From positions 32,001-96,000 of the IMG/VR virus record IMGVR_UViG_3300018080_000116: a stretch of DNA of 64,000 bases; one strand, given 5' to 3'. Position 1 is the stretch's first letter. Each line of letters begins with the position of its first letter. The notes under the pieces are model-generated. The model saw only the letters and a list, made by a program, of their open reading frames with translations, did no database searches and was not told where the DNA came from. Source of the stretch: a virus. This document shows, in pieces, positions 1 to 64,000 of this stretch. The translations under genes were made by a program, and so were the position numbers.

Positions 1-8
1 TCGAACGA

Positions 9-494
9 TTGAGTAAGCAGGGGCAGCATGAGATCGGAGTCTACGTCCTGGAACAGGACGTAGACAATCCTCAAGCCGATCAGCGCCACAAGTACGATTG
101 GACCAAGGTGAAGAAATTCAAGGCCGGTAATCGTTTTGTGGTAGGCTTTGACCAATTCGATCCCGACCTTGTGCAAGACATCCCCCAACTACAGGGCCGA
201 GGCAGAAACACGATCAACCCGATGGGCGGTGGTAGTCAAGTGATGGAAGGCGACTCCACTGGCATCTTCGAGGCGATCATGCCTCACTTGCGCAAACTGG
301 ATTCCAACAAGCGCACCTTGGGCGTCGTGCTCAAGGTGGAAGGGTCGGACATTTGTGCTAGGGGTGATGAAGTCCTGGCGTTCTTGATCGACCACGGCAT
401 CATCGACATCAAGCATGTGTCGTATGCTGTGGGCACAATGAGGGAGTGGAAGGATGAAGAATGGGAAGCCCATCGCCAGAAGCACGACCTGTAA
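9..494 (+). CDS. hypothetical protein
   Basis: 161-aa ORF with protein-like composition; start uncertain at window edge. Confidence 0.75.
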   Translation: MSKQGQHEIGVYVLEQDVDNPQADQRHKYDWTKVKKFKAGNRFVVGFDQFDPDLVQDIPQLQGRGRNTINPMGGGSQVMEGDSTGIFEAIMPHLRKLDSNKRTLGVVLKVEGSDICARGDEVLAFLIDHGIIDIKHVSYAVGTMREWKDEEWEAHRQKHDL

Positions 495-772
495 GAGAAG
501 CCTTCTACTCTGCTGAGGCTGCCGATAATTGGGGTGCTGGTGTTTACATGACACCGGACGGTCGAGAGGTTACGGCGACCGGCTTGTTCTTCACCCAAGA
601 GCAAGGTGAACGCAAGTATGGCTACCCCGACAAGGTGTACGTGGGCACGGTGCTCATGCCAGCGATTCGAGAGTTTGACGGCAAGCGATCCCACGAGTTA
701 GAAGAGCCGCCCGAAGACGTGCCCTTGTGGTACGACGAAGACTTCGAGCCCGATGAAGGGGACATGGAATGA
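461..772 (+). CDS. hypothetical protein, acidic C-terminus (true start may be ATG 548)
   Basis: TGA overlaps ATG of next gene (ATGA at 769-772). Confidence 0.65.
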   Translation: MGSPSPEARPVREAFYSAEAADNWGAGVYMTPDGREVTATGLFFTQEQGERKYGYPDKVYVGTVLMPAIREFDGKRSHELEEPPEDVPLWYDEDFEPDEGDME

Positions 773-972
773 ATGGACAGCCGAACCCACTGCCTGTAAT
801 CCTTCTGGTCATCGGTGGTGTCGCCCTGGCGATCTTCATTCTCCCGATTCTGCTGACGGTGGTGGTCGCCATCTTTGCGGCCCTGGCAGAAGTTCTTGTG
901 TACCTGTTTCCGTTCATCATCATCATCCTGTTGCTGATAATCGCCAAGAACGTGGGTAAGAGCGGCCCGTAG
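769..972 (+). CDS. small membrane protein
   Basis: 67 aa, almost entirely hydrophobic (two TM-like runs). Confidence 0.75.
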   Translation: MNGQPNPLPVILLVIGGVALAIFILPILLTVVVAIFAALAEVLVYLFPFIIIILLLIIAKNVGKSGP

Positions 973-1057
973 AGGGTCGCAAAGGGTTCAATGGGCTCAG
1001 AATACCCCCGAGCCCAACAGGCCCTTAGACGGCCTCCTGGGGCCTCTGAGAGCCTGT

Positions 1058-1086
1058 TTTACAATCCTTGGAGCCTGTACTACAAT
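1058..1086 (+). promoter_or_regulatory. class II sigma70-like promoter TTTACA-N17-TACAAT
   Basis: -35 at 1058-1063, -10 at 1081-1086; same motif recurs at 8567, 28196 and 29537. Confidence 0.75.
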
Positions 1087-1205
1087 TTCAGTGGCATGAC
1101 CGAACCGTTTGGCTCCCCGGCGTGTCTTAGATAGCGAAGCATGATAGCCGCCAAACCCCTCTGTTGGGGGATGGCACCGAATAATTTTGATAATGGACTG
1201 GACGC

Positions 1206-1685
1206 ATGGCACAGTACGTGAATGTTTCGCAAGCGGAAATGGAAGCCCATTTGCTCCCGCAGGGGTTTCACGCCCTTCGCCTGGAAGGCACCCGAGAGTT
1301 GGTCTACGGTAAGCGAGTCGATCAAGACGGCATCCAACTCTCCCTCAGAGTCTACACCGGCATCGAACCGACCGGTGCTTCTCGTGATGTTGGCCGAGAC
1401 GCCATGAGGGTCAACATTTTCATGCGAGCCGAAGATGGCCGCATCATCAAACTCGGTGGCTCGAAGCGAGTCCATCGTGTCGTCAATTGGCGCAAGAACT
1501 TGCAGGATCGCATCGACCGTTGGGTCGATTACATGCCCGCCGAACGCTGTGAAGTTTGTGGGCTGCCGATGCTCCCCCGTGAGACCAAGAAACGGCCCAA
1601 ACGCAAGTTCCTCGGTTGTGCCGGTTATCCCGATTGCGACAACACCCGGAACATCCCCAATGGAGGAAACAATGGCAGAGCATAA
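1206..1685 (+). CDS. protein with C-terminal topoisomerase-I-type C4 zinc ribbon
   Basis: CEVCGLPM...KFLGCAGYPDC matches the zf-C4_Topoisom pattern. Confidence 0.75.
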   Translation: MAQYVNVSQAEMEAHLLPQGFHALRLEGTRELVYGKRVDQDGIQLSLRVYTGIEPTGASRDVGRDAMRVNIFMRAEDGRIIKLGGSKRVHRVVNWRKNLQDRIDRWVDYMPAERCEVCGLPMLPRETKKRPKRKFLGCAGYPDCDNTRNIPNGGNNGRA

Positions 1686-2076
1686 GCCCGCATTTGATGC
1701 GATACCGCTCTACACGTACTACCTGTTTTGCGTCTGCAACCGAGGCTTCACCAACCTGCTCGTTGCAGCACTGCAAGGCCAACAGAAACCAAAGCGATTG
1801 CCCGACCTGGGCCATGCCTTGAACAACCCGGAAGACAACGAATTCAATCATCCCGATGGTGACTTTCTGGTCTCCCGAGTGTTTGGTCGTCAGGTGTTGC
1901 TCGTGCTTCGTGAAGAGTCGGCCCGAGAACTTCGCCGGATCATCGAGGATCGTCAACACGCCCAAGACCTTGAGCCGCCGCTGTATCAGTTCATGCTCAA
2001 GATTGAAGACTTCCTTCACCAGTTGCGGCAGTTCAAGGAACGCCGCAGTCAGTTCGTACCAAACGGAGATAGCTGA
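1672..2076 (+). CDS. hypothetical protein
   Basis: ATG 1672 after GGAGG; in frame with ORF 1435..2076. Confidence 0.75.
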   Translation: MAEHKPAFDAIPLYTYYLFCVCNRGFTNLLVAALQGQQKPKRLPDLGHALNNPEDNEFNHPDGDFLVSRVFGRQVLLVLREESARELRRIIEDRQHAQDLEPPLYQFMLKIEDFLHQLRQFKERRSQFVPNGDS

Positions 2077-2079
2077 ACC

Positions 2080-2817
2080 ATGCCGAAAAAGAAAGTTACC
2101 AAAGTTACCGCCGGTCTCACCTTCCGCAAGGTGATCGCCGACTGCAACGCCCTGTGGAAGGTGGTTCGCCGCCGAGGCACCGGCGTGTGGTTGTGCGAAG
2201 TCGTGAACGAACCCGTCCAAATCAAGGGCGAGACCTACGATGGTGACTATGCCGGTCAGCAAGACGTGTTCCAGGAGCGAGACATCCTGGCTGCCGTCAA
2301 CATGGCATTGCTGTTCGAGTCGTTGAGCGACAGTCACGATGCGTTTTACAAGGCGCTCGTGCCCGATCAGGTGGTTCACTACAGCAACGGTTCCAACCAG
2401 TTCGTTCGCTGTAAGGTCGTCAAGACCGACCAGGGCAACAAGTTGAAACCCATCGCCCTGGTTGGCGATTGGAAACACGACCTGCCTCGCCGGATGCGTG
2501 ATGGTTCGATCTACTACCCCCGCTATGCCCAAAAGATCGTCCAGGGTGGTGATGACGCCTTGATGGAACCGAACGCCTCGAATATCTACGAGTGCAAGTC
2601 ACACTCCCCTCGTCCCGACGAATCGGACCCGAGCACGCTGCCGCCGATCAGTCTGGCCGTGCCCGACATGACCGAGGCCGAAGCGGCAGAGGCCGCTTTG
2701 TGGCGTGCCGTTTACGACGTTCAGGAGGCCGTGAGGGATGGAAGCGGTGCCAATGAAGACCCCACCAAGCGGCTGCGAACGGCCCTGAAAGTCTGCCAGA
2801 AAGCCCTGGCAAAATAG
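2080..2817 (+). CDS. hypothetical protein
   Basis: 245-aa ORF with SD GGAG upstream. Confidence 0.85.
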   Translation: MPKKKVTKVTAGLTFRKVIADCNALWKVVRRRGTGVWLCEVVNEPVQIKGETYDGDYAGQQDVFQERDILAAVNMALLFESLSDSHDAFYKALVPDQVVHYSNGSNQFVRCKVVKTDQGNKLKPIALVGDWKHDLPRRMRDGSIYYPRYAQKIVQGGDDALMEPNASNIYECKSHSPRPDESDPSTLPPISLAVPDMTEAEAAEAALWRAVYDVQEAVRDGSGANEDPTKRLRTALKVCQKALAK

Positions 2818-2859
2818 AACGGAATCCAGTACAAAACAGGACGCCGCCGTGCTACAATA

Positions 2860-2993
2860 CTATTGGTGCAAGTCTCCGGTATCTGACGTTGCTTTTTGCT
2901 GCAACAGTCTGCTCCTGAACCCCGGAGACAGCAGAAACCGCACCGAATCTTGGACTAGCCGCCCGGCGTCGTTCGCCGGGCGGCACTTTTTTT
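2860..2993 (+). ncRNA. candidate small structured RNA with its own promoter and terminator
   Basis: TACAAT at 2853-2858; nested stems 2863-69/2940-46, 2872-79/2922-29 and GAC-GTTGC/GCAAC-A-GTC; ends in a terminator; no credible ORF. Confidence 0.5.
2958..2993 (+). terminator. intrinsic terminator
   Basis: GCCGCCCGGCG-tcgtt-CGCCGGGCGGC followed by a T8 run. Confidence 0.85.
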
Positions 2994-3003
2994 TGAAATT
3001 ACA

Positions 3004-3033
3004 CCGAACCTTTTCCGTTGAGTTGTGTATAAG
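3004..3033 (+). promoter_or_regulatory. class I repeated promoter element CCGAACC-N14-GTGTATAAG
   Basis: one of 18 copies; AT-rich upstream; gene follows. Confidence 0.8.
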
Positions 3034-3060
3034 GCCGTGTAACAGCAACCACGTAGGGAG

Positions 3061-4140
3061 TTGACCGTGGCAAAGAAAGCCTACCAGTACGACAAGTCGG
3101 CATTGCAGGAAGCGATCCGCAAGGTGGAGAGTGAGCAAAAGCCCGCCACCCACGGCGAATTGTGGAAGCTGGTTGCTGCCGAGTACAACATCGCCAACAA
3201 GCCTCAAAAGTCTCTTCAAGCAGGGACCGCTCGCAATCGTGCCGAGCAATGGAATTTGGAAGTCACGACCGCTAAGGGGGAACGTGGCCAGAAGCCCAAG
3301 GGTGGTTCTCGGTCCAAACCCAAGCCCGCTTCCAAGCCTGCTCAAGTCCACGATACCGGTGGTCCAGGTTTCAAGCCGTGTCACAATTGCGGCAAGTTCT
3401 ATGGAGTGCGTATTTCCCACTGCCCGGCGTGCGGTGCGAAGTACAAGAAACAACCCAAACCGAAGGTGGCCAAGAAACCCAAGAAACGGAAGCCCATCGA
3501 AGACTATCCCGTTTTTGATGAAGGCGGCAAGGGTCGCAAAGAGTGCTCCAATGACACTTGCGGCAAGTTCTACTTTACCATCCTGCCCAAGTGCCCGAAG
3601 TGTGGCACCGAGTATGTCAAACCCGATCAGGGCATTAAGACTTACGATGGGCCTGGGCGCATGCGGAAGCAATGCCCCGAGTGCAAAGTTTACGTGGGCT
3701 ACTCTGCCGAGAAGTGTGCGTGCGGCCACGACTTCGCCGCCGACGTGCCCGATCCCCCTGCTGAGCCCGAACCCAAGCGAGAGCCGAAGCATAGCAAGGT
3801 GGATCGGTGGTCGCAACCAACGAATATCGAGATCGAGGCCACACAATCGTTTCAGCGTTGTGGTTGCGGTGGTCGGATCATCCTGGCACCGGCAGGTGGT
3901 TCTCCCGCCAAGCTGGAATCCACCGACGAGGAAGCGGTCCAGGTTTGGCACGATAAGGTGATGGAAGACGGCCACTCCAAGGGCAACCACTACAGCCCTG
4001 CCGCACTGCGTTACTTTGTCGCCTTCTATCACTTCGACCGCAATAGCGACGAGTATGCAGAAGTGTGCGAAGTGTTGAGGGGCCTTTATGCCCGCCATGA
4101 CAACGAGCCTGTTGAAGAGGAAGAACTAATCGAAGCGTAA
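3061..4140 (+). CDS. Lys-rich protein with three tandem double-CxxC zinc ribbons
   Basis: CHNC..CPAC, CSNDTC..CPKC, CPEC..CAC; start may be GTG 3067. Confidence 0.85.
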   Translation: MTVAKKAYQYDKSALQEAIRKVESEQKPATHGELWKLVAAEYNIANKPQKSLQAGTARNRAEQWNLEVTTAKGERGQKPKGGSRSKPKPASKPAQVHDTGGPGFKPCHNCGKFYGVRISHCPACGAKYKKQPKPKVAKKPKKRKPIEDYPVFDEGGKGRKECSNDTCGKFYFTILPKCPKCGTEYVKPDQGIKTYDGPGRMRKQCPECKVYVGYSAEKCACGHDFAADVPDPPAEPEPKREPKHSKVDRWSQPTNIEIEATQSFQRCGCGGRIILAPAGGSPAKLESTDEEAVQVWHDKVMEDGHSKGNHYSPAALRYFVAFYHFDRNSDEYAEVCEVLRGLYARHDNEPVEEEELIEA

Positions 4141-4197
4141 TGCCACTGTGGCTTTTTACTTTCCCCGTCTGTACTAACTGATCCAGGAGGATACGAA

Positions 4198-4500
4198 ATG
4201 GCAGACATGCAGAAGCGACATCACCGTCTTATCTCTGATGCCCTGGTCGAGGGTATCGTGGCCTGTGCCGACAACGAGGTCATCCGGCAGAAAACCTCAA
4301 TGGCACAGAACGCCGCCATCGCCCGTGAGACCATCTTGTGTGCCGTGGCCCGTGACGTTGCCCGGTCGATGGCTGCGAAGTTGCAGCACACGAACGACAA
4401 CTTCGATACCAGGGCCGCAGGTACGTTCGAGAGCGACCTTGTGCGGCGAGTCTCGGAAGCCCTGCGAGAGAAGCGGCAGGCCGAGAAACCCGCTGCCTAA
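4198..4500 (+). CDS. hypothetical protein ending in -PAA
   Basis: SD AGGAGG; 100 aa. Confidence 0.85.
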   Translation: MADMQKRHHRLISDALVEGIVACADNEVIRQKTSMAQNAAIARETILCAVARDVARSMAAKLQHTNDNFDTRAAGTFESDLVRRVSEALREKRQAEKPAA

Positions 4501-4509
4501 GTGAACCAA

Positions 4510-4539
4510 GACTCGCCCGGCCACCGGGCCGGGCGAGTC
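4510..4539. terminator. GC-rich hairpin (CCCGGCC family)
   Basis: 13-bp perfect stem GACTCGCCCGGCC/GGCCGGGCGAGTC. Confidence 0.65.
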
Positions 4540-4558
4540 CCTTTCGAGGAAGATACCG

Positions 4559-4741
4559 ATGCCGACGATGGAAGAGAGAGCACGAGAACTGGAACGCCAA
4601 CTGGAACTGGACATTGCCCGCCTAGATCGTGAGTTGTTCGAGCACCTTGAGGCCATCATGGCAACCATTCGGCAGAAGGGTGCCGAGCGTGATCGTAAGG
4701 TGGCGAGGTATCAGACTGTTAAAGGTTTGTTGAATTCTTAG
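4559..4741 (+). CDS. small coiled-coil protein
   Basis: 60 aa with heptad-like pattern; SD GAGG. Confidence 0.7.
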   Translation: MPTMEERARELERQLELDIARLDRELFEHLEAIMATIRQKGAERDRKVARYQTVKGLLNS

Positions 4742-4769
4742 CACCCATTAACCAGGAGTCAAAAGCACC

Positions 4770-5729
4770 ATGAAAGTTTATGTAGTAGTTGACGGCGAGG
4801 GTGGCCTGCAAGAACCCGTGTTGGCCACACGCAGTTACAGCAAGGCCCTGGATGCGTACCACGGCATCCTGAAAGAGAAGGCCACCGAAGTACCGGACGA
4901 GGTTCCGCAGGACGACGTGAACCTGTGTATGGTCGATGGCAAGCAGTATTTGATCCACGACCAGTACGGCGAGCCGATTGCCCGGTTGTTTGAGTTGGAG
5001 ATCGAGGGCGATCCTCTCCCCGACGCTGAACTTCCCACTGGCCATATCTACGTCGTTGTGGAAAACGTGCCGGTCGCCGAGCGAGGCGAGTACAACGTCG
5101 AGGAAGCCCTGGTCAAGATCGTGGGCTACTTCACCGACGAGAATCAGGCCGAAGTGGTGGTCGATGCGCTGAACGCCAAGCACGTTGCCAAGCTGCGAGA
5201 GGATGGCTACGACGAAGACAACGCCGAGTGGGAAGAGGATCGGTTTGGCTTTGTCTTCCTTGAGCCCGGAAAACACGATCCGGCTGCTTTGCGGAAAATA
5301 AAATGCAAAACCGATGGCAAAGGGCCACGAGTCGTCGAGGCCGTTTTGTGTGATACCGAGCCCGACGATAAGTTCGACGTGGATGGTTACGTGCTTTCGG
5401 ACGGCGGCGTGATCGAGTGGCCCGACGATGACGGCACGATCCGACGCCGAGACGTTCACGGCAACCTGGAAGAGGTTCGAGAGCCCGCCGACGAAAACCA
5501 CGGCGAGTGGATGCACCTGTTCCGAGGCCGAGGCATCTTCTACATCGGACAACGTGTTCACGTGGATGGATGCTCGACTGACCCGGAGTGGCCCGAACGC
5601 ATCGCCAGTGATGCCACGGTCGAGGAAGTCCTGGGCGGTGAGTGCGAGGGTGAAATCCTCTTGGAAGTGGACTCCGAGGGGGCCACGATCCCGTTCGAGA
5701 TAACCGACGTGAGTGCAAAGGAAAACTAA
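4770..5729 (+). CDS. acidic hypothetical protein
   Basis: 319-aa ORF; SD AGGAG. Confidence 0.85.
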
Positions 5730-6131
5730 ATGCTCCCAAGAGTTGTTTACCAGATGACGGTCCACGGTGCCTACATCGTGGGTAGCTTCGCCAAGAAATT
5801 ATGCGGCGAAGACATCGAAGTCAACAACGACTTCGACCTGCTTGTGCCGTTGGAGAAATGGCAGACGGTCGCCCTGTTGATCCCGAATGATGCTCGCCCC
5901 AATAAGTTTGGCGGCTGGCGATTCAAGACAGACTTTCAGGGTGGCGAGGTTGAAGTGGACGTGTGGCCCGACACCCTGGACAACTACTTGCGGAACTGTA
6001 AGACGAAATACGGTGGCAAGGTCTACGCCGTAGACTTCGTGAACAACAGGGCCTTCTCTTCCGAGTGCGTAGACATCGACGCCGTGCTCGCCAAAGAGAA
6101 TGGCAAAAGTACCAAAGGGAAAAAGAAATGA
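5730..6131 (+). CDS. small nucleotidyltransferase-fold protein
   Basis: hG[GS] plus DxD motif: YIVGSFA...NDFDLLV. Confidence 0.6.
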   Translation: MLPRVVYQMTVHGAYIVGSFAKKLCGEDIEVNNDFDLLVPLEKWQTVALLIPNDARPNKFGGWRFKTDFQGGEVEVDVWPDTLDNYLRNCKTKYGGKVYAVDFVNNRAFSSECVDIDAVLAKENGKSTKGKKK

Positions 6132-6727
6132 ACAAGCTGATTGCTTTCCACAACACAACCAACATGATTACCACGCAGCAGTTGGACGATCTGATTAGGC
6201 GTTACGACGCCTTGAGCCAGACGGCCAATCACGACGAGGAAGCGTACAACCAGCAGACCGGTCTTGTGCAGACGCTCAAGCTGTTGGGCCTGCACGAGGC
6301 GTTCCAGATTCGTCGTCAGCAACTCGAAGACGGCTACGTGCCACGTGTGTTGATTACCGTCAGCATCGTGGGCGAGAAGGTGGCCGAGCCCACGTATTCG
6401 TTTGCCCTGTTTGCTCCCGATGGTATGAGTGCCGAAGATGCCATGCGTAAGCTGGAAGACCTGCGTGACGAGTACCTGGAAGGCAACGACGGTATCTTCG
6501 AGCCCGAAGGGTACGTGGACTTTGTGTCCGCTGTTGGTTTCGACCAGTACACGTTCTGCAATCATCTGGTGCTCGACATCAACGACAATCGAACACTGTG
6601 GGAAAACCACTACGAGTGCTCAAAGTGCGGCGAGAAGTGGACCGACACCCACACTTGCCAATGCAATGATCGTTGTCCGAACTGCAACACCGAGATCGAA
6701 CCAACGGAATCTGTGGAGATCAAATGA
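6128..6727 (+). CDS. hypothetical protein with C-terminal Zn-binding Cys cluster
   Basis: ATGA overlap; CSKC..CQCNDRCPNC. Confidence 0.8.
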   Translation: MNKLIAFHNTTNMITTQQLDDLIRRYDALSQTANHDEEAYNQQTGLVQTLKLLGLHEAFQIRRQQLEDGYVPRVLITVSIVGEKVAEPTYSFALFAPDGMSAEDAMRKLEDLRDEYLEGNDGIFEPEGYVDFVSAVGFDQYTFCNHLVLDINDNRTLWENHYECSKCGEKWTDTHTCQCNDRCPNCNTEIEPTESVEIK

Positions 6728-7128
6728 CCTTTACATCACAACATCCCGACTGCGCCTTCCTGGGCACCTACGTGCTCTACACCGGTGACCAGGACGACGA
6801 CCAAGCCGCAGTGGCCGAGATTCACTTGGCCATGAGTGGCGGCAGCTACGAAGTGTACGTGCAGTCCCATTCCGGTGGGACTCCGATTGCCACGTTCGCC
6901 AAGTACCCGACCTACGAAGAGGTCGTCGAAGCGGCCAACAAGGCAGGCGTTGCGCCCGAACCCGATTATGAGGTTTGCCCGCATTGCGGTGGGCCGCTCG
7001 AACCCGACGTGGAGTATATGGGCGAGGGTTACCAAAACATTCCTCGCAATGAGCAAACCCTGTACTGTGACGACTGCGATCTTGCAGGAACCTACGAAGA
7101 AATCCTCAACCAAGAACCCAACGAATGA
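6724..7128 (+). CDS. hypothetical protein with Zn ribbon
   Basis: ATGA overlap; CPHC..CDDC. Confidence 0.8.
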   Translation: MTFTSQHPDCAFLGTYVLYTGDQDDDQAAVAEIHLAMSGGSYEVYVQSHSGGTPIATFAKYPTYEEVVEAANKAGVAPEPDYEVCPHCGGPLEPDVEYMGEGYQNIPRNEQTLYCDDCDLAGTYEEILNQEPNE

Positions 7129-7150
7129 CGAAGTTTATAGGGGTTGAAGT

Positions 7151-7558
7151 ATGACCAGCTTGACCCAACTGCAAACTGTTCTTCGAGAAGTGCGTGATGA
7201 ATTCTTGGAAGGTCCAGAACTGCCAATTACTTCCAGGCAGATCAACAACGGTTGGTGCGCTGACTTCGCCACGATTGTGTGGGAGAGAATGGGTAGTCCG
7301 CTCGACTTGCATTTTTATTCCGACGAAGACCTGGGGGGCGCAGAATACACCCACACCTTCCTCGAATTAAATGGGCTTTATTTTGACTCTCAGTGCATTG
7401 AAGGTGTAGATGACTGGACGCAGTTGCCGATCTTCCTAGAGGGGGAAGTGGGGTGTTGCGACCAGTGCGGCAAAATCGTCGCCGAACATGAGACAGAAGA
7501 GGGCGCATTGTGTAGGGGGTGTTGGAACAAACGAGAAGTGGAGTGTGTCGTATCCTGA
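7151..7558 (+). CDS. hypothetical protein with Cys cluster
   Basis: 135 aa; CDQC..CRGC. Confidence 0.8.
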   Translation: MTSLTQLQTVLREVRDEFLEGPELPITSRQINNGWCADFATIVWERMGSPLDLHFYSDEDLGGAEYTHTFLELNGLYFDSQCIEGVDDWTQLPIFLEGEVGCCDQCGKIVAEHETEEGALCRGCWNKREVECVVS

Positions 7559-7607
7559 ACGGAATACTCCAAGGTGAGTCCGGTAATGACCCGAGAGCCT
7601 TGGGGAA

Positions 7608-7646
7608 GAGACTGCCGGGCTAGTAGCGCTCGATCCCGGCAGTCTC
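7608..7646. terminator. GC-rich hairpin
   Basis: 12-bp stem GAGACTGCCGGG/CCCGGCAGTCTC. Confidence 0.55.
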
Positions 7647-7687
7647 GAAACCCGTTCTAAATTTCACAACGATTGGAGGAATTGGAA

Positions 7688-8371
7688 ATGAGAAACCTTG
7701 TTCATTTGGTGTGTCTCGTCGTCATCTTGCTGGCCAGCCATTACGGTGCCTACAACGAAGGGCTGAGCGATGGTCTTCGTTCCCACGTCGAGTTGGACGA
7801 GCCGACGCAGACCTACACGTGCCCGCCCATCGTCGTCGAGTTAGGTGAACCGACGCAAACCTACAGCACGCCCGATCTGCAACACGAACCGTTGTTCACG
7901 CCGACCGACCTGGACGAAGTGTTCAAGAATGAGAACCCGTACCGCATCCGCAGCATCTTCGATCCCGAGTACGAACCCGACCCCGAAGTCAAGCGGCTGC
8001 CGCCTGTTGAAGACGAGGCCGAGCCCCCGAAGCGTGAGCGAGGGGGCTGTACCGGACCCGTGGAGAATTTGTGTCAGCAGCACAAGTTGCCGAGTTGGTA
8101 CGAACCGGTTTATTGGGGATACGATGACATCGAACCGAGGCTCGTTGGCGGTGGTCTACGACCGATTGCGAAAGAGCCCGGCGTGATCCTCAGTGGCCAT
8201 CCACACGCCATGATCCGAGTCACACAGTATGAGTGGAATCTGATTAACCTGCGACGTGCGCAGTATTATGCTGATCCGCTCACTCGACTGGAAGAACAAC
8301 GCCAAGACTACGACATGGTTCGCATGGACAACCACGGCCAAGTGTGCTGGTGGACGAGGAACGGAAAGTGA
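7688..8371 (+). CDS. secreted or membrane-anchored hypothetical protein
   Basis: N-terminal hydrophobic signal MRNLVHLVCLVVILLAS; SD GGAGG. Confidence 0.8.
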   Translation: MRNLVHLVCLVVILLASHYGAYNEGLSDGLRSHVELDEPTQTYTCPPIVVELGEPTQTYSTPDLQHEPLFTPTDLDEVFKNENPYRIRSIFDPEYEPDPEVKRLPPVEDEAEPPKRERGGCTGPVENLCQQHKLPSWYEPVYWGYDDIEPRLVGGGLRPIAKEPGVILSGHPHAMIRVTQYEWNLINLRRAQYYADPLTRLEEQRQDYDMVRMDNHGQVCWWTRNGK

Positions 8372-8565
8372 AGACGATCCGAGTTGAAGTGCAACTAAGC
8401 GACGAAGACCTTGCGGCCTTCCTCCACTATCACCAGTTGGTGTATGGCGAGAAGCCAAAGGATGTTCGCAAGGCTCTTCGTCGCCGGTTGGGCGATGCCA
8501 TTGACGCAACAGTGAACGACTGGCACGTCCAAATGGAAGAGAATCCCATCGGCGAAGACGATTAA
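8368..8565 (+). CDS. small hypothetical protein
   Basis: GTGA overlap with previous stop. Confidence 0.65.
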   Translation: MKTIRVEVQLSDEDLAAFLHYHQLVYGEKPKDVRKALRRRLGDAIDATVNDWHVQMEENPIGEDD

Positions 8566-8566
8566 G

Positions 8567-8595
8567 TTTACATTCGCCTTTTGCTGGGCTACAAT
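8567..8595 (+). promoter_or_regulatory. class II sigma70-like promoter TTTACA-N17-TACAAT
   Basis: exact spacing; directly after stop codon 8565. Confidence 0.8.
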
Positions 8596-8617
8596 TTAAA
8601 GACAAGGGGAACCCACG

Positions 8618-8869
8618 ATGCCGAAACCGCACGGACCAAAAGACGAATTGCTCGAATCAGCGGAGATCGACGCCCTGGTTCAAGACTTGTTGAAGGGCGA
8701 CAAGCCCACCAGAACCGAAGCGGCCCGGCGAGTCAAGCAAGACCTTTGCCCCGTTGACATCGTGCGTGTGTGCATCGAAGTCTCCTGTCAGTCGCCACCC
8801 GATAACAATTGTCTGACGCACGACAACCTTACCGTTCTTGCGAACCGGATGAACCATGACGTGCCCTAA
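8618..8869 (+). CDS. hypothetical protein
   Basis: first gene after class II promoter. Confidence 0.75.
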   Translation: MPKPHGPKDELLESAEIDALVQDLLKGDKPTRTEAARRVKQDLCPVDIVRVCIEVSCQSPPDNNCLTHDNLTVLANRMNHDVP

Positions 8870-8883
8870 GTGTGGAAAAGACC

Positions 8884-9132
8884 ATGCCAGCCGACGCCCA
8901 TGCGGACCAATGTCAATCGACCCTGCCACCATACGTGCAGCAGTTCGTAGACTCACACAAGGTTCATCGAGTGCAACAGGCAGCGCCGAACCTCAACGTG
9001 TGGATTGTCGAGTGGGAGTGGACCGGCAGGCCGGTTCAAGACGTGGTTTATCTGGCGTGCAACAGCGAAGGCGAGTGGCTTAACTTCAGCGGCAGTTACT
9101 ACAGTCAAGCCTGCGATCATGCAAGGAAATAA
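8884..9132 (+). CDS. hypothetical protein
   Basis: codon usage favours this frame over 8856..9083. Confidence 0.65.
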   Translation: MPADAHADQCQSTLPPYVQQFVDSHKVHRVQQAAPNLNVWIVEWEWTGRPVQDVVYLACNSEGEWLNFSGSYYSQACDHARK

Positions 9133-9642
9133 GTGATGCCACGATTGCGAATGACTAAGGCTAGGATTGAAATGCTTGTGCAGAAGCGGCATCGTTTCTG
9201 CATCGAACTGAATCCCCGAGCCAAAACCGCCAAGGGTAAGTTTGCCCGACTGTGGGAACTGCGAGCACTCACCAGCAAGATAAAGACTCGACCCGGTTTT
9301 TGGCGAACCTCGGTCGTCTTCCAAGCCGAAACATTGAGAGAAGTGGCGGCGAAGGCCAAAGAGCTATTGGGTGCCGACACGTTTTTGTGCTACTTCCATC
9401 GCTTCGCCCTGCCGGTGCCGGATGGTCGATACATGCGGTTTCACTGCATGGAAGACTTGGCGGAATATCGAAACGCCCACCCCGACGTGGAATTCGGCCA
9501 TTGGAAATCAGACACGGCCATTTCGTTGCCCATGTATTTGGATGACAAGAACGTGTTTGATAAACACGATGCAGAAGAGTGTGCGGCAGGTGGCGAAAAG
9601 ATAGGTCCAAGACCTGGGCCGTCCCCATACGACGAAGACTGA
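9133..9642 (+). CDS. hypothetical protein
   Basis: 169-aa ORF abutting previous stop. Confidence 0.8.
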   Translation: MMPRLRMTKARIEMLVQKRHRFCIELNPRAKTAKGKFARLWELRALTSKIKTRPGFWRTSVVFQAETLREVAAKAKELLGADTFLCYFHRFALPVPDGRYMRFHCMEDLAEYRNAHPDVEFGHWKSDTAISLPMYLDDKNVFDKHDAEECAAGGEKIGPRPGPSPYDED

Positions 9643-9675
9643 AATTTATTCTCCCCAAACCGTGAGGCAGTTGCC

Positions 9676-10344
9676 ATGAGAACAGACGTGTACGGTCAGA
9701 TCAGTGGCGACCACAACACGCAAAGTGTTGGTGGTCGAAGAAACAACACCAGCGTTGACGCTTGGATCAACACCGACAATGCCACCAAGAGTGATTGCGG
9801 CATCCGGGTTAGTGGCCGAGTGTATGGTGAGCGCAGCCTAAACGGTCGTATGCGGAAGACCTGTCACGGTTGTGGTTACAAGTGGGGCGAAGGTCATTGG
9901 GACGAAGGGAACCACGAGTGGGTGCCCCACGAAGACGATGATCGTCGAGAGTGCCCGCAGTGCGGTGCCACTCGTCAAGGCATCGACACTCGCAAGAGTC
10001 AGTTCATCGTGCGGTTGCCCGATCAGACCGATGACAACTGCCATATCGAAATCACAACGCCTCACCATGAGGCGACCAAGATACTACAGTTTGGTGCCGC
10101 CTTGGTTACGGTCCAAGGTGTTATGCAACAGGCCGAGGGTATCGAGAAGAAAGAGCCCGAACTTGTGCAGCGTGGCAAGGTGCGGATCAAGCAGGCCATG
10201 CAGTTGTTGGAAGAACATGAGGCCGAGGGTGACAAAGCGTTGCCCAACGTCACGCTGCCCGGAGGCGTCACACTGGCACACGCCCTGGCTTGTGTCGCCC
10301 TCGTTGAAAGAATCGTCAAGGGCGAAGCCCATTCGGACAGTTGA
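9676..10344 (+). CDS. hypothetical protein with Zn ribbon
   Basis: CHGC..CPQC. Confidence 0.85.
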   Translation: MRTDVYGQISGDHNTQSVGGRRNNTSVDAWINTDNATKSDCGIRVSGRVYGERSLNGRMRKTCHGCGYKWGEGHWDEGNHEWVPHEDDDRRECPQCGATRQGIDTRKSQFIVRLPDQTDDNCHIEITTPHHEATKILQFGAALVTVQGVMQQAEGIEKKEPELVQRGKVRIKQAMQLLEEHEAEGDKALPNVTLPGGVTLAHALACVALVERIVKGEAHSDS

Positions 10345-10538
10345 TGAAAGAGATCGTAGTCAAACTCGATGACGACGTATGGGAAGACCTTCGCCGAGCG
10401 GCAGGTGTTCGCATGAGAATGGGCGTTGCGTCTCCCACGGTTGTCGATGAATTCTCGCTCAAGTTGATCCGGGCGATTGACGAGGGCGAAACGGAAAAAC
10501 ATTTTCAGTATCGAAATCCTAACGAACCGAGGGACTAA
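10341..10538 (+). CDS. small hypothetical protein
   Basis: overlap coupling with previous stop. Confidence 0.75.
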   Translation: MMKEIVVKLDDDVWEDLRRAAGVRMRMGVASPTVVDEFSLKLIRAIDEGETEKHFQYRNPNEPRD

Positions 10539-10544
10539 AGCACC

Positions 10545-10940
10545 ATGACCACTGCAATTGGCACCCAAGGTATTGTTGTGTGTGACGGCGAGAGTGGGAT
10601 GCGCCGCCTTTCCATCACCAACAACAACGGCGGCACGACGTTCTTGCCCGAGGGACGATACCTTGTTGAACTGGTTTACGGTTTCGAGGATGAAGAGACC
10701 GGCACCGTTCGTCACGGTCGCCTCCTGCGAGAGGAAGACATCCAGGTCGCTCGCAAGGTTGGCACCTGTGAGTACGATAGCGAGTATTGGCGCAAGCGTG
10801 TCGAAGGGCCGGATGCGAAACCACACGACCGTGACCACCTTCGACGTGTGCTCGAAGCCGAAAAGAACTTTGACCCGAGCTACGTTTACTTCCATGTTTG
10901 GTCCAGCAATCCAAATTGGTTCCCCGGCGAAACGGAGTGA
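10545..10940 (+). CDS. hypothetical protein
   Basis: 131-aa ORF in operon. Confidence 0.8.
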   Translation: MTTAIGTQGIVVCDGESGMRRLSITNNNGGTTFLPEGRYLVELVYGFEDEETGTVRHGRLLREEDIQVARKVGTCEYDSEYWRKRVEGPDAKPHDRDHLRRVLEAEKNFDPSYVYFHVWSSNPNWFPGETE

Positions 10941-10942
10941 CC

Positions 10943-11140
10943 ATGAGCGGCTACGTTATTAAGAGAACCGATCAAGGCGGTGGATACCTGGGCCACGATC
11001 CAGGCAACACCGGTGAGACCTGGGTGCGTGATCTTTCCAAGGCCCGACGTTTCCCCACTGAGGAAGCTGCCGACGAAGAACGCTGCCCGCAAAACGAAGT
11101 GGTTGTACCTGTTGAGAGTTTGTTGAAACCCATGCACTAA
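10943..11140 (+). CDS. small hypothetical protein
   Basis: ATG after GGAG. Confidence 0.75.
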   Translation: MSGYVIKRTDQGGGYLGHDPGNTGETWVRDLSKARRFPTEEAADEERCPQNEVVVPVESLLKPMH

Positions 11141-11160
11141 CCCTACGGAGCACCAGTACC

Positions 11161-11379
11161 ATGCAAAAGTATTTTGTTTGTCAGATTAACGGCGAGAAGT
11201 TGACCTTGGGTGCAATGGACGAGAAGCCTTCGCTCGAAGAGGCACTCGCACTTGTGCGAAAGATCGTCCAAGAGAACGGCGTCAAACTGACGCCCGAAGT
11301 CGAAGACGAAATCAACGGCACCTATGGATACGTCGATGAAAACCTGGAATGGTCCGTGCAGGTTGGCATCGTTGGGTGA
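11161..11379 (+). CDS. small hypothetical protein
   Basis: SD ACGGAG. Confidence 0.8.
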   Translation: MQKYFVCQINGEKLTLGAMDEKPSLEEALALVRKIVQENGVKLTPEVEDEINGTYGYVDENLEWSVQVGIVG

Positions 11380-11412
11380 AGGATCAAAACTAACGGACTC
11401 GGAGAGCAACCC

Positions 11413-11616
11413 ATGAAGGTTGTTGTAATCAACTGTCTCGTCTTGCAGCGTGCAGACGTACAGGCCGTCGTCAAAAAGGTAGAGGGCAAGTCACTGCAAT
11501 GGCATATCGACGAATACGCCATCTGCGAGGGATTGGCCAAAACCCGTGAACGACTGACCGCTCAAGAGTTTGAGTTGAGAGACCTTCAACAGGAAGGAAA
11601 CGCCGATGGGAAGTAA
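11413..11616 (+). CDS. small hypothetical protein
   Basis: SD GGAG. Confidence 0.75.
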   Translation: MKVVVINCLVLQRADVQAVVKKVEGKSLQWHIDEYAICEGLAKTRERLTAQEFELRDLQQEGNADGK

Positions 11617-12127
11617 CTATAACATGCAGGAAATTGCCGCATTGCAAAAGATCGGTGGGTACGATGTTCCGCTGGACCAGTGGGACCACTACTTGGACCA
11701 CGAAGACCTGACCACCGACCGAACCAAGGCTCGTGACCTGACGAGCCCATACGGCAGCCTCCACTTCGCTGTTGGGTTTGGTGAGGAAGGCGACGAGAAC
11801 GGCGACTGGATGACCTGCTTTGACTATGCCGAATTGCCGGATGGTCGGATCGTGCTCCATGCCGTTGTCAACACCGACTCTGGCGGCTACATCGGCGATG
11901 CCGCTTATTTGGTCGTAGAACGCTCTGAGGCCGTTTCTGTGGCCATCCGGCTGGTTGAAGAGGCCCTAGAGGGTGTCAGCGTGAACGACGGCGAGCACGA
12001 CGCTGAGGGCTGGAATCAGACGCCTTGGTATTTCCCTTGTGCCGTCGCCTCGTTCCTGGGGGTGAGACCCTGGGCCGACCTGCCCGAGGATGAATTGAGG
12101 AAATCCCCCGGACCCCCGGAAATCTGA
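11606..12127 (+). CDS. acidic hypothetical protein
   Basis: 173 aa; stop runs into the AT-rich tract of the next promoter. Confidence 0.85.
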   Translation: MGSNYNMQEIAALQKIGGYDVPLDQWDHYLDHEDLTTDRTKARDLTSPYGSLHFAVGFGEEGDENGDWMTCFDYAELPDGRIVLHAVVNTDSGGYIGDAAYLVVERSEAVSVAIRLVEEALEGVSVNDGEHDAEGWNQTPWYFPCAVASFLGVRPWADLPEDELRKSPGPPEI

Positions 12128-12135
12128 AAATAAAT

Positions 12136-12165
12136 CCGAACCTTTTCCCCTTTCCCGTGTATAAG
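12136..12165 (+). promoter_or_regulatory. class I promoter element followed by a 13-bp 5' hairpin
   Basis: CCGAACC-N14-GTGTATAAG, then GGAGTGGCAGGGC-aa-GCCCTGCCACTCC. Confidence 0.8.
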
Positions 12166-12216
12166 GGAGTGGCAGGGCAAGCCCTGCCACTCCTGCACGC
12201 TTACAGGAGACCCGAA

Positions 12217-12459
12217 ATGACGATTACCCACGTAACCCCGACAGGAACCACCGTCAAGGCCCTGCAACTGGCGAAAGACTCGACCTGGAAGCGACACAAC
12301 CGTGGCTTCAAGATGCCCAAGGGCGACATCGTTTGGACTGACGCCCACCTGGACTTCGACAAAGACCGCAAGCGTGTCCGCATCAGCCGAGTCGAATTCG
12401 GTTACGAATATCGCCGGTACATCGACCCTCACAAAATGGTGGAATTGGTGAAGAAATGA
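12217..12459 (+). CDS. hypothetical protein
   Basis: SD AGGAG. Confidence 0.8.
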   Translation: MTITHVTPTGTTVKALQLAKDSTWKRHNRGFKMPKGDIVWTDAHLDFDKDRKRVRISRVEFGYEYRRYIDPHKMVELVKK

Positions 12460-12806
12460 GTTTTCCCCGGCAGCGGCAGGAACTTCTCGATCCCGTGCTC
12501 AACGACCTGAGCGGCATCCCTGGGGTCGTCTGTGTTGAGCCAGACGACTTCGACTCTACCTCCATCAACGTCTTTCTGACGTTGGACGTGGAACGCCACA
12601 CCGGTTTCCGTCTTCGACGCCCCGACGTGTTCGTGGCCCCTCTTCGATCCACGAAGGCAGGCGTCAAGCATGTCTGCAAGGAACACGGCGTCTCGTTCAA
12701 CTTCCTGGACTGGCCGGTCAAGCAGTACCAGTATTGGGACAAACGCAATCCCAAGGTGCCCGATGGTTACCAGCACGGTTACATCAAGATCGAGGTCTTT
12801 GTCTGA
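12456..12806 (+). CDS. hypothetical protein
   Basis: ATGA overlap. Confidence 0.8.
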   Translation: MSFPRQRQELLDPVLNDLSGIPGVVCVEPDDFDSTSINVFLTLDVERHTGFRLRRPDVFVAPLRSTKAGVKHVCKEHGVSFNFLDWPVKQYQYWDKRNPKVPDGYQHGYIKIEVFV

Positions 12807-13214
12807 AAATTATTTTCATCCGCAGGAGAATCAACATGCTGGCGTTCATCATCGCATTGGTGATCCGCCTGCTACTCCGAGCGACCTGTGTCCCGTTTGG
12901 GTTTGTCCAACATCAGAATGAAGATGGACTGCAAACCGGCAGGGCGATACGGCCCTGGAAAACGGAATACGGCTAAGTGTTCTGCAACTCGGACGCAGGT
13001 GAGTTTTTATCATTGCAAGAGGATGGGAGTGGACGACGGTTCTCGGACCAACAGGCATCACAATCACACGCCGCACACGCCGGGCCATTTGGCAACACCG
13101 CCCGCCGACAGCGGCTAACCAGCCTGCGAGACACCTAGAAAAACACGATGGTGCCGGGCGTTGAGCGCTCAACTACCTGGGCCGTCGTCCACCACTTTTT
13201 CTGGAACAAGGGAC

Positions 13215-13745
13215 ATGACAACCGTACCGCTGAAAGATCGCAAGCAACCCTCCAAGTCATACGCCGATTGTGTGACCATCGAAGCAACTCGCACGTTTTG
13301 GTGTGGGGCCGACAACAACTTCTCCGGTGAATGGCGGCACGCCGGTGGCACCGAATGGAAGCCCGAAGATCAGCTTGACCCCGACGACGACGAAGCCGGT
13401 GGCCACTTGAAGTTCGGCAGTGATATTTGGGCCGATTTAATCTGTGCCATCTTCGACGACAATAGTCTTGGGGATGTATGTTACGACGTGATCGGTGGCT
13501 CCGTTACCATCGACATGAGCGAGTGTAAGTGGACCGAGGAACAGGTCATCGCCCTAATCGCCGAGGCGCTGGCACACCTGGAAGAGGGCTGGCCGATCCA
13601 CTACGACTGCGAACCCTACCTGCACAACAAGACCGGCAATCCCAACTATGTCGATCCCGAGTGGCGATTCGGCAACATTGTGCTGCCCGAACGCATCCAG
13701 GACTTGATCGGCTATAAAGTTCAAGAAAATACCGAACCCTCTTGA
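13215..13745 (+). CDS. acidic hypothetical protein
   Basis: last codons (TEPS*) are encoded by the next promoter element. Confidence 0.8.
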   Translation: MTTVPLKDRKQPSKSYADCVTIEATRTFWCGADNNFSGEWRHAGGTEWKPEDQLDPDDDEAGGHLKFGSDIWADLICAIFDDNSLGDVCYDVIGGSVTIDMSECKWTEEQVIALIAEALAHLEEGWPIHYDCEPYLHNKTGNPNYVDPEWRFGNIVLPERIQDLIGYKVQENTEPS

Positions 13746-13762
13746 GCCCTCGTGTGTATAAG
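13732..13762 (+). promoter_or_regulatory. class I promoter element
   Basis: CCGAACC-N15-GTGTATAAG-GGGGCGAAC. Confidence 0.8.
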
Positions 13763-13786
13763 GGGGCGAACACGAGGAACCGTGAA

Positions 13787-14056
13787 ATGCAATTCATCAC
13801 CTGCAACGACTTTTTCAGCGGCAAAGCCTGGGAGAACGATGTTGCTCTCAACAATCGCAATCCTTGTGTTGTGTGCGGCAAGAACTGCCGCCCCACCGCA
13901 CCGAGCATCGTTGTGGTGGATGGTGGAACCGGCGCTCTGCTTGCCACCGAAGATGAAATGGAAGCGGCAGACGATCCCGGCTTCATGGGTGCTTACGCCA
14001 TCGGCCCGGATTGTCTAAGGCAGCGACCCGAACTGAAACCGGCCATAAGGAAGTGA
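13787..14056 (+). CDS. hypothetical protein with Cys motif
   Basis: SD GAGG; CVVC..GPDC. Confidence 0.8.
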   Translation: MQFITCNDFFSGKAWENDVALNNRNPCVVCGKNCRPTAPSIVVVDGGTGALLATEDEMEAADDPGFMGAYAIGPDCLRQRPELKPAIRK

Positions 14057-14190
14057 CCATGCACCTTCGATTCTTTTTAATGCAGCAAGGCATCCGCTTG
14101 CCTCAACAGCAGGCCGATGATGAACGAGAGGAAAGTAAGCCCAAGGATGGGAGTGACAACCAAGAGCCCGAGAAAGAAAGGTAGAGATCA

Positions 14191-14316
14191 ATGGGCAAGA
14201 GTGGCAAAGAGTGGAAGAAACGACAGCAGCAGCGCAACCGGAACCGTGGTCGCAAGCGTGACGACAACGACCGACGCCAGCACGACAGCCGACGCCAGCG
14301 CCGTAGGGCTGCGTAA
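14191..14316 (+). CDS. 41-aa Arg/Lys-rich peptide ending in RRRAA (not in ORF track)
   Basis: hand translation MGKSGKEWKKRQQQRNRNRGRKRDDNDRRQHDSRRQRRRAA*. Confidence 0.55.
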   Translation: MGKSGKEWKKRQQQRNRNRGRKRDDNDRRQHDSRRQRRRAA

Positions 14317-14353
14317 CCAGATTGTGTAACCCCAAACTGTTAAGGAAACGAAA

Positions 14354-14947
14354 ATGGCCAAAGCAACCATCAATGGTGACCGGCAATTGCTGGTCTACCT
14401 CACCAAGGTGCTGACTGCGAAGACCGCAGGAAAGACCCTCGGTGATCGCATCCGAGAGGAAGAGCCTCTGCCAGTCGGCAAGCATGACGTGTCTGGCACC
14501 ATCCAGTTTAGCCTGACTGCCAACGTCAGCGAAGATTGCGAAACCGACCGCTTCAAGGGTGTCGGCCTGGATGAAGTGCTCACCTGGATCATGGCAACCG
14601 TGCCCGGCTTCATGGAAGACAAGCTGCGCAAAGCGGCTGCCATCGTCATCGAGATCAAGCGTGCTGAAATGGAAGGCCGCAAGATCAAGGCGACGACCTG
14701 GACCGACGAGAACGGCAAGGTCCACAAGATTCTTGTGCGTGAGATCAAGGCTGAGCAGGCCAGGGTTCAAGCCTGGAAAGAGCGTGCCCAAGAGACGATG
14801 GCTCCGTTCGCCAAGGTCATCAAAGAGACCGTGACGGCCAAAGGCCGAGTGTCGGTCTCCAACGTGGACGTGAAAGTCACTACGGACGAGGGGCAGCAGA
14901 AGCCCACGGTGCCCGTGGTGCGTGTCAGTAGTGTCACCGCAAAGTAG
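14354..14947 (+). CDS. basic hypothetical protein
   Basis: 197 aa; SD AAGG. Confidence 0.85.
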   Translation: MAKATINGDRQLLVYLTKVLTAKTAGKTLGDRIREEEPLPVGKHDVSGTIQFSLTANVSEDCETDRFKGVGLDEVLTWIMATVPGFMEDKLRKAAAIVIEIKRAEMEGRKIKATTWTDENGKVHKILVREIKAEQARVQAWKERAQETMAPFAKVIKETVTAKGRVSVSNVDVKVTTDEGQQKPTVPVVRVSSVTAK

Positions 14948-14986
14948 CGGTGTGTTCAGCAGCAGGAACCGAATAGGAGTTTCAAC

Positions 14987-15274
14987 ATGGCCCGAAAGAA
15001 ACGAGGTCGCCCCCCGGTCTACAGCAGCAAGCTGTTGCGTAGGCGAATCGCCAAAGTGGCGGAAGACGTTGGCTTGGAAGAGTCAATGTATGTCTTGCAG
15101 GCCCGCAACGGCGTCGTAGGCATCACCAAGGTTGAGCGTGAGAGAGCCGCCATCCGCCGCAAGCATGGCCTGCCGAAGCCCTTCGCCAAAATCTCGATGC
15201 CGACCATCAGCAAGTTCTGCAAAGAGAATGGCGTGACCTTCGAGCGTGGCCGACGACCGGCAAAGGCTGCGTGA
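14987..15274 (+). CDS. small basic, probably DNA-binding protein ending in -KAA
   Basis: AT-hook-like KRGRPP N-terminus; SD AGGAG. Confidence 0.8.
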   Translation: MARKKRGRPPVYSSKLLRRRIAKVAEDVGLEESMYVLQARNGVVGITKVERERAAIRRKHGLPKPFAKISMPTISKFCKENGVTFERGRRPAKAA

Positions 15275-15284
15275 TCCCGTGCAA

Positions 15285-15308
15285 GCCCCCGGCACTTGTG
15301 CCGGGGGC
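15285..15308. terminator. GC-rich hairpin
   Basis: GCCCCCGGCAC-tt-GTGCCGGGGGC. Confidence 0.55.
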
Positions 15309-15477
15309 AGTCAGAGTTGTTCTAGCATCAGAGAATGAGAATGGAACGTCTTTTGACAAAAATAAGAATTAGAGCGCCGCCTGTAGCGCTAATGAACCAA
15401 GCCCTCGCCCGTTCGGGACCGGGCGGGCGAGGGCCATAATTTCCACCACCATCAGCACCAGCAGGAAACAAGAAACC

Positions 15478-16209
15478 ATGTTCCATTTCAACGAAAGCCC
15501 CGGTTATGTCTTCGGCGTCAACCCCGAAGGCGAAGTGATGCGAAACGGCGATCTGCTCGTTAGCTGCGTCAACGTTTGTGACTGTGCTCGTGAAGCCTTG
15601 TCGGAAGACGATTACGAGGCATGGGTCGAGCACGGCGAAGATCGTGATGCCCTGGAAGACAGGGTGCAAGACGCCGTGGACCATGAATTCGCCCGTCAGC
15701 TTCGCACCGAGTTGACGATCAACGAATTCAAGTTGCAGGACGAGATCGGCAAGCTGCAAGCGGTCAATGATGGCCGTTGGCGTGTGTACGGTGGCATGAA
15801 GGGCAAGGATGAACACGATGCCTTGAAACACGCCTCGATCAATCTCGTCACCGAAGTCTACCAGTACACCGACGACAAGAACGCCTCGTGTCGTGAGGAA
15901 GACTTGGGTGTCTCTTGTGCCGAATTCTGGCAGCGTCTCGAAGCCCTTGCGAAAGAGTTGGGGGCCGAGGTCTATCCGTTCGATGATGGCGTCGAAAGCG
16001 AGCATAGCTGGCGAACCACCGGCGCACCGGACTACGAGAAAATCCCCGGCAGCGACAATTACGGCCCGAACCACGGTCGGCCTTACAAGCAGGTCGAGAT
16101 CGTTTGGGAGATCAAGGGTAAGAGCCTAGAAGAGGTCCAGGCCATGATCGCCGAGTTGAATCCGAAGCTGGAAGAAATCTGGCAAACATCAGGAGTCAAC
16201 GTATGCTAG
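15478..16209 (+). CDS. acidic hypothetical protein
   Basis: 243-aa ORF. Confidence 0.85.
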   Translation: MFHFNESPGYVFGVNPEGEVMRNGDLLVSCVNVCDCAREALSEDDYEAWVEHGEDRDALEDRVQDAVDHEFARQLRTELTINEFKLQDEIGKLQAVNDGRWRVYGGMKGKDEHDALKHASINLVTEVYQYTDDKNASCREEDLGVSCAEFWQRLEALAKELGAEVYPFDDGVESEHSWRTTGAPDYEKIPGSDNYGPNHGRPYKQVEIVWEIKGKSLEEVQAMIAELNPKLEEIWQTSGVNVC

Positions 16210-16571
16210 GCACACCCGAAAGACTCGAAGCCATCAAGATCAACGTGCCCGATTGGTTTGCACGTGACGACTTCCAGGCGTGGCTCAACGACAAGAGCAA
16301 GGGCATCGCCACTTGGCACTACAAGGGCAGGCCCACCGAGTCGTCCGACGTGTTTATGACGTTCGATCATGGGGAAGGATCGGACATCAACGATCCCGAC
16401 CTTCCCGCAGACATTCGTGATGCCATCGTACAGTTCTGTGTGGATGCCAACATGGGCTACGGTGTCATCTGGCTAACCAACCTGTCCGACTCCGAGGAAC
16501 CATGCTACGACTTTGCCAGCAGGCGAGTCCCTTGGATCGCACCGGACAACCCTCACGATCCAGGAGAGTGA
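16203..16571 (+). CDS. hypothetical protein
   Basis: SD AGGAG; overlap coupling. Confidence 0.8.
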   Translation: MLGTPERLEAIKINVPDWFARDDFQAWLNDKSKGIATWHYKGRPTESSDVFMTFDHGEGSDINDPDLPADIRDAIVQFCVDANMGYGVIWLTNLSDSEEPCYDFASRRVPWIAPDNPHDPGE

Positions 16572-16578
16572 AAGCACC

Positions 16579-17055
16579 ATGCCCGTAACGAGAACCTATC
16601 ACCCGATCCGACCGCCTTCTCGTGCGTTCATGCGAATGAATGACGAGTGGCAGGAATTGAAAGTCACCGCTTGCATCCAAGAGGGTGGCTGCACCAAGAA
16701 TGAAGTTGTTCTCCCGCAAGGCGTCAGTTTCATCGTCACCAACGCAGGACTCGAATTCGACGAGCCCGAAGAGTACAACGCCTACCCACACGTGGGCGAC
16801 AGCGAGAATCTGTTCCAGGTGTACCGTGACGGCAACGGCCAACTGTACTTCAAGGATGACGATGGCGATTGGCTCTACTTCGAGCCCGAGAATCCGCCTC
16901 GTCCCGACCAAGTGGTTCAGTTGCCCGGCGACTGCTACTGTTCCGGTGGGCGTGGTCCCATCGAAGTGGATCGCCTGGAACATGACATTCCCCTGGGTGA
17001 CGTGATCCTTGGAGAGACCTGGGAACAAGTGGCAGCCAAGAGTCACGGCGTCTGA
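16579..17055 (+). CDS. hypothetical protein
   Basis: SD AGGAG. Confidence 0.8.
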   Translation: MPVTRTYHPIRPPSRAFMRMNDEWQELKVTACIQEGGCTKNEVVLPQGVSFIVTNAGLEFDEPEEYNAYPHVGDSENLFQVYRDGNGQLYFKDDDGDWLYFEPENPPRPDQVVQLPGDCYCSGGRGPIEVDRLEHDIPLGDVILGETWEQVAAKSHGV

Positions 17056-17089
17056 TCGAGAGCACCTTTAACCTACGGAGTTGCGTACC

Positions 17090-17308
17090 ATGCCAAGCAT
17101 CAACCTTTGTTTCCAGGGCTACATCAACGGTGTTGAAGTCACTAAGGCAACCAACGCCGATGGAGAGTCCGTTGACGTGTCCGAAATGAGCGAGGGAGAA
17201 TTGTGCAGGAAGCTGAACGCTGGCGAGTTGTTTGTCAGCCTGGGCGACTTGCTGTACGAGGGCGATGACGAAGAGATCGAACTGCACGACTTCGCCCCTG
17301 GAATATAA
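17090..17308 (+). CDS. small acidic protein
   Basis: SD ACGGAG. Confidence 0.75.
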   Translation: MPSINLCFQGYINGVEVTKATNADGESVDVSEMSEGELCRKLNAGELFVSLGDLLYEGDDEEIELHDFAPGI

Positions 17309-17318
17309 CTTTCAACAT

Positions 17319-17346
17319 GACTCCCGGCCCGCATGGGCCGGGAGTC
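17319..17346. terminator. GC-rich hairpin (CCCGGCC family)
   Basis: GACTCCCGGCCC-gcat-GGGCCGGGAGTC. Confidence 0.6.
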
Positions 17347-17370
17347 TTAATCAAGCAGGAGACCGAGACT

Positions 17371-17790
17371 ATGTTGAAGCAGCATTGCAGCGTGGGGATG
17401 CAGGTGTACTTTGGCCGTCAGAAGGGCGAGAAGACCCTGGGCGAAATCGTCAAGCTGAACCCCCGGAAAGCCAAGGTCAAGCAACTGGAATCCAGGGGCA
17501 CCTTGAAAAGCCATCCGGTTGGAACCATCTGGACGGTGCCCTACGAGTTGATCGAACCGGCCACCCACGAGGATCGTGGCGACTACTTCCAGGTGCAGTT
17601 GCGAGACATGATCGCCGAAGTGGCGGCACGTGAGGGAACAGGCCGTCAGCAGGCCCTCAGAGACGTTCTGACGGACTTGCGGCACGTGGCCGACTCCGAG
17701 GGCCTGGACTTCGATGGGGCCGTTGTAGGCTCCGCTGACGTGTATATGGAGGAACTGGCCGAGGGTGAACTGGCCAGGGGCATCGCCTAA
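17371..17790 (+). CDS. hypothetical protein, N-terminal SH3/KOW-like beta barrel
   Basis: VGMQVYF...GEIVKLNPRKAKVK pattern; SD AGGAG. Confidence 0.75.
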   Translation: MLKQHCSVGMQVYFGRQKGEKTLGEIVKLNPRKAKVKQLESRGTLKSHPVGTIWTVPYELIEPATHEDRGDYFQVQLRDMIAEVAAREGTGRQQALRDVLTDLRHVADSEGLDFDGAVVGSADVYMEELAEGELARGIA

Positions 17791-17805
17791 AAAGTGAAAT
17801 AAATA

Positions 17806-17833
17806 CCGAACCTTTCCCCTCCCTGTGTATAAG
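17806..17833 (+). promoter_or_regulatory. class I promoter element (short-spacer variant)
   Basis: CCGAACC-N12-GTGTATAAG. Confidence 0.7.
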
Positions 17834-17872
17834 AGGGTCTGAGTAAACCACTTCACCTACCACCAGACTTGT

Positions 17873-18595
17873 GTGAGAATTACAATGCAGGTATTCCAAC
17901 TGACGCTGTTAGGCTACGACCCCGAGAACCCGACGCCCGCCTCTGAGGCGTGCATCAAGTGGGTCAAGTGCTCCGACCGCAATCGCCTGAACCTTTGGAT
18001 TGTGGGGTGCGACTTGGATCAATTGGTCCGAGACATCGACGACAACCCGCCGCCCGAGTGGGGCTTCGATGATGGCGTGGACGTGATCCTGACCGAGAGC
18101 GGTGGGGAAGAGTGGTCGCCGTCCTACGGTGGCGTGGACGCTCCGCTCGACGTGTGGCGAGAGACCGTCCAGAAAGCGTGTGCCGAACGCATCGAGTGGT
18201 TGGGCACCGTCAAAGACCCCAACTTCGTGGATGCCGGTGCCATCGGCAATCTGTTTAGCTTTGGTCTGCCCGCCGATGAAAATGCAACCACTGCCAACTT
18301 CGATCCGAACGACCCGGACGCCATCGCCGAGCAACTTGGCCTCAACTGCGTGCAGGACAAGCACGGCAAGCCAGTCTACCCCGGCACGTGGCTTTCGAGC
18401 GACAGCGACCCATCTAAGCCGCCCGTCGCCTTGGCGATCCAGGTGTATGACAATGGCCAAGTGGTGATCGACACCAATCCCAAGATACCTCACCGCCTGC
18501 GACCAAAAAGCGACTACGTGACCGTAGGCAACCTTGCGGCCTGTGGTTGGGTCCGCAGCAACGAGCAACCCGAAGATAAATCGGAGCAATTATGA
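17873..18595 (+). CDS. acidic hypothetical protein
   Basis: 240-aa ORF after promoter. Confidence 0.85.
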   Translation: MRITMQVFQLTLLGYDPENPTPASEACIKWVKCSDRNRLNLWIVGCDLDQLVRDIDDNPPPEWGFDDGVDVILTESGGEEWSPSYGGVDAPLDVWRETVQKACAERIEWLGTVKDPNFVDAGAIGNLFSFGLPADENATTANFDPNDPDAIAEQLGLNCVQDKHGKPVYPGTWLSSDSDPSKPPVALAIQVYDNGQVVIDTNPKIPHRLRPKSDYVTVGNLAACGWVRSNEQPEDKSEQL

Positions 18596-18798
18596 TCGCA
18601 TTTTTGATTATCGCCATCGTGTTGGCCGTTGGCTCTTTGTTGGCGTGGTTGTTCACGTTCACACTCAACGGCAAGGGACCGTCCGCTGGTTTCCTGGGCA
18701 TGATGATCCTGGATAATATCAAGTGGGCACTTGTTGCCGCCGCCGTCAGCTTTGCCCTCTGGTTGGGGGCGGTCCTGGAACGACTCTACGGAGGGTGA
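18592..18798 (+). CDS. small two-TM membrane protein
   Basis: two hydrophobic helices; ATGA overlap. Confidence 0.8.
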   Translation: MIAFLIIAIVLAVGSLLAWLFTFTLNGKGPSAGFLGMMILDNIKWALVAAAVSFALWLGAVLERLYGG

Positions 18799-18845
18799 AG
18801 TGTGGTTTCCCGCTGACCTTGAACAAGTGATCGAAGAGGTACGAA

Positions 18846-19475
18846 ATGGGTAGCATGATCGAAGTCACCGAAGGCATGGAAGTCGAGTTGCTCATTAACA
18901 CGTGGGCGGACGACAGCCTCTTCAACCACACCAAACAGCACGAGTTGAAGGCCGGTACGACCTTGAAGCACGTGGCCGCAACGGATCGAGGCGACTCGTT
19001 CTGGAAGATCATGGGCAGCGACGATGGTGCGACCTATCAATTCAGTCGGCGGTTGGTTCGCACACGTTACCCGAATGACCGTGGCGTGATCGTCGATCCC
19101 TCGGCCTTCGAGATCAAGAAAGGGTTTCCCCGCACGAGCAACAAGGCCCGTAGGCTCTTCCAGGAACGCCCGGATAACGTCTTCGAGCATCCGACCGACC
19201 TGCCTGTGCCCAAAAGCGAAATCCCCCTGGGGCCGATTGAAGGGTGGGTCTGCTTTGCGCCTCGCATGAATGGAGACCCAAGCCAGATCATCGGCCCGTT
19301 TGTGCCAGTAGTCCAAGATGAATTCGACGATGGTGGTCGGTGTATCATCACCGAGGATGGGACTAACTTTTGGTACGATCCCGAGAGCACCGAACATGGC
19401 CGACGTGGGTATCCCTGTTGGTTCCAGTCCGGTTCGACTCTCCGCTTCGTGAAAGCAAGGAAAAAAGACGGTTGA
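18846..19475 (+). CDS. hypothetical protein
   Basis: 209 aa; SD GAGG. Confidence 0.85.
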   Translation: MGSMIEVTEGMEVELLINTWADDSLFNHTKQHELKAGTTLKHVAATDRGDSFWKIMGSDDGATYQFSRRLVRTRYPNDRGVIVDPSAFEIKKGFPRTSNKARRLFQERPDNVFEHPTDLPVPKSEIPLGPIEGWVCFAPRMNGDPSQIIGPFVPVVQDEFDDGGRCIITEDGTNFWYDPESTEHGRRGYPCWFQSGSTLRFVKARKKDG

Positions 19476-19525
19476 GAATCCGGACAAACCACGAGATTCA
19501 CCGTTAGTGAGCTAGTAGGAAAACG

Positions 19526-19762
19526 GTGGAACTTCAACATTCAAGTATCGGAGACAGTGTGATGCCAAAAGAACTCGGCTTTTACGTTCGTCGTTGCATC
19601 GAATCCGGCAGGCGTGTTCTGATTGAGGTTTTTATGTCCGAACCGGAACACGTTTTGTATTGGCGATTCGAGGGCGGTTCCGAGGTTTTTCTGGTCGAAG
19701 ATTCCCCTGCCGAAAACGACACGGCGAGATTCAAGTACATCAAAGCCATCAGGAGCAAGTGA
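19526..19762 (+). CDS. small hypothetical protein
   Basis: 78 aa in operon; start uncertain. Confidence 0.65.
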   Translation: MELQHSSIGDSVMPKELGFYVRRCIESGRRVLIEVFMSEPEHVLYWRFEGGSEVFLVEDSPAENDTARFKYIKAIRSK

Positions 19763-19766
19763 GACC

Positions 19767-20552
19767 ATGAGTGACAAACTCGCAGTATCCGAATTCGTCA
19801 AACGTCAGACCGCCGACAGCCAGTTCAGCCACTTCGACGGTGGTTGGCAAGCCCTGTTGCTTCTCACCCTGCAACACTTCGACAAGGCAACGCCCGGCTA
19901 TCGTGACGGCGTGTGTCTTGTGCCGGTGCCCGCTGATAAATTTTATAGCGCCATCGTCCAACTCGAAGACGGCGACCTGCTTGCTGGTGACTACACGCCA
20001 CGACAGGAAGGCGAAGAGCCTCGTAAGAGCGTGAACGTGGTTGGCGGCAAAAAGATGCAGGCCAAGTCCTGCCAAATCGTGTGCTACCGCCACGACGTTC
20101 TTGCCGAGAACGAAGAGCACTCTTGTGATGCCGAGTGGGAGATCATCAGCATCAACGCAAGCCCCTTCGAGGCCGACGTGGAAATCCCGATGGGCGTGGG
20201 CACGTTGATCGCTAACTACTTCCAGTTCAGTGGTGGCACCGAAATGAAAGGTGTCGATGCTGAACAGTTCTGCCAAAAGCTGAAAGCCAGTGCCACGTTC
20301 TGGAAAGACAAGGCGCACGCAGCGCCCGCAGACCACGGCGAGTATTACGTGGCCATCATGGTGCAGTATGGCAGTGGGCCGGTGGACAGCGACAATCTGA
20401 GCCCGTCAACCGTCAAGTTCTTCGGCCATGACTACGTTGCCGCCAACAGGTGGAAGGAACAGAAGGCCCTGATCGACGAGACGTGGAACGTCATCAAGTG
20501 TGCGATGCCGAAGGTCGGCGACGAGTACATTCCGTTTGACCAGGAAGAGTAG
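19767..20552 (+). CDS. DUF3228-like protein
   Basis: FVKRQT..SQFSH, PGYRDGV.LVPV, YRHDVLAEN..EWEIISINA..P..TLIANYF..SGGT recalled as the family pattern. Confidence 0.65.
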   Translation: MSDKLAVSEFVKRQTADSQFSHFDGGWQALLLLTLQHFDKATPGYRDGVCLVPVPADKFYSAIVQLEDGDLLAGDYTPRQEGEEPRKSVNVVGGKKMQAKSCQIVCYRHDVLAENEEHSCDAEWEIISINASPFEADVEIPMGVGTLIANYFQFSGGTEMKGVDAEQFCQKLKASATFWKDKAHAAPADHGEYYVAIMVQYGSGPVDSDNLSPSTVKFFGHDYVAANRWKEQKALIDETWNVIKCAMPKVGDEYIPFDQEE

Positions 20553-20553
20553 A

Positions 20554-20826
20554 ATGAGCCAGCCCATCCTCGAAACCGTTACGTTCAAGTGCCCCTGTGG
20601 CGCAACTGTTGATTACCCCAACACCATGAGGGGTGCAATCAACGTGGGCGATGCCGTCAAGGCGACCGGCTGGTACTCATACCACAACAACTACACCTAT
20701 GGATCAATTTGGGTTTGTCCCGATTGTGCAAAGCAGGCCCAAGAGCACGCAGAGGAAATCAAGCGACTGCTTGGCACCGATAGGGTCAACGTATCGTCCA
20801 TCATTAAATCGGAAGGGAAGAAATGA
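20554..20826 (+). CDS. Zn-ribbon protein
   Basis: CPCG..CPDC. Confidence 0.8.
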   Translation: MSQPILETVTFKCPCGATVDYPNTMRGAINVGDAVKATGWYSYHNNYTYGSIWVCPDCAKQAQEHAEEIKRLLGTDRVNVSSIIKSEGKK

Positions 20827-21083
20827 ACTGGCTTTACCTTGTGCCCGCCTTCATCGTTGGCATCTTCCTGCTGTACCTCGCCCTGTCCTGGGCGGTTTAC
20901 TGGTGGCGTGAACGACGCAGGCTCCGCAAGCTGGAAACCGATCCGGTGGTCTTCAACGGTCAAGCAGCCGACCACTGTATGGCCGAGACCATCCGATCCC
21001 TCAACGAGTACATGGCCAGCCCGGCAGGCCGAGCCCTGCACGAGCGAGCCATGATGGACGATCCAGAGAACCCCAAGAGCTAG
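20823..21083 (+). CDS. single-pass membrane protein
   Basis: N-terminal TM followed by RERRR. Confidence 0.8.
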   Translation: MNWLYLVPAFIVGIFLLYLALSWAVYWWRERRRLRKLETDPVVFNGQAADHCMAETIRSLNEYMASPAGRALHERAMMDDPENPKS

Positions 21084-21099
21084 ATTTATTTCAAATTTA

Positions 21100-21129
21100 C
21101 CGAACCTTTCGCCATCTGGCGTGTATAAG
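21100..21129 (+). promoter_or_regulatory. class I promoter element
   Basis: CCGAACC-N14-GTGTATAAG. Confidence 0.8.
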
Positions 21130-21175
21130 GGGTCGAGAAGCTGTTTTTGCCCCTAAAACCCGCAGGAAACCAGTC

Positions 21176-21865
21176 ATGGCCAAAAAGCCCTTCCAAGCCA
21201 GCCAGTTCACCGCCACCGAATTCTATTCCGCCGCCGACAAGGCCAAGTTCGCCAACCACTTCGTCCGCTTTGTGCTCTCCGGTTTCAAGCGGTCCCTCTT
21301 CTACAAGTGGTTCTACAAGCAGCTTTCCAACTGCTTCGGCCATATCGCCCACTACAACCAAGCAGGCTTCTACGCCCATTTCTTCGAGTCTCCCGAAGAT
21401 CAACTCCGCTTCGTCGAGCGGACCCGTGATTATCGCCCGTGCGGCGATCCGGCGTACACCTTCTGCGACGTGGAACGTGCGATCCAGTCTTGGTTCAACA
21501 CTCACAATGGTGACGTGAAGCGTGTTCTGCGTCAGCAGAACACGCAACATCAGGCCGAGGTCAACGCCGAGGAAGAGCGAATCAGCGCTCTGCGTGGCCA
21601 TACGCATCAGGTTTTCGTGGTTGTCGCCAAGAGCCAGAATGTCGGCAGCTTCGGCCACCACGGTTATATCATGGTTGCCAAGGATGGCAGCGCATGGGAA
21701 GTTCATCGTAGTTGTTCCATGCCGTGGCAACAGGGCCAGGAGATCAGGGTGCCCCTGGGCAATGGCTACCCGAATTGGGCCAGCGTGTGTTGTGAGGCTC
21801 CGATGCGGAAGCCGAACGCCCCCAAGGAAGTTGTCGAACAGGTCTTCGGCCAGAAGGTAGCATGA
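21176..21865 (+). CDS. hypothetical protein
   Basis: 229 aa; first gene after promoter. Confidence 0.85.
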   Translation: MAKKPFQASQFTATEFYSAADKAKFANHFVRFVLSGFKRSLFYKWFYKQLSNCFGHIAHYNQAGFYAHFFESPEDQLRFVERTRDYRPCGDPAYTFCDVERAIQSWFNTHNGDVKRVLRQQNTQHQAEVNAEEERISALRGHTHQVFVVVAKSQNVGSFGHHGYIMVAKDGSAWEVHRSCSMPWQQGQEIRVPLGNGYPNWASVCCEAPMRKPNAPKEVVEQVFGQKVA

Positions 21866-21868
21866 ATC

Positions 21869-22189
21869 ATGGGTAGAAAAAGACCACGTTGCGAAGGATG
21901 CGATGATGGCCGACGAAGAGCGTACCCGTGCGGCGAGTGCGGTCATTTCTTTTGCAGCGATTGCTTAGTTTGCGACGAAGACAACACGCCTTTTTGTTGG
22001 GCCTGCAATAGTGAGTTGGATCGGCTGGCCATAGAAGACTCCAAGAGGTTCTTGGGTGGAGATCGGCTAGAGCCACTCTGGTCGGAGGAAGCCGACGACG
22101 ACGCTGTTCTTTGCCGAGACTGGCATGGGAGTCGTACCGTTGGCCAAGTCAAAAACCTGGACGCAGATTACGAGTGCGAATATGCGTGA
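21869..22189 (+). CDS. Cys-rich (B-box/PHD-like) protein
   Basis: CEGC, CGECGH.FCSDC, FCWAC. Confidence 0.75.
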   Translation: MGRKRPRCEGCDDGRRRAYPCGECGHFFCSDCLVCDEDNTPFCWACNSELDRLAIEDSKRFLGGDRLEPLWSEEADDDAVLCRDWHGSRTVGQVKNLDADYECEYA

Positions 22190-22544
22190 GCAAATCGCCA
22201 GGGCGATCCGGGCCGCTCTGCCCAACTTCCTGGAAGAGCACGGCCTTGAAGACCCCTACGACATCAACTGTGGACTCTGCGAAGAGTTTGCCATCGAGAT
22301 TATCGACCAGTTGGGCGGCGAGACCGAAACACTGTGTATGGTATGGATCGAGGATGTTGTTGACACTCCATTCCCCGATGCGAGCCACGCCGTCATCTGC
22401 CTCGTGGTAGATGAAACTTATATCTACTTTGACTGTGAGTGTCCCGAGGGAACAACAGACCTTCGACAAATCCCGGCGATGAAGAACCAGGGAAAATCGA
22501 GGGGCGATGTTCTCGCAGAACGAGGAACCTTTTGCTGTGGCTAA
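22182..22544 (+). CDS. hypothetical protein
   Basis: resembles 7151..7558 (IN.G.C..FA...H...YFD..C.EG..D..Q.P). Confidence 0.75.
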   Translation: MREQIARAIRAALPNFLEEHGLEDPYDINCGLCEEFAIEIIDQLGGETETLCMVWIEDVVDTPFPDASHAVICLVVDETYIYFDCECPEGTTDLRQIPAMKNQGKSRGDVLAERGTFCCG

Positions 22545-22827
22545 GAAATCTCAAGAGTTTGTGGACCTGGGCAATGAGTTTGGCCTGTCACTGACCCGTG
22601 ACGAGGCGCACATGGTACGCAGCGTGTACGTGCAGCACGTTTCCGGCGACCGTTATCGAGTGGGCATTTCCTTTGTCCCCAACAGCAGCCGCCCGGACAT
22701 ATACTCCCATCCCGTGCCCTATGCGAGCATGACGGCAGCGAACGCCCTGCGGTTGTTGGTCACCGAGAAGATTACGAGCTTCTGCAACCCCGCCGAGCCC
22801 ATTTCCAACGAGGAACTTGCGTCGTGA
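22507..22827 (+). CDS. hypothetical protein
   Basis: in operon; start uncertain. Confidence 0.7.
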   Translation: MFSQNEEPFAVAKKSQEFVDLGNEFGLSLTRDEAHMVRSVYVQHVSGDRYRVGISFVPNSSRPDIYSHPVPYASMTAANALRLLVTEKITSFCNPAEPISNEELAS

Positions 22828-23093
22828 ACGGACCAACCACCGAACAACTCACCAAGTTGCGAAGATTGGCAAAGGCGTTCTATCAGTTTCGTGATGAACT
22901 GGAAGACGAGTTCTTTGTTCAGCATCTTGGCGAGAATGGGGATTGGACCGAAGTTGAGAAGTGGCTGGCAGAAAATGATCGCCAATGCAAGTTTCGATTC
23001 GGCCCCAACAACTCGTGCGAAGAACATATTTTCGGCGCTTTGGTTTACGAGACCAACCGGAGACGATGGGCCTCGCTACTTAACCCAGGATGA
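22824..23093 (+). CDS. hypothetical protein
   Basis: GTGA overlap. Confidence 0.75.
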   Translation: MNGPTTEQLTKLRRLAKAFYQFRDELEDEFFVQHLGENGDWTEVEKWLAENDRQCKFRFGPNNSCEEHIFGALVYETNRRRWASLLNPG

Positions 23094-23113
23094 AGAGCAA
23101 CAGGGAGAGAACG

Positions 23114-23323
23114 ATGCCCCAAGCCAAGCGACAGTGTAACGTCGAGGGATGCGAACTGCACCATTGCCGCAAGTGCGGTGGTCACTACGATCCAGCGTGC
23201 AGCGAAGGTCGCCCCGACGTTTGTGATGAATGTCAACTCAATGAAATCCAAGCCGAGTGCGAGGCGCAAACACAAGCCTTCGGTGGCAACTACGAGGAAG
23301 CCGCCAAGTTCTTCGGCTGGTAG
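23114..23323 (+). CDS. small Cys-rich protein
   Basis: CNVEGC..HCRKC..CDEC. Confidence 0.75.
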   Translation: MPQAKRQCNVEGCELHHCRKCGGHYDPACSEGRPDVCDECQLNEIQAECEAQTQAFGGNYEEAAKFFGW

Positions 23324-23334
23324 AAAGAATAAAA

Positions 23335-23748
23335 ATGACAACGGACAGAACGTCAGCAAGTTCAGCACGCCGAGCCCTGGAAGACGCCCAACGCCAGTTG
23401 AAGCAGGCCGAGCAAAAGGTCCAGCAGATCGAGCGTGACTGCCAGCACGATTGGGACGTGAAGAACGAACCGATCTATGACGAGGGCTACACCTGTCCTG
23501 GTGATCCGCCTGGAACAATGGGTGTGGACTGGCGTGGACCCGTCTACGTTGAACCCAAAACGACGCCTCGTTGGATCAGGACGTGCAAGACGTGCGGCAA
23601 GGTAGAGCACACTTGCGTCAGCAAGCAAGAAACCAGGGGTGCCACACTCGACGATGGCACCAGGACCACCGCCCAAGTCACCGTTCCCGATTGGAGCCGA
23701 GCACAGGCCGGTCGTGGACGTGAGGGCTTCAAAAATCGTAGGTGGTAG
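23335..23748 (+). CDS. hypothetical protein with CxHxW and CxxC motifs
   Basis: coiled coil, then CQHDW..CKTC. Confidence 0.8.
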   Translation: MTTDRTSASSARRALEDAQRQLKQAEQKVQQIERDCQHDWDVKNEPIYDEGYTCPGDPPGTMGVDWRGPVYVEPKTTPRWIRTCKTCGKVEHTCVSKQETRGATLDDGTRTTAQVTVPDWSRAQAGRGREGFKNRRW

Positions 23749-23779
23749 CACTAACCACCGCAACCCAACGGAGAGTACC

Positions 23780-24247
23780 ATGCAAAGTGTGACCCGATGC
23801 CCGTTCTGTGGAGCACCACTTGCCAACATCATTCACGATATGGTGGAATGGCAGGCGCAGTCGATGGAAGATGGCGATAATCTCGCCAAGGTTGTTGAAC
23901 ACCAGTGCGTGAAGTGTCAGCAATCGTTTTGGACTGACCCCGAGGCGGCAGCACCCAAGACCGGTCAATACTACGTGGACTACCTTGTGCGTGTGTGTAT
24001 CGACGCCCCGGTGGACGATGACGTGAACGACATGATGGACGTTTGGAATGACGCCAATATCTCGGTTGAGTTTCCGAATGACGATAGTGTCAACGTGTTG
24101 ACCACCGAGGTTTTGGACACGCAATACGCCGGTGAGTGCGACGAAGCAACAGGCACCTTGATTCGCCGTAACTCACAGGGCGAGCAAGTAGGCACCGGAC
24201 GTACAGCCTACATCGTTCAACAACCCGACGTGGAAGACGATGCCTAA
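23780..24247 (+). CDS. Zn-ribbon/acidic protein
   Basis: SD ACGGAG; CPFC..CVKC. Confidence 0.8.
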   Translation: MQSVTRCPFCGAPLANIIHDMVEWQAQSMEDGDNLAKVVEHQCVKCQQSFWTDPEAAAPKTGQYYVDYLVRVCIDAPVDDDVNDMMDVWNDANISVEFPNDDSVNVLTTEVLDTQYAGECDEATGTLIRRNSQGEQVGTGRTAYIVQQPDVEDDA

Positions 24248-24551
24248 AGAACACCACTTGATCGTGACCAGCAGTGAGTTGTACGACATCGTGCGTGCCG
24301 TCGTGTATGCCACGTCGCCAACTCTCTGCTACGTGGCAGCCTGCCAGATCATCGGCAAGCTGCCGAAAGGGAATCACGAACTACGTGAACGACTCTGGCA
24401 GATCGTAGGGCGTGAGTGGTATGCCAACATAGCCAGACACAACAACTGTCACGAAGACGGTGATCCGTTTTACCGTATCGACCAACATGGGAGCACCGAT
24501 CCCAAAGATTGGGAAGTGCTCGAAGTCGAGGAAGGAATGGCTCAACACTAG
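24240..24551 (+). CDS. hypothetical protein
   Basis: overlap coupling. Confidence 0.75.
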   Translation: MPKEHHLIVTSSELYDIVRAVVYATSPTLCYVAACQIIGKLPKGNHELRERLWQIVGREWYANIARHNNCHEDGDPFYRIDQHGSTDPKDWEVLEVEEGMAQH

Positions 24552-24651
24552 GGGGGAACATGGAAGTTTTAGAATGGGTGCTTGGAAGCGCCTGGGTGTT
24601 TGTCATGCTATTTTGCCTGCATGTCAGTGTGCATAAGCCACGAGAATAAAA

Positions 24652-24900
24652 ATGAAACTCCAAGAACTACGTCATAGGTTGAATGAGTTGGCAAGGGTCA
24701 ACCCCGCCGCTGACAAGCAGGAGGCATACGTAATCATTACGTTGTGCGAGTGTGGGGAACCAGCCAAGGAAGGTCGCTTTGTCATTACCGGTGTGAAACG
24801 AAAGAGACGGAAAGACCTGCTCGAAGCCAACTACGATGGGCAGGCCACCGAGATCAACATTCATCAAAACGAAAGTCTGCGTGATTGGGAGACTGACTGA
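24652..24900 (+). CDS. hypothetical protein
   Basis: TGATG coupling to next gene. Confidence 0.75.
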   Translation: MKLQELRHRLNELARVNPAADKQEAYVIITLCECGEPAKEGRFVITGVKRKRRKDLLEANYDGQATEINIHQNESLRDWETD

Positions 24901-25235
24901 TGGGACTTGCAGCGTTAGCAGTGGGAGGGCTCGCCGCCGTACTCGCCCTAGTATGGCTGGCGCAATCCGATTGGGGACCAACGTGGCACGAGAACGACCT
25001 GGGCTACTACGCCCGTGTGAACCACGACAAGTTGTACGTCCGACCCATCGGTCAGACCTGGGCCGAAGACTATGATGGACCGTGGGCAGCGTCCATCGAG
25101 TATGAGGATAGCCACGTCGTCAAAGGTGGTGGCGTATGGGATACGGCAGGTGAAGCCAAGAAAGCCATTTATGCCAAGTACAAGCGGCTTCTCAAACAAC
25201 ACTTGAACGACCTGAAACAGATGGGGAGGGTGTGA
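24900..25235 (+). CDS. membrane-anchored protein
   Basis: N-terminal TM helix. Confidence 0.75.
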   Translation: MGLAALAVGGLAAVLALVWLAQSDWGPTWHENDLGYYARVNHDKLYVRPIGQTWAEDYDGPWAASIEYEDSHVVKGGGVWDTAGEAKKAIYAKYKRLLKQHLNDLKQMGRV

Positions 25236-25819
25236 TGGCGATTCAGACCACCACCGAATTGGTTGTTTGTAGCAAGTGCGGCAAGCAACGAAACAAACGA
25301 CACAAGCCTTGGCGCATTTGTGGCAGGTGTGGCGAACCGTTCTGCCTTCGGTGCATCAATGGCCGCATGGAACTGTGCAACACTTGTTGGAACCTTGACT
25401 ATGATGAAAAAGAGGCCAAGCGAAAGCAAACGCCGGTCGAGTGCCAAGGGTGCCACAAACAAAAGTTGCCCGATGAAATGGAGAACCCATACGTCCCCAC
25501 AGTCTGTAAAGAGTGTGCTGAAATAACACGCAACCTCAAGGCAGCCAAAGCAAGAGAGGACAAGAAACGAAACGCCAGACCGGGACTGGTGGAAGTGGCC
25601 TATGGGGTTCACCAGCCACCTGCCGAGGATGGAGGGAGTGGATATTCCTACTATTATCACGAACCCCTCAACCTGGGCGACATCGTGCTCGTGCCTTCCA
25701 CTTGGTTGGATCAAGTGCATGAGCAAGGTGGCCCCAAGGAAGCGACCGTGGTCTCCACCTACTCTGATTATGATGGGCACGCCCAAAGCATTATTCGGGT
25801 TGTCAAGAGGAAAGCATGA
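25232..25819 (+). CDS. multi-Zn-finger protein
   Basis: CSKC, CGRC..CLRC..CNTC, CQGC..CKEC. Confidence 0.8.
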   Translation: MMAIQTTTELVVCSKCGKQRNKRHKPWRICGRCGEPFCLRCINGRMELCNTCWNLDYDEKEAKRKQTPVECQGCHKQKLPDEMENPYVPTVCKECAEITRNLKAAKAREDKKRNARPGLVEVAYGVHQPPAEDGGSGYSYYYHEPLNLGDIVLVPSTWLDQVHEQGGPKEATVVSTYSDYDGHAQSIIRVVKRKA

Positions 25820-26262
25820 CCCCGGAACAACGAGCACAACAATTCCTGACTGAGCATGGATACAGCGATACAATCATCAAAGGCTCGCCCGCCTGTCGAT
25901 TGTCTGACGTGTTGGTGGCGTTCGCTAAATCGCAAGGATGTGGCTTTGCTCCCGATGGCCCCGATGACAGGATGCTCGCCGAGATCAAACAGGAGATCAT
26001 CCAGCGCATGCGTCAGCGTGCTCCCAAGATGATCCCCGACAGCGATCAAGTTCCCACGTACCTCGTTCACCGCATGGTGGACAACTACCCCATCTACCAA
26101 GAGCAAACATTTGCCCTCCTGCAAGAACTGGAAGCAGAGGGCATAGTTGAGCGACATAGCCGAGGTAAGAAATTCCTGGAAGACCACGGCATCGAAGACG
26201 ATGTAGCAGGTCACGAATTCAAATGGTCACTAACGGACAAAGGGTTCTGTGCAGATGCCTAA
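25816..26262 (+). CDS. hypothetical protein, possible C-terminal winged helix
   Basis: LQELEAEGIV...WSLTDKG pattern. Confidence 0.75.
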   Translation: MTPEQRAQQFLTEHGYSDTIIKGSPACRLSDVLVAFAKSQGCGFAPDGPDDRMLAEIKQEIIQRMRQRAPKMIPDSDQVPTYLVHRMVDNYPIYQEQTFALLQELEAEGIVERHSRGKKFLEDHGIEDDVAGHEFKWSLTDKGFCADA

Positions 26263-27412
26263 AAAAGACCGAAGAGCGGTTTTGATAGACCGGCTCGATC
26301 AACTCAGCCAACGCCTTGACGATCCCGACCTGCCGGTCACTGTGGATAGCGTTGGCATCTTTGGGTCTTTTTGCCGAGGCAAAGAGCGACCCAAAGACGT
26401 GGACTTGGTGATAGTCCTGCATCGAGACCTTGATCCCTTGGAGACAGATGAATCAGGGTGTGGCCATTTCAAGCGAACAGCCGATCCAAAGTGGCAAGAG
26501 TGGTTGGACTTCGAGCGTAAGATGCTGCCAAAGGTTTGGCGTGCTCGATGGAAGGTGGATGACGACGAACGACCGGAGAGTTGGGCTAAGGCGGCGAAGG
26601 TGAAAAAGAAATATGTCAGGTGGTGCTCGGTTCTGTCCCGAACCCACTTCGATGAATTGAGTTGGCGAGGCGGCATCAACCCCATGATGGTCACGACCAG
26701 ATTGTTGAGAAAGGGCCTGCCCGGCATCAACATCTTGGAAAACACCTACTTCTCCTGGGAAGACATGGAAGAGGGTCTTACCACCAGCAAAGTGTTCTTG
26801 TTTTGGAGTAGAGAGAAGCCGGATTGGATGGCCAATCTCGACGCCCTGCAAAACACAGATTATTTGCGTCCACTGTTGGCGTCCGAGTACGCCAATTTTC
26901 AGTCGCAGTATGATTACAACGAAAAGAGAATCCAAGAGGTTGTCGCCCAAGTTTCAGCGATTATGGCACACCCCCGTCGCTTGCAGATGGTGCCCAAGGG
27001 TGGCGAATTTTGGGGCTTGCTGGAAGTCTTCTCAAAGCAGTTTGTGTCCGCAAATACGGAAGAGGATACTTGGTCGCCTCACGAAGGCCGAAGAGAGGCG
27101 GAAGATCGTCGCAAGGCGATTGAAGCCGCTGGCGAGTTTAATGAGTGGAATGAACAGGAGTTGGCGGCTCGTGTGGAGTCGTTGCGAGTCAGCATCAAGA
27201 AACAACCTGACAGAATGAGAGTGTGGAAAACTCTCAGGGACGGCCTGCTTAGGTTCAAGTCTGGCCTGTCCTTGGAAGGCGACCGATACCTCAACAAGGA
27301 ATTCATGCCACAAACACCAGAGAAGGTGGTGGAATGGGTTGAAGAACAAATACCCAAGAGATTGTCAAGAACACTCGATCACGTTTTGGAAAATGAATTT
27401 ACATGGGGTTGA
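26249..27412 (+). CDS. protein with N-terminal Pol-beta-family nucleotidyltransferase domain
   Basis: VGIFGSFCRGKERPKDVDLVIV motif. Confidence 0.75.
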   Translation: MQMPKKDRRAVLIDRLDQLSQRLDDPDLPVTVDSVGIFGSFCRGKERPKDVDLVIVLHRDLDPLETDESGCGHFKRTADPKWQEWLDFERKMLPKVWRARWKVDDDERPESWAKAAKVKKKYVRWCSVLSRTHFDELSWRGGINPMMVTTRLLRKGLPGINILENTYFSWEDMEEGLTTSKVFLFWSREKPDWMANLDALQNTDYLRPLLASEYANFQSQYDYNEKRIQEVVAQVSAIMAHPRRLQMVPKGGEFWGLLEVFSKQFVSANTEEDTWSPHEGRREAEDRRKAIEAAGEFNEWNEQELAARVESLRVSIKKQPDRMRVWKTLRDGLLRFKSGLSLEGDRYLNKEFMPQTPEKVVEWVEEQIPKRLSRTLDHVLENEFTWG

Positions 27413-27615
27413 CCAAGCTACAAGCCGAAGTGCTCCAAGCCATCAAGGATAGTCCTGGTGAAGACGCAGGCTTCGTGTGCTACGGCTGGTTGTCACCGCA
27501 GACGTTCGGCAGAGTGGCGCACACACTGATGAAAATGGGTTTGGTCTACTACTACGACAACACGAGCCAAGGCTACAGAGAATGGTGGCCAGTGAGGGAA
27601 GAGAATGACGCCTAA
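27403..27615 (+). CDS. small winged-helix-like protein
   Basis: LTKLQAEVLQAIK...TLMKMGLVYY. Confidence 0.6.
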   Translation: MGLTKLQAEVLQAIKDSPGEDAGFVCYGWLSPQTFGRVAHTLMKMGLVYYYDNTSQGYREWWPVREENDA

Positions 27616-28156
27616 GCTATTCACACGAATCGACCATCCCGATCCCACGTGGTTCGTCAGGAGCCATCAACATGAATTTTATTTGCCCACCGAGGTTGTG
27701 GTCAGCGAGCCCAAGATCGTCACGCCCCGAGTGGGCAGGTACTACGAGATCGACCTGTACGTGAGAGACGAAAAAGACCTGCCCATAGCACGCCATGCCG
27801 AAGGTCGAAAGCATTTCCACAGTTATCGTGATTACCAGTGCGTCGATTGGGATAAGCAGGTGAAGTTGATCCCCTACGACGAACTGCGACAGCTTGGAGA
27901 CTTCCACGGTACAGGCCGAGAAATCCAAGTGTGCCTGTACGAGATATGGGGAGAGTTTGGAAGCGACGGTCACACGAGGTACGAACTGGTTTGCTGGATG
28001 CTGCATCCAGGTGAATGTACGGCCTGCAAACCACACGAAATGCACAACCACTTCTACGATCATTTCAGGAGCCCACAGCCGCCGCCAGACGACCACGAGC
28101 AATCACAGACGACTCAGCAGTCCCCGAAGCCTAACAGGCCCTCAGACGGCCTCTGA
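27605..28156 (+). CDS. hypothetical protein
   Basis: 183-aa ORF. Confidence 0.8.
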   Translation: MTPKLFTRIDHPDPTWFVRSHQHEFYLPTEVVVSEPKIVTPRVGRYYEIDLYVRDEKDLPIARHAEGRKHFHSYRDYQCVDWDKQVKLIPYDELRQLGDFHGTGREIQVCLYEIWGEFGSDGHTRYELVCWMLHPGECTACKPHEMHNHFYDHFRSPQPPPDDHEQSQTTQQSPKPNRPSDGL

Positions 28157-28195
28157 GAGCCCCTGAGACTTGCCACCCGGTAGGGGGGGGGCAAG

Positions 28196-28223
28196 TTTAC
28201 AATGGCCCATCCTGGGCTACAAT
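28196..28223 (+). promoter_or_regulatory. class II sigma70-like promoter TTTACA-N16-TACAAT
   Basis: shares CTGGGCTACAATT with the 8567 copy. Confidence 0.7.
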
Positions 28224-28261
28224 TACTGCGGAAAGGAACCCACAAATGAGAGGAAATAAAA

Positions 28262-29014
28262 ATGAAAACAGATGAAAGAGTTTACATCGTACCAATCCAA
28301 GATCGTGGCACCATCACCAGCATCCGCCCGGACGATGGCAGCCCGCCCGAATCCATCTATCACGTGAAGCGTGACGAGGATGGTGGGGACCATCTTTGCC
28401 GTGAGTGTGAGTTGCGTTCACTCGAAGAGGAACGGCCCGCCCTGCACCAACTTGTGCTGGTGCCAGGGGCCACGGTCCATGACGTGTTGGTCGCTATTGA
28501 AGATGAAGAGCCCGACGACGTGGCATCTTTGCTTGCCTGTACCGACCGCTACGACTTGCTCAAGGCCCTCAAGGATCATTACCTCTACGGCGAAGAGGCA
28601 ACCAAAGAGTTGGACATGAAGGCACGCATGGACAAGATGAAGGCCGAATTCGAGGCCAAGTGTGCCAAGTATCCCGACCAACTCAAACGCTTCCGCCGCA
28701 TCGTTCACGCCAGCCGAAAGGTCGGCCTCTTTGACGTGAACTATCCTTCGGCCATTGCCGCTCAATTCAAACTCGAAGGCAAGTTCTCTGCCATCAGCGG
28801 CGACGGTCTCTTTCTGTTCGTGCTGGAAGTGCTCTCCACCGAGGGTCCAGGTCAATACAAACTTCATCGCAATCCCACTGGTCACGAGCCCGGCGACGAA
28901 GAACAAACGTTTCTTGCTGCCACCGGTGGTGAGTACGAGCGTCCATTGACCGCCGACATGGTGGCCGAGGCCCTCATGCAAACCTTTGGAGTACAAGAGG
29001 AACCCAACGAATGA
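28262..29014 (+). CDS. hypothetical protein
   Basis: 250 aa; SD GAGG. Confidence 0.85.
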   Translation: MKTDERVYIVPIQDRGTITSIRPDDGSPPESIYHVKRDEDGGDHLCRECELRSLEEERPALHQLVLVPGATVHDVLVAIEDEEPDDVASLLACTDRYDLLKALKDHYLYGEEATKELDMKARMDKMKAEFEAKCAKYPDQLKRFRRIVHASRKVGLFDVNYPSAIAAQFKLEGKFSAISGDGLFLFVLEVLSTEGPGQYKLHRNPTGHEPGDEEQTFLAATGGEYERPLTADMVAEALMQTFGVQEEPNE

Positions 29015-29370
29015 CAACCAACCGACGACATCCTGTTAATCTGCGACCCAAGGGCGGCAAGAAACTCAAACTGTTCGCCATCAACGACAAGTGCGAGGTT
29101 GTGCCGGTTGAAGGCCCGATAGCTCAATACTTTTGGGTGAAAGGCTCTCAACTACAGCAGCCCGAAGGCCGCATGTTGACCCTAGACATCCATTTGTTTG
29201 AGGAAGAACGCAAGGCCAACCTCGCCGCCCGCTTGGCCATCGTCAAAAAGAAAGCGGCATTGCAGCAAGAAATCTCCGAGTTGGAACTTCAACACCAAAC
29301 ACTCACGCAGCGAGACAGGGAGATCGAACATGGCCAAGCTGAGGTCGCTCAAGCCAACGCATCATGTTGA
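29011..29370 (+). CDS. hypothetical protein with coiled coil
   Basis: ATGA overlap. Confidence 0.75.
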   Translation: MTTNRRHPVNLRPKGGKKLKLFAINDKCEVVPVEGPIAQYFWVKGSQLQQPEGRMLTLDIHLFEEERKANLAARLAIVKKKAALQQEISELELQHQTLTQRDREIEHGQAEVAQANASC

Positions 29371-29536
29371 GTTTTTCGATAGCTCCACGATGCGGAACCG
29401 TACCGAGCCAGGGCGATTGCTTCACGCATCGGTAAGTGATGATCCCGACGTTGAGGATATGGCAACAGTGGAAGTGGACCAGCCCATCCGCAAGCGTGTG
29501 CGTGTGCCGCTCGCCTGTTGCACTCCAATAAGTTAG
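29330..29536 (+). CDS. small hypothetical protein
   Basis: ATG after GGGAG. Confidence 0.55.
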   Translation: MAKLRSLKPTHHVEFFDSSTMRNRTEPGRLLHASVSDDPDVEDMATVEVDQPIRKRVRVPLACCTPIS

Positions 29537-29565
29537 GTTACAAACCCCAATTCCTGTAGTACAAT
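29537..29565 (+). promoter_or_regulatory. class II sigma70-like promoter GTTACA-N17-TACAAT
   Basis: upstream of the CPBP gene. Confidence 0.65.
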
Positions 29566-29634
29566 TATTACAGGCCATGATCGCATGAGACTTGGGCTAC
29601 CGACGCCCGGTCGGTTTACTAAAGCATAAAGGGA

Positions 29635-30564
29635 TTGCGAATGAGCGACGTGCTGCGACGGCTCTACTACGGACGAGAAGCCCACAACCACCCGGAACAC
29701 GCCAGCAACAAGCAAGGCTTCATCGCCATGCAGGTCATTGCACTCGCCTATGTGGGCGTGTGTTTTCTGCTTTGGGGAATCGTCGAGCACTTCTGGCCCG
29801 ACTTCTTCTCGCCCTTCGAGTGGAGCCAAGGCAATAACGGCCTGGAACACTCCCTGATTGCCAGCTTGTGCTTCTGGCCGGTCTACATTTGGGGTGCCGT
29901 GCTCGCCACCCTCAGTTGCCTCAACCTCGTGCCCGCTCGAACAACCGGAACGACAGACGAGGGGCACGCCTTCTACGACACCATCACCAGTACCCTCGCC
30001 GGTATATGGGAAGAGCTAGGCTATCGTTGTGTGTTCATCCTGGGTGCCATGATAAGCATTATGTTTGCCAACTGGTTTTGGGGATGGCTTTTGGTAATCT
30101 TCGTTATCATCGCCATCGTTGGTGGACTCGCCATGATGGCCAAGAGCGAAGGTAATCCCATTGTTATTGGCATCGCCGCCCTGTTCATTGTCTTTTGCTT
30201 CTTCCTCATGTACTGGACCTGGAACCTGGAAGACCCGGTGTACTGGCTATACCTGAACGTCGTCTTCCCGATTCTAAGTTTCATCAGCTTTGGAGCACTC
30301 GACCCGATCCTGAACTTTCAACCAGAACATGCGCCCGCTCTGTTCATCATGGGTGCAATCTCGGCCAATGCCAAGTTCCGAGACGGTCACAAATACCAGG
30401 GCATCATCGGCTACTTCAACTCGTGGATCGCCGGTTTCGTCCTGCTGTACGCCATGCTGTACTACGGACTGTTGACCGCCATCATCGTACACGCTATCTA
30501 CGACATCGAATTTGCCGTCGTCCGGTACATCGGTCGCAAGGTGGACAACTTACAGGAAGGGTGA
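29635..30564 (+). CDS. CPBP (CAAX protease self-immunity/Abi) intramembrane metalloprotease
   Basis: multi-TM; motifs WEELGYR, F..A...GH, IIVHAIYD. Confidence 0.8.
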   Translation: MRMSDVLRRLYYGREAHNHPEHASNKQGFIAMQVIALAYVGVCFLLWGIVEHFWPDFFSPFEWSQGNNGLEHSLIASLCFWPVYIWGAVLATLSCLNLVPARTTGTTDEGHAFYDTITSTLAGIWEELGYRCVFILGAMISIMFANWFWGWLLVIFVIIAIVGGLAMMAKSEGNPIVIGIAALFIVFCFFLMYWTWNLEDPVYWLYLNVVFPILSFISFGALDPILNFQPEHAPALFIMGAISANAKFRDGHKYQGIIGYFNSWIAGFVLLYAMLYYGLLTAIIVHAIYDIEFAVVRYIGRKVDNLQEG

Positions 30565-30566
30565 AG

Positions 30567-30797
30567 ATGATTAGAGACCATTTGCTCCAATGGCGAAAAA
30601 ACAACAAGGCCGAAAACTACGCCGACTACTTAGAGTCGGTCAAGAAACTTCCCGTGGAGGATCGGCCTGCCGCATTTGCGCTGTGGGGTATTCGTAGCTT
30701 CGACGATATACCGTTTGTACTGGCGACTATGCACCACGTTGAAAGGGGTGCTAAAGATTTGGAGAACGAGCCAACAGAAAACAGGTTGGAGAGGTAA
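30567..30797 (+). CDS. small hypothetical protein
   Basis: in operon. Confidence 0.65.
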   Translation: MIRDHLLQWRKNNKAENYADYLESVKKLPVEDRPAAFALWGIRSFDDIPFVLATMHHVERGAKDLENEPTENRLER

Positions 30798-31049
30798 ATG
30801 AGCGACTGCTATTACTGTGCATGGAAGAACGGCCACCACGATCCCAACTGCCCGCAAAGACAGTTGCACTCGGAGACCGTATTCGTCTTGCACAAGACCT
30901 TATGGGAGGCCGGGTACAAAAAGGGCAGGGGCGGACAAGAACCAACCAGCGACGATCCGGTCTACCTGCTAGGCTATGGCCGAGGCGTCGTCGCCCTTGA
31001 GGAAGCAGAGAACGGCTTTGATCCAGTACATGAAGGGAGACAATGGTGA
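30798..31049 (+). CDS. small hypothetical protein
   Basis: SD GAGG; CYYC..H..C. Confidence 0.75.
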   Translation: MSDCYYCAWKNGHHDPNCPQRQLHSETVFVLHKTLWEAGYKKGRGGQEPTSDDPVYLLGYGRGVVALEEAENGFDPVHEGRQW

Positions 31050-31309
31050 TTATCGACGACCAAACAGTAACGCCCGAAATCGCAGAGCAAGCACCCGATT
31101 ACCAACAAATTTATTGGGGGTGTGCGATCCTCGCCAGTCACGCAGACAGGAAGGGTAAGCGAAACCTCAACTGTTCGCATGACACTCTGCATATTTGCTT
31201 CCACACCGAAGAACACGAACTGGACGAGGAAGAACGTTCGATCCTCGAAGCGTGTGGCTTCGAGTGGGACGATGCCCTGGGACAGTGGGAGCGACGGACA
31301 TCATGCTGA
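31043..31309 (+). CDS. small hypothetical protein
   Basis: SD GGGAG. Confidence 0.75.
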   Translation: MVIIDDQTVTPEIAEQAPDYQQIYWGCAILASHADRKGKRNLNCSHDTLHICFHTEEHELDEEERSILEACGFEWDDALGQWERRTSC

Positions 31310-31641
31310 GAGACACCATCGACTTCGACACCTTCAAGGAACACTTCATCGACCAGCCCGATGGGTACTTCCCCGTCTACGCATCCTTTGAGGAAGTGGA
31401 CGACGACGAAGACATGCCCGAAGATGCCCAATACTACAAGGTGGTCGAACTGGACATGATCTGCGAGTGGCGGATGCCCGATGGCAAGGTCAAGTTCATC
31501 CAGGTGCCCTTTGAGACCAAGGAACAACTCGAAGCCATTGTGGCCTACTTGCACGTGGCCGCTGGCCTGTTGCACGAGGCCATCAGCAAACGCAACAACG
31601 AACTGTTGCCCGAAGCCGAGGCCGAAGGTTGGTGGAAATGA
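31303..31641 (+). CDS. acidic hypothetical protein
   Basis: overlap coupling. Confidence 0.8.
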   Translation: MLRDTIDFDTFKEHFIDQPDGYFPVYASFEEVDDDEDMPEDAQYYKVVELDMICEWRMPDGKVKFIQVPFETKEQLEAIVAYLHVAAGLLHEAISKRNNELLPEAEAEGWWK

Positions 31642-31774
31642 CTAGCTGGCAAACCATAGGACAGTACCAATACGAGTACGACGAGAACGGCTACACCGGC
31701 TGGTATCGTTGTGTAGGTGGACGCCTCGCCGATGGGCGCTGGCCAGAGTGGAACAGCAAAACAGGAGCACAACA

Positions 31775-32104
31775 ATGAAATCACAAGCCTTACCAGCGTT
31801 CTTGCCAGCCGTCGTGTTTGTAGCCGTCTGTTTCCTCGGTTCGTGCAGCCCGCCACAATCGCCACAAGCGAAAACCCACCCGATGGCGTATGACATCGAG
31901 AACCCCATCCAAATCAATACAGGGCAAAAGGTCATGTTCCTGACATGGCACAACTTCGATGAATGGCTGCAAGAGAACCGAGGAAGGGTCTCCATCCATG
32001 CCCTGAGTCACAGCAGTTCCCATATCATCGTCGTCTACAGCGACGGCGTAGTAGAATCGCCCCCCGGCCACGGCCTGGGTGAATACATACCACCGAGTCA
32101 ATGA
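31775..32104 (+). CDS. putative lipoprotein
   Basis: signal with lipobox-like LGSC; SD AGGAG. Confidence 0.65.
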   Translation: MKSQALPAFLPAVVFVAVCFLGSCSPPQSPQAKTHPMAYDIENPIQINTGQKVMFLTWHNFDEWLQENRGRVSIHALSHSSSHIIVVYSDGVVESPPGHGLGEYIPPSQ

Positions 32105-32114
32105 GGAAACAATC

Positions 32115-32318
32115 ATGCAAGAACTGGCAATTATCGTCATGTTGTTGTGGGTGTCGATGACCGTATTTTCCATCGGCCTGTACTACCACGAGCGAGAAAG
32201 AGTGCCCGTGTTGATCCTTGCCTTCATCATGCCGCCCCTGTTGATCGGCAGAGCACTCGGTAGCATGATGCAAGACTTGCATGACCTTGCGGAAATGAAG
32301 AGAAGAGAACCAAGGTGA
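32115..32318 (+). CDS. small two-TM membrane protein
   Basis: two hydrophobic runs. Confidence 0.75.
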   Translation: MQELAIIVMLLWVSMTVFSIGLYYHERERVPVLILAFIMPPLLIGRALGSMMQDLHDLAEMKRREPR

Positions 32319-32337
32319 AGCCCGCAGAGGAATAATA

Positions 32338-32751
32338 ATGTTCAGAACCAGACAAGAGTTTGACGACGCCAACGCAGCCGCCAGGATCATCGAACTGGAT
32401 GGGGTGGGAGGCTATCACACGTGCTGCCAGCGATTCGGTGAAGCAGTGGCCAACGCCCTCTTGACGCTGTACCTAAGACGAGGCGAAACAAGCCCGCATG
32501 AGTCAGACAGGAAACTCGCCGTCGCCAAAGTGTTGAAAGAACACGGCCTCGTTGTGCCACGTACCGACGACGAGCTATACAAAGTCATCGAAGAACAAAC
32601 CAGGGGCCTGGGCAACCTGAACCGAGCGGGTATGTCCGCAGGTGAACAAGCACTGTTCGATGCCCTCACAACCATCCAGGTCGCCGCCGCAACCCGTGGA
32701 GATCGGATTACAACCGTGCCGCAGATCGCACGAGTGGAGAGATCAAAATGA
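32338..32751 (+). CDS. hypothetical protein
   Basis: SD GAGG. Confidence 0.8.
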   Translation: MFRTRQEFDDANAAARIIELDGVGGYHTCCQRFGEAVANALLTLYLRRGETSPHESDRKLAVAKVLKEHGLVVPRTDDELYKVIEEQTRGLGNLNRAGMSAGEQALFDALTTIQVAAATRGDRITTVPQIARVERSK

Positions 32752-33089
32752 ACCCGTTTGCAGTGTTCCTCGTCGCCATCATCGTAGGCACCCTGGCCCT
32801 CATACTCACCATCGTGTCAATGGGCTACAGGAGCCTAAGACTTGAGATCAAACAGCGAACGTACAAATACGTCATGGCACACACCGATCCCAAGTGTGAT
32901 ATTGCCAGCCACCAGTTTGATCTGATCGACGGCATGAGTGACTTCGAGCGATTGTCCTTCCTCGAACAAATGGCCAAGTTCGAGGGGGCCAAAAGTGACA
33001 AGCCACCTAAGACGTTCAATGACATACCAGCCGCCAGTGCAAATGCAATGGTGCTCGGTGTACTCGAAGAAAGAAAGGCAACAGCATGA
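32748..33089 (+). CDS. single-pass membrane protein
   Basis: N-terminal TM; ATGA overlap. Confidence 0.8.
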   Translation: MNPFAVFLVAIIVGTLALILTIVSMGYRSLRLEIKQRTYKYVMAHTDPKCDIASHQFDLIDGMSDFERLSFLEQMAKFEGAKSDKPPKTFNDIPAASANAMVLGVLEERKATA

Positions 33090-33703
33090 GCGACATCATT
33101 TGGAAAACCTATTCTCCCGAATTCAGTGAAAAACCGCATTGGCGTGCGATGTATGACGGTCGCCGTGAAATGATCGTCTGCCAACTTGCCGAAGACCAAT
33201 ACTACGCCGAGGTCGATGGCTGCGACTGTAGCAACCACAAGACCCTAGAAGAAGCACAAGCCGCCTGTATCAAACGAGCCAGCAGGAGGGTCCACGTTAA
33301 GGCCACCACCACCGACACACCCACAACCGAAGAACAATACGCCAGTGGTTGGGGCAATAATGCACGTGAAACCACCGTCACTGGTGACGTGAGACAAATC
33401 ACCATCGAGGTCGATGAAGACAATCGGTTCGGTATCACCGTTGACGATGGGCGCATTATCCTCACCACCTATGGCCGAGCACTGTCCATGCTTGTGCCAC
33501 AAAACCTCGTCATGGAGACCGACCAGAGACAGTTCCAAAGGATGCGTAACAGCGTCCAACACCAGGATGATATGATGGCACGCTTGTGTGCCGACCTGGG
33601 TGAAAAGGAAACCTGGAAACGTATCATGGACCAGGACGATGATCTGCGGTTCAGTGCCGCCCTCGTCCAAGTTTACCGCAACACCTACGGAGAAGATGAA
33701 TGA
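33086..33703 (+). CDS. hypothetical protein
   Basis: 205 aa; ATGA overlap. Confidence 0.85.
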   Translation: MSDIIWKTYSPEFSEKPHWRAMYDGRREMIVCQLAEDQYYAEVDGCDCSNHKTLEEAQAACIKRASRRVHVKATTTDTPTTEEQYASGWGNNARETTVTGDVRQITIEVDEDNRFGITVDDGRIILTTYGRALSMLVPQNLVMETDQRQFQRMRNSVQHQDDMMARLCADLGEKETWKRIMDQDDDLRFSAALVQVYRNTYGEDE

Positions 33704-34248
33704 ACAATCGAGATGAAGCCCTGCGACAAGGACAGCGAGTCCAAGACGCCCTCGGTCAAATGATAACCACCACCGAAGAGACTATCACTCGCATGAGACA
33801 AAAGTGTGGTGAAGGGCTTGGTAGTGAAGATGCGTCCACACTCGCCATCATCCTCGGCAACCAAACCACCACGATGCTGGCGCTCAGCCAACTCAACATC
33901 ATGGTGATGATGCTGCTGCAAGGCCCGCAAGAGGAAGATTGTGCGGCCAAACCCTTCGACTTCAACGAGGCCGTCCAAGAACAAATGCGCAACATGGGCA
34001 GCGAAACAGCCACCGTGGGACCGTTGGGAAGCAACCAACAAACGCATCCCTTCTCTTCCATGCTCGCCTGTGTCGATCAACTCAGCGACGAAGCAGCCAC
34101 CCTTCTCATGGAAGCAGGCCCGCACCTATCTGAAATCCCCGTAGACGTGAACCGCCGACTGCTGCCGCCCAACACCCAGGAAGGCGACGTGCTCAAGGTG
34201 ACATTCACACAAGACCCGGAAGAAAAAGCCCGAAGACTAGGACGATGA
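33700..34248 (+). CDS. protein with C-terminal DUF3006-like domain
   Basis: VDQLSDEAATLLME...LLPPNTQEGDVL...DPEEK pattern. Confidence 0.6.
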   Translation: MNNRDEALRQGQRVQDALGQMITTTEETITRMRQKCGEGLGSEDASTLAIILGNQTTTMLALSQLNIMVMMLLQGPQEEDCAAKPFDFNEAVQEQMRNMGSETATVGPLGSNQQTHPFSSMLACVDQLSDEAATLLMEAGPHLSEIPVDVNRRLLPPNTQEGDVLKVTFTQDPEEKARRLGR

Positions 34249-34463
34249 CCCAAGCATACCGATACAGATATGCCACGAGAAAACGACGACCACCCAAAGA
34301 TCGCCTGGGACGTGAGATCAAAGCAGGCGACATGGTGAGCGTCCAACAAGCCGGTACGTTCGAGGTCAGAGAACAAGACGGCGAACTGGTCTTCGAGCCC
34401 TATAACCGTGGACCCGAACTGGTCAGACACTATTTTATGAACGACTTGGAGATCGTCCAATGA
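34245..34463 (+). CDS. YopX-C-terminal-like small protein
   Basis: KDRLGREIKAGDMV...LEIV resembles D.NG.EIYEGDIV. Confidence 0.5.
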   Translation: MTQAYRYRYATRKRRPPKDRLGREIKAGDMVSVQQAGTFEVREQDGELVFEPYNRGPELVRHYFMNDLEIVQ

Positions 34464-34777
34464 AACTCAGCGACGACGGCAACTTCATCCTCCTGGGGGA
34501 GTACACCTACGATCCATTCATCAAGCCAGAGGAATGGAAACAAATCGTAGCCCAAGCCAAAGAACAATTCCCCGGTGTGGATTACATCCTGTTCAAGTGC
34601 CCCATGTACCTCGGCCTCGCCTCAATCTCCGAAACCCTGGACTTCATGGGCCTCACGCAAGAAATGATGGCACGTGGCGTGTTCGTCATGGGGTCCAACA
34701 AGAAAGTCAACATTATGACCAACTCCCAAATGGGTGAACTGGTCCAACTAATCCAAGACAACGACATGCTTACGTGA
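34460..34777 (+). CDS. hypothetical protein
   Basis: ATGA overlap. Confidence 0.75.
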   Translation: MKLSDDGNFILLGEYTYDPFIKPEEWKQIVAQAKEQFPGVDYILFKCPMYLGLASISETLDFMGLTQEMMARGVFVMGSNKKVNIMTNSQMGELVQLIQDNDMLT

Positions 34778-34839
34778 TCGACACGTCCGCAGGACGTGTC
34801 GATCAAAACCCGTTTCATCGACATATAGGAGCAACCCAA

Positions 34840-35175
34840 ATGAGATACCTACCACTCGCCATCTGCCTCGCCCTTATGGTCGTCGCCTGCGTCATATTCA
34901 ATGGTGCCCTACTCCTGATCGGCGGCATCGGTGCGGCAGCCTGTGCGACCTACCTTCACGAGCACAAGATCGAATACAGCCCCGTGGTGATCGTAGCACG
35001 GCCCCTAACGCCCGGACAGCCGAACGTAGCAGTGGCACGTCCAATCACGCCAGGAGAGCCACACGTGGCCTCTGCGAGGCCCCTGAGCGTGGAGGAAGAG
35101 GTCGCCATGACAATCCACCGACCCACCGGACAACATGGCCGCAAGCCCCCAAGGAATGGAAGGTTTGACGCATGA
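34840..35175 (+). CDS. membrane protein with 3 ARP(L/I)(T/S) repeats
   Basis: TMs, then VARPLTPGQP/VARPITPGEP/SARPLS. Confidence 0.7.
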   Translation: MRYLPLAICLALMVVACVIFNGALLLIGGIGAAACATYLHEHKIEYSPVVIVARPLTPGQPNVAVARPITPGEPHVASARPLSVEEEVAMTIHRPTGQHGRKPPRNGRFDA

Positions 35176-35283
35176 GCCAAGTCATCGGTGCCACCATCCT
35201 ACTTGTTGTCTGCACACTGGCCCTCTTCGTCTGTGTGTGGGGATGGTACAGATTGCTCAAGAGCATGTTCGGAGAAGACGACA

Positions 35284-35469
35284 ATGATCCTGGGGCCACT
35301 TGAGTCAAGCGTGCTCGGCCTCCTGTCCCTACACTCAGGATGGACCGCCGAACTACTGGCACAAGAGATTGAAAGGCCAACGTCCCAGGTCCACAAAATA
35401 ATTTTGAGACTGCAAGACAAGGGCCTGATCGGAGAGAACTGGCAACCTACGAAACGAGGGAGGGACTAA
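35284..35469 (+). CDS. small winged-helix DNA-binding protein
   Basis: TAELLAQEIERPTSQVHKIILRLQDKGLI HTH pattern. Confidence 0.65.
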   Translation: MILGPLESSVLGLLSLHSGWTAELLAQEIERPTSQVHKIILRLQDKGLIGENWQPTKRGRD

Positions 35470-35470
35470 C

Positions 35471-35773
35471 GTGGCTAAGGTATTCTGTGAATGTAACTCG
35501 ACATCGTGCTTCTGTCAGGTCGAAATACCCGACAAAGACTACCTGAAAATAGTCAACGCACGCCTTGTTGTGATTGCGGAGAACTGTAGTCACGGTCCCG
35601 ATCCAACCGATACCCTGGTAGAGCGCCACGATCAATTCAGCACCTACAGGGAAATGGACTCGCCACCATCCCAGCGAAGGGAAGAACCCCATATAACGAA
35701 ACGATGCTACGTGTGTGATGCGTCCATCGACTACAGCAGCAACCGATGCCCCCGATGTAATGCGAGAGTGTAA
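35471..35773 (+). CDS. Cys-rich protein
   Basis: CECNSTSC..CYVC..CPRC. Confidence 0.75.
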   Translation: MAKVFCECNSTSCFCQVEIPDKDYLKIVNARLVVIAENCSHGPDPTDTLVERHDQFSTYREMDSPPSQRREEPHITKRCYVCDASIDYSSNRCPRCNARV

Positions 35774-36111
35774 TGCTTAACCAAGAACAAGTCCAAGCCC
35801 TGATCGTATGCCGCCTACTGGCAACGGAAGGCACCTGCAACAGCTTCCATATCGGTCACGTTGAGGGACAACTACGTGCATTGGCCGCAGTCCTCAACGA
35901 CGGCCAGCCCGCCGCACCACAATGCGGCCATGATCTTGCTGAGTACCTCGCCGAGGTAGGCATACCCTACACCCTCGACGATAAACAAAACATTCTGTGG
36001 GACGAACAGTGGATGCAAGACCACTGCTTCACCGCCGAACCCAACCCCATTAAACGAGATGACGTGCCACCACTGGTTTGGAAACACCCCTTTATGAAGA
36101 GAGGTTGGTAA
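35773..36111 (+). CDS. hypothetical protein
   Basis: TAATG coupling at both ends. Confidence 0.8.
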   Translation: MLNQEQVQALIVCRLLATEGTCNSFHIGHVEGQLRALAAVLNDGQPAAPQCGHDLAEYLAEVGIPYTLDDKQNILWDEQWMQDHCFTAEPNPIKRDDVPPLVWKHPFMKRGW

Positions 36112-36464
36112 TGAGCAACGAAACACTCGCCGACCGTAAGGCCACACTCGAACGTATCAGTGGTCTCACCGTCACCATACGCACTGAGAAGAACCAGCGT
36201 GTCTTCTCCTTCGCCCGGCCCGAGACACCACACCTGCATGTCAAGGAAGCCTGGACCTACCCCAAAGCCAAGTGCTTCGCCGAAGGTGTGCGAGTGGGGC
36301 GTGATCTAGGGGCCATGCAAGGCATGAACAAAGCCATCGCCATCGCCGAGCATCTAAGGGACAACCCTGACATCGCCGAGGCAGCCGCACGAGCACACGG
36401 CCTCCAACCACCAGAAGACACCGGAGCTATAAGAACTAGGATCGAGTGGGGAGATCAATCCTGA
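36111..36464 (+). CDS. hypothetical protein
   Basis: TAATG coupling. Confidence 0.8.
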   Translation: MSNETLADRKATLERISGLTVTIRTEKNQRVFSFARPETPHLHVKEAWTYPKAKCFAEGVRVGRDLGAMQGMNKAIAIAEHLRDNPDIAEAAARAHGLQPPEDTGAIRTRIEWGDQS

Positions 36465-36503
36465 GAGATATATCCTGCCAGGATATATCCTATGGATGTA
36501 TCC
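36452..36503. repeat. four NGATNNATCC boxes (operator-like array)
   Basis: AGATCAATCC 36452, AGATATATCC 36466, GGATATATCC 36481, GGATGTATCC 36494. Confidence 0.75.
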
Positions 36504-36553
36504 TATGATGCACACAACCAAGCCCCACAACCCCCAACCAGGAGATCATAGTT

Positions 36554-37009
36554 GTGCAAGTACGAGTGAATAACAACGTCATCACCGTGCCCGAAGGGTC
36601 AAACGTCAACGTCATCAACAACCAAGTCTTCGTCAACGGCAAACCGTGGCTCGATACAGACCAAACAAAAGCCGCCCTCAATGATGGCGTACTCAAGGTC
36701 GTCGTCGAAGGGAACGCCCTCAACGTAGCTTGTGACTGTGCCCTTGAGGTCCAGGGTGACGTACAAGGCGACGTAAAGGCAGAAGGCAGCGTCAGGGTCG
36801 AAGGAAACGTAGGGCGCAACGTAGAGGCCGTTGGGAGCGTCCGTTGCGGTGGCGTGACCGGCTACGTGAAGTCAGATGGCACTGTCAACTGCGACAACGT
36901 GGGCGGCAACGTAGAAGCCGGTGGTAGCATCAAGGCTAATGACATCCAGGGCAATGCCAAAGCAGGTGGCAGCGTTAAGGCCAATCGCATCGGCAGCGCT
37001 TCCCTCTAA
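36554..37009 (+). CDS. beta-solenoid repeat protein (bactofilin/polymer-forming-like)
   Basis: repeated V.G.V.G.V..GGSV motifs; SD AGGAG. Confidence 0.7.
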   Translation: MQVRVNNNVITVPEGSNVNVINNQVFVNGKPWLDTDQTKAALNDGVLKVVVEGNALNVACDCALEVQGDVQGDVKAEGSVRVEGNVGRNVEAVGSVRCGGVTGYVKSDGTVNCDNVGGNVEAGGSIKANDIQGNAKAGGSVKANRIGSASL

Positions 37010-37095
37010 GGAAACGTCACCACTTAATAACAACCGAGCAAGCCCCGCAAAGCGTTACTACCGGACCATAATAAACCTCATAACAAAGCAGCCTC

Positions 37096-37302
37096 ATGGC
37101 CATCTCTCCCAACGAAATACTCAACAGGCTAATAGGTGACCTGAACGAAGCCCACGATCAATTACTACCAGATGGTAGACAACGTGACTTCGCACGAGCA
37201 CAAGAGGCAAGAGAGACCATCCAGCAGGCACTCAAGAAAGCCAGGAACCTCCAACGCTGCCTCCCTCTCAAACAGTTCGACCCCAATGACCTGGAAGACT
37301 AA
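37096..37302 (+). CDS. small hypothetical protein
   Basis: last ORF before the non-coding block. Confidence 0.65.
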   Translation: MAISPNEILNRLIGDLNEAHDQLLPDGRQRDFARAQEARETIQQALKKARNLQRCLPLKQFDPNDLED

Positions 37303-37350
37303 ACACCATCCAGGGCGTTATTAGGACTGGTGGTGATGACATAGGACAAG

Positions 37351-37889
37351 CCCCACTCGCCGCAGGCGAGTGGGGCAGCGTCCATCTACTCCCAACCACC
37401 ATTTCTAAAACAAAACACCCCTTAATTCACATTCTTATTGTCTCATCAATCAAGCCAAAGTGGGATGGCTGCCCACCTGGGGCCTGAAAGGCTCTAGGAT
37501 CGTGGGAGAGAAGCCCAGATTGGATAAAAACATGGGTTTCAAGCCACAACCCCTTCTCACCGGTTAAGTCCTTGTTGGGACTAGGGCAGGACTAAGGTTA
37601 TTTTGCAGCAGCCATTTATGATCTGAATGGTAGTCCCTGCGCCCTGTTCTACATGATGTTCAACAGACCCGAGCCGAGGGGCGGCGACCGCATGTTCAAC
37701 ACCGGATCGGAATATAAACATTAAGATTCGAGCGGACATAACCCACTCGCCACAGGCGAGTGGGTTTCTTTTAACTTTAACACTATGAGACGCCGCCCAC
37801 CGATTATAAGTCTTATAACTGTCTCATAACTGTTGTTGAACATATTCCAGGCAACGTTATAAGACTCACTCGCCTGCGGCGAGTGAGTC
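37351..37889. repeat. three CACTCGCC-N3-GGCGAGTG palindromes
   Basis: 37351-37375, 37740-37766, 37863-37889 (third is the reverse complement of the first core). Confidence 0.85.
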
Positions 37890-38225
37890 ATGTCCTACAC
37901 CACGAGCACCGATTATATTGAAACTAATTCGACGGCGGGCCTCGGCTATAATGCAATGATGTTGCATATCAGCCGACAGGTGTAAGTCCACCAAGCGTGC
38001 TCCGGGCGTAGCCCGGAGCACGCAGTAGCATGTCCAACACCCTTGGAATCTTATCCAACAAGCACAAAACTTTAATTGAAATGATTCCAAACAAGTCTTT
38101 AAGAGTTGCGGGCCGCATGTCGAACAGAGGCGACGGCGAGGCGGCTTGATCGCTTGGTGTTGAGCGGGAGTTGACTGTCCCACTGCGAAGCAGTGGGACA
38201 GTCAGTCGGCTTGTGCGACGATGTG

Positions 38226-38475
38226 CCGCCCCTATACAACTGGTCTTGTGGATTTTGAGATTTATTATCCGATTTTTGAATTTGGATTTTTGGATTTGCG
38301 GCCTGCGATTTGTTGGACAAGTACAGATGTATGACACACATTGGCGAAACCTACGACAAGATCAGTTGTATATGGGGGCGGCAGGCCGGGCTCCTGGCGG
38401 CTGCGCCGCCAGGAGCTAGAATAAATTTTAGAATTCAGCGAACCCTTTCGGCTGAGCCGTGTATAAGGGGGCGGA
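38226..38475. repeat. control block copy A: GATTT tract, CAG(A/T)TGTATA boxes, TGC-loop hairpin, promoter
   Basis: same order of elements as 44290-44510. Confidence 0.7.
38438..38467 (+). promoter_or_regulatory. class I promoter element
   Basis: GCGAACC-N14-GTGTATAAG. Confidence 0.8.
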
Positions 38476-38567
38476 CCCGAGGTCATAGTCGGGTCCGGGC
38501 CGTCTGCCTGTCGGCCTGCAAAGGGTGCGAACCCCAACAGGCCCCGTTTTCACCCAAGGAGATCGAG

Positions 38568-38843
38568 ATGAGCGACACGAAGACCGCCGTCCGCAATTGG
38601 GACGGCTACGACCATGTTGGTCAGATCATGGCCTACGAGCAGGGCGATCTGGACGACGATCAGGCGATCCGCTTGATCCAGTACCTCGTGGACACCGGTT
38701 TGGCCTGGAGCCTCCAGGGTTCCTATGGCAGGATGGCCCAGAGGATGATCCAGGTGGGCCTCGTCGCCCCTCGGCCCAACCTCGCCCCGCTGTACGGCAG
38801 CGTGGAAGAGTACGTCGAGGACAACGAGTTTCAGCGAGGCTAA
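38568..38843 (+). CDS. small phage protein
   Basis: SD AGGAG; IMAYEQG...LVDTGLAWSLQGSYGR motif recalled from phage proteins, family name uncertain. Confidence 0.8.
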   Translation: MSDTKTAVRNWDGYDHVGQIMAYEQGDLDDDQAIRLIQYLVDTGLAWSLQGSYGRMAQRMIQVGLVAPRPNLAPLYGSVEEYVEDNEFQRG

Positions 38844-38855
38844 GACGATCAGCAG

Positions 38856-38883
38856 GCCCCTCCCCCGCTGGCGGGGGAGGGGC
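38856..38883. terminator. GC-rich hairpin
   Basis: GCCCCTCCCCCGC-tg-GCGGGGGAGGGGC. Confidence 0.6.
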
Positions 38884-38894
38884 AGGAAAAAAGA

Positions 38895-38924
38895 CCGAAC
38901 CTTTTCTGTGGAACTGTGTATAAG
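38895..38924 (+). promoter_or_regulatory. class I promoter element
   Basis: CCGAACC-N14-GTGTATAAG-GGGGCGAACC. Confidence 0.8.
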
Positions 38925-39056
38925 GGGGCGAACCGAGTATTAGTGCCGTGGGGAGTTCACTTCGGGTCGTGTGCCCGTTGGAGCGTTGCGGCTAGTTCGA
39001 CAGGTTTCGAGGCACCTTCTGGCCTGTCATCGCACCTATCCTGAAAGGATGGACCG

Positions 39057-39986
39057 ATGGCAGACCGTACCTACACTCTGACGTTCAATTCCCTGACCCT
39101 GGATACCACGAACCTCCGCATGGACAAGCGAGGGGGTCAGGAGGTCATCGACTACTTCTTCCTCGATGACACGTACACGATCCAGGACGACGAGATCGTC
39201 GATGTCGCCACCTTCCGCAGGTTGCTGGAAGAGGGTGACGAGACGACAATCGTGGAGATCGACGGCGACCGGACGGTGTTGAAGGTCGAGATCGACCTGT
39301 ACCCGATCCACAAGCCCGATCCGCCGACGCTGGCGTGCATGAAGACGCACATGGACGGTGCCCACTGCGGTCTCGGCGACTGGTATGACGAGATCGAGCA
39401 GGGCATCCAGGAGGCGCTGAACCAGGGTCCGGAGCACGAGTGGACGACTGGTTGGTATGCCAGCAAGAAAGAGATCGCTTCCGCCCGGATCACCAATGCC
39501 GAGGGTGGCATCCGGATCGAGGTCTCGGTCTCTGACGACTTCGACACTCCCGGCATGGGCGAGCGAGTCATTCAGCACACCACCGACCTGGAGACGATCC
39601 GGACGGCGATCTACGAAGCGTGGGAGGGTGCAGAGGACGACCAAAAGGACAATCGTGCCTATGCAGGCTACAGCATCCTCACCGAGGTCGATCTGGCTGA
39701 ACATTGGAAGGGGTGCAACGTGTTCCCCGAGCCCAAGGGCAAGGGGCAGGTCTGCATTGACTACTACATCGCTTGTGTGAGTCCGTTTGACGAAGAGTTC
39801 CCGCCCGGCGACAATTATCACGAGTGGGGGTTCCAGGGCGGCAGCGACGACGTACCCAAGCACGTGAGGGACCAGCTTGCCGAATGGGCCGAGCGTCACA
39901 AATATGGTGATGCCGAGGGCGAGTCTCTGACCGTCGAAGGGTACACGATCAAACCCTGGGACGAAAATAAAATTGGAAAAGACTGA
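39057..39986 (+). CDS. acidic hypothetical protein
   Basis: 309 aa; TGA lies inside the next -35 box. Confidence 0.85.
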   Translation: MADRTYTLTFNSLTLDTTNLRMDKRGGQEVIDYFFLDDTYTIQDDEIVDVATFRRLLEEGDETTIVEIDGDRTVLKVEIDLYPIHKPDPPTLACMKTHMDGAHCGLGDWYDEIEQGIQEALNQGPEHEWTTGWYASKKEIASARITNAEGGIRIEVSVSDDFDTPGMGERVIQHTTDLETIRTAIYEAWEGAEDDQKDNRAYAGYSILTEVDLAEHWKGCNVFPEPKGKGQVCIDYYIACVSPFDEEFPPGDNYHEWGFQGGSDDVPKHVRDQLAEWAERHKYGDAEGESLTVEGYTIKPWDENKIGKD

Positions 39987-40012
39987 ACCTTTTAAGAGGG
40001 TCGGTGTATAAG
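39983..40012 (+). promoter_or_regulatory. class I promoter element followed by a 13-bp 5' hairpin
   Basis: CTGAACC-N14-GTGTATAAG, then GGGGCGACGGCAA-ca-TTGCCGTCGCCCC. Confidence 0.8.
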
Positions 40013-40058
40013 GGGGCGACGGCAACATTGCCGTCGCCCCTATCCGAAGGAGAACCCC

Positions 40059-40535
40059 ATGAGCGACCTTTATCGACGCCGGTTGGAAGCACGAGTCAAG
40101 GCAGTCAACCGAGCCCACGCCGAGGCCAATCGCCTGTGTGCCCTGTTTCGAGCCCATTTCACCGATCTGGTGGGCAAGAAGATTCTGACCGTTGACGGCA
40201 ACTTCATGGCCCGAGTCAAGCAGGCGATGCCCGAATTGCCCCATACGGACGGCCTGATGGTGTATCGCTACCGCAGCGAGTATTCTCTGACGTTCGTGGT
40301 CAAGACGAACGAGATGATCGAGGGCGAGCACTCCTGCCTGTACTATGAAGCGTCGTTCGACGTGGGCAACCTGGACGGCCAGAACCTCAAAGAGATCGAC
40401 CAGCGCCCGTGTGAGTACCGGACGGACTTCACGGCGGAAGAGATCGCCGACCTGCGAGCGGATTACCAGCAGAAGCAGAAGATCGCCGACGCTGCCAAAT
40501 CGGCCTTGTACCCCTTTGGCGAGCACGACAGATAA
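40059..40535 (+). CDS. hypothetical protein
   Basis: SD AGGAG. Confidence 0.85.
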   Translation: MSDLYRRRLEARVKAVNRAHAEANRLCALFRAHFTDLVGKKILTVDGNFMARVKQAMPELPHTDGLMVYRYRSEYSLTFVVKTNEMIEGEHSCLYYEASFDVGNLDGQNLKEIDQRPCEYRTDFTAEEIADLRADYQQKQKIADAAKSALYPFGEHDR

Positions 40536-40548
40536 AATTCAGAATTGA

Positions 40549-40579
40549 CCGAACCCTTTGCGGCTGAGCCGTGTATAAG
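40549..40579 (+). promoter_or_regulatory. class I promoter element with rod-like leader
   Basis: CCGAACC-N15-GTGTATAAG; leader stems TGGGAGGC/GCCTCCCA and GCTGGC/GCCAGC. Confidence 0.8.
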
Positions 40580-40685
40580 GGGGCGAACCTGGGAGGCAAC
40601 AAACGGCTGGCGGGTAGATGTGCCCTTCGCATCCTTAGAAAAGCCAGCGGCCTCCCACCTTTCTGTCACTCAGTTGGAGAACCCC

Positions 40686-41687
40686 ATGTCGTATCACGAA
40701 GCCACCCAAGCGTTGGAACGTTGCCTGCTCGACCGTCGTCTGGTCGGCAGCAACCAGTACGTTGTGTCCAGCAGCACGCTGGAACCGGATGGACGCCGCC
40801 GCAAGGCGCTGATCCGCCGCCTTCTCAAGGAAGGCATGATGACCGCCCACGAGCAGGGTATGCTCGATGCCTTCGATCCCACCGACAAGGTGTTGACCGG
40901 CCTGACGCCGGATGTCGTGGACTTCAAGGCCAAGTGGGAAGAGGGTCGTCGTGACCGTGAGGTCCGCTACTACGCTCGTGACCGCTGGTTCATCCGGTTC
41001 GAGGAACTGAGCTACGCCGAGCGGCTGGGCATCCTCGATCTGGCAGGTGAGATGGGGGTCCGCTTCTACGTCGTGGATGGCACGCCGCTGAACTACTCGG
41101 CGAGCCACTATGCCGACGAGCCCGGCATCCAAGAGGATCGAGGCTCGTGCGAGTGGCACGGCCCGTTTGCGACCCTGGATCAGGCTCAGGAGCAGCGGTC
41201 GAAGTGCTACGCTCGCAGCAGTGGTATGCGGTGCGGCTACGAGATTGTGTTCGACACCGAGGAACTGGAAGCCCACATCGACGAAGCCTGCTTCGAGGAA
41301 CGGTTCCAGGAATACTACCCGAAGCTCTTCGCCTGGGCGCTGGTCAAGTGCGGCATCCTGTCCGAAGACGAGGCATACGAGACGTACCAGCAGGGCGACG
41401 AGACCAAGAAGCGCCCGCTGGTGACCGTCGCCGATGGGCACGGTCTCATCATCGGCAACCGAGCCAACGTGTCGGCCAAGCCCGACCAGTGGCAGGCCGA
41501 TGTCACCAAGGGCATCGACCGCCTGATCGACCAGATCGCCCAGGCCCAGGCCAAGCTGGAACTGTATCGCAAGATCGAGAAGGGGCTGGCGGCATACGTC
41601 GGTGGGTTCGCACAGTTCCTCGAAGACTACAAGGGACACCTGCGGACGGCCTTGCAGCAGGAAGACAACGAAGCCGAAGCAGCCTGA
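40686..41687 (+). CDS. hypothetical protein ending in -EAA
   Basis: SD GGAG; C-terminal coiled coil. Confidence 0.85.
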   Translation: MSYHEATQALERCLLDRRLVGSNQYVVSSSTLEPDGRRRKALIRRLLKEGMMTAHEQGMLDAFDPTDKVLTGLTPDVVDFKAKWEEGRRDREVRYYARDRWFIRFEELSYAERLGILDLAGEMGVRFYVVDGTPLNYSASHYADEPGIQEDRGSCEWHGPFATLDQAQEQRSKCYARSSGMRCGYEIVFDTEELEAHIDEACFEERFQEYYPKLFAWALVKCGILSEDEAYETYQQGDETKKRPLVTVADGHGLIIGNRANVSAKPDQWQADVTKGIDRLIDQIAQAQAKLELYRKIEKGLAAYVGGFAQFLEDYKGHLRTALQQEDNEAEAA

Positions 41688-41705
41688 TTGGGGAGTTGCA
41701 ACCCT

Positions 41706-41733
41706 GAGCCCCCGGCCCTTGGGCCGGGGGCTC
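41706..41733. terminator. hairpin (CCCGGCC family)
   Basis: GAGCCCCCGGCCC-tt-GGGCCGGGGGCTC. Confidence 0.65.
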
Positions 41734-41768
41734 CTTCTAAGTTCGGATGTATAACGGAGCCCCATACC

Positions 41769-41909
41769 ATGACAGCCAACAGGTTCAACGCCCTTTGTTG
41801 CGAAGCCCTAGTCCACCCGGCGATTGCTCTTGAGAACGAAGAGATCGTCGAGGCATTGCGGCAGAGGAATGACGCCAGGGTCGAGGCCCTGTTGCGAGAG
41901 GAATTCTAA
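41769..41909 (+). CDS. 46-aa protein
   Basis: SD ACGGAG; TAATG coupling; preceded by variant box CGGATGTATAAC. Confidence 0.7.
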   Translation: MTANRFNALCCEALVHPAIALENEEIVEALRQRNDARVEALLREEF

Positions 41910-42097
41910 TGATCCAGGTACTTGAAGCCCAGTCCGACCGGTTTCGCATCGTCATGCAGATCGGTGCATTGTACGCCAGCATCAATCTCAAGACAGGCCA
42001 GTGTCAGACCACGAGCGGCGATATGTGGTTCGACAGCGACCTGGACGAAGTTGTGGGCATGATCCGCCACGAGCGGAGCATCCGGAGGGCAGCATGA
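41909..42097 (+). CDS. small protein ending in -RRAA
   Basis: TAATG/ATGA coupling. Confidence 0.75.
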   Translation: MIQVLEAQSDRFRIVMQIGALYASINLKTGQCQTTSGDMWFDSDLDEVVGMIRHERSIRRAA

Positions 42098-42315
42098 AGA
42101 TCGTAGTCGGCGACTCAGTTCGCCAAGCAACGTACCCTGAGGGTCGTCAGTTCGGCCCGGTACGCACGGTCACATCAACCGACCGAAAGCCCGGCCAGTT
42201 CGGCGAGCAAGCCTTCTGGTGTGGCAACCTGGGCCTGACGACATTGTGTGCCGTCAAGGTCGAGCCCCAAAGGAGAGACCATGATCTTAGGCAGCAGCCA
42301 CCACAAGAACACTGA
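42094..42315 (+). CDS. small hypothetical protein
   Basis: ATGA overlap. Confidence 0.65.
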   Translation: MKIVVGDSVRQATYPEGRQFGPVRTVTSTDRKPGQFGEQAFWCGNLGLTTLCAVKVEPQRRDHDLRQQPPQEH

Positions 42316-42469
42316 GCGCACCATCCCCATCGAATGTGAGCCGGGCGGCGGCTACATCATACTGACCGCCGACGAGTTCGACCGACTCCAGCAGGGCGAG
42401 CCGGTCAAGAAGCGTAGCGGCGACTGCCGTGGCGACTTCGAGATTGTCGCCCAAATAGTTCGAAAATAA
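42281..42469 (+). CDS. small hypothetical protein
   Basis: SD AGGAG; TAA directly abuts CCGAACC. Confidence 0.75.
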   Translation: MILGSSHHKNTERTIPIECEPGGGYIILTADEFDRLQQGEPVKKRSGDCRGDFEIVAQIVRK

Positions 42470-42500
42470 CCGAACCCTTTCCCCACCAGCCGTGTATAAG
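42470..42500 (+). promoter_or_regulatory. class I promoter element
   Basis: CCGAACC-N15-GTGTATAAG. Confidence 0.8.
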
Positions 42501-42512
42501 GGGGCGACCCCA

Positions 42513-42535
42513 GGATACATCCGTAGGATATATCC
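42513..42535. repeat. two GGATNNATCC boxes, 13-bp period
   Basis: GGATACATCC 42513 and GGATATATCC 42526, just downstream of the promoter. Confidence 0.7.
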
Positions 42536-42559
42536 CACTCAGTCAGGAGAGACTCGCAC

Positions 42560-42820
42560 ATGTCCCATCCCACCGCCCAAGAGGTCGCAGACATCCTCAG
42601 TAGCTTTGTCAATGGCATGAGGAGCGACGACGTGGCAGAACTGGTCGATCTGATGCAGCGTGACCACCCGACCTTGGTCACCAACAAGGGCCGACTTTTT
42701 CTGGCCTTCTTCGAGGCCGGAACTGATGACAACGGCGACCTGCGGCGTGAGGCCCTGGCCAAGCTATCCCAGGCCATTGCCGATCTGCCGGTCGAGGTAA
42801 AGCACCTACCGTACATATGA
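42560..42820 (+). CDS. small hypothetical protein
   Basis: SD AGGAG. Confidence 0.8.
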   Translation: MSHPTAQEVADILSSFVNGMRSDDVAELVDLMQRDHPTLVTNKGRLFLAFFEAGTDDNGDLRREALAKLSQAIADLPVEVKHLPYI

Positions 42821-42853
42821 TCCTTTCTCCTTGACTGGGTGACAGGGACGTAG

Positions 42854-42879
42854 GGGCCCGGCCCACCAGGGCCGGGCCC
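42854..42879. terminator. hairpin (CCCGGCC family)
   Basis: GGGCCCGGCCC-acca-GGGCCGGGCCC. Confidence 0.55.
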
Positions 42880-42919
42880 TGAACCCCGCACCACAAGCAC
42901 CACATTACTGGAGATCACC

Positions 42920-43951
42920 ATGGCCAGGAAAAAGAAGAAGAGAGATGGGCGAGAGATCAGGGCAGAGATTCAGAAGGAGATGACCGAGCGAATTGTGCAG
43001 GCCATCAAGGACGGCAAGCCGCCCTGGCGCAAGCCCTGGAGCAGCAGCCCGAACGCTGGTTGGCCGAAGAACATTGCCAGCAAGAAGCCGTACCGTGGCA
43101 TGAACCCCTTGCTGTTGACCTGTACGTGCATGGACTACGGCTACGATAGCTGTTGGTGGGGCACGTACAAGCAGTGGGGCGACCTGGGATGTCAGGTCAA
43201 GAAGCGGCCCGACGATGTGGAGTATTGGGGCACGAGGATCGTCTACTGGAGCCCGGTGCAGAGCACCCGCCCCAAGGACAAGGACGACCCGGACGGCGAG
43301 CGTGAGAAGTTCACGTGGTTCATGCTCAAGACCTACACGGTGTTCAACCTGGAGCAGGTTGACGACCCGGACGGCAAGCTTGAGAAGTTCGTCATCGACA
43401 AGGAGAAGCCCCAGATCGCCCCCGAGGCCATCGAAGACCCGGTGTTCGATATGGCTCGTGAGGTGATCGCTGCCACCGGTGCCAAGATCAGCCATGGTGG
43501 CGACCGAGCTTTCTACCGATTGCCCCAGCCCTACGAGGACTGGCCGAACCACAAGAGTGGTGACACGATCCGGCTGCCCAAGCCCGAGACCTTCGTGGCA
43601 CCTCAAGATTACTACTACACGGCCTTCCACGAGCTAGGGCACTGGAGCGAGGTGCGTCTGGGCCAGAAGGATGAGAAGTACGCCTTCAACGAACTGGTTG
43701 CTGAAATGGCGTCCTGCTTCATGGCCTCAGCATGTCAGATTCCGCAGTCCGATGTGATGGACAATCACGAGCGCTACATGGCCTCGTGGTTGGGCCGGAT
43801 GGGCGACGACCCGTCCTTCATCTTCAAGGCCAGCACGCTCGCAGCAAAGACCACTGAGCACCTGCTGAGCTACAGCGGCCACGAGGATGTGATCGGCGGT
43901 CAGCATGGCACTAAGGAGCTTGAGGGCGAGGAGCAGGCAGCCGCCGCTTAA
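42920..43951 (+). CDS. ardC: ArdC-like ssDNA-binding/antirestriction protein (DUF1738 plus zincin-like domain)
   Basis: PPWRKPW...P.N..SKKPYRGMN.L.L, WGTYKQW..LG.QVKK, YTVFNLEQ, FHELGHWS, YAFNELVAEMAS. Confidence 0.9.
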   Translation: MARKKKKRDGREIRAEIQKEMTERIVQAIKDGKPPWRKPWSSSPNAGWPKNIASKKPYRGMNPLLLTCTCMDYGYDSCWWGTYKQWGDLGCQVKKRPDDVEYWGTRIVYWSPVQSTRPKDKDDPDGEREKFTWFMLKTYTVFNLEQVDDPDGKLEKFVIDKEKPQIAPEAIEDPVFDMAREVIAATGAKISHGGDRAFYRLPQPYEDWPNHKSGDTIRLPKPETFVAPQDYYYTAFHELGHWSEVRLGQKDEKYAFNELVAEMASCFMASACQIPQSDVMDNHERYMASWLGRMGDDPSFIFKASTLAAKTTEHLLSYSGHEDVIGGQHGTKELEGEEQAAAA

Positions 43952-43961
43952 GAAGGGAAGG

Positions 43962-43993
43962 AGATCTCGCCCGGCCTGGGCCGGGCGAGATCT
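43962..43993. terminator. hairpin (CCCGGCC family)
   Basis: 15-bp stem AGATCTCGCCCGGCC/GGCCGGGCGAGATCT. Confidence 0.65.
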
Positions 43994-44289
43994 TGATACT
44001 CATCATGAAAAAGTATTGGTTCAAGACATCGAGTGGTTCAGTCGTGGGCATGCATGGTTTTGGTGAGGTGAATGCCCTGGCGAACCTAAGGCACTGTCTG
44101 CCGCAGATCGAGGTTGTGTACAGGTGTGACAGCGAGGGCAACCCAAGGAGGATCTGCGAGGACTAGTATATAGCAGAACAATGGTGCTGCGAGCGGATCG
44201 ATGGGAGTGGTGCCCCAGAAGGACCGACCTGCTCGCCTCTAGAAGCCCGCTGGGATGGCATGGCCTCCAGCGGGCTTTCTTCATGCGCA

Positions 44290-44510
44290 ATTTGTGAGAT
44301 TTATTCTGGATTTTTCTTTTTTGGATTTTCGAATTGATCTCGGGATTTTTCATTTGCGCAGTGGGATTTTAGTCCAGATGTATAACACGTGGTTGGCCTG
44401 GACGGTTTTAAGTGCAGATGTATAAGGGGGCGGCACCGCCGAGCCGGGTGCCCTGGCGGCTGCGCCGCCAGGGCACCGAACCTTTCGGCGTCGAGCCGTG
44501 TATAAGGGGG
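44290..44510. repeat. control block copy B
   Basis: GATTT tract, CAGATGTATAA boxes at 44375 and 44415, hairpin 44447-44477, promoter. Confidence 0.7.
44476..44506 (+). promoter_or_regulatory. class I promoter element
   Basis: CCGAACC-N15-GTGTATAAG. Confidence 0.8.
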
Positions 44511-44561
44511 CGATCCGGCTGGTGCCGGGTGGCACCGGCCACTGACAAGGAGGCCCAAGCC

Positions 44562-44705
44562 ATGACTATGCAAGAACTGAACGACCTGAGCCGCAGGCAG
44601 TTGGAGGCCGAGGCGATCCGCCGTGGCTACCGTCCCGACCCGGACGACACCGACGAAGACCTGCGGAGCGTGATCCACCAGCGAGACCAAAGGAAGGCAG
44701 CATGA
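44562..44705 (+). CDS. 47-aa protein ending in -KAA
   Basis: SD AGGAGG. Confidence 0.75.
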   Translation: MTMQELNDLSRRQLEAEAIRRGYRPDPDDTDEDLRSVIHQRDQRKAA

Positions 44706-44983
44706 TCGTACCGAACGGCGACGAGGCGTATGCCCTGTCCGAGCGATATGACGAGCCGAGCGAGGCTGATCTGTTCGACGTGGACGATGCCCAGGCGATC
44801 AAGGCCAGCAACCGGCAGGCCAAGGTGGGCACCAGGGTGATCTGCCCGACCTGCGGTTGCCGGTTCACGAAGCGATCCTATCAGCACGTGTTCTGCCGGT
44901 CCAAAGGCCGAGGGAACTGCAAGGATCGGTTCCACAACCTCGCCAGCCCGGAGCGACTGGCGAGGGCCAGGGCGTGGTCCTAG
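44702..44983 (+). CDS. small Zn-finger protein
   Basis: CPTCG.RF...FC...C. Confidence 0.8.
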   Translation: MIVPNGDEAYALSERYDEPSEADLFDVDDAQAIKASNRQAKVGTRVICPTCGCRFTKRSYQHVFCRSKGRGNCKDRFHNLASPERLARARAWS

Positions 44984-45156
44984 TACATGAACCGCTGCGC
45001 CTTGATCTTCGCTTGCAGGTCGAGGCGGCGATCTTCGTCGCCGTCTTCGTCCATCCGCATTAGATCGTCAACCTCGTGCCACTCCAGGCCGCAGTAGGTG
45101 CAGCCGAGGTCACGGAAGTCAACTGGCAGGGGTTGGCAGCATCGTGGGCAACGCAT
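44980..45156 (-). CDS. 58-aa Zn-ribbon protein (not in ORF track)
   Basis: hand translation MRCPRCCQPLPVDFRDLGCTYCGLEW...RFMY*; SD GGAG; stop overlaps that of 44702..44983. Confidence 0.7.
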   Translation of the reverse strand: MRCPRCCQPLPVDFRDLGCTYCGLEWHEVDDLMRMDEDGDEDRRLDLQAKIKAQRFMY

Positions 45157-45251
45157 TGTATTCTCCGGGTTAGAGTGTTGGGCGAGCGACCTGCCCGCCC
45201 TTCACTTCCCTTTAGGCACCTGCGGCGGCAAGAAATAAAAAGAAAATTAGA

Positions 45252-45281
45252 CCGAACCTTTTTTGATCTTGTGTGTATAAG
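45252..45281 (+). promoter_or_regulatory. class I promoter element driving the ORF-less RNA cassette
   Basis: CCGAACC-N14-GTGTATAAG. Confidence 0.8.
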
Positions 45282-45474
45282 GGGGCGAACGGTGGGTGAG
45301 CAGCCCCGCAAGTCGCAGCAAGGCACGCTGCGAGCCGTCCCAGGCCGACCCGCTGACGAGGCAAACAGGCCATTCACTGATCCCCGCTCGTCTCAACCGT
45401 TATCAGTGTGGGTTGAGTGGTGTAAGGCGCAAGCCAGGGGGCACACCCAACATGGCGTTGGGAGGTACGAGGGT

Positions 45475-45543
45475 TCGATCATGGTGTAGTGGTAGCACAC
45501 CGGCGTGCAGCCGGAAGTATGGGTTCGAGTCCCATTGATCGTC
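45475..45543 (+). tRNA. aberrant tRNA-like gene (His-like body, 5-nt anticodon loop GTGCA, no CCA)
   Basis: acceptor CGATCA/TGATCG, D arm GTGT-AGTGGTA-GCAC, AC stem CCGGC/GCCGG, T arm ATGGG-TTCGAGT-CCCAT, discriminator C. Confidence 0.65.
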
Positions 45544-45724
45544 TTATCTGCGGTACGACTGCTGGCCCAGAGAGGTCAGCAGGTAGGGAATAGAGTCCTG
45601 TAGGAGTGCGAGATCGCTGCTGTGTACGAGGTGGGGAACCCGGCACGAGTGGCCCTTTGAGCCTACAGGTGAATACCGGAGAACGTCAGCCCCGTGGCGT
45701 TGAGCGTACCAACGAAACATGATT

Positions 45725-45853
45725 CGCTGCTTTGTGGTGTAATGTCAGCACTCTCGCCTTGAGTACCCGAGTCCGAGCCCCTGGTCATGCGGAGGGCAGA
45801 CGACTCGGCGAAATTGGCGGGGGGTCCGGGTGCATAGTCCCGGCTGAGCGGCG
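45725..45853 (+). tRNA. tRNA-like cloverleaf with a 57-nt structured insert replacing the anticodon loop
   Basis: acceptor 45725-34/45844-53, D arm GTGT-AATGTCA-GCAC, stem CTCGCC/GGCGGG, T arm CCGGG-TGCATAGT-CCCGG. Confidence 0.55.
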
Positions 45854-45867
45854 TTTTAAAAATTATG

Positions 45868-45897
45868 CCGAACCCTTTTCAGTTTGGCGTGTATAAG
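45868..45897 (+). promoter_or_regulatory. class I promoter element
   Basis: CCGAACC-N14-GTGTATAAG. Confidence 0.8.
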
Positions 45898-45935
45898 GGT
45901 GCGAACATCACGCACCTTTTAACGGAGTGGTCCCC

Positions 45936-46298
45936 ATGCTGAATCGAAAGATTGCCCTTTACGTCCCTGGCACAACTGACGTGAACGTGCCCGCCCCCGA
46001 GCAGCAGGCAGCCGCCGTTGTCCATGCTCTCGAACAGTTCGCCGAGTGGTTCGGTGGGGCGACCGTGATCGACGGTCAAGGGGCGTGGATGAGCGACGAA
46101 CACGGTCTCGTGGTCGAGCCCGTCCGCATCGTCTACTGCTTCACCGACGCCGAGGGATTGGCCAAGCATCTGAGTGAAGTCAAGCTGTTGGCCCGGCACG
46201 TCTGCCGAGCCATGTCCCAAGAGTGTGTCAGTCTGGAAGTGGCTGGCGAGTTGCAGTTCATCGAAGTCGCCGAGGTCGCCGACGAGAAGGTGGCCTAG
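45936..46298 (+). CDS. DUF3574-like/P-II-fold-like small protein
   Basis: FGGATVIDGQGAW...EP..IV...SQECV pattern; family tentative. Confidence 0.55.
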   Translation: MLNRKIALYVPGTTDVNVPAPEQQAAAVVHALEQFAEWFGGATVIDGQGAWMSDEHGLVVEPVRIVYCFTDAEGLAKHLSEVKLLARHVCRAMSQECVSLEVAGELQFIEVAEVADEKVA

Positions 46299-46308
46299 TG
46301 TCCCATCT

Positions 46309-46337
46309 GAGCCCCCTGGGCATCGCCCAGGGGGCTC
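46309..46337 (+). terminator. hairpin plus T run
   Basis: GAGCCCCCTGGGC-atc-GCCCAGGGGGCTC-TTT. Confidence 0.7.
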
Positions 46338-46370
46338 TTTGAGTGTCCCCTGACCAACGGAGCCAAAACC

Positions 46371-46634
46371 ATGAAGTCGCACGCACGCCCCCGTCTGGCA
46401 GCCGAGACGATTCCGCCGTTGACCGGTGCCTCGGTGATCCAGCCCGGCCACCCGTACTACACTCAGTACGTCAAGTGGCTCGAAGCCCGCAAGGCCGAGC
46501 TAGGCCCCGAGGCAGCCGTGAGCAACAAGCGCAAGGGGCGTTTGTTCTTGGCAGCCCATCCGCACCTGAAGCGCTGTTGGGAAGGCGTGATCCTTCACGC
46601 CCGCCGAATCGAGGCCGAGAAAAAAGCAGCATAA
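46371..46634 (+). CDS. small protein ending in -KKAA
   Basis: SD ACGGAG. Confidence 0.8.
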   Translation: MKSHARPRLAAETIPPLTGASVIQPGHPYYTQYVKWLEARKAELGPEAAVSNKRKGRLFLAAHPHLKRCWEGVILHARRIEAEKKAA

Positions 46635-46636
46635 GA

Positions 46637-46666
46637 CCGAACCCTTTTTCGTTTCGTGTGTATAAG
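46637..46666 (+). promoter_or_regulatory. class I promoter element with rod-like leader
   Basis: CCGAACC-N14-GTGTATAAG; leader stem GAGCAGAAC/GTTCTGCTC. Confidence 0.8.
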
Positions 46667-46769
46667 GGGGCGAACCGAGCAGAACGAAAGACCGGAACAA
46701 GACTAAACAGGTTTGGTTATTCCTGGTTCTGCTCTTTCCTAACCCCCATTCCTTACGGAGACCCGGATC

Positions 46770-47504
46770 ATGTTGCGAAGCGTCGAGAAGCCCAATTCCC
46801 CCGTCCTGTCCGACCCCTTGTTCATCATGGCCATCGTGCCGATCCTCGCCGCCTTCCGCCGCATGGGCGAGCGGATCGCCGATCTGGTGGCCGTCGAAGA
46901 TGACAACCTCGAACCCGTGTTCGACAAGCGGATCGAGCAAAACAACCTGGGCGTGGTCGTCGATGGCCTGTCGCCCGTGGTGATCGAGACCGCCCGCTAT
47001 TCGATGCGAGTCGGCGGCAAGCTGGTTGTCAGTGCCGAAGCCAAGTCCCTGCTGGTCGATGGCGAGTTGTACGACTTCGACATGACTTGTGCGTGGCATC
47101 CCCAGGTCGAAGTCGAAATGCAGGCCCTCTTGAAGCGCCTGAACGTCCCGATCCTCTTGTTGATGGCAGGTCTCGGCTACAACCTGCGGCCCCGCCACGA
47201 GGTCATTCCCGGCCTGCTGGTGATCCACCTGGGCCAGAAGAAGGTCGAGCCCAATTCCGCCGCACAGGCCCCCTTCCGGCCCGCTGAGGCCGCTTCCGAT
47301 GGCCCGAGCGTCATGTACCCCGGCCACCACAACGAGGGCTACCAGCCCGCCCAGGAGCCCGTGCGTTGCTCCTGCCAGGACGACAACCCCTCGTGGGACG
47401 GCCCGAGCAACTGTGCCGGTTGCGAGAACTTCGCCATCTGCCACCCGGCAGCCGCCGCCGAGGCCAACGTGTTCGTGGGAGAGCCGCTTCGCAAGGCCGC
47501 ATGA
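46770..47504 (+). CDS. hypothetical protein ending in -RKAA
   Basis: SD ACGGAG; Cys cluster near C-terminus. Confidence 0.85.
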   Translation: MLRSVEKPNSPVLSDPLFIMAIVPILAAFRRMGERIADLVAVEDDNLEPVFDKRIEQNNLGVVVDGLSPVVIETARYSMRVGGKLVVSAEAKSLLVDGELYDFDMTCAWHPQVEVEMQALLKRLNVPILLLMAGLGYNLRPRHEVIPGLLVIHLGQKKVEPNSAAQAPFRPAEAASDGPSVMYPGHHNEGYQPAQEPVRCSCQDDNPSWDGPSNCAGCENFAICHPAAAAEANVFVGEPLRKAA

Positions 47505-47516
47505 TCCGGCCCGGCT

Positions 47517-47550
47517 TGCCTGCCGCCGCCCGGCGCAGCGGCGGCAGGCA
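47517..47550 (+). terminator. hairpin
   Basis: 13-bp stem TGCCTGCCGCCGC/GCGGCGGCAGGCA. Confidence 0.6.
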
Positions 47551-47571
47551 GCCATTTATTTTAGAATTAGA

Positions 47572-47601
47572 CCGAACCTTTGCCCGCCATCTGTGTATAA
47601 G
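47572..47601 (+). promoter_or_regulatory. class I promoter element
   Basis: CCGAACC-N14-GTGTATAAG. Confidence 0.8.
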
Positions 47602-47643
47602 AGGGCGAACAAAGTTTCTGTCCCCAACCTTACGGAGAACCTC

Positions 47644-48420
47644 ATGTCCAACGCACCCATCCAGTACGTGACCGAGAACGAGTTGATCGGCATTTTGACC
47701 CGGATCAACACCGCCCAACCCTTCGGCGTGGTCGCCCTGACCATGCCCTCGTGCTTCTCGACTCGCAGGGGCGGCAGCCGCAAGAAAACGGAGCCGCTCT
47801 GCCCGCCCGTGATGAAGCGGCAGCGTGTCAGCGGCATCAGCAACTTCGATTACCTGCGCAGCCGCAACAACGACAACGCCCGTGAGTGGTCCCGGCAGGT
47901 CGAAGCGCTGAAGGCCGAGGGCAAGACCAAAGAGGCGGCAGACCTGGAACAGCAGGGGCCGGAACAGCACGAGTTGGGCAGCCGCAGCGACGACCGTGAG
48001 CGGATCGAGGGCACCGTCCTGGTCCGCCGCCCGTCCACCGGCCACGTCTACCTGCAAATGATGATCCCGACCGGCCATCACCCCTCGTGGCCCAAGGGTC
48101 GCCACGAAACGAGCTACTGTTACCTGCCCGATCATCGTGGCCTGCTGCTGGAAAGCTACGCCAAGGGCAAGCCGAGCAAGGCCCATGCCGAGGCGTACCC
48201 CGAGCACGTGTTGGCAGCCATACCCGCCGTCGAGTACAGCCTGGAAGGCGATGGCGATGAAAGCCTCGCCGACTGGCTCAAGCCGTACAAGCGGCGAGAC
48301 GACGAGCCGCACGACTTCGACTACCGTGAGTACCGCTTCGATCATATCCTCGAAGTGCGTGCCGAGGGCATCCGCTACATCGTCCGCCGTGGCGAGGAAG
48401 CCCAGGCGAAGACCGCATAA
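47644..48420 (+). CDS. hypothetical protein
   Basis: SD ACGGAG; 258 aa. Confidence 0.85.
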   Translation: MSNAPIQYVTENELIGILTRINTAQPFGVVALTMPSCFSTRRGGSRKKTEPLCPPVMKRQRVSGISNFDYLRSRNNDNAREWSRQVEALKAEGKTKEAADLEQQGPEQHELGSRSDDRERIEGTVLVRRPSTGHVYLQMMIPTGHHPSWPKGRHETSYCYLPDHRGLLLESYAKGKPSKAHAEAYPEHVLAAIPAVEYSLEGDGDESLADWLKPYKRRDDEPHDFDYREYRFDHILEVRAEGIRYIVRRGEEAQAKTA

Positions 48421-48434
48421 CGGTTTGGGGACCG

Positions 48435-48476
48435 GCCCGGCTGCGTGATAAGGAGCGCAGCCGGGCACTCTTTTTT
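48435..48476 (+). terminator. intrinsic terminator
   Basis: GCCCGGCTGCG/CGCAGCCGGGC plus T6. Confidence 0.75.
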
Positions 48477-48511
48477 GCACCGCAAGTTCGCATGTATAAC
48501 AGGACACGACC

Positions 48512-48754
48512 ATGCTGAAATCAAGCGACCCCAACAACACCGAAGACCTTGTTTCGATCTTCAACGAGTGGGCCGAAAACACGTTTGTGTGGCCCGCTGG
48601 CCACGAGCCCCAAATGACATCGTTTTTTGAGCACGGCCAGTGGTGGGTGCAAGACATCAACAGCGATGCCACCTGGAGCGTCGTAGATGCGGAAGGTGGC
48701 GATGCCGTCGCCGGTTACAGTTTCGAGCAGATCACCGATGGGGAACTGGCATGA
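48512..48754 (+). CDS. small acidic protein
   Basis: FEHGQWWV...WSVVDAEG; preceded by variant box GCATGTATAAC. Confidence 0.8.
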   Translation: MLKSSDPNNTEDLVSIFNEWAENTFVWPAGHEPQMTSFFEHGQWWVQDINSDATWSVVDAEGGDAVAGYSFEQITDGELA

Positions 48755-49014
48755 CACTGGACCCCACCGACGAACGCCGAGCCGAACACGGCCACCTAAC
48801 ACCAGCCCAACATGAAGCCCTGATGGAAGCCTGTGTGCAGGTGTATATGGCGGCGGATGGCATCGAGACCGTCCCCGAGTATGCCGCCCGAGCCGCCCTG
48901 GCAGGCGAAGGGCCAGACACGCTCGCCGCCATGCTGCCCGACGACACCGATCACTGCCGCCGCCTGGGCGTCAACTTCGATCCCGAAACCGGAGAGGAAT
49001 GGCCCGATGAATAA
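48751..49014 (+). CDS. small hypothetical protein
   Basis: ATGA overlap. Confidence 0.75.
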   Translation: MTLDPTDERRAEHGHLTPAQHEALMEACVQVYMAADGIETVPEYAARAALAGEGPDTLAAMLPDDTDHCRRLGVNFDPETGEEWPDE

Positions 49015-49357
49015 CGTAGACAGCAGCCACGTGCAGATCACCGTCACCTGCGAGCGCTGCGGCCACACCTGGGACGTTGAAGACTATGATGCCCTGAGTG
49101 TGCAGGCCGCTGAGCAGGCCGCAAGGGAAGCCGAGTGCCAGAACTGCAACGCCACGTCCCGGCAGGTGAGGTTCTACAACATCAAGTGGGACACCACCGA
49201 CGACGATCACCCGGACGGCCAGGACGTGGATCTGCCCGACGACGTGACCCTCGAAGTCGATGGCGACGTGGACCTGGACACCGAGGGTGCCGACGTGCTC
49301 AGCGACAAATACGGCTGGTGCGTGTTCAGCTTCGACTATGAAGAGACCGAACCTTAG
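49007..49357 (+). CDS. Zn-ribbon/acidic protein
   Basis: CERC..CQNC; final TEP* encoded by the next promoter. Confidence 0.8.
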   Translation: MNNVDSSHVQITVTCERCGHTWDVEDYDALSVQAAEQAAREAECQNCNATSRQVRFYNIKWDTTDDDHPDGQDVDLPDDVTLEVDGDVDLDTEGADVLSDKYGWCVFSFDYEETEP

Positions 49358-49377
49358 CGCCCCTTCGTGTGTATAAG
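49347..49377 (+). promoter_or_regulatory. class I promoter element
   Basis: CCGAACC-N15-GTGTATAAG. Confidence 0.8.
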
Positions 49378-49396
49378 GGTGCGAAAGGAAACCACC

Positions 49397-49762
49397 ATGC
49401 AAGAGATCAGCGCCTTTGCCATTCTGATCGCCAGCGACGGCGAGCCCATTCGAGTCCACCCCCAGATGGCCGGTGTGAAAACCGGCTTCGCCCGGATCGG
49501 CAACCCCTACTTCGACGGCGATCCCGATTGGCGACTCAAGGACGGCAACACCGTCATCGAGTGCCAACCCAGCGACTCCAGGGCGATCCCCGTGGCCGAT
49601 GCCTACCAGAAACTACGAGCAGCCTGGGAGGCGGAAGCGGCTGAACTCCAGGCCGAGGAAGAGGCGTGGGAACGTGAGTGGGCCGAGCGCAACGAACAAC
49701 GCAGGTGGGACGAAACCATCGGCCACCTGTACCTCATCCAAGATCGTTTAATGGGAATCTAA
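49397..49762 (+). CDS. hypothetical protein
   Basis: TAA directly abuts CCGAACC. Confidence 0.8.
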   Translation: MQEISAFAILIASDGEPIRVHPQMAGVKTGFARIGNPYFDGDPDWRLKDGNTVIECQPSDSRAIPVADAYQKLRAAWEAEAAELQAEEEAWEREWAERNEQRRWDETIGHLYLIQDRLMGI

Positions 49763-49792
49763 CCGAACCTTTTGCGGCGAACTGTGTATAAG
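49763..49792 (+). promoter_or_regulatory. class I promoter element
   Basis: CCGAACC-N14-GTGTATAAG. Confidence 0.8.
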
Positions 49793-49932
49793 AGTGCGAA
49801 AGGACGCCACCATGCTTTACTCAGTCCCCTACCGACGAACGGACGGCAGCCTCGACAGCTATTTTCTGTTCACCAACAGACAGCCCCCGGAAGGGGCCAG
49901 CCCCGTTCTGATCCCCAACAAGGAACCCAAAC

Positions 49933-50358
49933 ATGAGCCAGCCGACTTATCGAAGGCTGCCTGACGGCAGCGTGACCGTGGATGCACCCGGCACCTGCGG
50001 CAAGCCGTTCGCCAACGTCCTGCGGATCGTCGAAGACGACAACGCCAACCCCGGCATCAAGATCACCACGTCCAGCGGCATCGTGGGTAGCAACCTGCTG
50101 CGGCAGGTGCTCGCCGACCTGGAGTCTGGCGATTACCTGCTCAAGATGACCGAGGGCGGACCCGAGCCCCCTCGCCCCTCGATCACCGTCCGGTGGGGCA
50201 GCGAGAGCACCCGCAAAGACAACCCCGACCTGGAAGACGGCGACAAGTTCGAGTTCGACACCGAGGCCGAGGTCAACGCCTTCACCGAAGCACTCGCCGC
50301 CGCCGATGGATGGGCCGAGTGGGAGATCATCGAACCGGAGGACGAGACCACCAACTGA
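49933..50358 (+). CDS. acidic hypothetical protein
   Basis: 141 aa; SD AAGGA. Confidence 0.8.
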   Translation: MSQPTYRRLPDGSVTVDAPGTCGKPFANVLRIVEDDNANPGIKITTSSGIVGSNLLRQVLADLESGDYLLKMTEGGPEPPRPSITVRWGSESTRKDNPDLEDGDKFEFDTEAEVNAFTEALAAADGWAEWEIIEPEDETTN

Positions 50359-50485
50359 ACACCACCACCGCAGCCCGGTGGCACCTAACCAAAGCCCGCA
50401 CCCAAGGGTGTGCGTGAGCAGGGGGTGAGGCCGAACACATAAAGCCTCATGGGCCTGCAACCAGTACAACCTCTTTTCTCCTGAG

Positions 50486-50517
50486 CGCCCACCGGCCCGA
50501 GGCCGGTGGGCGTTTTT
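50486..50517 (+). terminator. intrinsic terminator
   Basis: CGCCCACCGGCC/GGCCGGTGGGCG plus T5. Confidence 0.75.
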
Positions 50518-50531
50518 ATTTTCAAATTACA

Positions 50532-50562
50532 CCGAACCCCAGGCAGGCGAGCCGTGTATAAG
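50532..50562 (+). promoter_or_regulatory. class I promoter element
   Basis: CCGAACC-N15-GTGTATAAG. Confidence 0.8.
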
Positions 50563-50582
50563 GGGGCGAAAGGAACAATGCC

Positions 50583-51056
50583 ATGACCAAGCAACTGACC
50601 CTCATCGACAACGACTTCACCATCGACAAGCGGTTCGTGCTTGGTGGCAAGGCCGTCTTCACGGTCTCGAACAACAAGGGTCAGCACTACACCTACTTGG
50701 TGCAGCACAAGCCCGCCGACGACAAGTACCCCGAGGCGTACTTCGTCCGGTTGCTGACCGGCCCGGACAACATGGGCGATTACACGTACCTGGGCAAGCT
50801 CGACCAGCGTACCGGTTTCATGCAGTTGTCCCCCAAGAGCAAGATGAACGCCGACTCCCTGCCGGTCAAGGTCGTCCGCTGGGCATTGGCAAGGGTTATC
50901 TGGCCCGAGGCCCAGGTGCCCGAGGGCTACGGCATCCACGGCGAGGGTCGCTGCGGTCGCTGTGGTCACCCTCTCACTCACCCCGATGGGGTCAGCCCCG
51001 AGGGTCACCGGTTCGGATTCGGCCCGACCTGCTGGGCCAAACTCGTTGGAGGCTAA
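50583..51056 (+). CDS. DUF6011-domain protein
   Basis: C-terminal CGRCGHPLTHP......GFGPTCWAK. Confidence 0.7.
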   Translation: MTKQLTLIDNDFTIDKRFVLGGKAVFTVSNNKGQHYTYLVQHKPADDKYPEAYFVRLLTGPDNMGDYTYLGKLDQRTGFMQLSPKSKMNADSLPVKVVRWALARVIWPEAQVPEGYGIHGEGRCGRCGHPLTHPDGVSPEGHRFGFGPTCWAKLVGG

Positions 51057-51057
51057 G

Positions 51058-51106
51058 AGATCAATCCCAGCGATATATCCCACCGATGTATCCTGGGGAA
51101 GTATCC
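51058..51106. repeat. four NGANNNATCC boxes with exact 13-bp period
   Basis: AGATCAATCC 51058, CGATATATCC 51071, CGATGTATCC 51084, GGAAGTATCC 51097. Confidence 0.75.
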
Positions 51107-51139
51107 TGCGTTCTGTCCCTTAAACCTACGGAGATCATC

Positions 51140-51481
51140 ATGCAGTTTGTCGCCCACCCGCCCCGTCGCCTGCGTTCCCACCTGCGGCGTCTCGCCCAGG
51201 CCCAGGCCCTCCCGCTGCTGCTGGTTGGCCCGAAGCACACCGGCATCCGCCACGGCTACTGGTACGCCACGATCTACAACGGCCTGCTCGTGGCCATCAC
51301 CAAGAAGCCGGTCGCCACCAGGGACGAGGGGCGTGGCCCCGAGGCCCTGCACCGGTTCGGTCGCAAGGCCAGCGAGTACCGTGTGCGGAGCGGCAGCTAC
51401 GTGCAGGCCCAGGTCATCGAGGGCGGCAAGAAGGTCGCCCCCAAGTGGGACGCCCGCACCGGTCGCCGGATCGCCGCCTAG
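51140..51481 (+). CDS. basic protein ending in -RIAA
   Basis: SD ACGGAG. Confidence 0.8.
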   Translation: MQFVAHPPRRLRSHLRRLAQAQALPLLLVGPKHTGIRHGYWYATIYNGLLVAITKKPVATRDEGRGPEALHRFGRKASEYRVRSGSYVQAQVIEGGKKVAPKWDARTGRRIAA

Positions 51482-51530
51482 AATCGTCTGTGCGGCCCGC
51501 TGAGGTACTTTCACCCCCGGAGGCAACACC

Positions 51531-51731
51531 ATGCTCACCATCGACGAGAACGACGCCAGGAACGACGTGGAAGGCCAGGACGCCGAGATCAACGACCCCT
51601 GCGGCATGTGCGGTGGCCAGCTTGAGCCCCTCGGCCAACTGGCCTGCCTGCTGCACCTACGTTGCCGCAACTGCGGCATGATGTTCAACCGGCCCGTGGC
51701 CGGATGCGGCGACGGTGGCCGCATGTTCTAG
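51531..51731 (+). CDS. small Zn-ribbon protein
   Basis: CGMCGG..CRNCG; SD GGAGG. Confidence 0.8.
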   Translation: MLTIDENDARNDVEGQDAEINDPCGMCGGQLEPLGQLACLLHLRCRNCGMMFNRPVAGCGDGGRMF

Positions 51732-51739
51732 TGATCCCC

Positions 51740-51769
51740 AGACCCACCGGGCAGCCGCCCGGTGGGTCT
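51740..51769 (+). terminator. hairpin
   Basis: AGACCCACCGGGC-agcc-GCCCGGTGGGTCT. Confidence 0.65.
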
Positions 51770-51922
51770 CTCTTTTGGAGCGTACCATGTTAGGTCTCAA
51801 CGGCGAGGTCATCAGAGCCATGCAGCGACTCGGCATCGAGCCCCCGTCGCTACCGATGCGACCCTCGCCTCCCCTCGTCCCGGCTGATCGCCAGGACGAC
51901 AGCACCACCAACGGAGAAAACG

Positions 51923-52735
51923 ATGAAGGCGTTAATTGAAGTCGATCTTGCCGGTTGCGAAGGCATCCACCGGCAGCAGGCGCTCGACGTGCTCGCCGCC
52001 GTAGTGGACGGCAGCACCATGAGCGAGGCCCTTAGCACCGGCCTGTTCAACAGCAGCCTGTTCGAGTTGAGCAGGTTGGCCAAGCCTCAGTATGAGGGCG
52101 GCAACTGCCCGGACTGCGGCGAGCCGATCCCCGACGATGCGACGTTCGGCGACGGCTGCGAGAACTGCGAACACGTCTTCGTATGGGGGCACGATGAAGG
52201 CGACGAGCCCGAGGCCCCCGGCGTCAACTCATTGCGAGTGGTCGGCCTGGATGAAGGCATGAGGGTCGCCGTCCCGCACCTGACGGTCTACGTCGATCCC
52301 GAGCGAGTCGGCACCCCGTTCATGGTGGACGAGGATGGCCCGGACGACGAGCACGGCAGGCGATGCCCTGGCAGCAGTGGCAACCGCTACGCCTCGGCAG
52401 AGGCAGCAGGCCAGTACGTGGCCCGCTGGTTGAGCGATCCCCATGACGACCGTGGGTTACACCCTCTCGGCACTCGGAGTGGCACCCACGTGTCGGTGGT
52501 GGATGGTGGCACCGAGGTACGCCCCTGCATCGTGGACGTGGACAACAACACCGTCACCTTCCTCGACCCCAGCGACACGCATGGGCTCAAGGCGGCAAGG
52601 CCCGACAGTGAGTACCTGCTGATCCACAACGACCCCTTCTACTCCAACTGCCACCAACACCCTGTTGCCCACGTCAGCAGGAAGCCCGAGGACTGGCCCA
52701 CTGCCGAGACCGAGGACACGTACTACTACGAGTAG
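51923..52735 (+). CDS. acidic protein with internal Zn ribbon
   Basis: CPDCG..GCENC; SD ACGGAG. Confidence 0.85.
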   Translation: MKALIEVDLAGCEGIHRQQALDVLAAVVDGSTMSEALSTGLFNSSLFELSRLAKPQYEGGNCPDCGEPIPDDATFGDGCENCEHVFVWGHDEGDEPEAPGVNSLRVVGLDEGMRVAVPHLTVYVDPERVGTPFMVDEDGPDDEHGRRCPGSSGNRYASAEAAGQYVARWLSDPHDDRGLHPLGTRSGTHVSVVDGGTEVRPCIVDVDNNTVTFLDPSDTHGLKAARPDSEYLLIHNDPFYSNCHQHPVAHVSRKPEDWPTAETEDTYYYE

Positions 52736-52741
52736 ATCATA

Positions 52742-52772
52742 GCGAGCACCAGGGCATCACCCTGGTGCTCGC
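52742..52772. terminator. hairpin
   Basis: GCGAGCACCAGGG-catca-CCCTGGTGCTCGC. Confidence 0.65.
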
Positions 52773-52774
52773 AC

Positions 52775-52829
52775 TGCACCACACCACACGTGCCATGCAC
52801 CACACCACACGTACCGTGTGGTGTGGTGC
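52775..52829. repeat. 17-bp direct repeat x2 plus inverted copy
   Basis: TGCACCACACCACACGT at 52775 and 52796; CGTGTGGTGTGGTGC at 52815. Confidence 0.85.
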
Positions 52830-53134
52830 TCACTATCTTTTGTGCAACTCGTGAGGATTTGCCAATGAGGTAGCTAGGGATTTGTCATGTGTTGCTGTGG
52901 ATTTATAGCAGCACACGATCACCGCATCACCACCACGCTGCTGCCCGCAGTGCTCGCACCATGAGTGCGGATGTATAAGCAGGACCATGCGCCCCTGGTG
53001 CTACGCACCAGGGGCGCAGCCTGGGCCAGCACCGCCTCTATACAACTGCCCTCGTTGCATAATTTCTAATGCAAAAATTATTTTCAATTTCCTTTGGCGC
53101 TGGTCCCATACCCCCACCCCCTTGACAGGCTTTT

Positions 53135-53184
53135 GGGACTCCTTTTCTTTTTTCAACGGGACTCCTAAAAAATCTGGGACTCCT
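53135..53184. repeat. three GGGACTCCT direct repeats
   Basis: at 53135, 53158 and 53176, separated by T/A tracts. Confidence 0.8.
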
Positions 53185-53194
53185 AAATATTTCC

Positions 53195-53740
53195 ATGGCC
53201 GTATATTTGCGAAATTGCGTTTTCATTCATGTTCCCAAGACTGGAGGAACATGGGCAGGACAAGTTCTGAAGGAGTTGGGATTGGTCATTCACGGTCGTT
53301 GTGGCAATCATGATTCTCCTGTGCTTCACAAGCCGGGATTTGCTTTTGTTCGTCATCCTGAGGGTTGGGCATCATCTTGGTGGTGTCATCGTCGAAGGCA
53401 CAATTGGGAATGGCGAGACAGGAGATTGGAAAACGCCTGCAAATCGAAAGACTTCAGGGGTTGGGTCAAGAACATCATTCAGCATCCTGGCATTTTGAAA
53501 TCTAGTCTGGAGGACTTCATTGGGTGCTACTCTGACGATCTCCAATTGGGCCGAACAGAAACGATAAGGAGAGATCTGATTGATTTCCTTTCGCAGTTCG
53601 GCGAGAAGTTTGATGCCGATTTCATTCGCAAAAAGCCGAGAGTCCATGTGAGCAAAGGTTGCCCCACGATTCCCGATGATTTACTGGAAGACTTTCGTGC
53701 CAGTCAGTACGACTATTACGAGAAGTATGGTTACCTGTAA
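53195..53740 (+). CDS. sulfotransferase-family protein
   Basis: 5'-PSB-like FIHVPKTGGT; FVRHP..W..SWW. Confidence 0.75.
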   Translation: MAVYLRNCVFIHVPKTGGTWAGQVLKELGLVIHGRCGNHDSPVLHKPGFAFVRHPEGWASSWWCHRRRHNWEWRDRRLENACKSKDFRGWVKNIIQHPGILKSSLEDFIGCYSDDLQLGRTETIRRDLIDFLSQFGEKFDADFIRKKPRVHVSKGCPTIPDDLLEDFRASQYDYYEKYGYL

Positions 53741-53744
53741 AAAT

Positions 53745-53774
53745 GGCCCGCTCGGGCGTGAGCCTGGGCGGGCC
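53745..53774 (+). terminator. GNRA-capped hairpin after sulfotransferase
   Basis: GGCCCGCTCGGGC-gtga-GCCTGGGCGGGCC. Confidence 0.55.
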
Positions 53775-53993
53775 GGTGTCGAACGTCGAAGGTCTTGTCT
53801 GGCTGATCCTGTCCGACAACTATCTGGGTGACGAACTCGGGCGAGAATCCAGAATATTTCGGGTTGGGTTATTGGCGGGTAATTGGTGGGGAAATTGTGG
53901 GGGAATAGCGAATTTGCGCAGATCCGTCTCAGATCTGAGACAATTTATAAATCGACGAGAACTCTACGTGCGCCAAAAGGCGCTTGGGGGCCA

Positions 53994-54619
53994 CAAGTCC
54001 TTGGCAGTCCTAGAGTTATTACTTTTCGAACGTTCTGCAACGTTCCGGAACGTTGGGAACCCTGGGAACTCGATTTAGGTAAGTCGTTATCAGCGATGGA
54101 CTTACGCTAACTCAAATTTGAGCTTCTATAGATTATCTAATCTTGTTGGCGATCAATTAGATTTTTCTCGACGCAAGTCCTTATCACGCAGCAACTTGAG
54201 AAAAAATTCAGAAAATTTAGCGAATCACATGAAAACCTTCCGGGTTTTCACCGTACTATCAGTACGGGCGACTTCTTGATTTAGATGGCCCTCGGCGTGT
54301 TCAAGGCGGGTGAAGCGGGCCCTTTTCAATTAGATAAGTCCTTTGCTGCCAATGGTTTCCGTATTAGATCTACGCAAATCGAAGGGTTCCCGAGGGCCTG
54401 ATTTGTCGTAACTTAGGCAATCTGGATATGGCTAGGCAGGCGAAATCGCCGAAACTATTGCTCGTGCGAATGCACATGTGCATCATTTTCACCAATTTGG
54501 AGTGTCAGCAAGACCTGCCGGTCGGAATCAGACCGGAACTGGTTCGGAACTGGTACGGAAAATGTGGCATGATTGCGAATTCGTTTAGTTTATGATGGCC
54601 CTTTCGTACCAAGGACTTA
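53994..54619. repeat. TAAGTC-N13-GACTTA imperfect palindrome family
   Basis: 53994-54018, 54080-54104, 54174-54198; degenerate 54335-54359; half site 54614. Confidence 0.7.
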
Positions 54620-54987
54620 CGACGGATTACTAATAAGTGTGTGCGTTACACGATTTGTAACGAGTGCTACCCAGAAGGTAGCAGAAATTTAGTTGGCCCT
54701 ACACCGATAGGTGTATCCCCGAGGGTTGACATTTCTGGGAGAGATGTTCCAATTGGCGGAATACTGCCGTTGCCTCTACATGGAGGGTTGGCCATGACGT
54801 TCCTTACGAAGCCACCTCCCGCTCTCGATCCCTCGCTGGTCGAAGTCATCTATCAGGCGCATTCGGAGTAGGAAGTCAAAGACGCCACGCTGGACTTCCT
54901 CATCGCTCGCTACCCCATCCGGATTCCTTTGGGGGAAGCGAAGCGGATTCTTGTGGATGCGATCAGGATGTTCCGAGAGCGAGGGTT

Positions 54988-55569
54988 CTAGGAAAGAACT
55001 TTCCGGACGATAGCTTCAATGCTGTACTCGCCAAGCGAGTGTTCGTAGTCACCTGCGGACTTGAACCCCTCGTCCAAGATCCTTAGCTGGATGACTCTGG
55101 CCCGTGGCAGTGCGCCAAGAATTTCGTCGAGCAACCCCTTTGTGGTAGGTGGCGCATCTTCTTCTGGCCTGTGGGGAACCCAGAAGGTTTTGTGATCGTG
55201 ATTCCACCTACTTGGTGGTGCGAGTTTCTTTTCATAGAGATCACGATGAGGGACCAGAACTATTAGGTGGCCTCCCGGCTTCAAGATGCGATACCAATTG
55301 AACAGTGCCCTTTTTGGGTTCTTTACATGTTCGAGAATATGACTGGCGTGGACGACATCGTAGTGATTGTTTGGCACGCCTTTCATAAAGGTTGCATCTC
55401 CATCTCCTTTACACATGTCCCACACGGTCCAATTTTCATTATCGGGATGGAGTTGGGTTTGTGGTTTGCAGCCGCCGCCAATGTCGATGCCCTTTGCATT
55501 TGGTGGGGCGAACTTGTCATACCAACCTTCACGTTCTCTGCGATCTTTTGCTTTCAATATCTCTGTCAT
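54988..55569 (-). CDS. class I SAM-dependent methyltransferase
   Basis: GIDIGGG, YDVVHASHILEHV, RILKPGGHLIVLVP. Confidence 0.85.
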   Translation of the reverse strand: MTEILKAKDRREREGWYDKFAPPNAKGIDIGGGCKPQTQLHPDNENWTVWDMCKGDGDATFMKGVPNNHYDVVHASHILEHVKNPKRALFNWYRILKPGGHLIVLVPHRDLYEKKLAPPSRWNHDHKTFWVPHRPEEDAPPTTKGLLDEILGALPRARVIQLRILDEGFKSAGDYEHSLGEYSIEAIVRKVLS

Positions 55570-56274
55570 TTATGCAGCCCTATACCTCCAGATGACCTTC
55601 GGCAACCTGAAGTCCTCTCTATATGTAAGAGAGTCTGCATCGGGATAAATATAAGCCATGACGATTCTGGAGCCGTCGTGCGGATCAAAAGCAGAGCGGA
55701 TCTGTCCATCATCAAGACGCAGCATAGAAGGACGACTTGCATCGTTGTATTGTTCGAGCATCCGGCGAGCCGTCGCTTTCACTTGATTGGCGTCACGGAC
55801 ACGAATGGTCATGCCATCCTGGGAAAGTACAGCATAGAGTTCAGCATCACCCCTGAGATCTCTACCGGGTTTGCCACGCCATTCAACCTTTACGGCGATG
55901 TCACTGCCACTATCTCGGAATTTGGCTTGGATGGCGGTCTTCTGCCCACCATCAACTCTCCAGCCGTCGATCTTGCGGTGCATGTCCTGTTGCATTGAAG
56001 ATTGTTCAATTTCCCAACCAGAGACCTCAGCCAGAGCTTTAAGGATGAGAGATTCAATGCTTTTGCCAGCATCGACACGGGTCTGTACGTCCATGCCTGA
56101 AATCTCACCACGACCAACCTCTTCTTCGCCACGCACTTTCAGCTTGCGAAGTCTGGCCCTGCTTGGGTCGTTACCAAACGCACCGGGCACATGGCCTCTT
56201 CTAGGTCCACGCCCCTGTCCGAATCTGAAGCGATTAGCTTCGTCTATTCGTAACCACAATTCGTAAAAATCCAT
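55570..56274 (-). CDS. putative PD-(D/E)XK-fold protein, ends -RAA
   Basis: DMHRKIDGW...IQAKFR resembles a nuclease D..(Q/E)xK motif. Confidence 0.55.
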   Translation of the reverse strand: MDFYELWLRIDEANRFRFGQGRGPRRGHVPGAFGNDPSRARLRKLKVRGEEEVGRGEISGMDVQTRVDAGKSIESLILKALAEVSGWEIEQSSMQQDMHRKIDGWRVDGGQKTAIQAKFRDSGSDIAVKVEWRGKPGRDLRGDAELYAVLSQDGMTIRVRDANQVKATARRMLEQYNDASRPSMLRLDDGQIRSAFDPHDGSRIVMAYIYPDADSLTYREDFRLPKVIWRYRAA

Positions 56275-56322
56275 GCAAGTATATAGCAACCACTTTCATA
56301 AATAACGCAGGAGACAATCGTA

Positions 56323-56700
56323 ATGAATTTTCGGAAATGGCTAGAGGCATCAATGGACCCACCCAGTCTGGGCGATTTCATGAATTGGGCGAACAAGAGG
56401 GAAGATCACATGTACTCCAAGGGCGTCAAGGATGCCCAGGACGACAACTATGATCCGCCCGGAATGGGAAGCCCATTGTCTTCTGATTGGCGTTTTTCTT
56501 ACATGCTGGGATGGCGAGCCATGGGAAAAAGAATCCCACCAGGAAAGACTAGCCGCTCATCCTTGAGCGACCGAGAATGGTTTGCCATGAAATTGCGGGA
56601 GAAAAGATATGCCGCAGCCAGCCCTGACAAATACATCGATGCCACTGCCGCTCAAGATCCCAAGTGGAATGACCCCGACTACAACCCAGAAGAAGGTTAG
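56323..56700 (+). CDS. hypothetical protein with MNFRKWLE N-terminus
   Basis: SD AGGAG; only + gene in the right-hand block. Confidence 0.8.
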   Translation: MNFRKWLEASMDPPSLGDFMNWANKREDHMYSKGVKDAQDDNYDPPGMGSPLSSDWRFSYMLGWRAMGKRIPPGKTSRSSLSDREWFAMKLREKRYAAASPDKYIDATAAQDPKWNDPDYNPEEG

Positions 56701-57248
56701 CTTCTTCTGAAATAATAGCCGTTCGTACATTCATCGTACTTGGTCAAACCGAAGACGAAATCGGCCTCACTGAAATGAGCACCAATTTCCATATAGCGAT
56801 CAGCCGCATCACGGTCGCCCGCAGCGCCCGTATTACGGTCGTAATACTTGTGGGCCATCTGAGCCAGATGGTAAGCGTGGTCACGAGCGGAGAAGTCTTC
56901 CGGCAACTGGATCTCCGTCCTCTTGACGATCTCGTGCCATTGATGGGGTTTATGCGCCTGAGCTTCGAGCCTGAGCAAATGAAGCATGGCAAGCCCCGCC
57001 GCCCGGAAGTATTCATCTCCCGTGTTGACACAATCGACGGCTACTTCGAGACTATTCCAGTATTTTCGCCGGGACTCTTCAGTCTCGATCCATGTTTTGA
57101 GCGTGGCCAGTTCTTCGTCCGTGGCCTTGCGTAGATCGTCCTCACGCACTCTCCAGTTCACCAACCTTGCCATCTCTTTCTCTCCTTGTTCTGTCTGCGA
57201 GATCCTGCCACCATTGTACCTGTTCGACAAGCTCAGATTTATCGACAC
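56697..57248 (-). CDS. hypothetical protein
   Basis: true start probably MARLVNW. Confidence 0.75.
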   Translation of the reverse strand: MSINLSLSNRYNGGRISQTEQGEKEMARLVNWRVREDDLRKATDEELATLKTWIETEESRRKYWNSLEVAVDCVNTGDEYFRAAGLAMLHLLRLEAQAHKPHQWHEIVKRTEIQLPEDFSARDHAYHLAQMAHKYYDRNTGAAGDRDAADRYMEIGAHFSEADFVFGLTKYDECTNGYYFRRS

Positions 57249-57369
57249 CGAACTTGTCCATAAGGTTCATGACATCTATGTAGGCCAAGCCGCCGTAGAG
57301 GGGCATTTCTGCCCGCAACCAACCTCTTAGCATGCACTCGACGACTTCACGCTCCCTCTCCGTCAGCAT
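57142..57369 (-). CDS. small protein, LuxR-like LTEREREV start
   Basis: overlaps neighbour; 75 aa. Confidence 0.6.
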   Translation of the reverse strand: MLTEREREVVECMLRGWLRAEMPLYGGLAYIDVMNLMDKFGVDKSELVEQVQWWQDLADRTRRERDGKVGELESA

Positions 57370-57688
57370 CTCGTTGTCTCCTTGCCATTTGGGCCAGCAA
57401 CTTGCCTATGATCGGAAGTTCTTCTTCCAGCTTATCGAGCTTCTTGTCATTCTCGGCCTGCCGTTCATCCATCTTCTCTTTCCATTGTTGGTCAATGAAG
57501 TGGGTGGCCTTGGCCAAGCAGGCTTGATATTCCTTCTGCGTGATGATCCCCTTGGACATCAAAGCAATGACAAGAGCATAGTGGTTGATTAGGTGGATCT
57601 GATTCGTGCCGATGAGCACTTCATTGTAATTCGGACCCTGGATCAGTTGACGAAGTGTGTCCTTCGTTTCGTCACTCATAGCTCCCAT
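57347..57688 (-). CDS. hypothetical protein
   Basis: in operon. Confidence 0.75.
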   Translation of the reverse strand: MGAMSDETKDTLRQLIQGPNYNEVLIGTNQIHLINHYALVIALMSKGIITQKEYQACLAKATHFIDQQWKEKMDERQAENDKKLDKLEEELPIIGKLLAQMARRQRDADGEGA

Positions 57689-58188
57689 GTGTCTAATACC
57701 TCATTATCTTTTTCAGCCGCTTTTTCAAAAAGCTTCTTCATCCGTTCTTTGGCCGGTTCCCAACCCTTGCGCTTATGGAATGTCTCAACTAAGGTGGAAA
57801 ACACATGCATGTTGGGGTGAAAGCGACCTTCCCAAAAGCGAGAGGGGTTTTCTTCGTTCAAGCAGTTTTCGATAGCCGCTGCCGTCGCCGCCGATCTTGA
57901 GATCCCCGCTTGACAATGAACCATTATAGTGCCAATGTCATCTCTTTCCCAGAACGATTCTACGAAGTCCCAGATCTTGTGTGCATCATCTTCTGAAAAA
58001 AGACTGCCATGAGCAGGAGACATGGGAGCATCAATATCGCCAAAAGAGCACTGTAGCAGGCCAAGACGCTTAACGCCACTAATTTTTGGATGTTCATCGA
58101 AACTGTCTATGCTAATACAGACCCAGGGTTCGTCACACTCGAATTCCTTCGCTTTGCTCTTAGAGAGTACCACCAAGTTCTTTTTCAT
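57676..58188 (-). CDS. PTP/dual-specificity-like phosphatase
   Basis: MVHCQAGISRSAA (HCX5R); upstream F.DID loop. Confidence 0.85.
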   Translation of the reverse strand: MKKNLVVLSKSKAKEFECDEPWVCISIDSFDEHPKISGVKRLGLLQCSFGDIDAPMSPAHGSLFSEDDAHKIWDFVESFWERDDIGTIMVHCQAGISRSAATAAAIENCLNEENPSRFWEGRFHPNMHVFSTLVETFHKRKGWEPAKERMKKLFEKAAEKDNEVLDTWEL

Positions 58189-58251
58189 CCGTTTATCCTT
58201 TCTATGGGCGTCCGAGGCGAAGCCGAGGACGCATTCTGAATGAGTATGTAT

Positions 58252-58827
58252 TCACTTGTTTTGGGATCTTATCGAACGGGCTGGGACTACTGGCACGCCC
58301 TGGTCTTCTGGCTTTCGATCAAGCTTCTTTACATGGATCGCTTCGATCTCCATGTCTGGGAAATAGCCAATGCGTAAGATCTTGTGGGTTTTTTGTTCAG
58401 TAAGTTCAGCCGGTTCATACTCATAGCCGTCCATTCCGCCAGACCAGCCGCCTGCGCAGTAGAATCCGGTCTTAACAAACCGGATGTCACAGACATAGTA
58501 TCTCTTTCCCTTTTTGCTTTCGTCGTACTTGGTGTGGATCTCTCGGGCGGAACCCCCAAATCGTTCAGCTTTTAATTTGGCGTAGGCAACAGCCCTTCGG
58601 ACACGTTCATAAACATCCGAATGGAAACTCTTGGTGCCGTAGGGAGAATACGGCGGGAAGATGGAGAGGCCCATGTCCTTGACAAACTTCTTGATTGCCT
58701 CGCCGTGTTCTGCCTCTAGTTCGGCGATAGCATCGTCAACGGTTTTGGGATAGCCGCAGCGAACGAAGATATGAGGTTCGACGATCTCTATCCAATCGCC
58801 AACCCTTATGATGCTATCTTTCTTCAT
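58252..58827 (-). CDS. hypothetical protein
   Basis: 191 aa; ATGA overlap. Confidence 0.8.
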   Translation of the reverse strand: MKKDSIIRVGDWIEIVEPHIFVRCGYPKTVDDAIAELEAEHGEAIKKFVKDMGLSIFPPYSPYGTKSFHSDVYERVRRAVAYAKLKAERFGGSAREIHTKYDESKKGKRYYVCDIRFVKTGFYCAGGWSGGMDGYEYEPAELTEQKTHKILRIGYFPDMEIEAIHVKKLDRKPEDQGVPVVPARSIRSQNK

Positions 58828-59114
58828 ACCCGCAATGCAACCTTCTCTTCTTTGGTCAGTTTAGCAACACCGGACTTGTAAGCCGGGACCATGTGAGAGG
58901 GAATTATAGCATCAGGCGAGAGATGAAGGATAGGTGAACCTTTAGGGCAGCCTCTTAGTGTGCCGGGCGGGAAGCGAACGTGGACGGTCACACGGCCAGC
59001 CGTTATTACCTTATCAACCTCACCCTCTTTCCACTGAAGGTTGGTTTGGGTTGTCAGGTGATAAACACCCTTCTTAACAACCGTGACTTTCACGCCGGGC
59101 CTAATATGTGACAT
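58824..59114 (-). CDS. small hypothetical protein
   Basis: in operon. Confidence 0.75.
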   Translation of the reverse strand: MSHIRPGVKVTVVKKGVYHLTTQTNLQWKEGEVDKVITAGRVTVHVRFPPGTLRGCPKGSPILHLSPDAIIPSHMVPAYKSGVAKLTKEEKVALRV

Positions 59115-59344
59115 CAGATGTATTCCTCGATGATCTTGAGAACAGCCTTGATGTCGTCACCAGCCAGATCCAGTGTGGTTTCGCCTATCAAGAACTGAGC
59201 TTCGTCGGGGAAATATTCTTCCCCGTCATCGGTTTGCAGGGGGCCGTAGTTGTCTCGGAACACCTTGTCAGCATGTTGAAGCTTCTCTTGGATTATCCTG
59301 ACAATAACAGGCGGCATGAATTTAGGCACGACGACCCCTTTCAT
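59114..59344 (-). CDS. small hypothetical protein
   Basis: coupled to next gene. Confidence 0.7.
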   Translation of the reverse strand: MKGVVVPKFMPPVIVRIIQEKLQHADKVFRDNYGPLQTDDGEEYFPDEAQFLIGETTLDLAGDDIKAVLKIIEEYI

Positions 59345-60176
59345 TCACGTTCACGGGTGGCATCAATTCCAGGCGGAACGTCTTCGTGTTGAGATACATG
59401 GGCACTTCTGGATGTGCGCCTTTCCAGCGATTCTTCAATACGCAGCATCGAAACACATGGGTATTCCAAGAAACGGGAGTGTGGTCATAACGCATTTGGA
59501 GAACAACCGAAGGCATGTAGGCCAGCGGGCGATAATCCACAGCCGCCACCCCGAACTCATCATTCAATTTTTGTGTTGTAATCGAAAGAACAATGGCACA
59601 ATCGTGATCGTATGCCATGCCAACCAGTTGATGCAGCGTGTCCATCCTGCGTTTGGCTCGATAGTTGTAGGGCGTCTCCCCAGTTTGATACCAATTTCGG
59701 AAAGGAAGGGTTCCGAAGCTCTCGTCGAAAAGGATGTCGTGATTGCCCAACGCCCGATGCCAATTAGACTCGACATCTTGAGGCATGTATGAGGCGGGCA
59801 GCAGAGAGTAATCACCAAAATAATCAGTGGGGTAATACCACAAGTGCCCCTCAAAAGGGAGCGTGTTGGCACCCCTGTGAGCCAACAGGTGGGCCGTGCC
59901 CTGTTCAGGCACAAATCCCGCAGAACTTTTCTTGGCGGCATTGAGTGCCATGGTTCGCATGAGAGCCGATTTGCCAGAACCGGCTTTGCCCATGACAACT
60001 GAGACGGTTCCTCGGCGAAGACCGCCTCCTAACGCCTCGTCGAGCATTGGAAATCCGGTTGTAATAAGCTGTTCATCCAGCTTGACGATCTTCTTTTTCT
60101 TTTCCGCCACCAGAAGCGTCGGTGCCGCCACAAACGTCCCGATCACTCCCAACATCTGCCGTCTGTTTAGATTCAT
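59322..60176 (-). CDS. DnaB/RecA-like P-loop ATPase with twin-arginine-like N-terminus
   Basis: NRRQML plus hydrophobic run; ITTGFPMLDEALGGGLRRG; Walker A GKAGSGKS; VLKNR. Confidence 0.8.
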   Translation of the reverse strand: MNLNRRQMLGVIGTFVAAPTLLVAEKKKKIVKLDEQLITTGFPMLDEALGGGLRRGTVSVVMGKAGSGKSALMRTMALNAAKKSSAGFVPEQGTAHLLAHRGANTLPFEGHLWYYPTDYFGDYSLLPASYMPQDVESNWHRALGNHDILFDESFGTLPFRNWYQTGETPYNYRAKRRMDTLHQLVGMAYDHDCAIVLSITTQKLNDEFGVAAVDYRPLAYMPSVVLQMRYDHTPVSWNTHVFRCCVLKNRWKGAHPEVPMYLNTKTFRLELMPPVNVNERGRRA

Positions 60177-60781
60177 TGCAAGTTCTCCCAGTGTGCTTCC
60201 ATGCGAAAGCTGCCCTTCTCGCACATGAAGTCCATGCGGTCAATGTAGGATCGAGGATGACCGCTCGCCCAATACCAATACGACGGGTAATCAACATGCG
60301 CCCACACATCGGCATCGGGAGAGCCATGAAGCGGACTGCCCTCCCATATGGCAAAGCCCCTCTGGCCCGACAGCCACAGGGTAGCATCTGGATTTTCTCG
60401 CAGATGATAGAAATTCCCCTTCCCCTCTTTCCACGCAGGCTTAAAGGCCATCATGTGGGAGATTGTGAAAGGGTGGGCCATGACCCACTTCACCGGGCCT
60501 TTTTCTTTCCAAATGATCTCGCACAAATGCCAGTAAAACCCTTCAATGCGTTCGTTCACCAACAGATGTTCGGACTTGACATTGCCGTAGTGTAAATGCT
60601 TGGGCGCATCATGCAGCATGTCGAACGTCCGCACATCATGCTGGGGAATATGTCCCGGTTCGGGTTCCAGGATCTTTACTTCGTGTCTTCCTGGCTTGAG
60701 GGGAAGAAAAGCAGAAGCAGGCAAGACCACTGCGGCTCCCGCCGCAGTGGTCATTTTCAAAAAGTCCCTTCGATTATGCAT
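60173..60781 (-). CDS. protein with twin-arginine (Tat)-like signal
   Basis: NRRDFLK-MTTAAGAAVVLPASA. Confidence 0.75.
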   Translation of the reverse strand: MHNRRDFLKMTTAAGAAVVLPASAFLPLKPGRHEVKILEPEPGHIPQHDVRTFDMLHDAPKHLHYGNVKSEHLLVNERIEGFYWHLCEIIWKEKGPVKWVMAHPFTISHMMAFKPAWKEGKGNFYHLRENPDATLWLSGQRGFAIWEGSPLHGSPDADVWAHVDYPSYWYWASGHPRSYIDRMDFMCEKGSFRMEAHWENLQ

Positions 60782-61283
60782 GGGGTCTCCTTTTTTGCTG
60801 TGCGGTCATAATGCAGACGTTGTTTTCCATGGCGACCCTTCTCCACATTTCCATTTCGGAGGGGAGTTCTCTCAAGTCAGAGAAAGACAGGGACTTCACG
60901 ACATCTCGCTTGGTCATGGGTTGACCAGCGATCAAAAGTCTGGCTTCGGGCCATGTGGCTTTTGCCACAGCAACCTTTGATACCAGATTGCGGGGCCCGT
61001 AGATGAACCAGACCTTCATGGGGTAGCTCATGTTCTCGTCGGCTTCGATGGAATCTTCTACCGCTCTCATAAAATCCCATTCCCGTTCTCGGTCTCTGAA
61101 GATCATTGGAACCCGAACGAGATCGGTTCCATCACCTTTGGCATCGATTTGACAATCATTGCTTTGTGTGGAAACGTAGTAGATTTCGCTCGCCTGTTTC
61201 ACTGGCGTGGCGAAAGAGAGGGGCAAGACCACTGCGGCTCCCGCCGCAGTGGTCGTTTTCAAAAAGTTTCTTCGGTTAATCAT
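60774..61283 (-). CDS. protein with twin-arginine (Tat)-like signal
   Basis: NRRNFLK-TTTAAGAAVVLPLSFA; C-terminal RRVAMENNVCIMTAQQ. Confidence 0.75.
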   Translation of the reverse strand: MINRRNFLKTTTAAGAAVVLPLSFATPVKQASEIYYVSTQSNDCQIDAKGDGTDLVRVPMIFRDREREWDFMRAVEDSIEADENMSYPMKVWFIYGPRNLVSKVAVAKATWPEARLLIAGQPMTKRDVVKSLSFSDLRELPSEMEMWRRVAMENNVCIMTAQQKRRPHA

Positions 61284-61452
61284 TGTTTCCTCCAAACGAA
61301 TCCGGTTCGTTCACATCGAATGCCCGCCCGAGTCCACACGATTCTATCGCAGTTCTCAAAGGATCGCACGGTGTTTCTTTTAGATGGTGCGTCCTTGTGA
61401 GCCACATGAGGGTCGTATGCCCTCTGAACAGGCGGCGCTTGTCGTGGAGCAT

Positions 61453-61665
61453 TCATTTTCGAGGGTCCGGTAGAAGGTACATGGGCCACAAGATCGCCAG
61501 CCCGGCACATATCGCTGCTTTGCCCCAGTTGATACCGATGCCGGGCTCCCACCAGCGTCCGAATTTATGATCGGGCTGGGCAAACATCAAGATAAAGCTC
61601 GTGGTCCATCCAATCAAGTAGACTGTGAAGAGGGTAGAGATGATCCATCCGATGATTGCAATCAT
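61453..61665 (-). CDS. small membrane protein
   Basis: two TM runs ending LWP. Confidence 0.75.
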   Translation of the reverse strand: MIAIIGWIISTLFTVYLIGWTTSFILMFAQPDHKFGRWWEPGIGINWGKAAICAGLAILWPMYLLPDPRK

Positions 61666-61719
61666 GTTAATCTCAGTTTTGCAAAAAGGCTACCCCGATT
61701 TTGTAGGTCTTTTTGTCCA

Positions 61720-62082
61720 TCAGTCTTTTACCTCTCTATACAGGCTTTGTTTCAGCCGCTTCCACTGCCCGCCGATATTATTTGCGTGTATGGAATGAAG
61801 CCCCTGAAAAAGGTTGACGGTGCTATCAGTGCGAACGAACACGCACACTTGGGTTCCCCCTTCTTCTGTCCTCCACAAGTACCATTCCCCCAGATCGGTC
61901 GGACACCGAGACCAGTTTTCTCGATCTCGTTTTTCCTCAGCTTGGATCTGGATGTCCATCAAGAGGGATTCAGCGGCTTGCAGGGTGGCAAAGCTGCCAT
62001 CTGAATGGCGTATCTCTAGCGGATTCTCACACTCAACTGTCCACCCTTCGGACATCAATAGTTCGATCATATTGTCATCCAT
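61720..62082 (-). CDS. hypothetical protein
   Basis: ATG after GGAGG. Confidence 0.7.
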   Translation of the reverse strand: MDDNMIELLMSEGWTVECENPLEIRHSDGSFATLQAAESLLMDIQIQAEEKRDRENWSRCPTDLGEWYLWRTEEGGTQVCVFVRTDSTVNLFQGLHSIHANNIGGQWKRLKQSLYREVKD

Positions 62083-62219
62083 TGTCATCCTCCGTAATGA
62101 AGTTGCTTTCCCACCCTTCATGGTACGTTCCGTTGGCATCGTAGCCCTTGACGTACCAGTCGGCGGCGTACATTCCGTAGTGCTCTTTGGTCCGGGATAC
62201 AACCCGGACGAGGACAACT

Positions 62220-62423
62220 TTAGTCGTTTGGCCCATGGCTTGCCACACCCCTTGTTTGGCGTTCCTGGATGACTTCCACCATCCGAATCCAATCCCATTG
62301 TAGGTTCGGGCTGCATCGGATCTCGGTGAACTTAATCATGGCTTCCTGATCGGAATCGGCCTCAAACCGTGTGTAGAGTTTTTCTGGGATGTCATGTCGG
62401 GCGTGATAGACTTCGTATTTCAT
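62220..62423 (-). CDS. small hypothetical protein
   Basis: ATGA overlap. Confidence 0.75.
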   Translation of the reverse strand: MKYEVYHARHDIPEKLYTRFEADSDQEAMIKFTEIRCSPNLQWDWIRMVEVIQERQTRGVASHGPND

Positions 62424-62734
62424 GTTTTCTTGTGTCTTGTAATGTCGAGTAGGTACAGGAATAGAACAATAACGCCAAGGATCAAAGCCACTATGATGGC
62501 GGCTGCGAACAAAGTCCCAAGAAGGAGGGCAAAACCACCAATGATAGTCCCATCATTAAACTCCCACGCCAACTCCGGTGTCCCCCACAACCAGTTGAAG
62601 GCGGTTGTGGTGGGGCCGACTATTTGTCTCCAGCAGGAGAGCAGCAGCATGATTGGCTTGCCGAAGATGGCCAAGACAACGCATGTCATTGTCACATAAA
62701 CCAACAGTCGTCCGGTGGTGTATTGCTTCAACAT
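62420..62734 (-). CDS. membrane protein
   Basis: TM-rich. Confidence 0.75.
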   Translation of the reverse strand: MLKQYTTGRLLVYVTMTCVVLAIFGKPIMLLLSCWRQIVGPTTTAFNWLWGTPELAWEFNDGTIIGGFALLLGTLFAAAIIVALILGVIVLFLYLLDITRHKKT

Positions 62735-62973
62735 GACACAAATAAGGGTCCATTCGGTCCCACATATGCCCCAAGTGTGTTGAATTGAAAGTATTCAATG
62801 GCGTCTTCTTCGGTTGCGCCATCTTTCATGAGGATGTCAATGCATTTGATGCTGCTGTAGACGGCTCGACAGGGTTCACATGCGTTATGCGTAAACCCTA
62901 TGATGGCATCATCGAACCCATCGGCGAACAGGGCATCCTCATTTCTTTCTGCGATCTGTTCTTTTAGATTCAT
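62728..62973 (-). CDS. conserved phage hypothetical protein
   Basis: ADGFDDAIIG...EEDAIEYFQFNTLGAYVG..P motif recalled as widespread in phages. Confidence 0.8.
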   Translation of the reverse strand: MNLKEQIAERNEDALFADGFDDAIIGFTHNACEPCRAVYSSIKCIDILMKDGATEEDAIEYFQFNTLGAYVGPNGPLFVSC

Positions 62974-63016
62974 TCTTTTAATTTTGTTTTCTTTTCCCTA
63001 GTGCTTCCGATGGACA

Positions 63017-63045
63017 AACGCCCCGTGCCACCGGCACGGGGCGTT
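63017..63045. terminator. possibly bidirectional terminator
   Basis: AACGCCCCGTGCC-acc-GGCACGGGGCGTT flanked by A and T runs. Confidence 0.7.
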
Positions 63046-63073
63046 CTTTTGATTGTGATTTAATCTGGCTTAT

Positions 63074-63307
63074 TTACCAAGCCAGTACGACGCCATCCCC
63101 TCGTCGGATAATCTCAAAGCCCATTGTCTTGAGAGCGGGCCAGATTTTTCCTTCTGCCATGCCTTTTGGGGGCAATGGGAGGGAGATGTTTCGCAGCGGA
63201 GAGATGAATCGGTTCCTTCCCGCTCGCTCAATTTCACGAGCCCTTAGGGTAATCTCGGAGACATACCGGCTGGCTTCCATTCCTTTTTCCTTGTTTGCCC
63301 CTGTCAC
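63074..63307 (-). CDS. small hypothetical protein
   Basis: in operon. Confidence 0.65.
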   Translation of the reverse strand: MTGANKEKGMEASRYVSEITLRAREIERAGRNRFISPLRNISLPLPPKGMAEGKIWPALKTMGFEIIRRGDGVVLAW

Positions 63308-63310
63308 GCC

Positions 63311-63772
63311 CTACTTCTTCACGACGTACTTGGTTCCTTCCACGACGATCCATTCCATGGTCCTGAGATCGACTTGACGCATTTGGGGACCGGTTTCGAC
63401 CAGTTCTTCCACCTGGGCGTAGCCCGTGTCGTTGGTGGCGAGGAATCGGCAGATCATGTTACGGTCGGAGCCGTCTTTCTTGACGAATTGGATCTGGATG
63501 GGTTTGTTGGGGCTATCCTTGAGGATGCCGATGATCTTGGTTCGGCTGAGGGTGACTTCTTCTTCAACGAAGTTGCCTGAGAACCCTTTTTGGATCAGTG
63601 GTTCGCCTTGGACGGTGAACATCTGGTCTTGTTCGATGTTCTTGACGACGAGGCACAGGTCTCCGTCTTTGTTTTTTACTTCCTCCACGATGGTGTAGAA
63701 GTGAAAGGCGACGACATCGCCTTTTTTGACTTTGGTGGGATCGAGTTCATTGATTACTTTGTCTTCGTTCAT
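63311..63772 (-). CDS. hypothetical protein, C-terminal SH3-like barrel
   Basis: FVKKDGSDRNM.C..RQVDLRT..WI...GTKY. Confidence 0.75.
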   Translation of the reverse strand: MNEDKVINELDPTKVKKGDVVAFHFYTIVEEVKNKDGDLCLVVKNIEQDQMFTVQGEPLIQKGFSGNFVEEEVTLSRTKIIGILKDSPNKPIQIQFVKKDGSDRNMICRFLATNDTGYAQVEELVETGPQMRQVDLRTMEWIVVEGTKYVVKK

Positions 63773-64000
63773 TGGTTTTCCTTTCTCCTTGTTAATCGGT
63801 AAGAGCGTTCAATTCTTCCGGCCATTTTGATTTTCCGCTTATCGCAATATCGGCCAGATCACCCAGGAGATCCCATTGGACGTTGAAGGTGTCACCTTCT
63901 CGGAGGTACGTGTCCAGTTCTCGGAAAGATCTCAACACCAGAGACTCTCCATCTGGAAAGGGGCTTTTTTTATAGAACAGTTGGAGGGACAGGCGGGACA

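Follow-up and report, generated by a model that had tools for sequence, protein, structure and literature searches.

PeSL and PmSL (promoter-early and promoter-middle stem-loop) cassettes are known from the T4-type phages RB49/phi1, T4/PST and KVP40/nt-1 (Arbiol et al. 2010, PMC2839356; Comeau et al. 2014, PMC4122927). PeSL cassettes are the closest known system to the repeats described here, but the present repeats lack a sigma70 consensus. SPO1 gp28 and gp33/34 and T4 gp55 (TATAAATA) are phage sigma factors with their own promoters. ECF-sigma promoters combine a -35 GGAAC, whose GAAC is an ECF hallmark, with a -10 of CGT/GTC type. The phiEco32 gp36 promoter has AATGTA centred at -11.5 (PMC12276001).

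The source is a huge T4-related phage, uncultured and represented by a fragment. The window, the whole 64,000-nucleotide stretch analysed, lies within a 138-kb contig that was also searched and covers ~27% of the genome, which is labelled G000 in comparisons with relatives. The clade of G000 comprises uncultured phages of roughly 500 kb. The array region is a GC-rich, hypervariable accessory block of small genes, and in a 12-kb stretch nearly every small accessory gene is preceded by the same rigid, non-standard signal (type A). We consider it likely, judging from sequence, that the 18 type A sites of the window (22 in the contig) form one phage-specific promoter class, probably read by a phage sigma factor.

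With ≤1 mismatch, GTGTATAAG has 24 matches, all on plus, versus 4.7 ± 2.0 in shuffles. The whole contig contains 23 exact copies, 18 of them in the window, on the plus strand and none on the minus strand. In 22 of 23 copies, (C)CGAACC and an A/T tract are located 14 to 15 nt upstream and produce a 17/18-bp hexamer spacer; 14 sites have a GAACC-to-GTG distance of 14 nt, seven have 15 nt and one (17806) has 12 nt. An extra copy at contig position 29972 is intragenic and has no -35 box. The information content of the type A profile is about 30 bits over the -35 half and about 34 bits over the -10 half; downstream of the -10 the profile reads GTGTATAAGGGgGcGaac. In a contig-wide motif scan, type A sites were absent from the minus strand, the minus-strand modules and the structural module.

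All 18 boxes listed in the earlier note are present and on the plus strand, including the GCGAACC (38438) and CTGAACC (39983) variants, and 13 cluster within 12.1 kb; the scan beyond the window that it proposed added four full copies upstream. A GGGGCGAAC-like sequence does follow the -10 in most copies. The stops at 39986, 42469, 49357, 49762 and 13745 adjoin or fall inside the element as described: the TGA within CTGAACC at 39983 terminates the gene before it, the genes upstream of sites 42470 and 49763 end at 42469 and 49762, and those at 13745 (...TEPS*, within the spacer) and 49357 (...ETEP*, within the element) end inside it. The statement that two proteins end in TEP is slightly loose, because this is true of the protein with the stop at 49357 and the other ends in TEPS.

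All type A sites lie 19 to 132 nt before Shine-Dalgarno-led starts or a tRNA, and the predicted units behind them contain one to three genes each, in one case a tRNA (Table 1). Upstream sequence has more structure than control sequence (MWU p = 8.5e-5), with clear terminators at 3025, 38459, 47593 and 50554. About a third of the sites are preceded by a terminator hairpin, so that about a third of the units would be transcriptionally insulated. An Rfam search returned the tRNA only, and family searches gave no match for the products of genes 39057-39986 (309 amino acids) and 40686-41687 (333 amino acids).

Table 1. Features of the window. Type A sites are predicted promoters with a CGAACC-type -35 box; N is the distance from the box to GTGTATAAG.
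Feature	Positions	Strand	Downstream	Remarks
Type A, CCGAACC-N14-GTGTATAAG	3004..3033	+	gene 3067-4140	terminator hairpin with T-run directly 5'
Type A	12136..12165	+	gene 12217-12459	perfect 5' hairpin starting at about +1
Type A, N15	13732..13762	+	gene 13787-14056	
Type A, short-spacer N12	17806..17833	+	gene 17885-18595	
Type A	21100..21129	+	gene 21176-21865	in G001 and G003, orthologues follow the motif native to each genome
Regulatory hub 1	38200..38480	+		paralogue of hub 2
Type A, GCGAACC variant	38438..38467	+	DUF7417 gene 38568-38843	preceded by hairpin CTCCTGGCGGC/GCCGCCAGGAG
Type A	38895..38924	+	gene 39057-39986	
Type A, CTGAACC variant	39983..40012	+	gene 40059-40535	orthologue G003 266800-267270, motifs on both sides there too
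Type A, N15	40549..40579	+	gene 40686-41687	
Type B, TAAGTTCGG-ATGTATAAC	41738..41755	+	ATG at 41769, 13 nt away	form as in the G001 motif
Type A, N15	42470..42500	+	gene 42560-42820 and ArdC-type gene	
ArdC-type anti-restriction protein	42920..43951	+		ArdcN and zincin peptidase domains (1.1e-32; 2.6e-26); PHROG 7245 (1.5e-61)
Regulatory hub 2	44290..44520	+		parts ordered as in hub 1
Type B, TTAGTCCAG-ATGTATAAC	44369..44386	+		almost the G001 consensus AGTCCAG-GTGTATAAC
Type B, TAAGTGCAG-ATGTATAAG-GGGGCGGCA	44409..44435	+		-10 and downstream part common to type A
Type A, N15	44476..44506	+	genes 44562-44705, 44702-44983	preceded by hairpin CCCTGGCGGC/GCCGCCAGGG
Type A	45252..45281	+	ORF-less unit with tRNA-Ala(UGC)	
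tRNA-Ala(UGC)	45475..45543	+		51 bits
Type A	45868..45897	+	gene 45936-46298 (PHROG 3543)	orthologue G003 288926-289261 behind G003 motif
Type A	46637..46666	+	gene 46770-47504	
Type A	47572..47601	+	gene 47644-48420	strong hairpin 47516-47551 upstream; orthologue G001rc 36880-37536 behind G001 motif
Type B, CAAGTTCGC-ATGTATAAC	48483..48500	+	ATG at 48512	preceded by terminator 48435-48466
Type A, N15	49347..49377	+	gene 49397-49762	19-nt leader (GCGAAAGGA...ATG)
Type A	49763..49792	+	ATG at 49812	19-nt leader
Type A, N15	50532..50562	+	gene 50583-51056 (DUF6011)	preceded by terminator 50483-50515 plus T-run
Type B, TGAGTGCGG-ATGTATAAG	52962..52979	+	ATG at 52987, 7 nt away	divergent partner on minus strand at about 53045

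The earlier note overlooked a second class of motif, AGTNCAG-ATGTATAA(C/G), which is related to type A and shares its region. These type B sites, about eight in this genome, have an AGTCCAG-type upstream half abutting the core. Both classes occur in hub 1, which starts with a terminator and phased T-tracts (GGATTTTT repeats) and continues with degenerate type B sites at 38320 and 38358, a hairpin and the type A site at 38438. Pairwise alignment of the two hubs gives 75% mean column identity.

Each of seven related huge-phage lineages carries a dense array of its own, strand-specific and based on a common TGTA(C/T) core, with 46 copies in G003, 43 in G001, 21 and 17 in G006 and G007, 22 in G008 and 44 in LR756511.1. 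These motifs are long and contiguous (about 18 to 26 nt). Five G000 genes behind type A sites have orthologues directly behind a relative's motif, the signal there being GTGTACCCTAG or AGTCCAGGTGTATAAC without any -35 box, and in distant relatives orthologous single genes have motifs on both sides and a shuffled order. Only the G000 lineage has the CCGAACC box and A/T tract, whereas relatives use the abutting AGTCCAG-type upstream half. By sequence comparison, the GTG-TATAAG half is the G000 form of a phage-specific TGTA(C/T) element found throughout the clade. The earlier description of a hybrid promoter holds as a two-part origin, but in a different sense from an ECF -35 joined to a sigma70 -10. 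As relatives have their own versions of the signal, the kind of system, phage promoter cassettes, is known; the form here is new and probably phage-sigma-dependent.

The search for a phage sigma factor suggested earlier yielded a divergent 405-amino-acid sigma gene at contig 17957-19174, 14 kb upstream of the window, whose tie to the motif is one of co-occurrence. The protein is a sigma factor: its family profile matches sigma-H region 2 (E = 7.6e-7), Pfam Sigma70_r2 is found in seven of nine family members, the top Foldseek matches are nearly all sigma chains, and the layout runs from sigma2 to sigma4. G003 encodes four Sigma70_r2 ORFs. In G006 (64% complete) and G007 (50% complete), arrays are present and no Sigma70_r2 or 405-amino-acid-family sigma was detected.

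In the proposed mechanism, an A/T-rich UP-like tract and a (C)CGAACC box at the -35 position are followed by a 17/18-bp spacer, the invariant GTG-TATAAG -10 region and a discriminator rich in G; the probable transcription start is the A of GCGAAC, some 7 nt past the -10. The -35 box would take the place of the abutting AGTCCAG-type half of type B sites and relatives. Each site would start a message of one to three genes, once a tRNA, and the reader is probably host core RNA polymerase with a phage-encoded sigma70-family factor rather than host primary sigma; the 405-amino-acid sigma is the candidate. Position, orientation, geometry, upstream terminators and relatives' arrays strongly support the promoter function first predicted for the repeats. 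The label "early region" is an assumption about timing: if a phage sigma is needed, the genes are more likely to be middle-class than early. It would then be odd that ArdC is not expressed immediately on entry.

That cargo, ArdC anti-restriction together with small ORFans, looks early and would suit ordinary early promoters read by host primary sigma, with the odd -35 and -7 G reflecting the nature of the host or selection for particular kinetics. The 17/18-bp hexamer spacer, the agreement of TATAAG with TATAAT at five of six positions, the A/T tract where a UP element would lie and the G-rich discriminator point the same way. Nevertheless, sigma70 needs T at -7, whereas -7 is G and GTG invariant in all 23 copies. 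The -35 box matches TTGACA at only two of six positions, a generic sigma70 scan recovered none of the type A sites, a distinct TTTACA-N17-TACAAT class exists in the same genome, and relatives' orthologues stand behind signals without a -35 box, so that host primary sigma is an unlikely reader. A host ECF-type (stress) sigma switched on by infection is far less credible. GAAC occupies the -35 position in all 22 architecture-bearing copies, and the factor would have to come from the host because the fragment yielded no ECF-size sigma, although this represents just 27% of the genome; the -10, however, is TATAAG instead of the CGT/GTC type, and relatives' motifs without a GAAC box head orthologous genes. 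The likeness to ECF promoters drawn earlier thus extends to the GAAC core but not to the -10.

Relatives' contiguous motifs resemble promoters of single-subunit polymerases, and the virion module encodes a 3,820-amino-acid protein with no function assigned by homology, as might be expected if a phage-encoded or virion-injected RNA polymerase (N4, crAss-like or P23-45 style) read the sites. This is improbable: the -35/-10 geometry of the G000 form is of the classic sigma type, the 3,820-amino-acid protein matched no family or PDB entry and carries no DxDGD-type motif, and no T7-like or multisubunit/Rpb1-type domain was found in five genomes, a search that is weak for very divergent polymerases. 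It is very doubtful that the repeats are RNA-processing or integron-like recombination sites rather than promoters, even though a single element per small co-oriented gene recalls integron arrays and gene order is shuffled among relatives. A bipartite motif with fixed distance and free spacer sequence is a signature of DNA geometry, and copies stand right after terminators, so that transcription must begin anew at them. In addition, the fragment has neither an attC-like inverted repeat nor a tyrosine integrase, and Rfam yields the tRNA alone.

Type A copies are 40- to 60-bp direct repeats between genes and therefore very likely also act passively as homology patches in G000, which could allow PeSL-like gain, loss and reshuffling of cassettes; a search for paralogous cassettes in G000 found none. 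In the sister pair G006/G007 (95 to 98% identical), indel breakpoints cluster at that lineage's own motif, not that of G000, with 15 of 128 within 12 nt versus 0.94 expected. Some of this enrichment is to be expected, since an indel that leaves the phage viable has to end between genes; under an intergenic-only null it is 7 of 20 versus 11.6% expected (p = 0.0055). For the recombination junction proposed in the earlier note, support is thus indirect and comes from other genomes: these breakpoints, and the shuffled order of motif-bounded single genes in distant relatives.

Among known systems, integron and superintegron arrays share the single repeat per small co-oriented gene and the variable accessory array, but the G000 repeat lies 5' of each gene, has promoter geometry and lacks both an attC-like inverted repeat and an integrase in the fragment. 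ECF-sigma promoters share the GAAC core at -35, but they lack the TATAAG -10, and the fragment gave no sign of an ECF-size sigma. With phage-sigma promoters, G000 sites share a near-invariant, phage-specific -10-region element with TGTA/TATAA, absent from the host-type consensus, and the presence of a phage-encoded sigma; the 405-amino-acid protein is likened to gp36, gp28 and gp55 by its phage-encoded status alone, and the T4 gp55-type TATAAATA has zero occurrences. Unlike phiEco32, SPO1 and T4 promoters, G000 sites add a -35 box and UP-like tract at canonical spacing and serve accessory or small genes, not late structural genes. PeSL/PmSL cassettes differ from the G000 consensus, CCGAACC/GTG-TATAAG with an invariant -7 G and a probable need for a phage sigma, from its clear stem-loops in only about a third of copies and from its clade of roughly 500-kb uncultured phages; recombination and mini-circles are features of those cassettes and only putative in G000. 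Common to both, nevertheless, are promoter motifs that recur in one orientation downstream of an A/T tract and often next to a stem-loop, their concentration in a hyperplastic region where a T4-related phage has small ORFan genes, a lineage-specific consensus and, in G006/G007, indel breakpoints at the motifs.

The repeat under study, type A, comprises an A/T tract, a (C)CGAACC -35 box, 14 to 15 nt and a GTG-TATAAG -10 region. There are 23 copies of its GTGTATAAG sequence in the contig, 18 of them in the window, always on the plus strand and never on the minus strand, and allowing up to one mismatch gave 24 matches, compared with 4.7 ± 2.0 in shuffled sequences. GAACC, mostly as CCGAACC, lies upstream of 22 copies, at 14 nt in 14 of them, 15 nt in seven and 12 nt in one, so that CGAACC and TATAAG are 17 or 18 bp apart. 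The A/T-rich tract is farther upstream, and GGGGCGAAC-like sequence is found downstream. Copies are co-oriented with genes and are followed after 19 to 132 nt by an SD-led start codon or, once, by tRNA-Ala(UGC); three have leaders of 19 to 20 nt that run straight into AAGGA-N-ATG. Thirteen sites fall within 12 kb, and a contig scan found no copy in the minus-strand block or the structural module. The coordinates, motif variants and stop codon overlaps reported in the earlier note all agreed with the sequence, whereas only one of the two proteins said to end in TEP does so; the other ends in TEPS. The tRNA unit contains approximately 190 nt 5' and 310 nt 3' of the tRNA without explanation.

The source contig is 138,192 bp long (the window being bases 32001 to 96000), and its CheckV completeness of 27% implies a genome of approximately 500 kb. 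For the baseplate wedge protein of this phage (G000), IMG/VR contigs yielded more than 190 relatives, including fragments of 225 to 340 kb and the 595-kb GenBank record LR756511.1. GC content is 58 to 64% in the promoter cluster (38000 to 52000), 53 to 57% in the rest of the plus-strand block and approximately 50% in the minus-strand block from 54 kb. In the 13-promoter cluster it is 58.5 to 63.6%, compared with 54 to 57% elsewhere in the plus-strand block, and the cluster encodes an ArdC-type anti-restriction gene, DUF7417, DUF6011 and otherwise mostly family-less open reading frames (ORFs). Long antisense ORFs predicted there (e.g., 39036 to 40526, minus strand, 496 amino acids [aa]) are shadow ORFs due to the high GC content and were rejected, with preference given to SD-led plus-strand ORFs that have homologues. 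Outside the window, the tail module contains a 3,820-aa Ala/Gly/Leu-rich ORF (contig 115080 to 126542) with no matches in Pfam, PHROG and PDB searches.

Features of the G000 contig and of related huge-phage genomes (window positions unless marked contig or with a genome; rc, reverse complement)
Feature	Position	Description
Plus-strand block	contig 9.5-86 kb	~75 kb, mostly small genes
Minus-strand block	from 54 kb	
Tail/baseplate module	contig	Plus strand
Divergent sigma70-family factor, 405 aa	contig 17957-19174	14 kb upstream of window, between ParB-like and RuvB-like genes
Paralogous regulatory hubs	38200-38480, 44290-44520	~230-280 bp; T-tracts, two type B, hairpin, type A, in this order
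tRNA-Ala(UGC)	45475-45543	ARAGORN; Rfam 51 bits; in sole ORF-less promoter unit (promoter 45252-45281)
Orthologue pair	40059-40535; G003 266800-267270	E = 1e-40
Orthologue pair	45927-46298; G003 288926-289261	
Orthologue pair	47644-48420; G001rc 36880-37536	
Two genes with one orthologue	38568-38843 and 21176-21865; G001rc 30022-30564	
Motif of G003		TAGGTCCA-GTGTACCC-TAGTGGGTGT; 46 copies in 27.5 kb
Motif of G001		AGTCC(A/C)G-GTGTATAAC; 43 copies in 32.5 kb
Motif of G002		CCAG-GTGTACAGTAG; about 10 copies, nine in one tandem run at contig end
Motif of G006 / G007		TTTCTTT-TTGGTACGG; 21 / 17 copies
Motif of G008		TTAAT-TGTATTTTT; 22 copies
Motif of LR756511.1		CAG-CTGTAC; 44 copies, 0 for reversed control; strand tracks gene direction

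Type A elements are well supported as promoters, as the earlier note had proposed, by their co-orientation, distance to starts, upstream terminators, fixed geometry and absence from the structural module. The fixed distance between the two halves, combined with a variable spacer, indicates protein-DNA geometry and not an RNA signal. The 50 nt upstream of the sites are more structured and stable than control positions (P = 8.5e-5), with strong hairpins at roughly seven of 18 sites and none at many copies. Textbook hairpin-plus-T-run terminators stand directly before the sites at 3025, 47593 and 50554, where transcription would have to restart, and the site at 38459 has a strong upstream hairpin that lacks a clear T-run. 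Hairpins in the 5' leader were seen at several sites, with no overall enrichment.

The type A sequence was compared with known promoter classes. Host sigma70 promoters have TTGACA at -35, TATAAT with A-11 and T-7 at -10 and a spacer of 17 ± 1. The type A spacer (17 or 18) conforms to this, but its -35 box agrees with TTGACA at two of six positions, G stands in for the required T at -7 in every one of the 23 copies, and a generic sigma70 scan misses every site; judged by sequence, type A is unlike a host sigma70 promoter. ECF-sigma promoters combine a GAAC-core -35 with a CGT/GTC-type -10, and the GAAC of 22 of 22 copies is in keeping with this class, yet the -10 is TATAAG, which places type A outside it. 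T4 late promoters, read with gp55, have TATAAATA at -10, lack a -35 box and precede late and structural genes, whereas TATAAATA was found 0 times and type A is missing from the structural module. T4 middle promoters have TGCTT, the MotA box, at -30 and are associated with MotA and AsiA genes. The TGCTT box is absent at type A sites, and AsiA and MotCF gave no match above cut-off in five clade genomes, although these negatives are weak, with the controls for both families silent. Neither a T7-like RNA polymerase nor an Rpb1/multisubunit enzyme was found in the five clade genomes, again a weak negative, with the PF00940 control silent. The 3,820-aa protein was rejected as a hidden virion polymerase, with family, PDB and DxDGD evidence all absent. 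A separate, more orthodox sigma70-like class, TTTACA(AT)-N17-TACAAT(T), has five plus-strand copies, at 1058, 8567 and 28196 (contig 33058, 40567 and 60196) and at contig 10858 and 30411, which are possibly true host-dependent early promoters.

A phage sigma factor, which the earlier note had suggested looking for, is encoded upstream of the window. When the fragment was searched directly with Pfam, no Sigma70_r2, r4 or r4_2 match exceeded the cut-off, and the 405-aa protein was recognized solely via PHROGs (a weak match to PHROG 351) and its family profile. Eight homologues were found, two with precomputed Sigma70_r2 annotation; the closest, P0002 and P0003, are 65 to 66% identical. Of nine family members, seven have a Pfam Sigma70_r2 match, and the family profile matches region 2 of sigma-H in the PDB (E = 7.6e-7). 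The AlphaFold model is modest (pLDDT 61.7), and nearly all of its top Foldseek matches are sigma chains, aligned over the whole length with a probability of 0.97. With this region 2 and a sigma2-to-sigma4 fold, the 405-aa protein is a sigma70-family factor, and we infer that it may read the type A motif. Its gene is separated from parB by a strong hairpin and has no promoter motif immediately upstream. Searches of IMG/VR contigs with the protein and profile found no encoding locus. G003 encodes this sigma together with three more Sigma70_r2 ORFs, making four separate ORFs (48055, 62531, 156410 and 197435), which suggests a sigma cascade in these huge phages.

In every relative examined, a promoter-like signal is the strand-specific word with the highest over-representation; it is located in arrays 10 to 80 nt before small genes, and the motifs share the core (T/G)G-TA(C/T). 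The G002 contig (L135) opens, over bases 1 to 140, with a 15-nt unit repeated nine times in tandem, CAGGTGTACAGTAGC, the G002 version of the promoter core; this run could be a true tandem array or an assembly artefact. G000 itself has approximately eight sites of the G001 form, AGTNC(A/G)G-ATGTATAA(C/G), termed type B, in which the upstream half abuts the core, and one of these has the downstream part of type A, GGGGCGG. In both hubs, phased GGATTTTT T-tracts are followed by two type B promoter-like sites in tandem, a common hairpin, CTGGCGGCTGCGCCGCCAG, and then type A. Divergent type B-like sites are found on the minus strand at approximately 38239 and 53045. The common core and the type B sites indicate that type A is a lineage-specific derivative, which retains the -10-proximal half of the clade motif, with a -35 box and A/T tract in place of the abutting upstream half. 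The description of type A as a hybrid therefore holds for its two-part origin, a clade -10 half with a -35 box, but not as the sigma70/ECF hybrid of the earlier note.

Five G000 genes directly after type A have orthologues directly after the relative's own motif. Their order differs between genomes, and some stand singly between two motifs in both genomes, next to unrelated neighbours. Apart from these genes, the small-gene block shows little conservation in relatives, in contrast to the structural module, which is conserved. A tentative reading, which we consider rather doubtful, is that this T4-related clade of ~500-kb phages has a private transcription code for accessory genes. A phage sigma factor would read the TGTA(C/T)-core -10, whose flanks would have diverged to give near-invariant, lineage-specific "barcodes," and in G000 the same factor would accept either an AGTNCAG abutting half, resembling an extended -10, or a CCGAACC -35. 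Such barcoded promoters might also act as homology patches and thereby restrict the exchange of cassettes to phages with the same code.

The earlier note also proposed that type A sites double as recombination junctions for accessory gene cassettes. IMG/VR contigs and JGI metagenome contigs, scanned for the exact type A motif, returned unrelated singletons only; two contigs with one exact full-motif match each (L028 and L029) were rejected as relatives, as they lack blastn or tblastx similarity and are chance matches. Megablast with the window as query gave no match among GenBank phages, the cassette protein search found no close relative, and G000 contains no paralogous cassettes. G006 and G007 are 95 to 98% identical, and 15 of their 128 alignment-block boundaries are no more than 12 nt from a copy of the motif (0.94 expected), including 11 of 36 in the hypervariable region (2.2 expected). 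Under an intergenic-only null, the figures are seven of 20 boundaries against 11.6% expected (P = 0.0055). One of the cases is a 259-bp unit with a motif copy on either side; the other genome has a single copy in its place. G008 and G009 are the same sequence and provide no second sister pair. By analogy with this sister lineage, which has a different motif, it is plausible that type A may act as a recombination junction in G000.

We know of no information on transcription scheduling in uncultured huge phages. The arrays define a promoter code for one large clade in explicit and testable form and come with a candidate sigma factor; they also mark the genes of one regulon (ArdC, DUF7417, a tRNA and many ORFans). 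They should improve annotation of gene starts and operons in metagenomic genomes of the clade and could be a source of orthogonal promoter/sigma pairs.

Integron arrays carry an IntI integrase gene, and each cassette has attC inverted repeats on its 3' side, whereas type A repeats lack attC-like symmetry, and a PF00589 search of the fragment, which covers 27% of the genome, found no integrase. The closer comparison is with PeSL elements of T4-type phages, repeated co-oriented promoters in intergenic sites with an adjacent stem-loop able to terminate upstream transcription (PMC2839356, PMC4122927). PeSLs occupy ORFan-rich hyperplastic regions, contain the breakpoints of indels and replacements and give rise to mini-circles by exchange between neighbours; their promoter is sigma70-like, of the TTGACA/TTTACW-N17-TATAAT type (PMC2839356, PMC4122927). 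Similarly, 22 type A sites are all on the plus strand, intergenic and 19 to 132 nt before starts, clustered (13 in 12 kb) in a hyperplastic block in which most genes lack a family match, and in the sister pair G006/G007 breakpoints are enriched at the motif of that lineage. Strong upstream stem-loops are present at roughly seven of 18 type A sites and absent at many, and, unlike PeSL promoters, the consensus CCGAACC-N17/18-TATAAG, with G at -7, is not sigma70-like. Type A arrays are a new form of the known PeSL kind, extending the idea of regulatory repeats with a double role, as signals for expression and as points of shuffling, from host sigma70 promoters to phage-specific ones, in genomes about three times larger than those of T4-like phages.

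Follow-up and report, generated by a model that had tools for sequence, protein, structure and literature searches.

Phage tRNAs with altered anticodon loops have been proposed or shown to evade host defences that cut tRNAs (PMC10264068, PMC11464382, PMC11555353). Described examples include the T5 tRNA-Lys, which acts against PARIS (PMC11464382), the tRNAs of mycobacteriophages (PMC10264068) and a case of retron evasion (PMC11555353). The element described here resembles these defence-evading tRNAs in that it is tRNA-shaped and differs from cellular tRNAs mainly in its anticodon loop; the presence of the anti-restriction gene ArdC in the same region can be counted as a further likeness. The main difference lies in the anticodon arm itself. 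Whereas the defence-evading tRNAs have a 7-nt loop and still decode, the element has a 15-nt arm with either a 5-nt loop or a G33, which would suit a decoy rather than a replacement tRNA.

Bacterial Y RNAs (YrlA) also contain tRNA-like modules, which are cut by RNase P, receive CCA and do not decode (PMC4201824). As in these modules and in mascRNA-type signals, the element appears to be non-decoding, combines mimicry of the acceptor, D and T parts of a tRNA and has a reduced anticodon arm. However, there is no Rfam match to YrlA in the surrounding cassette, and because no gene for TROVE/Ro60 or RtcB was found in the 138 kb of the partial record, a Y RNA was rejected as an explanation. The mascRNA family is eukaryotic, and the element reaches only a sub-threshold score against its model (RF01684; 25.3 bits compared to a gathering score of 42.5), which we attribute to the short anticodon arm.

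Bacteriophage T4 carries eight functional tRNAs in a cluster that is co-transcribed with the stable RNAs C and D. The cassette shares with this cluster the combination of a phage tRNA-type unit with co-transcribed non-tRNA RNA and the (here predicted) release by host processing enzymes. In contrast to the eight functional tRNAs and the stable RNAs of T4, it contains one aberrant element, and stability of its flanks is not supported. Finally, the cassette is reminiscent of GOLLD and ROOL, in that a non-coding phage stretch of several hundred nucleotides adjoins tRNA-like sequence, but unlike those RNAs it shows neither a covariance-model match of this kind at E <= 10, nor excess structure, nor homologues in the collections searched. 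Transfer-messenger RNA, including its permuted forms, was rejected: no Rfam match was obtained, ARAGORN made tmRNA-like calls only at ps70, and the pair G3:U70 is absent.

The window analysed here is a stretch of 64,000 nt, comprising bases 32001-96000 of a 138,192-base IMG/VR virus record that is ~27% complete according to CheckV. Positions are those of the window unless stated otherwise. At 45288-45857 (570 nt), it contains a cassette that lacks an SD-led ORF of its own and is flanked on both sides by copies of a phage promoter that occurs 21 times. The parts of the locus are as follows:

45252-45290, plus strand: phage promoter copy, one of 21 aligned same-strand copies in the 138-kb record, consisting of CCGAACC (45252-45258), an 11-nt spacer plus TG, TGTATAAGGG (45274-45283) and GGCGAAC (45284-45290)
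45291-45474, plus strand: 5' leader, ~185 nt, non-coding, with stems drawn by eye and no Rfam match above noise
45475-45543, plus strand: tRNA-like element, 69 nt, called tRNA-Ala(tgc) by ARAGORN and matching Rfam RF00005 with 51.2 bits
45544-45857, plus strand: 3' trailer, 314 nt, non-coding, covering the stretches initially annotated as a 'central multibranch domain' (45552-45710) and as 'cloverleaf 2' (45728-45852)
45854-45867, plus strand: T4A5-rich tract, belonging to the next promoter as its upstream AT-rich element
45868-45906, plus strand: next promoter copy, driving a 120-aa ORFan gene (45936-46298)

The promoter has the form CCGAACCYTT-N11-TGTGTATAAGGGGGCGAAC. Its 21 copies, all on the plus strand, are found in the window between 3026 and 50564 and in the rest of the record. 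Aligned over the whole record, they share a layout of an AT-rich tract, CCGAACCYTT, a spacer of ~11 nt and TG-TGTATAAGGG-GGCGAAC. The core motif TGTATAAGGG alone has 22 matches in the window when at most one mismatch is allowed (1.5 expected), 21 of them on the plus strand. The GAAC-type -35 element is reminiscent of ECF-sigma promoters. Several copies are directly followed by a perfect 5' hairpin, and two cores, at 44419 and 44499, lie only 80 nt apart, the copy at 44419 being devoid of CCGAACC. An N4-like vRNAP promoter system was dropped as a candidate because a 3833-aa ORF (G000:C1:115041-126542, plus strand, on L015), located upstream of a baseplate-wedge homologue (L016:4093-5670), has no PHROG match.

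The initial annotation had placed a promoter ahead of a cassette free of SD-led ORFs, and both observations hold. The copy at 45252-45290, preceded by an AT-rich tract at ~45230-45249, agrees with the most frequent form at all conserved positions of the 21-copy alignment, and transcription would be expected to start near 45288. For each of the 21 copies, we located the first SD-led ORF of 30 aa or more on the 3' side. It begins 13-216 nt downstream in 20 of the 21 cases. For the copy with its core at 45274, no such ORF appears until +648, and that one already belongs to the next cassette. Being the sole promoter of the 21 without its own SD-led ORF of this length before the next promoter, it defines a cassette that is unique in this genome.

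The first of two tRNA-like domains that had been proposed for the cassette, there called aberrant, proves to be a real match to the tRNA model with an arm that is 2 nt short. The 69-nt element scores 51.2 bits against RF00005 (gathering score 29) along model positions 1-71, and ARAGORN calls it Ala(UGC) both at default settings and at ps95; it is the only tRNA that ARAGORN finds in the 138-kb record, which represents ~27% of the estimated genome. The minimum-energy fold of 45475-45543 is a cloverleaf (z = -1.69 when folded alone). Six pairs and a U1·U72 mismatch make up its acceptor stem; G18G19 is present in the D-arm, and GGGTTCGAGTCCC, with the T-loop TTCGA, in the T-arm. In the alignment to the model the tertiary core is complete, comprising U8, A14, G18G19, T54-T55-C56, A58 and the G53:C61 pair. 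Given that the acceptor, the D-arm (G18G19) and the T-arm (T54-T55-C56, A58) are intact, the L-shape and the elbow are predicted to form.

The anticodon arm is 15 nt long instead of 17 (CCGGC-GTGCA-GCCGG). Infernal and ViennaRNA agree on a 5-bp stem closing a 5-nt loop, GUGCA, and ARAGORN draws a 4-bp stem with a 7-nt loop, CGUGCAG, where a G33 takes the place of the U33 that is nearly universal in tRNAs. The element therefore lacks a canonical decoding arm, namely a 5-bp stem and a 7-nt loop with U33. With a 15-nt arm that presents either a 5-nt loop or a G33, it should be unable to decode. Position 3:70 is a G:C pair; the G3:U70 pair, an established identity determinant of AlaRS, is absent. 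No CCA is encoded: the discriminator is a C (45543), followed by TT, and a T occupies position -1. Because the element passes the tRNA model and fails the tests for a decoding arm and for alanine identity, its sequence fits a tRNA-like element rather than a tRNA-Ala.

To place the shortened arm among cellular tRNA genes, we searched for the D-arm and T-arm strings of the element in the genomes of 185,579 species. Fifteen cellular genes, from the genomes of 15 species, share both strings exactly. They encode tRNA-Gly(UCC) and tRNA-Gln and belong mostly to Chloroflexota (Anaerolineae and Dehalococcoidia), with a few from Patescibacteria, a weak hint to the host lineage or to the origin of the gene. 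In all 15, the two strings are separated by 24 nt, compared to 22 in the phage, which indicates that the shortening is specific to the phage copy. Alignment to nine of these tRNA-Gly and tRNA-Gln genes puts the missing 2 nt in the anticodon arm.

The same deficit relative to all 15 cellular look-alikes is what one would see in a decaying pseudogene, a functionless relic of a Gly- or Gln-type scaffold that has lost 2 nt and its first base pair. The U1·U72 mismatch, the G33 and the featureless flanks would agree with such a history. We nevertheless consider it unlikely: the promoter copy fits the consensus perfectly, dead DNA of 570 nt would stand out in an array whose cassettes are otherwise compact, and only the anticodon arm is damaged, its stem remaining perfectly paired, while the nucleotides that form the elbow are intact.

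Beyond the element, the initial annotation had described a large multi-domain fold akin to GOLLD or ROOL. All ten stems listed for it are indeed in place, three of them imperfect or containing G·U pairs, but they are no more numerous than expected from dinucleotide shuffles. Perfect inverted repeats at most 200 nt apart number 26, 6 and 1 for k = 6, 7 and 8, compared to means of 25.9, 6.5 and 1.5 in 500 shuffles, and neighbouring coding DNA contains more of them than the cassette does. The fold of the whole region has the same energy as the shuffles (-230.4 kcal/mol in both cases; z = 0.00), a result that the initial annotation had itself named as counting against its proposal, and the antisense strand gives z = -0.82. 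Separate parts reach z = +0.49 (5' leader part), -1.14 (the supposed central multibranch domain, which has no Rfam match above noise), -1.70 (3' part, 45708-45857) and -0.61 (45728-45852 folded alone). A sliding 100-nt fold scan gave no signal in the cassette beyond what the flanking genes show. The power of these energy and stem-count tests is low, given that the genuine tRNA-like element itself reaches only z = -1.69; they thus fail to support structure in the flanks and do not exclude it.

Covariance models point the same way. A search of the window with Rfam 15 at the gathering threshold produced no match to GOLLD, ROOL or any other large non-coding RNA. When the region and each flank apart were searched at E <= 10, the flanks returned only noise (snoRNA, miRNA and lncRNA models at 10-17 bits), and neither of them obtained an RF00005 tRNA score (a 331-nt search in the case of the trailer). 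The proposed large fold thus finds no support in Rfam, in folding energy or in stem counts. This serves as a warning that stems drawn by eye in GC-rich DNA, and cloverleaves with large inserts, arise here at chance frequency.

Of the two tRNA-like domains initially annotated, the covariance model recovers one. The second, 'cloverleaf 2', is called by ARAGORN only if introns are allowed, as a tRNA-Ser with a 52-nt intron, and its loops TGCATAGT and AATGTCA contain neither the GG of a D-loop nor the TTC motif of a T-loop. With introns allowed, the call is kept up to ps90, where the genome yields 60 calls, and is lost at ps95 (11 calls); 60 calls make it roughly a one-in-ten coincidence for a stretch of 314 nt. 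ARAGORN calls at lower thresholds were discarded as noise, there being 442 of them in 138 kb at ps70.

It is against this background that a composite architecture has to be judged, in which the ~570-nt transcript would be a structured RNA, or a polycistronic array, of tRNA-like modules serving as a multi-headed mimic or decoy. Its modules would lie at 45387-45480 (permuted), at 45475-45543 (the element with the short anticodon arm) and at 45728-45852 (a cloverleaf with a long helix nested at the 'anticodon' position). Several observations speak for this. The flanks are long and non-coding, 45387-45480 folds on its own as a circularly permuted cloverleaf, 45708-45857 on its own likewise gives a cloverleaf-shaped minimum-energy fold, a D-arm-like string, TGGTGTA..AGCAC, recurs at 45735-45751, and the intron-allowed ARAGORN call at 45728-45852 survives to ps90. 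Permuted tRNA-like modules are, moreover, known in bacterial YrlA RNAs (PMC4201824). On the other side, the fold of 45387-45480 has z = -1.0 and a centroid that differs from the minimum-energy structure, and when the segment is artificially re-permuted it reaches only ps80-85 in ARAGORN. Local alignment of the tRNA-like unit to either flank gives p ~0.1, the second cloverleaf lacks G18G19 and the T-loop motif, and 60 equally good ARAGORN calls exist in 138 kb. Taken with z values of -0.6 to -1.7, stem counts at chance level, flanks without an Rfam tRNA score even in short searches at E <= 10, and a 138-kb partial record without a Ro60/TROVE gene, these results make a composite RNA rather unlikely. 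Its most elaborate form is decidedly unlikely: a promoter-driven array of three non-decoding mimics (a circularly permuted one, one whose anticodon loop has 5 nt and one in which a long helix replaces that loop), a new kind of phage RNA that would be matured with help from the CCA-adding enzyme of the phage and supply decoys against a tRNA-targeting host defence.

The TTTT at 45854-45857, previously taken as the end of the cassette, is not preceded by a terminator hairpin, and no terminator-like site was found within 45288-45900. The T4A5-rich tract to which it belongs (45854-45867) is of a type that precedes every promoter copy; it is not a demonstrable terminator. The missing terminator between the cassette and the next gene could be taken to mean that the cassette is a long regulatory 5' leader of 45936-46298, transcribed through the second promoter, with the tRNA-like fold as a processing or stabilizing signal, or that it has a role at the DNA level, such as a transcription-primed origin; the segment at 44-46 kb has a locally elevated GC skew (+0.10) and a low AT skew. 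Both versions are very improbable, since a complete promoter copy precedes the start of the downstream gene by 32 nt, and since the region contains no repeats or iterons besides the promoter copies.

The cassette is non-coding, as judged from its stop codons, the absence of an SD-led ORF and its codon usage. All three stop codons are present in each of the three plus frames, which rules out stop-codon recoding as a way to open a frame. The sole SD-associated start belongs to a 22-aa ORF and has a spacing of 12 nt. When codon usage was scored with 39 long ORFs of the same phage as the training set (training genes, 0.21 +/- 0.06 bits/codon), the ORFs of the cassette reached values between -0.31 and +0.08 bits/codon, within the wrong-frame range, compared to 0.09-0.34 for the flanking genes. 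GC3 periodicity is flat across the cassette, but it is a weak discriminator genome-wide. ORFs of 22-80 aa do exist, yet a hidden small protein, encoded for example by an 80-aa ORF at 45296-45538 or by the 22-aa ORF at 45694, is scarcely credible in view of the lack of a usable SD, codon-usage scores of -0.22 and similar, the overlap of the 80-aa ORF with the tRNA-like gene and the stop codons that leave no frame open to recoding.

Over 12 kb around the locus, the genes are short, lie on the same strand and are nearly all ORFans. Two genes of the record touch on the interpretation of the element:

42920-43951: ArdC anti-restriction homologue, 1.3 kb upstream of the cassette
G000:C1:109486-111033 (L017:13486-15033), minus strand, outside the window: class-II nucleotidyltransferase of 515 aa, matching PF01743 with 87.7 bits

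The latter belongs to the CCA-adding/PcnB (poly(A) polymerase) family; its best NCBIfam matches are CCA tRNA nucleotidyltransferases, all below the cut-offs. The 138-kb record thus encodes an enzyme of the CCA-adding family, yet just one tRNA-like gene, aberrant and devoid of CCA. As judged from its family membership, the nucleotidyltransferase would suit a phage to which the 3' ends of tRNAs matter. Upstream of the cassette, the minus strand (44980-45156) carries a 58-aa ORF with a CxxC...CxxC zinc ribbon, whose ATG is preceded by GGAG at a distance of 8 nt and whose codon usage (0.208 bits/codon) is gene-like. It appears to be the sole minus-strand gene among the plus-strand promoter cassettes, and its stop shares 4 nt with that of 44702-44983, the gene converging on it. 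A template of a DGR or a retron was rejected for the cassette, as there is no reverse transcriptase and no repeat of the region elsewhere in the record; a link to RNA repair was likewise rejected, as the partial record contains no RNA ligase gene.

The window sequence is present in full in one sediment-metagenome run only, probably its source. Over 44400-46700, including the tRNA-like element, a Logan contig assembled from that run shows no differences, and the odd features are therefore not the artefact of one assembler, although both assemblies draw on the same reads. The same run holds a variant contig that is ~88% identical over 44486-44932 and has 182 nt in place of 44615-44808, revealing that a diverged sister strain co-occurs. 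Two other metagenomes, one from sediment and one from seawater, contain pieces of 369 and 276 nt that are identical to sequence in 44486-44854 and do not cover the cassette. Among the runs holding the cassette stretch, none is recorded as RNA.

Homologues of the cassette were sought in several ways. Neither blastn nor megablast found any in the phage database or among plasmids, and the SRA word index returned none. The promoter pattern had three single chance matches in IMG/VR, where the pattern of the tRNA scaffold had none; the promoter and anticodon-arm patterns were both empty over JGI metagenomes. Protein-guided searches with 44702-44983, 45936-46295, 46770-47501, ArdC and the nucleotidyltransferase led only to distant, non-syntenic contigs (L009-L011 and L035). 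Protein searches with the downstream 120-aa ORFan found no relatives, a large search returning only the ORFan itself, and no near relative of the phage is present in the collections searched.

On the best reading, the cassette is a phage tRNA gene turned non-decoding mimic and not a large folded RNA. More specifically, we put it at about an even chance that a tRNA-type gene is transcribed from its own phage promoter, that its product is a tRNA mimic and that the flanks are spacer. By analogy with established tRNA biology, the primary transcript would start near 45288, and host RNase P would cut it before 45475, leaving a U at -1 on the leader. At the other end, a 3' endonuclease or exonucleases would trim after the discriminator C45543, which is followed by UU, as in CCA-less precursors. 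Either the host enzyme or the class-II nucleotidyltransferase encoded by the phage could then add CCA. The RNA released in this way would be ~72 nt long and unable to decode. The 185-nt leader and the 314-nt trailer would be precursor spacers without demonstrable structure, and since no terminator is seen, transcription may read through into the next cassette. The ~500 nt of spacer around a single tRNA are unusually long compared to the otherwise tightly packed cassettes of this phage, a hint that the flanks may matter.

As to function, the mimic would most plausibly be a decoy or competitor for a host factor that binds or cuts tRNAs, because the region is of an early type and adjoins ArdC. 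We infer this role purely from position and shape; otherwise, the element might be a decaying tRNA gene. Selection is favoured, though not proven, by the flawless match of the promoter to its consensus, the complete pairing of the shortened arm and the preservation of the elbow. What stands of the initial interpretation is a promoter-driven non-coding unit with an aberrant tRNA-like element, whereas a new class of large RNA is not demonstrated.

Phage tRNAs are now seen as tools of counter-defence, and those known to us in this role still decode. The present element unites a whole tRNA body, an anticodon arm that looks deliberately short, a strong phage promoter and an anti-restriction gene nearby. 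Were it under selection, it would amount to a tRNA decoy that does not decode, a mechanism for which we know of no demonstration in phages; as no more than a tRNA gene in decay, it would be nothing out of the ordinary. On the best reading, then, what is new here is not a demonstrated class of large RNA, but a phage tRNA gene that has been turned into a non-decoding mimic within a cassette of its own.

Follow-up and report, generated by a model that had tools for sequence, protein, structure and literature searches.

Record IMGVR_UViG_3300018080_000116 is a 138-kb fragment (27% complete by CheckV) of a very large uncultured phage, and the stretch analyzed here (the window) comprises 64,000 nucleotides of it, from position 32,001 to 96,000. 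The designation as a phage comes from the IMG/VR record and a few PHROG matches; capsid and terminase genes were not seen in the fragment, and PHROG matches are lacking for the majority of the long ORFs in the window. An earlier note on this DNA had described three coupled genes with twin-arginine leaders, and all three (genes A, B, and C) were confirmed as minus-strand ORFs with the same coordinates and N-termini (Table 1). The stop codon of A lies in an 8-nt overlap with the ATG of B (60774-60781), the stop codon of B overlaps the ATG of C by 4 nt (ATGA, 60173-60176), and each gene is preceded by a Shine-Dalgarno site. These data indicate that A, B, and C are a single translationally coupled unit. 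Scans for sigma-70 promoters and terminators returned sites no more commonly than in shuffled sequence.

Table 1. Features of the gene trio and its surroundings, in positions of the window
Feature	Position	Strand	Description
Gene A	60774..61283	-	169 aa; Tat signal residues 1-25 (ends SFA), orphan mature part of ~144 aa
Gene B	60173..60781	-	202 aa; Tat signal residues 1-24 (ends ASA), orphan His/Trp-rich mature part
Gene C	59322..60176	-	284 aa; leader/anchor 1-24, basic cluster EKKKK, RecA-superfamily core 34-280
C leader codons	60105..60176	-	N-R-R-Q-M-L, then an 18-residue uncharged stretch with a conserved proline
Shine-Dalgarno of A	61289-61293	-	GGAGG, 5 nt ahead of ATG; read from sequence
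Shine-Dalgarno of B	60787-60791	-	AGGAG, 5 nt ahead of ATG; read from sequence
Shine-Dalgarno of C	60185-60189	-	GGGAG, 8 nt ahead of ATG; read from sequence
Leader-coding repeat, A copy	61222..61283	-	62 nt, 90% identical to the B copy
Leader-coding repeat, B copy	60720..60781	-	Counterpart of the A copy
GC-rich hairpin in A leader codons	61227..61254	-	Perfect 12-bp stem, 4-nt loop
Identical hairpin copy in B	60725-60752	-	Same perfect 12-bp stem
Gene D, 3' part	63792..64000	-	Next Tat-leader gene; start 346 nt past the window end

The Tat pathway exports folded proteins, its signals follow the consensus S/T-R-R-x-F-L-K, and its usual cargo consists of the cell's own cofactor-bearing enzymes. 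On inspection, the N-termini of A, B, and C all display an RR pair, hydrophobic residues at +2/+3, a moderate h-region, and a late helix-breaker; ends of the cleavage type (SFA in A, ASA in B, LVA in C) were likewise assigned by inspection alone. The leaders of A and B also exceed the curated cut-offs of both Pfam TAT_signal (PF10518; 31.9 and 27.4 bits, respectively, with a cut-off of 22.7) and TIGR01409 (26.9 and 26.3 bits, with a cut-off of 16.7), which supports the earlier view that the leaders are of the Tat type. Features shared with bacterial Tat signals such as those of E. coli TorA and SufI are N-R-R-x-F-L-K, an h-region rich in Ala, Gly, and Thr, a proline before the c-region, and the putative SFA/ASA sites; dissimilar from the usual Tat signals, the A and B leaders are encoded by a phage, precede orphan mature proteins, occur at a density of nine per 10 kb, and have leader DNA that was partly copied between phage genes.

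K-mer and HMMER searches returned no homologue of A or B, searches of IMG/VR, GenBank phages, and two related huge-phage records were likewise negative, and neither protein has a homologue among PDB sequences, PHROGs, or PADLOC. The mature part of B contains 15 His and 10 Trp per 178 aa. ESM Atlas models were unreliable for both proteins (pLDDT 0.36 for A and 0.27 for B), and structure neighbours were left out. The end of A had been read as a DnaB-like remnant, and one hhalign match to C lends this reading slight support: it covers 27-29 residues (A 139/141-167, C 176/178-204) at a probability of 77-80%, so that the last 27-29 residues of A appear as a weak RecA-H3-like motif. The mature part of A alone scored 21.1 by hhalign, and the best of 150 shuffles scored 18.7. 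Alignment of A with the small alignment A1 by hhalign returned nothing, and B showed no similarity to the RecA-like family.

The leader codons of A and B lie in the two copies of a repeat (Table 1), within which the hairpin folds have z-scores of -2.7 and -2.0 for the two copies. It had been suggested that the leader is a modular tag shuffled among phage genes; this applies to A and B, where near-identical leader DNA precedes unrelated mature parts, but it does not apply to C. A recent copying of the A/B tag into C was rejected, as identity is limited to 25-27 of 60 nt, and the C leader DNA is unlike the remaining eight leaders of the surrounding cluster as well. That cluster consists of nine neighbouring genes that bear Tat-type leaders on mutually unrelated mature parts; the whole-record scan found all nine in one 10-kb minus-strand stretch and nowhere else, six of them have leaders above the Pfam TAT_signal cut-off, and a chance origin of the clustering is excluded. 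Several tiny membrane-protein genes share this ~10-kb stretch on the same strand, and the product of gene E, a member of the cluster, bears a weak resemblance to a head-maturation protease. TatA, TatC, and Peptidase_S77 had no match in the 138-kb fragment, an absence of no informative value given that the fragment amounts to just about 27% of the genome.

ATPases of the RecA/DnaB type are classically cytoplasmic, and the third gene had been assigned an intact RecA-fold core of this type. The motifs TGFPxLD, GGG, GKAGSGKS (Walker A), DILFDE (Walker B), and KNR are all intact in C, and an AF2 model built on a 40-sequence alignment (pLDDT 80.6, pTM 0.79) reproduces the fold; this run was used instead of one on a 4-sequence alignment, which was poor (pLDDT 51). 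Both lines of evidence bear out the assignment, for which a cytoplasmic location would be expected. Foldseek matched C to RecA (E = 5e-13), and VIA gave a Z of 19.6 to 1cr0_A, 3cmu_A, and 6kza_B, a tie among T7 gp4, RecA, and DnaB, with superpositions at an rmsd of 3.4-3.8 over 193-219 residues. The alpha/beta core, Walker A/B motifs, and arginine-finger motif that define the RecA superfamily structurally are all present in C.

C shares its fold and motif order (TGFxxLD, Walker A, an acidic residue after strand 2, Walker B, KNRxG) with the C-domains of SF4 helicases (DnaB, T7 gp4, T4 gp41) and with core-only RecA-superfamily proteins (KaiC domain, PH0284, RadB, FlaH/ArlH), with Z values of 17-19.6 against all such structures compared; its best sequence matches are KaiC, DnaB_C, Rad51, and the PHROG DnaB-like helicase family. 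Unlike these proteins, C has an export-type leader and a profile match limited to the first ~50 core residues: DnaB_C (PF03796) aligned over profile positions 2-48 of 255 at 21.4 bits (cut-off 27), and C scores under every Pfam cut-off. The DnaB N-terminal domain (PF00772) is absent from C, where residues 1-33 are leader and linker and the core starts at residue ~34. Identification of C as a replicative/DnaB helicase was rejected because this domain is missing and the DnaB_C score is below cut-off. The 138-kb record contains no second DnaB_C match.

The leader is the best-conserved portion of C among its homologues, which begin at the same Met. Its motif, RRQML, departs from RRxFLK; it had no match to PF10518 at E <= 1, and TIGR01409 was absent among the 25 NCBIfam matches listed. 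According to a review of Tat signals, their features include a helix-breaker late in the h-region and basic residues in the c-region, the latter serving Sec avoidance, and Rieske proteins are held by uncleaved Tat signal anchors (PMC7317946). Similar to the Rieske N-terminus, C has the RR pair, a single moderately hydrophobic helix, and basic residues after the helix, its clade is likewise devoid of a usable cleavage site, and its domain would sit at the outer membrane face; the Rieske cargo is a cofactor-bearing redox domain, however, whereas that of C is a RecA-type P-loop domain for which we infer Tat dependence. The residue at -1 is Glu or Asp in close homologues of C, although C itself ends LVA, and cleavage of the C leader by signal peptidase is probably not to be expected. 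Because the clade has no small residue for cleavage and a Lys cluster lies past the hydrophobic stretch, the leader may act as an uncleaved N-in/C-out anchor. The flank charges of C are +3 on the C-terminal and +2 on the N-terminal side; the C-flank is as basic as the N-flank, and the positive-inside rule is therefore undecided for C.

BLASTP identified the three closest homologues of C at 42-48% identity, on contigs of 34-55 kb. Scans of viral, genome, and metagenome sequences for close relatives of C returned generic DnaB Walker-A matches or nothing. An HMMER profile search covering 1.84 billion representatives ranked leader-bearing proteins of ~250 aa at the top; the leader is present in 40 of the best 151 profile matches, and no fewer than 40 cluster representatives have the C layout. 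Family members were taken to have an RR leader, TGFPxLD near residue 40, GGG, and KNRxG near the C-terminus within ~170-320 aa, and alignment A3 shows the RR leader and all three motifs in C. Across the 40 aligned sequences the mean column identity is 18%, and members are 18-52% identical to C. A survey beyond the record found such fusions of an RR leader to a RecA core on two other huge-phage contigs in IMG/VR (245 kb and 80 kb), and one metagenome contig encodes three tandem overlapping paralogues with an RR leader on each. The family that includes C is rare and undescribed, and its hallmark is a Tat-type leader directly ahead of a small RecA/DnaB-C-type core; C is among the members that have kept a full ATP site, and it is coupled to two unrelated orphans with Tat signals.

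The family leader agrees with the R-R-x-F-L-K consensus: RR is present in 40/40 members, Phe or Ala at RR+2 in 31, Leu at RR+3 in 35, and a following Lys in 15, and helix-breaking Pro19 is found in 37 of the 40. Six members match PF10518 unaided (E <= 0.01). The uncharged stretch is moderately hydrophobic, with a median of 17 residues and just 13 in many members, and the mean flank charge (N-terminal +2.1 versus C-terminal +0.9) favours N-in. The C leader is old and invariant throughout the whole protein family, and not a tag shuffled in recently. The ATP site is kept less strictly: 24/40 leader-bearing matches have Walker A, versus 107/111 leaderless ones (Fisher p = 9.5e-8), and the P-loop Lys is kept in 27/40 members. 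Unlike SF4 and core-only proteins, 13-16 of these 40 relatives of C have lost the P-loop, but both arginines and KNR, the motif of the subunit interface (34-36/40), are retained; this combination of loss and retention makes binding or scaffolding the more likely conserved role of the family, over sustained ATP hydrolysis. In C and its three closest homologues the ATP site is complete, with Walker A, Walker B, the acidic residue that follows strand 2, and KNR.

These patterns suggest that the phage probably directs C to the host cell envelope, and we lean modestly toward a reading in which host Tat exports A and B into the periplasm and places C at the outer face of the membrane, probably by way of an uncleaved anchor. 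The trio would then belong to a huge-phage module directed to the envelope. Its proteins would be made and folded in the cytoplasm, where C, with its site complete, could bind nucleotide prior to export, and the host Tat translocase would recognise the twin-arginine leaders. A and B, with putatively cleavable signals, would be released into the periplasm, and C would retain its leader as a Rieske-like N-in/C-out anchor holding the folded RecA-like domain ~12 residues off the outer face of the cytoplasmic membrane. What the trio would do at the envelope is a guess; host-envelope takeover or the exclusion of competing phages are two candidates.

It is also conceivable, if unlikely, that C is a membrane-anchored ATPase facing the cytoplasm. 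The RR pair and hydrophobic N-terminus would then merely anchor C after insertion by Sec/YidC or spontaneously, possibly N-out, with A and B as ordinary exported proteins, and the core would use ATP at the inner membrane face, for example to hold phage DNA or a partner there. To our knowledge, ATPases of the RecA superfamily work exclusively where ATP is available, and an ATP-free compartment would hardly account for the complete site that C shares with its three closest homologues; furthermore, the C leader misses the Tat HMMs, a Lys cluster directly follows its hydrophobic stretch, and its C-flank charge is no lower than that of the N-flank. However, a plain anchor would tolerate Lys, yet RR is invariant in the family and the residues downstream of it follow the Tat consensus; the 13-residue uncharged stretch of many members is short for a membrane-spanning helix, the family charge bias is N-in, and P-loop loss is far commoner than in leaderless relatives. 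Because the ATP-binding loop is often lost in the family, the C domain would appear to work outside the cytoplasm or independently of ATP. The earlier proposal that the leaders tether the ATPase thus divides: a membrane tether is plausible for the C clade given its want of a usable cleavage site, but frequent P-loop loss argues against a cytoplasmic motor docked at the translocon.

The related proposal that the leaders jam host Tat export found no support. Nine abundant early Tat-leader proteins might occupy TatBC and thereby overload or obstruct host export, or treat the translocon as a docking site, with no true cargo among them; the leader density is unusually high, with most of the nine above the Pfam cut-off, and some mature parts resemble cytoplasmic proteins (RecA-like in C, weakly the maturation protease in gene E). 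This is nonetheless very unlikely, since the signal-peptidase sites of A and B look normal, like those of real cargo, nine mature parts that all differ are needless for blocking, and the many conserved core and interface positions of the RecA-like family place the mature part under selection. Huge phages are known to have protein-sorting routes of their own, and the RR leader could be Tat-like in looks only and be read by a phage-specific route to a compartment or the virion; such sorting also seems very unlikely, as curated models of bacterial Tat signals accept the A and B leaders, h-region and AxA-type sites included, and no compartment or sorting genes were identified in the fragment. A long shot that retains export is that huge phages might send out a nucleotide-loaded RecA-type ring or filament together with derivatives of other machines (e.g., a dead prohead-protease paralogue) for periplasmic DNA handling or for blocking the entry of competing phages; if true, this would be a periplasmic nucleic-acid or envelope machine derived from a replication fold and would represent a previously undescribed class of phage effector.

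For the preferred reading, export by host Tat, the stricter conservation of the export signal than of the ATP site suggests that replication and assembly folds have been re-used as envelope or periplasmic proteins, and the family pattern also suggests that huge phages depend on host Tat. If export were confirmed, C would represent a new kind of Tat substrate, an entire group of uncultured giant phages would turn out to depend on the host tat genes, and the role of a RecA-like domain without ATP would come into question. A 2026 Tat review does not mention phage-encoded Tat cargo, and the terms "signal peptide", "secreted", and "periplasm" are all absent from a 2021 jumbo-phage overview. Lastly, no RNA run was listed among the public sequencing runs containing this DNA, and a comparison of contigs from such runs showed that assemblies break at both leader repeats, and short identical pieces of C are present in a second sediment run.

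The virus record is 138,192 bases long, with the window at bases 32001-96000, and its CheckV completeness in IMG/VR is 27%, which implies a genome of about half a megabase. By inspection of the sequence, the stop of gene A overlaps the start of gene B by 8 nt, the stop of B overlaps the start of gene C by 4 nt, and a GGAG-type Shine-Dalgarno sequence lies 5-8 nt ahead of the ATG of each of these three twin-arginine (Tat-type) leader genes. The N-termini given in the earlier note are therefore genuine, and the start of C is confirmed by homologues that begin at the same methionine.

Positions of features in the window and, where prefixed, in a stretch of the same record that reaches past the window (L002), a 245-kb IMG/VR huge-phage contig (L040) and a 4.2-kb metagenome contig (L043)
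Feature	Position	Strand	Size or remark
Gene A	60774-61283	minus	169 aa
Gene B	60173-60781	minus	202 aa
Gene C	59322-60176	minus	284 aa
Gene D, part inside window	63792-64000
Other six genes of the Tat-leader cluster, D included	L002:7793-13750		record 95.8-101.7 kb
Gene E	L002:9655-10224
Leader hairpins of A/B	60725-60752 and 61227-61254		12 bp each
Leader hairpins of genes H, I	L002:13421-13530 and 13661-13770		I 14 bp, H shorter
A/B leader core with near-copies elsewhere	60731-60766		36 nt
Hydrophobic ORFs	61453-61665 and 62420-62734	minus	70 and 104 aa
Anti-restriction gene	42920-43951	plus
CX5R protein	57676-58188	minus	170 aa
C-family member, 245-kb contig	10001-10693 (L040:8511-11766 region)
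Tandem C-family paralogues	L043:1932-4196

The N-termini of A and B read N-R-R-N/D-F-L-K and continue with a stretch rich in Ala, Gly, Thr and Val, then a proline, then SFA or ASA; both proteins exceed the curated cut-offs of both Pfam TAT_signal (31.9 and 27.4 bits, respectively, versus 22.7) and TIGR01409 (26.9 and 26.3 bits versus 16.7). C starts with N-R-R-Q-M-L, 18 uncharged residues including a proline, and then E-K-K-K-K; its leader scores below both Tat models. In A and B, the leader is encoded by a direct repeat of 62 nt (90% identity) that includes a perfect 12-bp hairpin and is present in two copies only in the whole record, and sequence comparison found nothing in common between the mature parts. 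Over 60 nt beginning at the RR codons, A matches B at 53 positions, the two leader genes that come next in the cluster match A or B at 36-41, and C has only 22-27 in common with any one of these leaders. By these identity counts, the A/B tag looks recently copied and the C leader does not. Near-copies of the leader core with 5 mismatches were found in contigs of two other public runs, from sediment and seawater; their upstream sequence differs, yet again reads SD-ATG-AAT-AGA-CGA (M-N-R-R), and on this basis the leader module may recur in other genomes.

Profile matches on C were confined to approximately residues 34-99, which hold the entry motif and Walker A, and came from KaiC, DnaB_C, Rad51 and the PHROG DnaB-like helicases, with every Pfam score under its cut-off. 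An AlphaFold2 model built from a 40-sequence alignment (pLDDT 80.6, pTM 0.79) placed an N-terminal helix at residues 5-22 and a RecA core at residues 34-280. The top Foldseek matches of the model were RecA proteins in the PDB (E about 5e-13), and DnaB-type helicases and RecA-like recombinases among viral structures. In a structure search independent of Foldseek, the T7 gp4 helicase domain, RecA and DnaB tied at Z 19.6 (rmsd 3.4-3.8 over 193-219 aligned residues for the top matches), followed by RadA, KaiC, PH0284 and FlaH at Z 17-19. Judged by this model, C is a generic RecA-superfamily core, and it carries Walker A, Walker B, an acidic residue after strand 2 and KNR. A replicative helicase was ruled out because C has no DnaB N-terminal domain.

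A word-indexed search returned three full-length homologues of C (42-48% identity), among which the leader is the best-conserved segment. A full HMMER search of 1.84 billion representatives gave 1482 matches to the C profile, headed mostly by proteins of ~170-320 aa with a twin-arginine leader at the start, in many cases a canonical RRDFLK or RRNFLK, and with the TGFPxLD entry motif of the RecA core ~35 residues past the leader motif. An alignment of 40 leader-bearing proteins, with columns averaging 18% identity, has the arginine pair without exception, and most of the sequences keep Leu at RR+3 (35/40), a proline in the h-region (37/40) and either Phe or Ala at RR+2 (31/40); the P-loop lysine was present in only 27/40, versus 34-36/40 for KNR. 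Furthermore, among the best 151 of the 1482 matches, Walker A was found in 24 of 40 leader-bearing proteins, compared with 107 of the 111 that lack a leader (Fisher p = 9.5e-8). The median length of the uncharged leader stretch is 17 residues (minimum 13), the flank on its N-terminal side is the more basic one (+2.1 versus +0.9 on the C-terminal side), and six members match Pfam TAT_signal by themselves. A review of Tat targeting (PMC7317946) lists as Tat features two arginines that hardly ever vary, a hydrophobic residue at +2, an h-region of lower hydrophobicity whose helix-breaker comes late, and basic residues in the c-region by which the protein avoids Sec; it also names uncleaved signal anchors, for example those of Rieske proteins.

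The reading that we consider the most likely, and somewhat more probable than not, is that the host Tat system recognizes the leaders of A, B and C; A and B would be cleaved and released into the periplasm, and C would be inserted with its leader uncleaved, its RecA-like domain being folded and exposed on the outward side of the membrane. The conserved role of the family is probably nucleotide-independent binding or assembly. The main rival, that C is a membrane-anchored ATPase facing the cytoplasm, is favored by the intact ATP site of C and by the Lys cluster after its helix, but we consider it rather unlikely. That the leaders block the Tat system has no positive evidence and is improbable; a non-Tat sorting route, equally without positive evidence, is less probable still.

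The mature parts of the Tat-leader proteins A and B are orphans, with no homologue in any sequence search. The earlier note had read the end of A as a DnaB-like remnant, and this was weakly borne out: an alignment between its final 27-29 residues and the 'H3' region (helix-strand) of the RecA-like family has a probability of 77-80%, and the mature part scores 21.1 versus a maximum of 18.7 in 150 shuffles. Together with the tandem paralogues that occur on another contig, this alignment allows A to be read as a possible eroded relative. The mature part of B, similar to nothing found, is rich in His (15) and Trp (10) among its 178 residues, and metal or sugar binding is a possibility.

All members of the C family are unnamed metagenomic proteins, mostly singletons. 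One, whose leader ends in a normal AIA site, lies on two IMG/VR contigs of 245 kb (48% complete) and 80 kb (16% complete); on the former, it sits between an AAA-type ATPase gene and an opposite-strand gene whose product combines a hydrophobic stretch at the N-terminus with an HxxE-type motif that recalls zinc carboxypeptidases. The 4.2-kb contig encodes three tandem, overlapping paralogues, all with the RR leader and all lacking a canonical Walker A motif; in the first of them, the leader is followed by a lipobox-like LIGC. A 2026 Tat review is silent on Tat cargo encoded by phages, a comparative jumbo-phage overview nowhere uses 'signal peptide', 'secreted' or 'periplasm', and targeted full-text searches, with incomplete literature coverage, found nothing on such a protein. 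This indicates, but does not prove, that the family of RR-leader RecA cores is undescribed.

In a whole-record scan, twin-arginine leaders of the A, B and C kind were confined to 92-102 kb, all on the minus strand, in a cluster of nine genes with mutually unrelated mature parts, six of the nine exceeding the Pfam TAT_signal cut-off in a six-frame search. Small membrane-protein ORFs are interspersed among them, which suggests a gene module directed to the membrane or envelope; two such ORFs in the window consist almost wholly of hydrophobic stretches. No TatA or TatC was found in the 138-kb fragment, which carries little weight because the genome is incomplete. Besides A, B and C, the cluster comprises six genes that lie past the window, except that gene D reaches into it; gene E, another Tat-leader gene, weakly matches a PHROG head-maturation protease family (E = 2.5e-4), and one of the six encodes a 76-aa protein with a lipobox-like PLGC after its leader. 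In four of the nine leaders, the codons of the Ala-rich h-region form strong GC-rich mRNA hairpins (fold z-scores -2.0 to -3.3), which could be a genuine RNA feature or a side effect of runs of GCN codons. Elsewhere in the window, one of the very few annotatable genes strongly matches a PHROG anti-restriction protein family (E = 1.5e-61), and a protein with the CX5R phosphatase loop HCQAGISRS has below-threshold Pfam matches to dual-specificity and tyrosine phosphatases.
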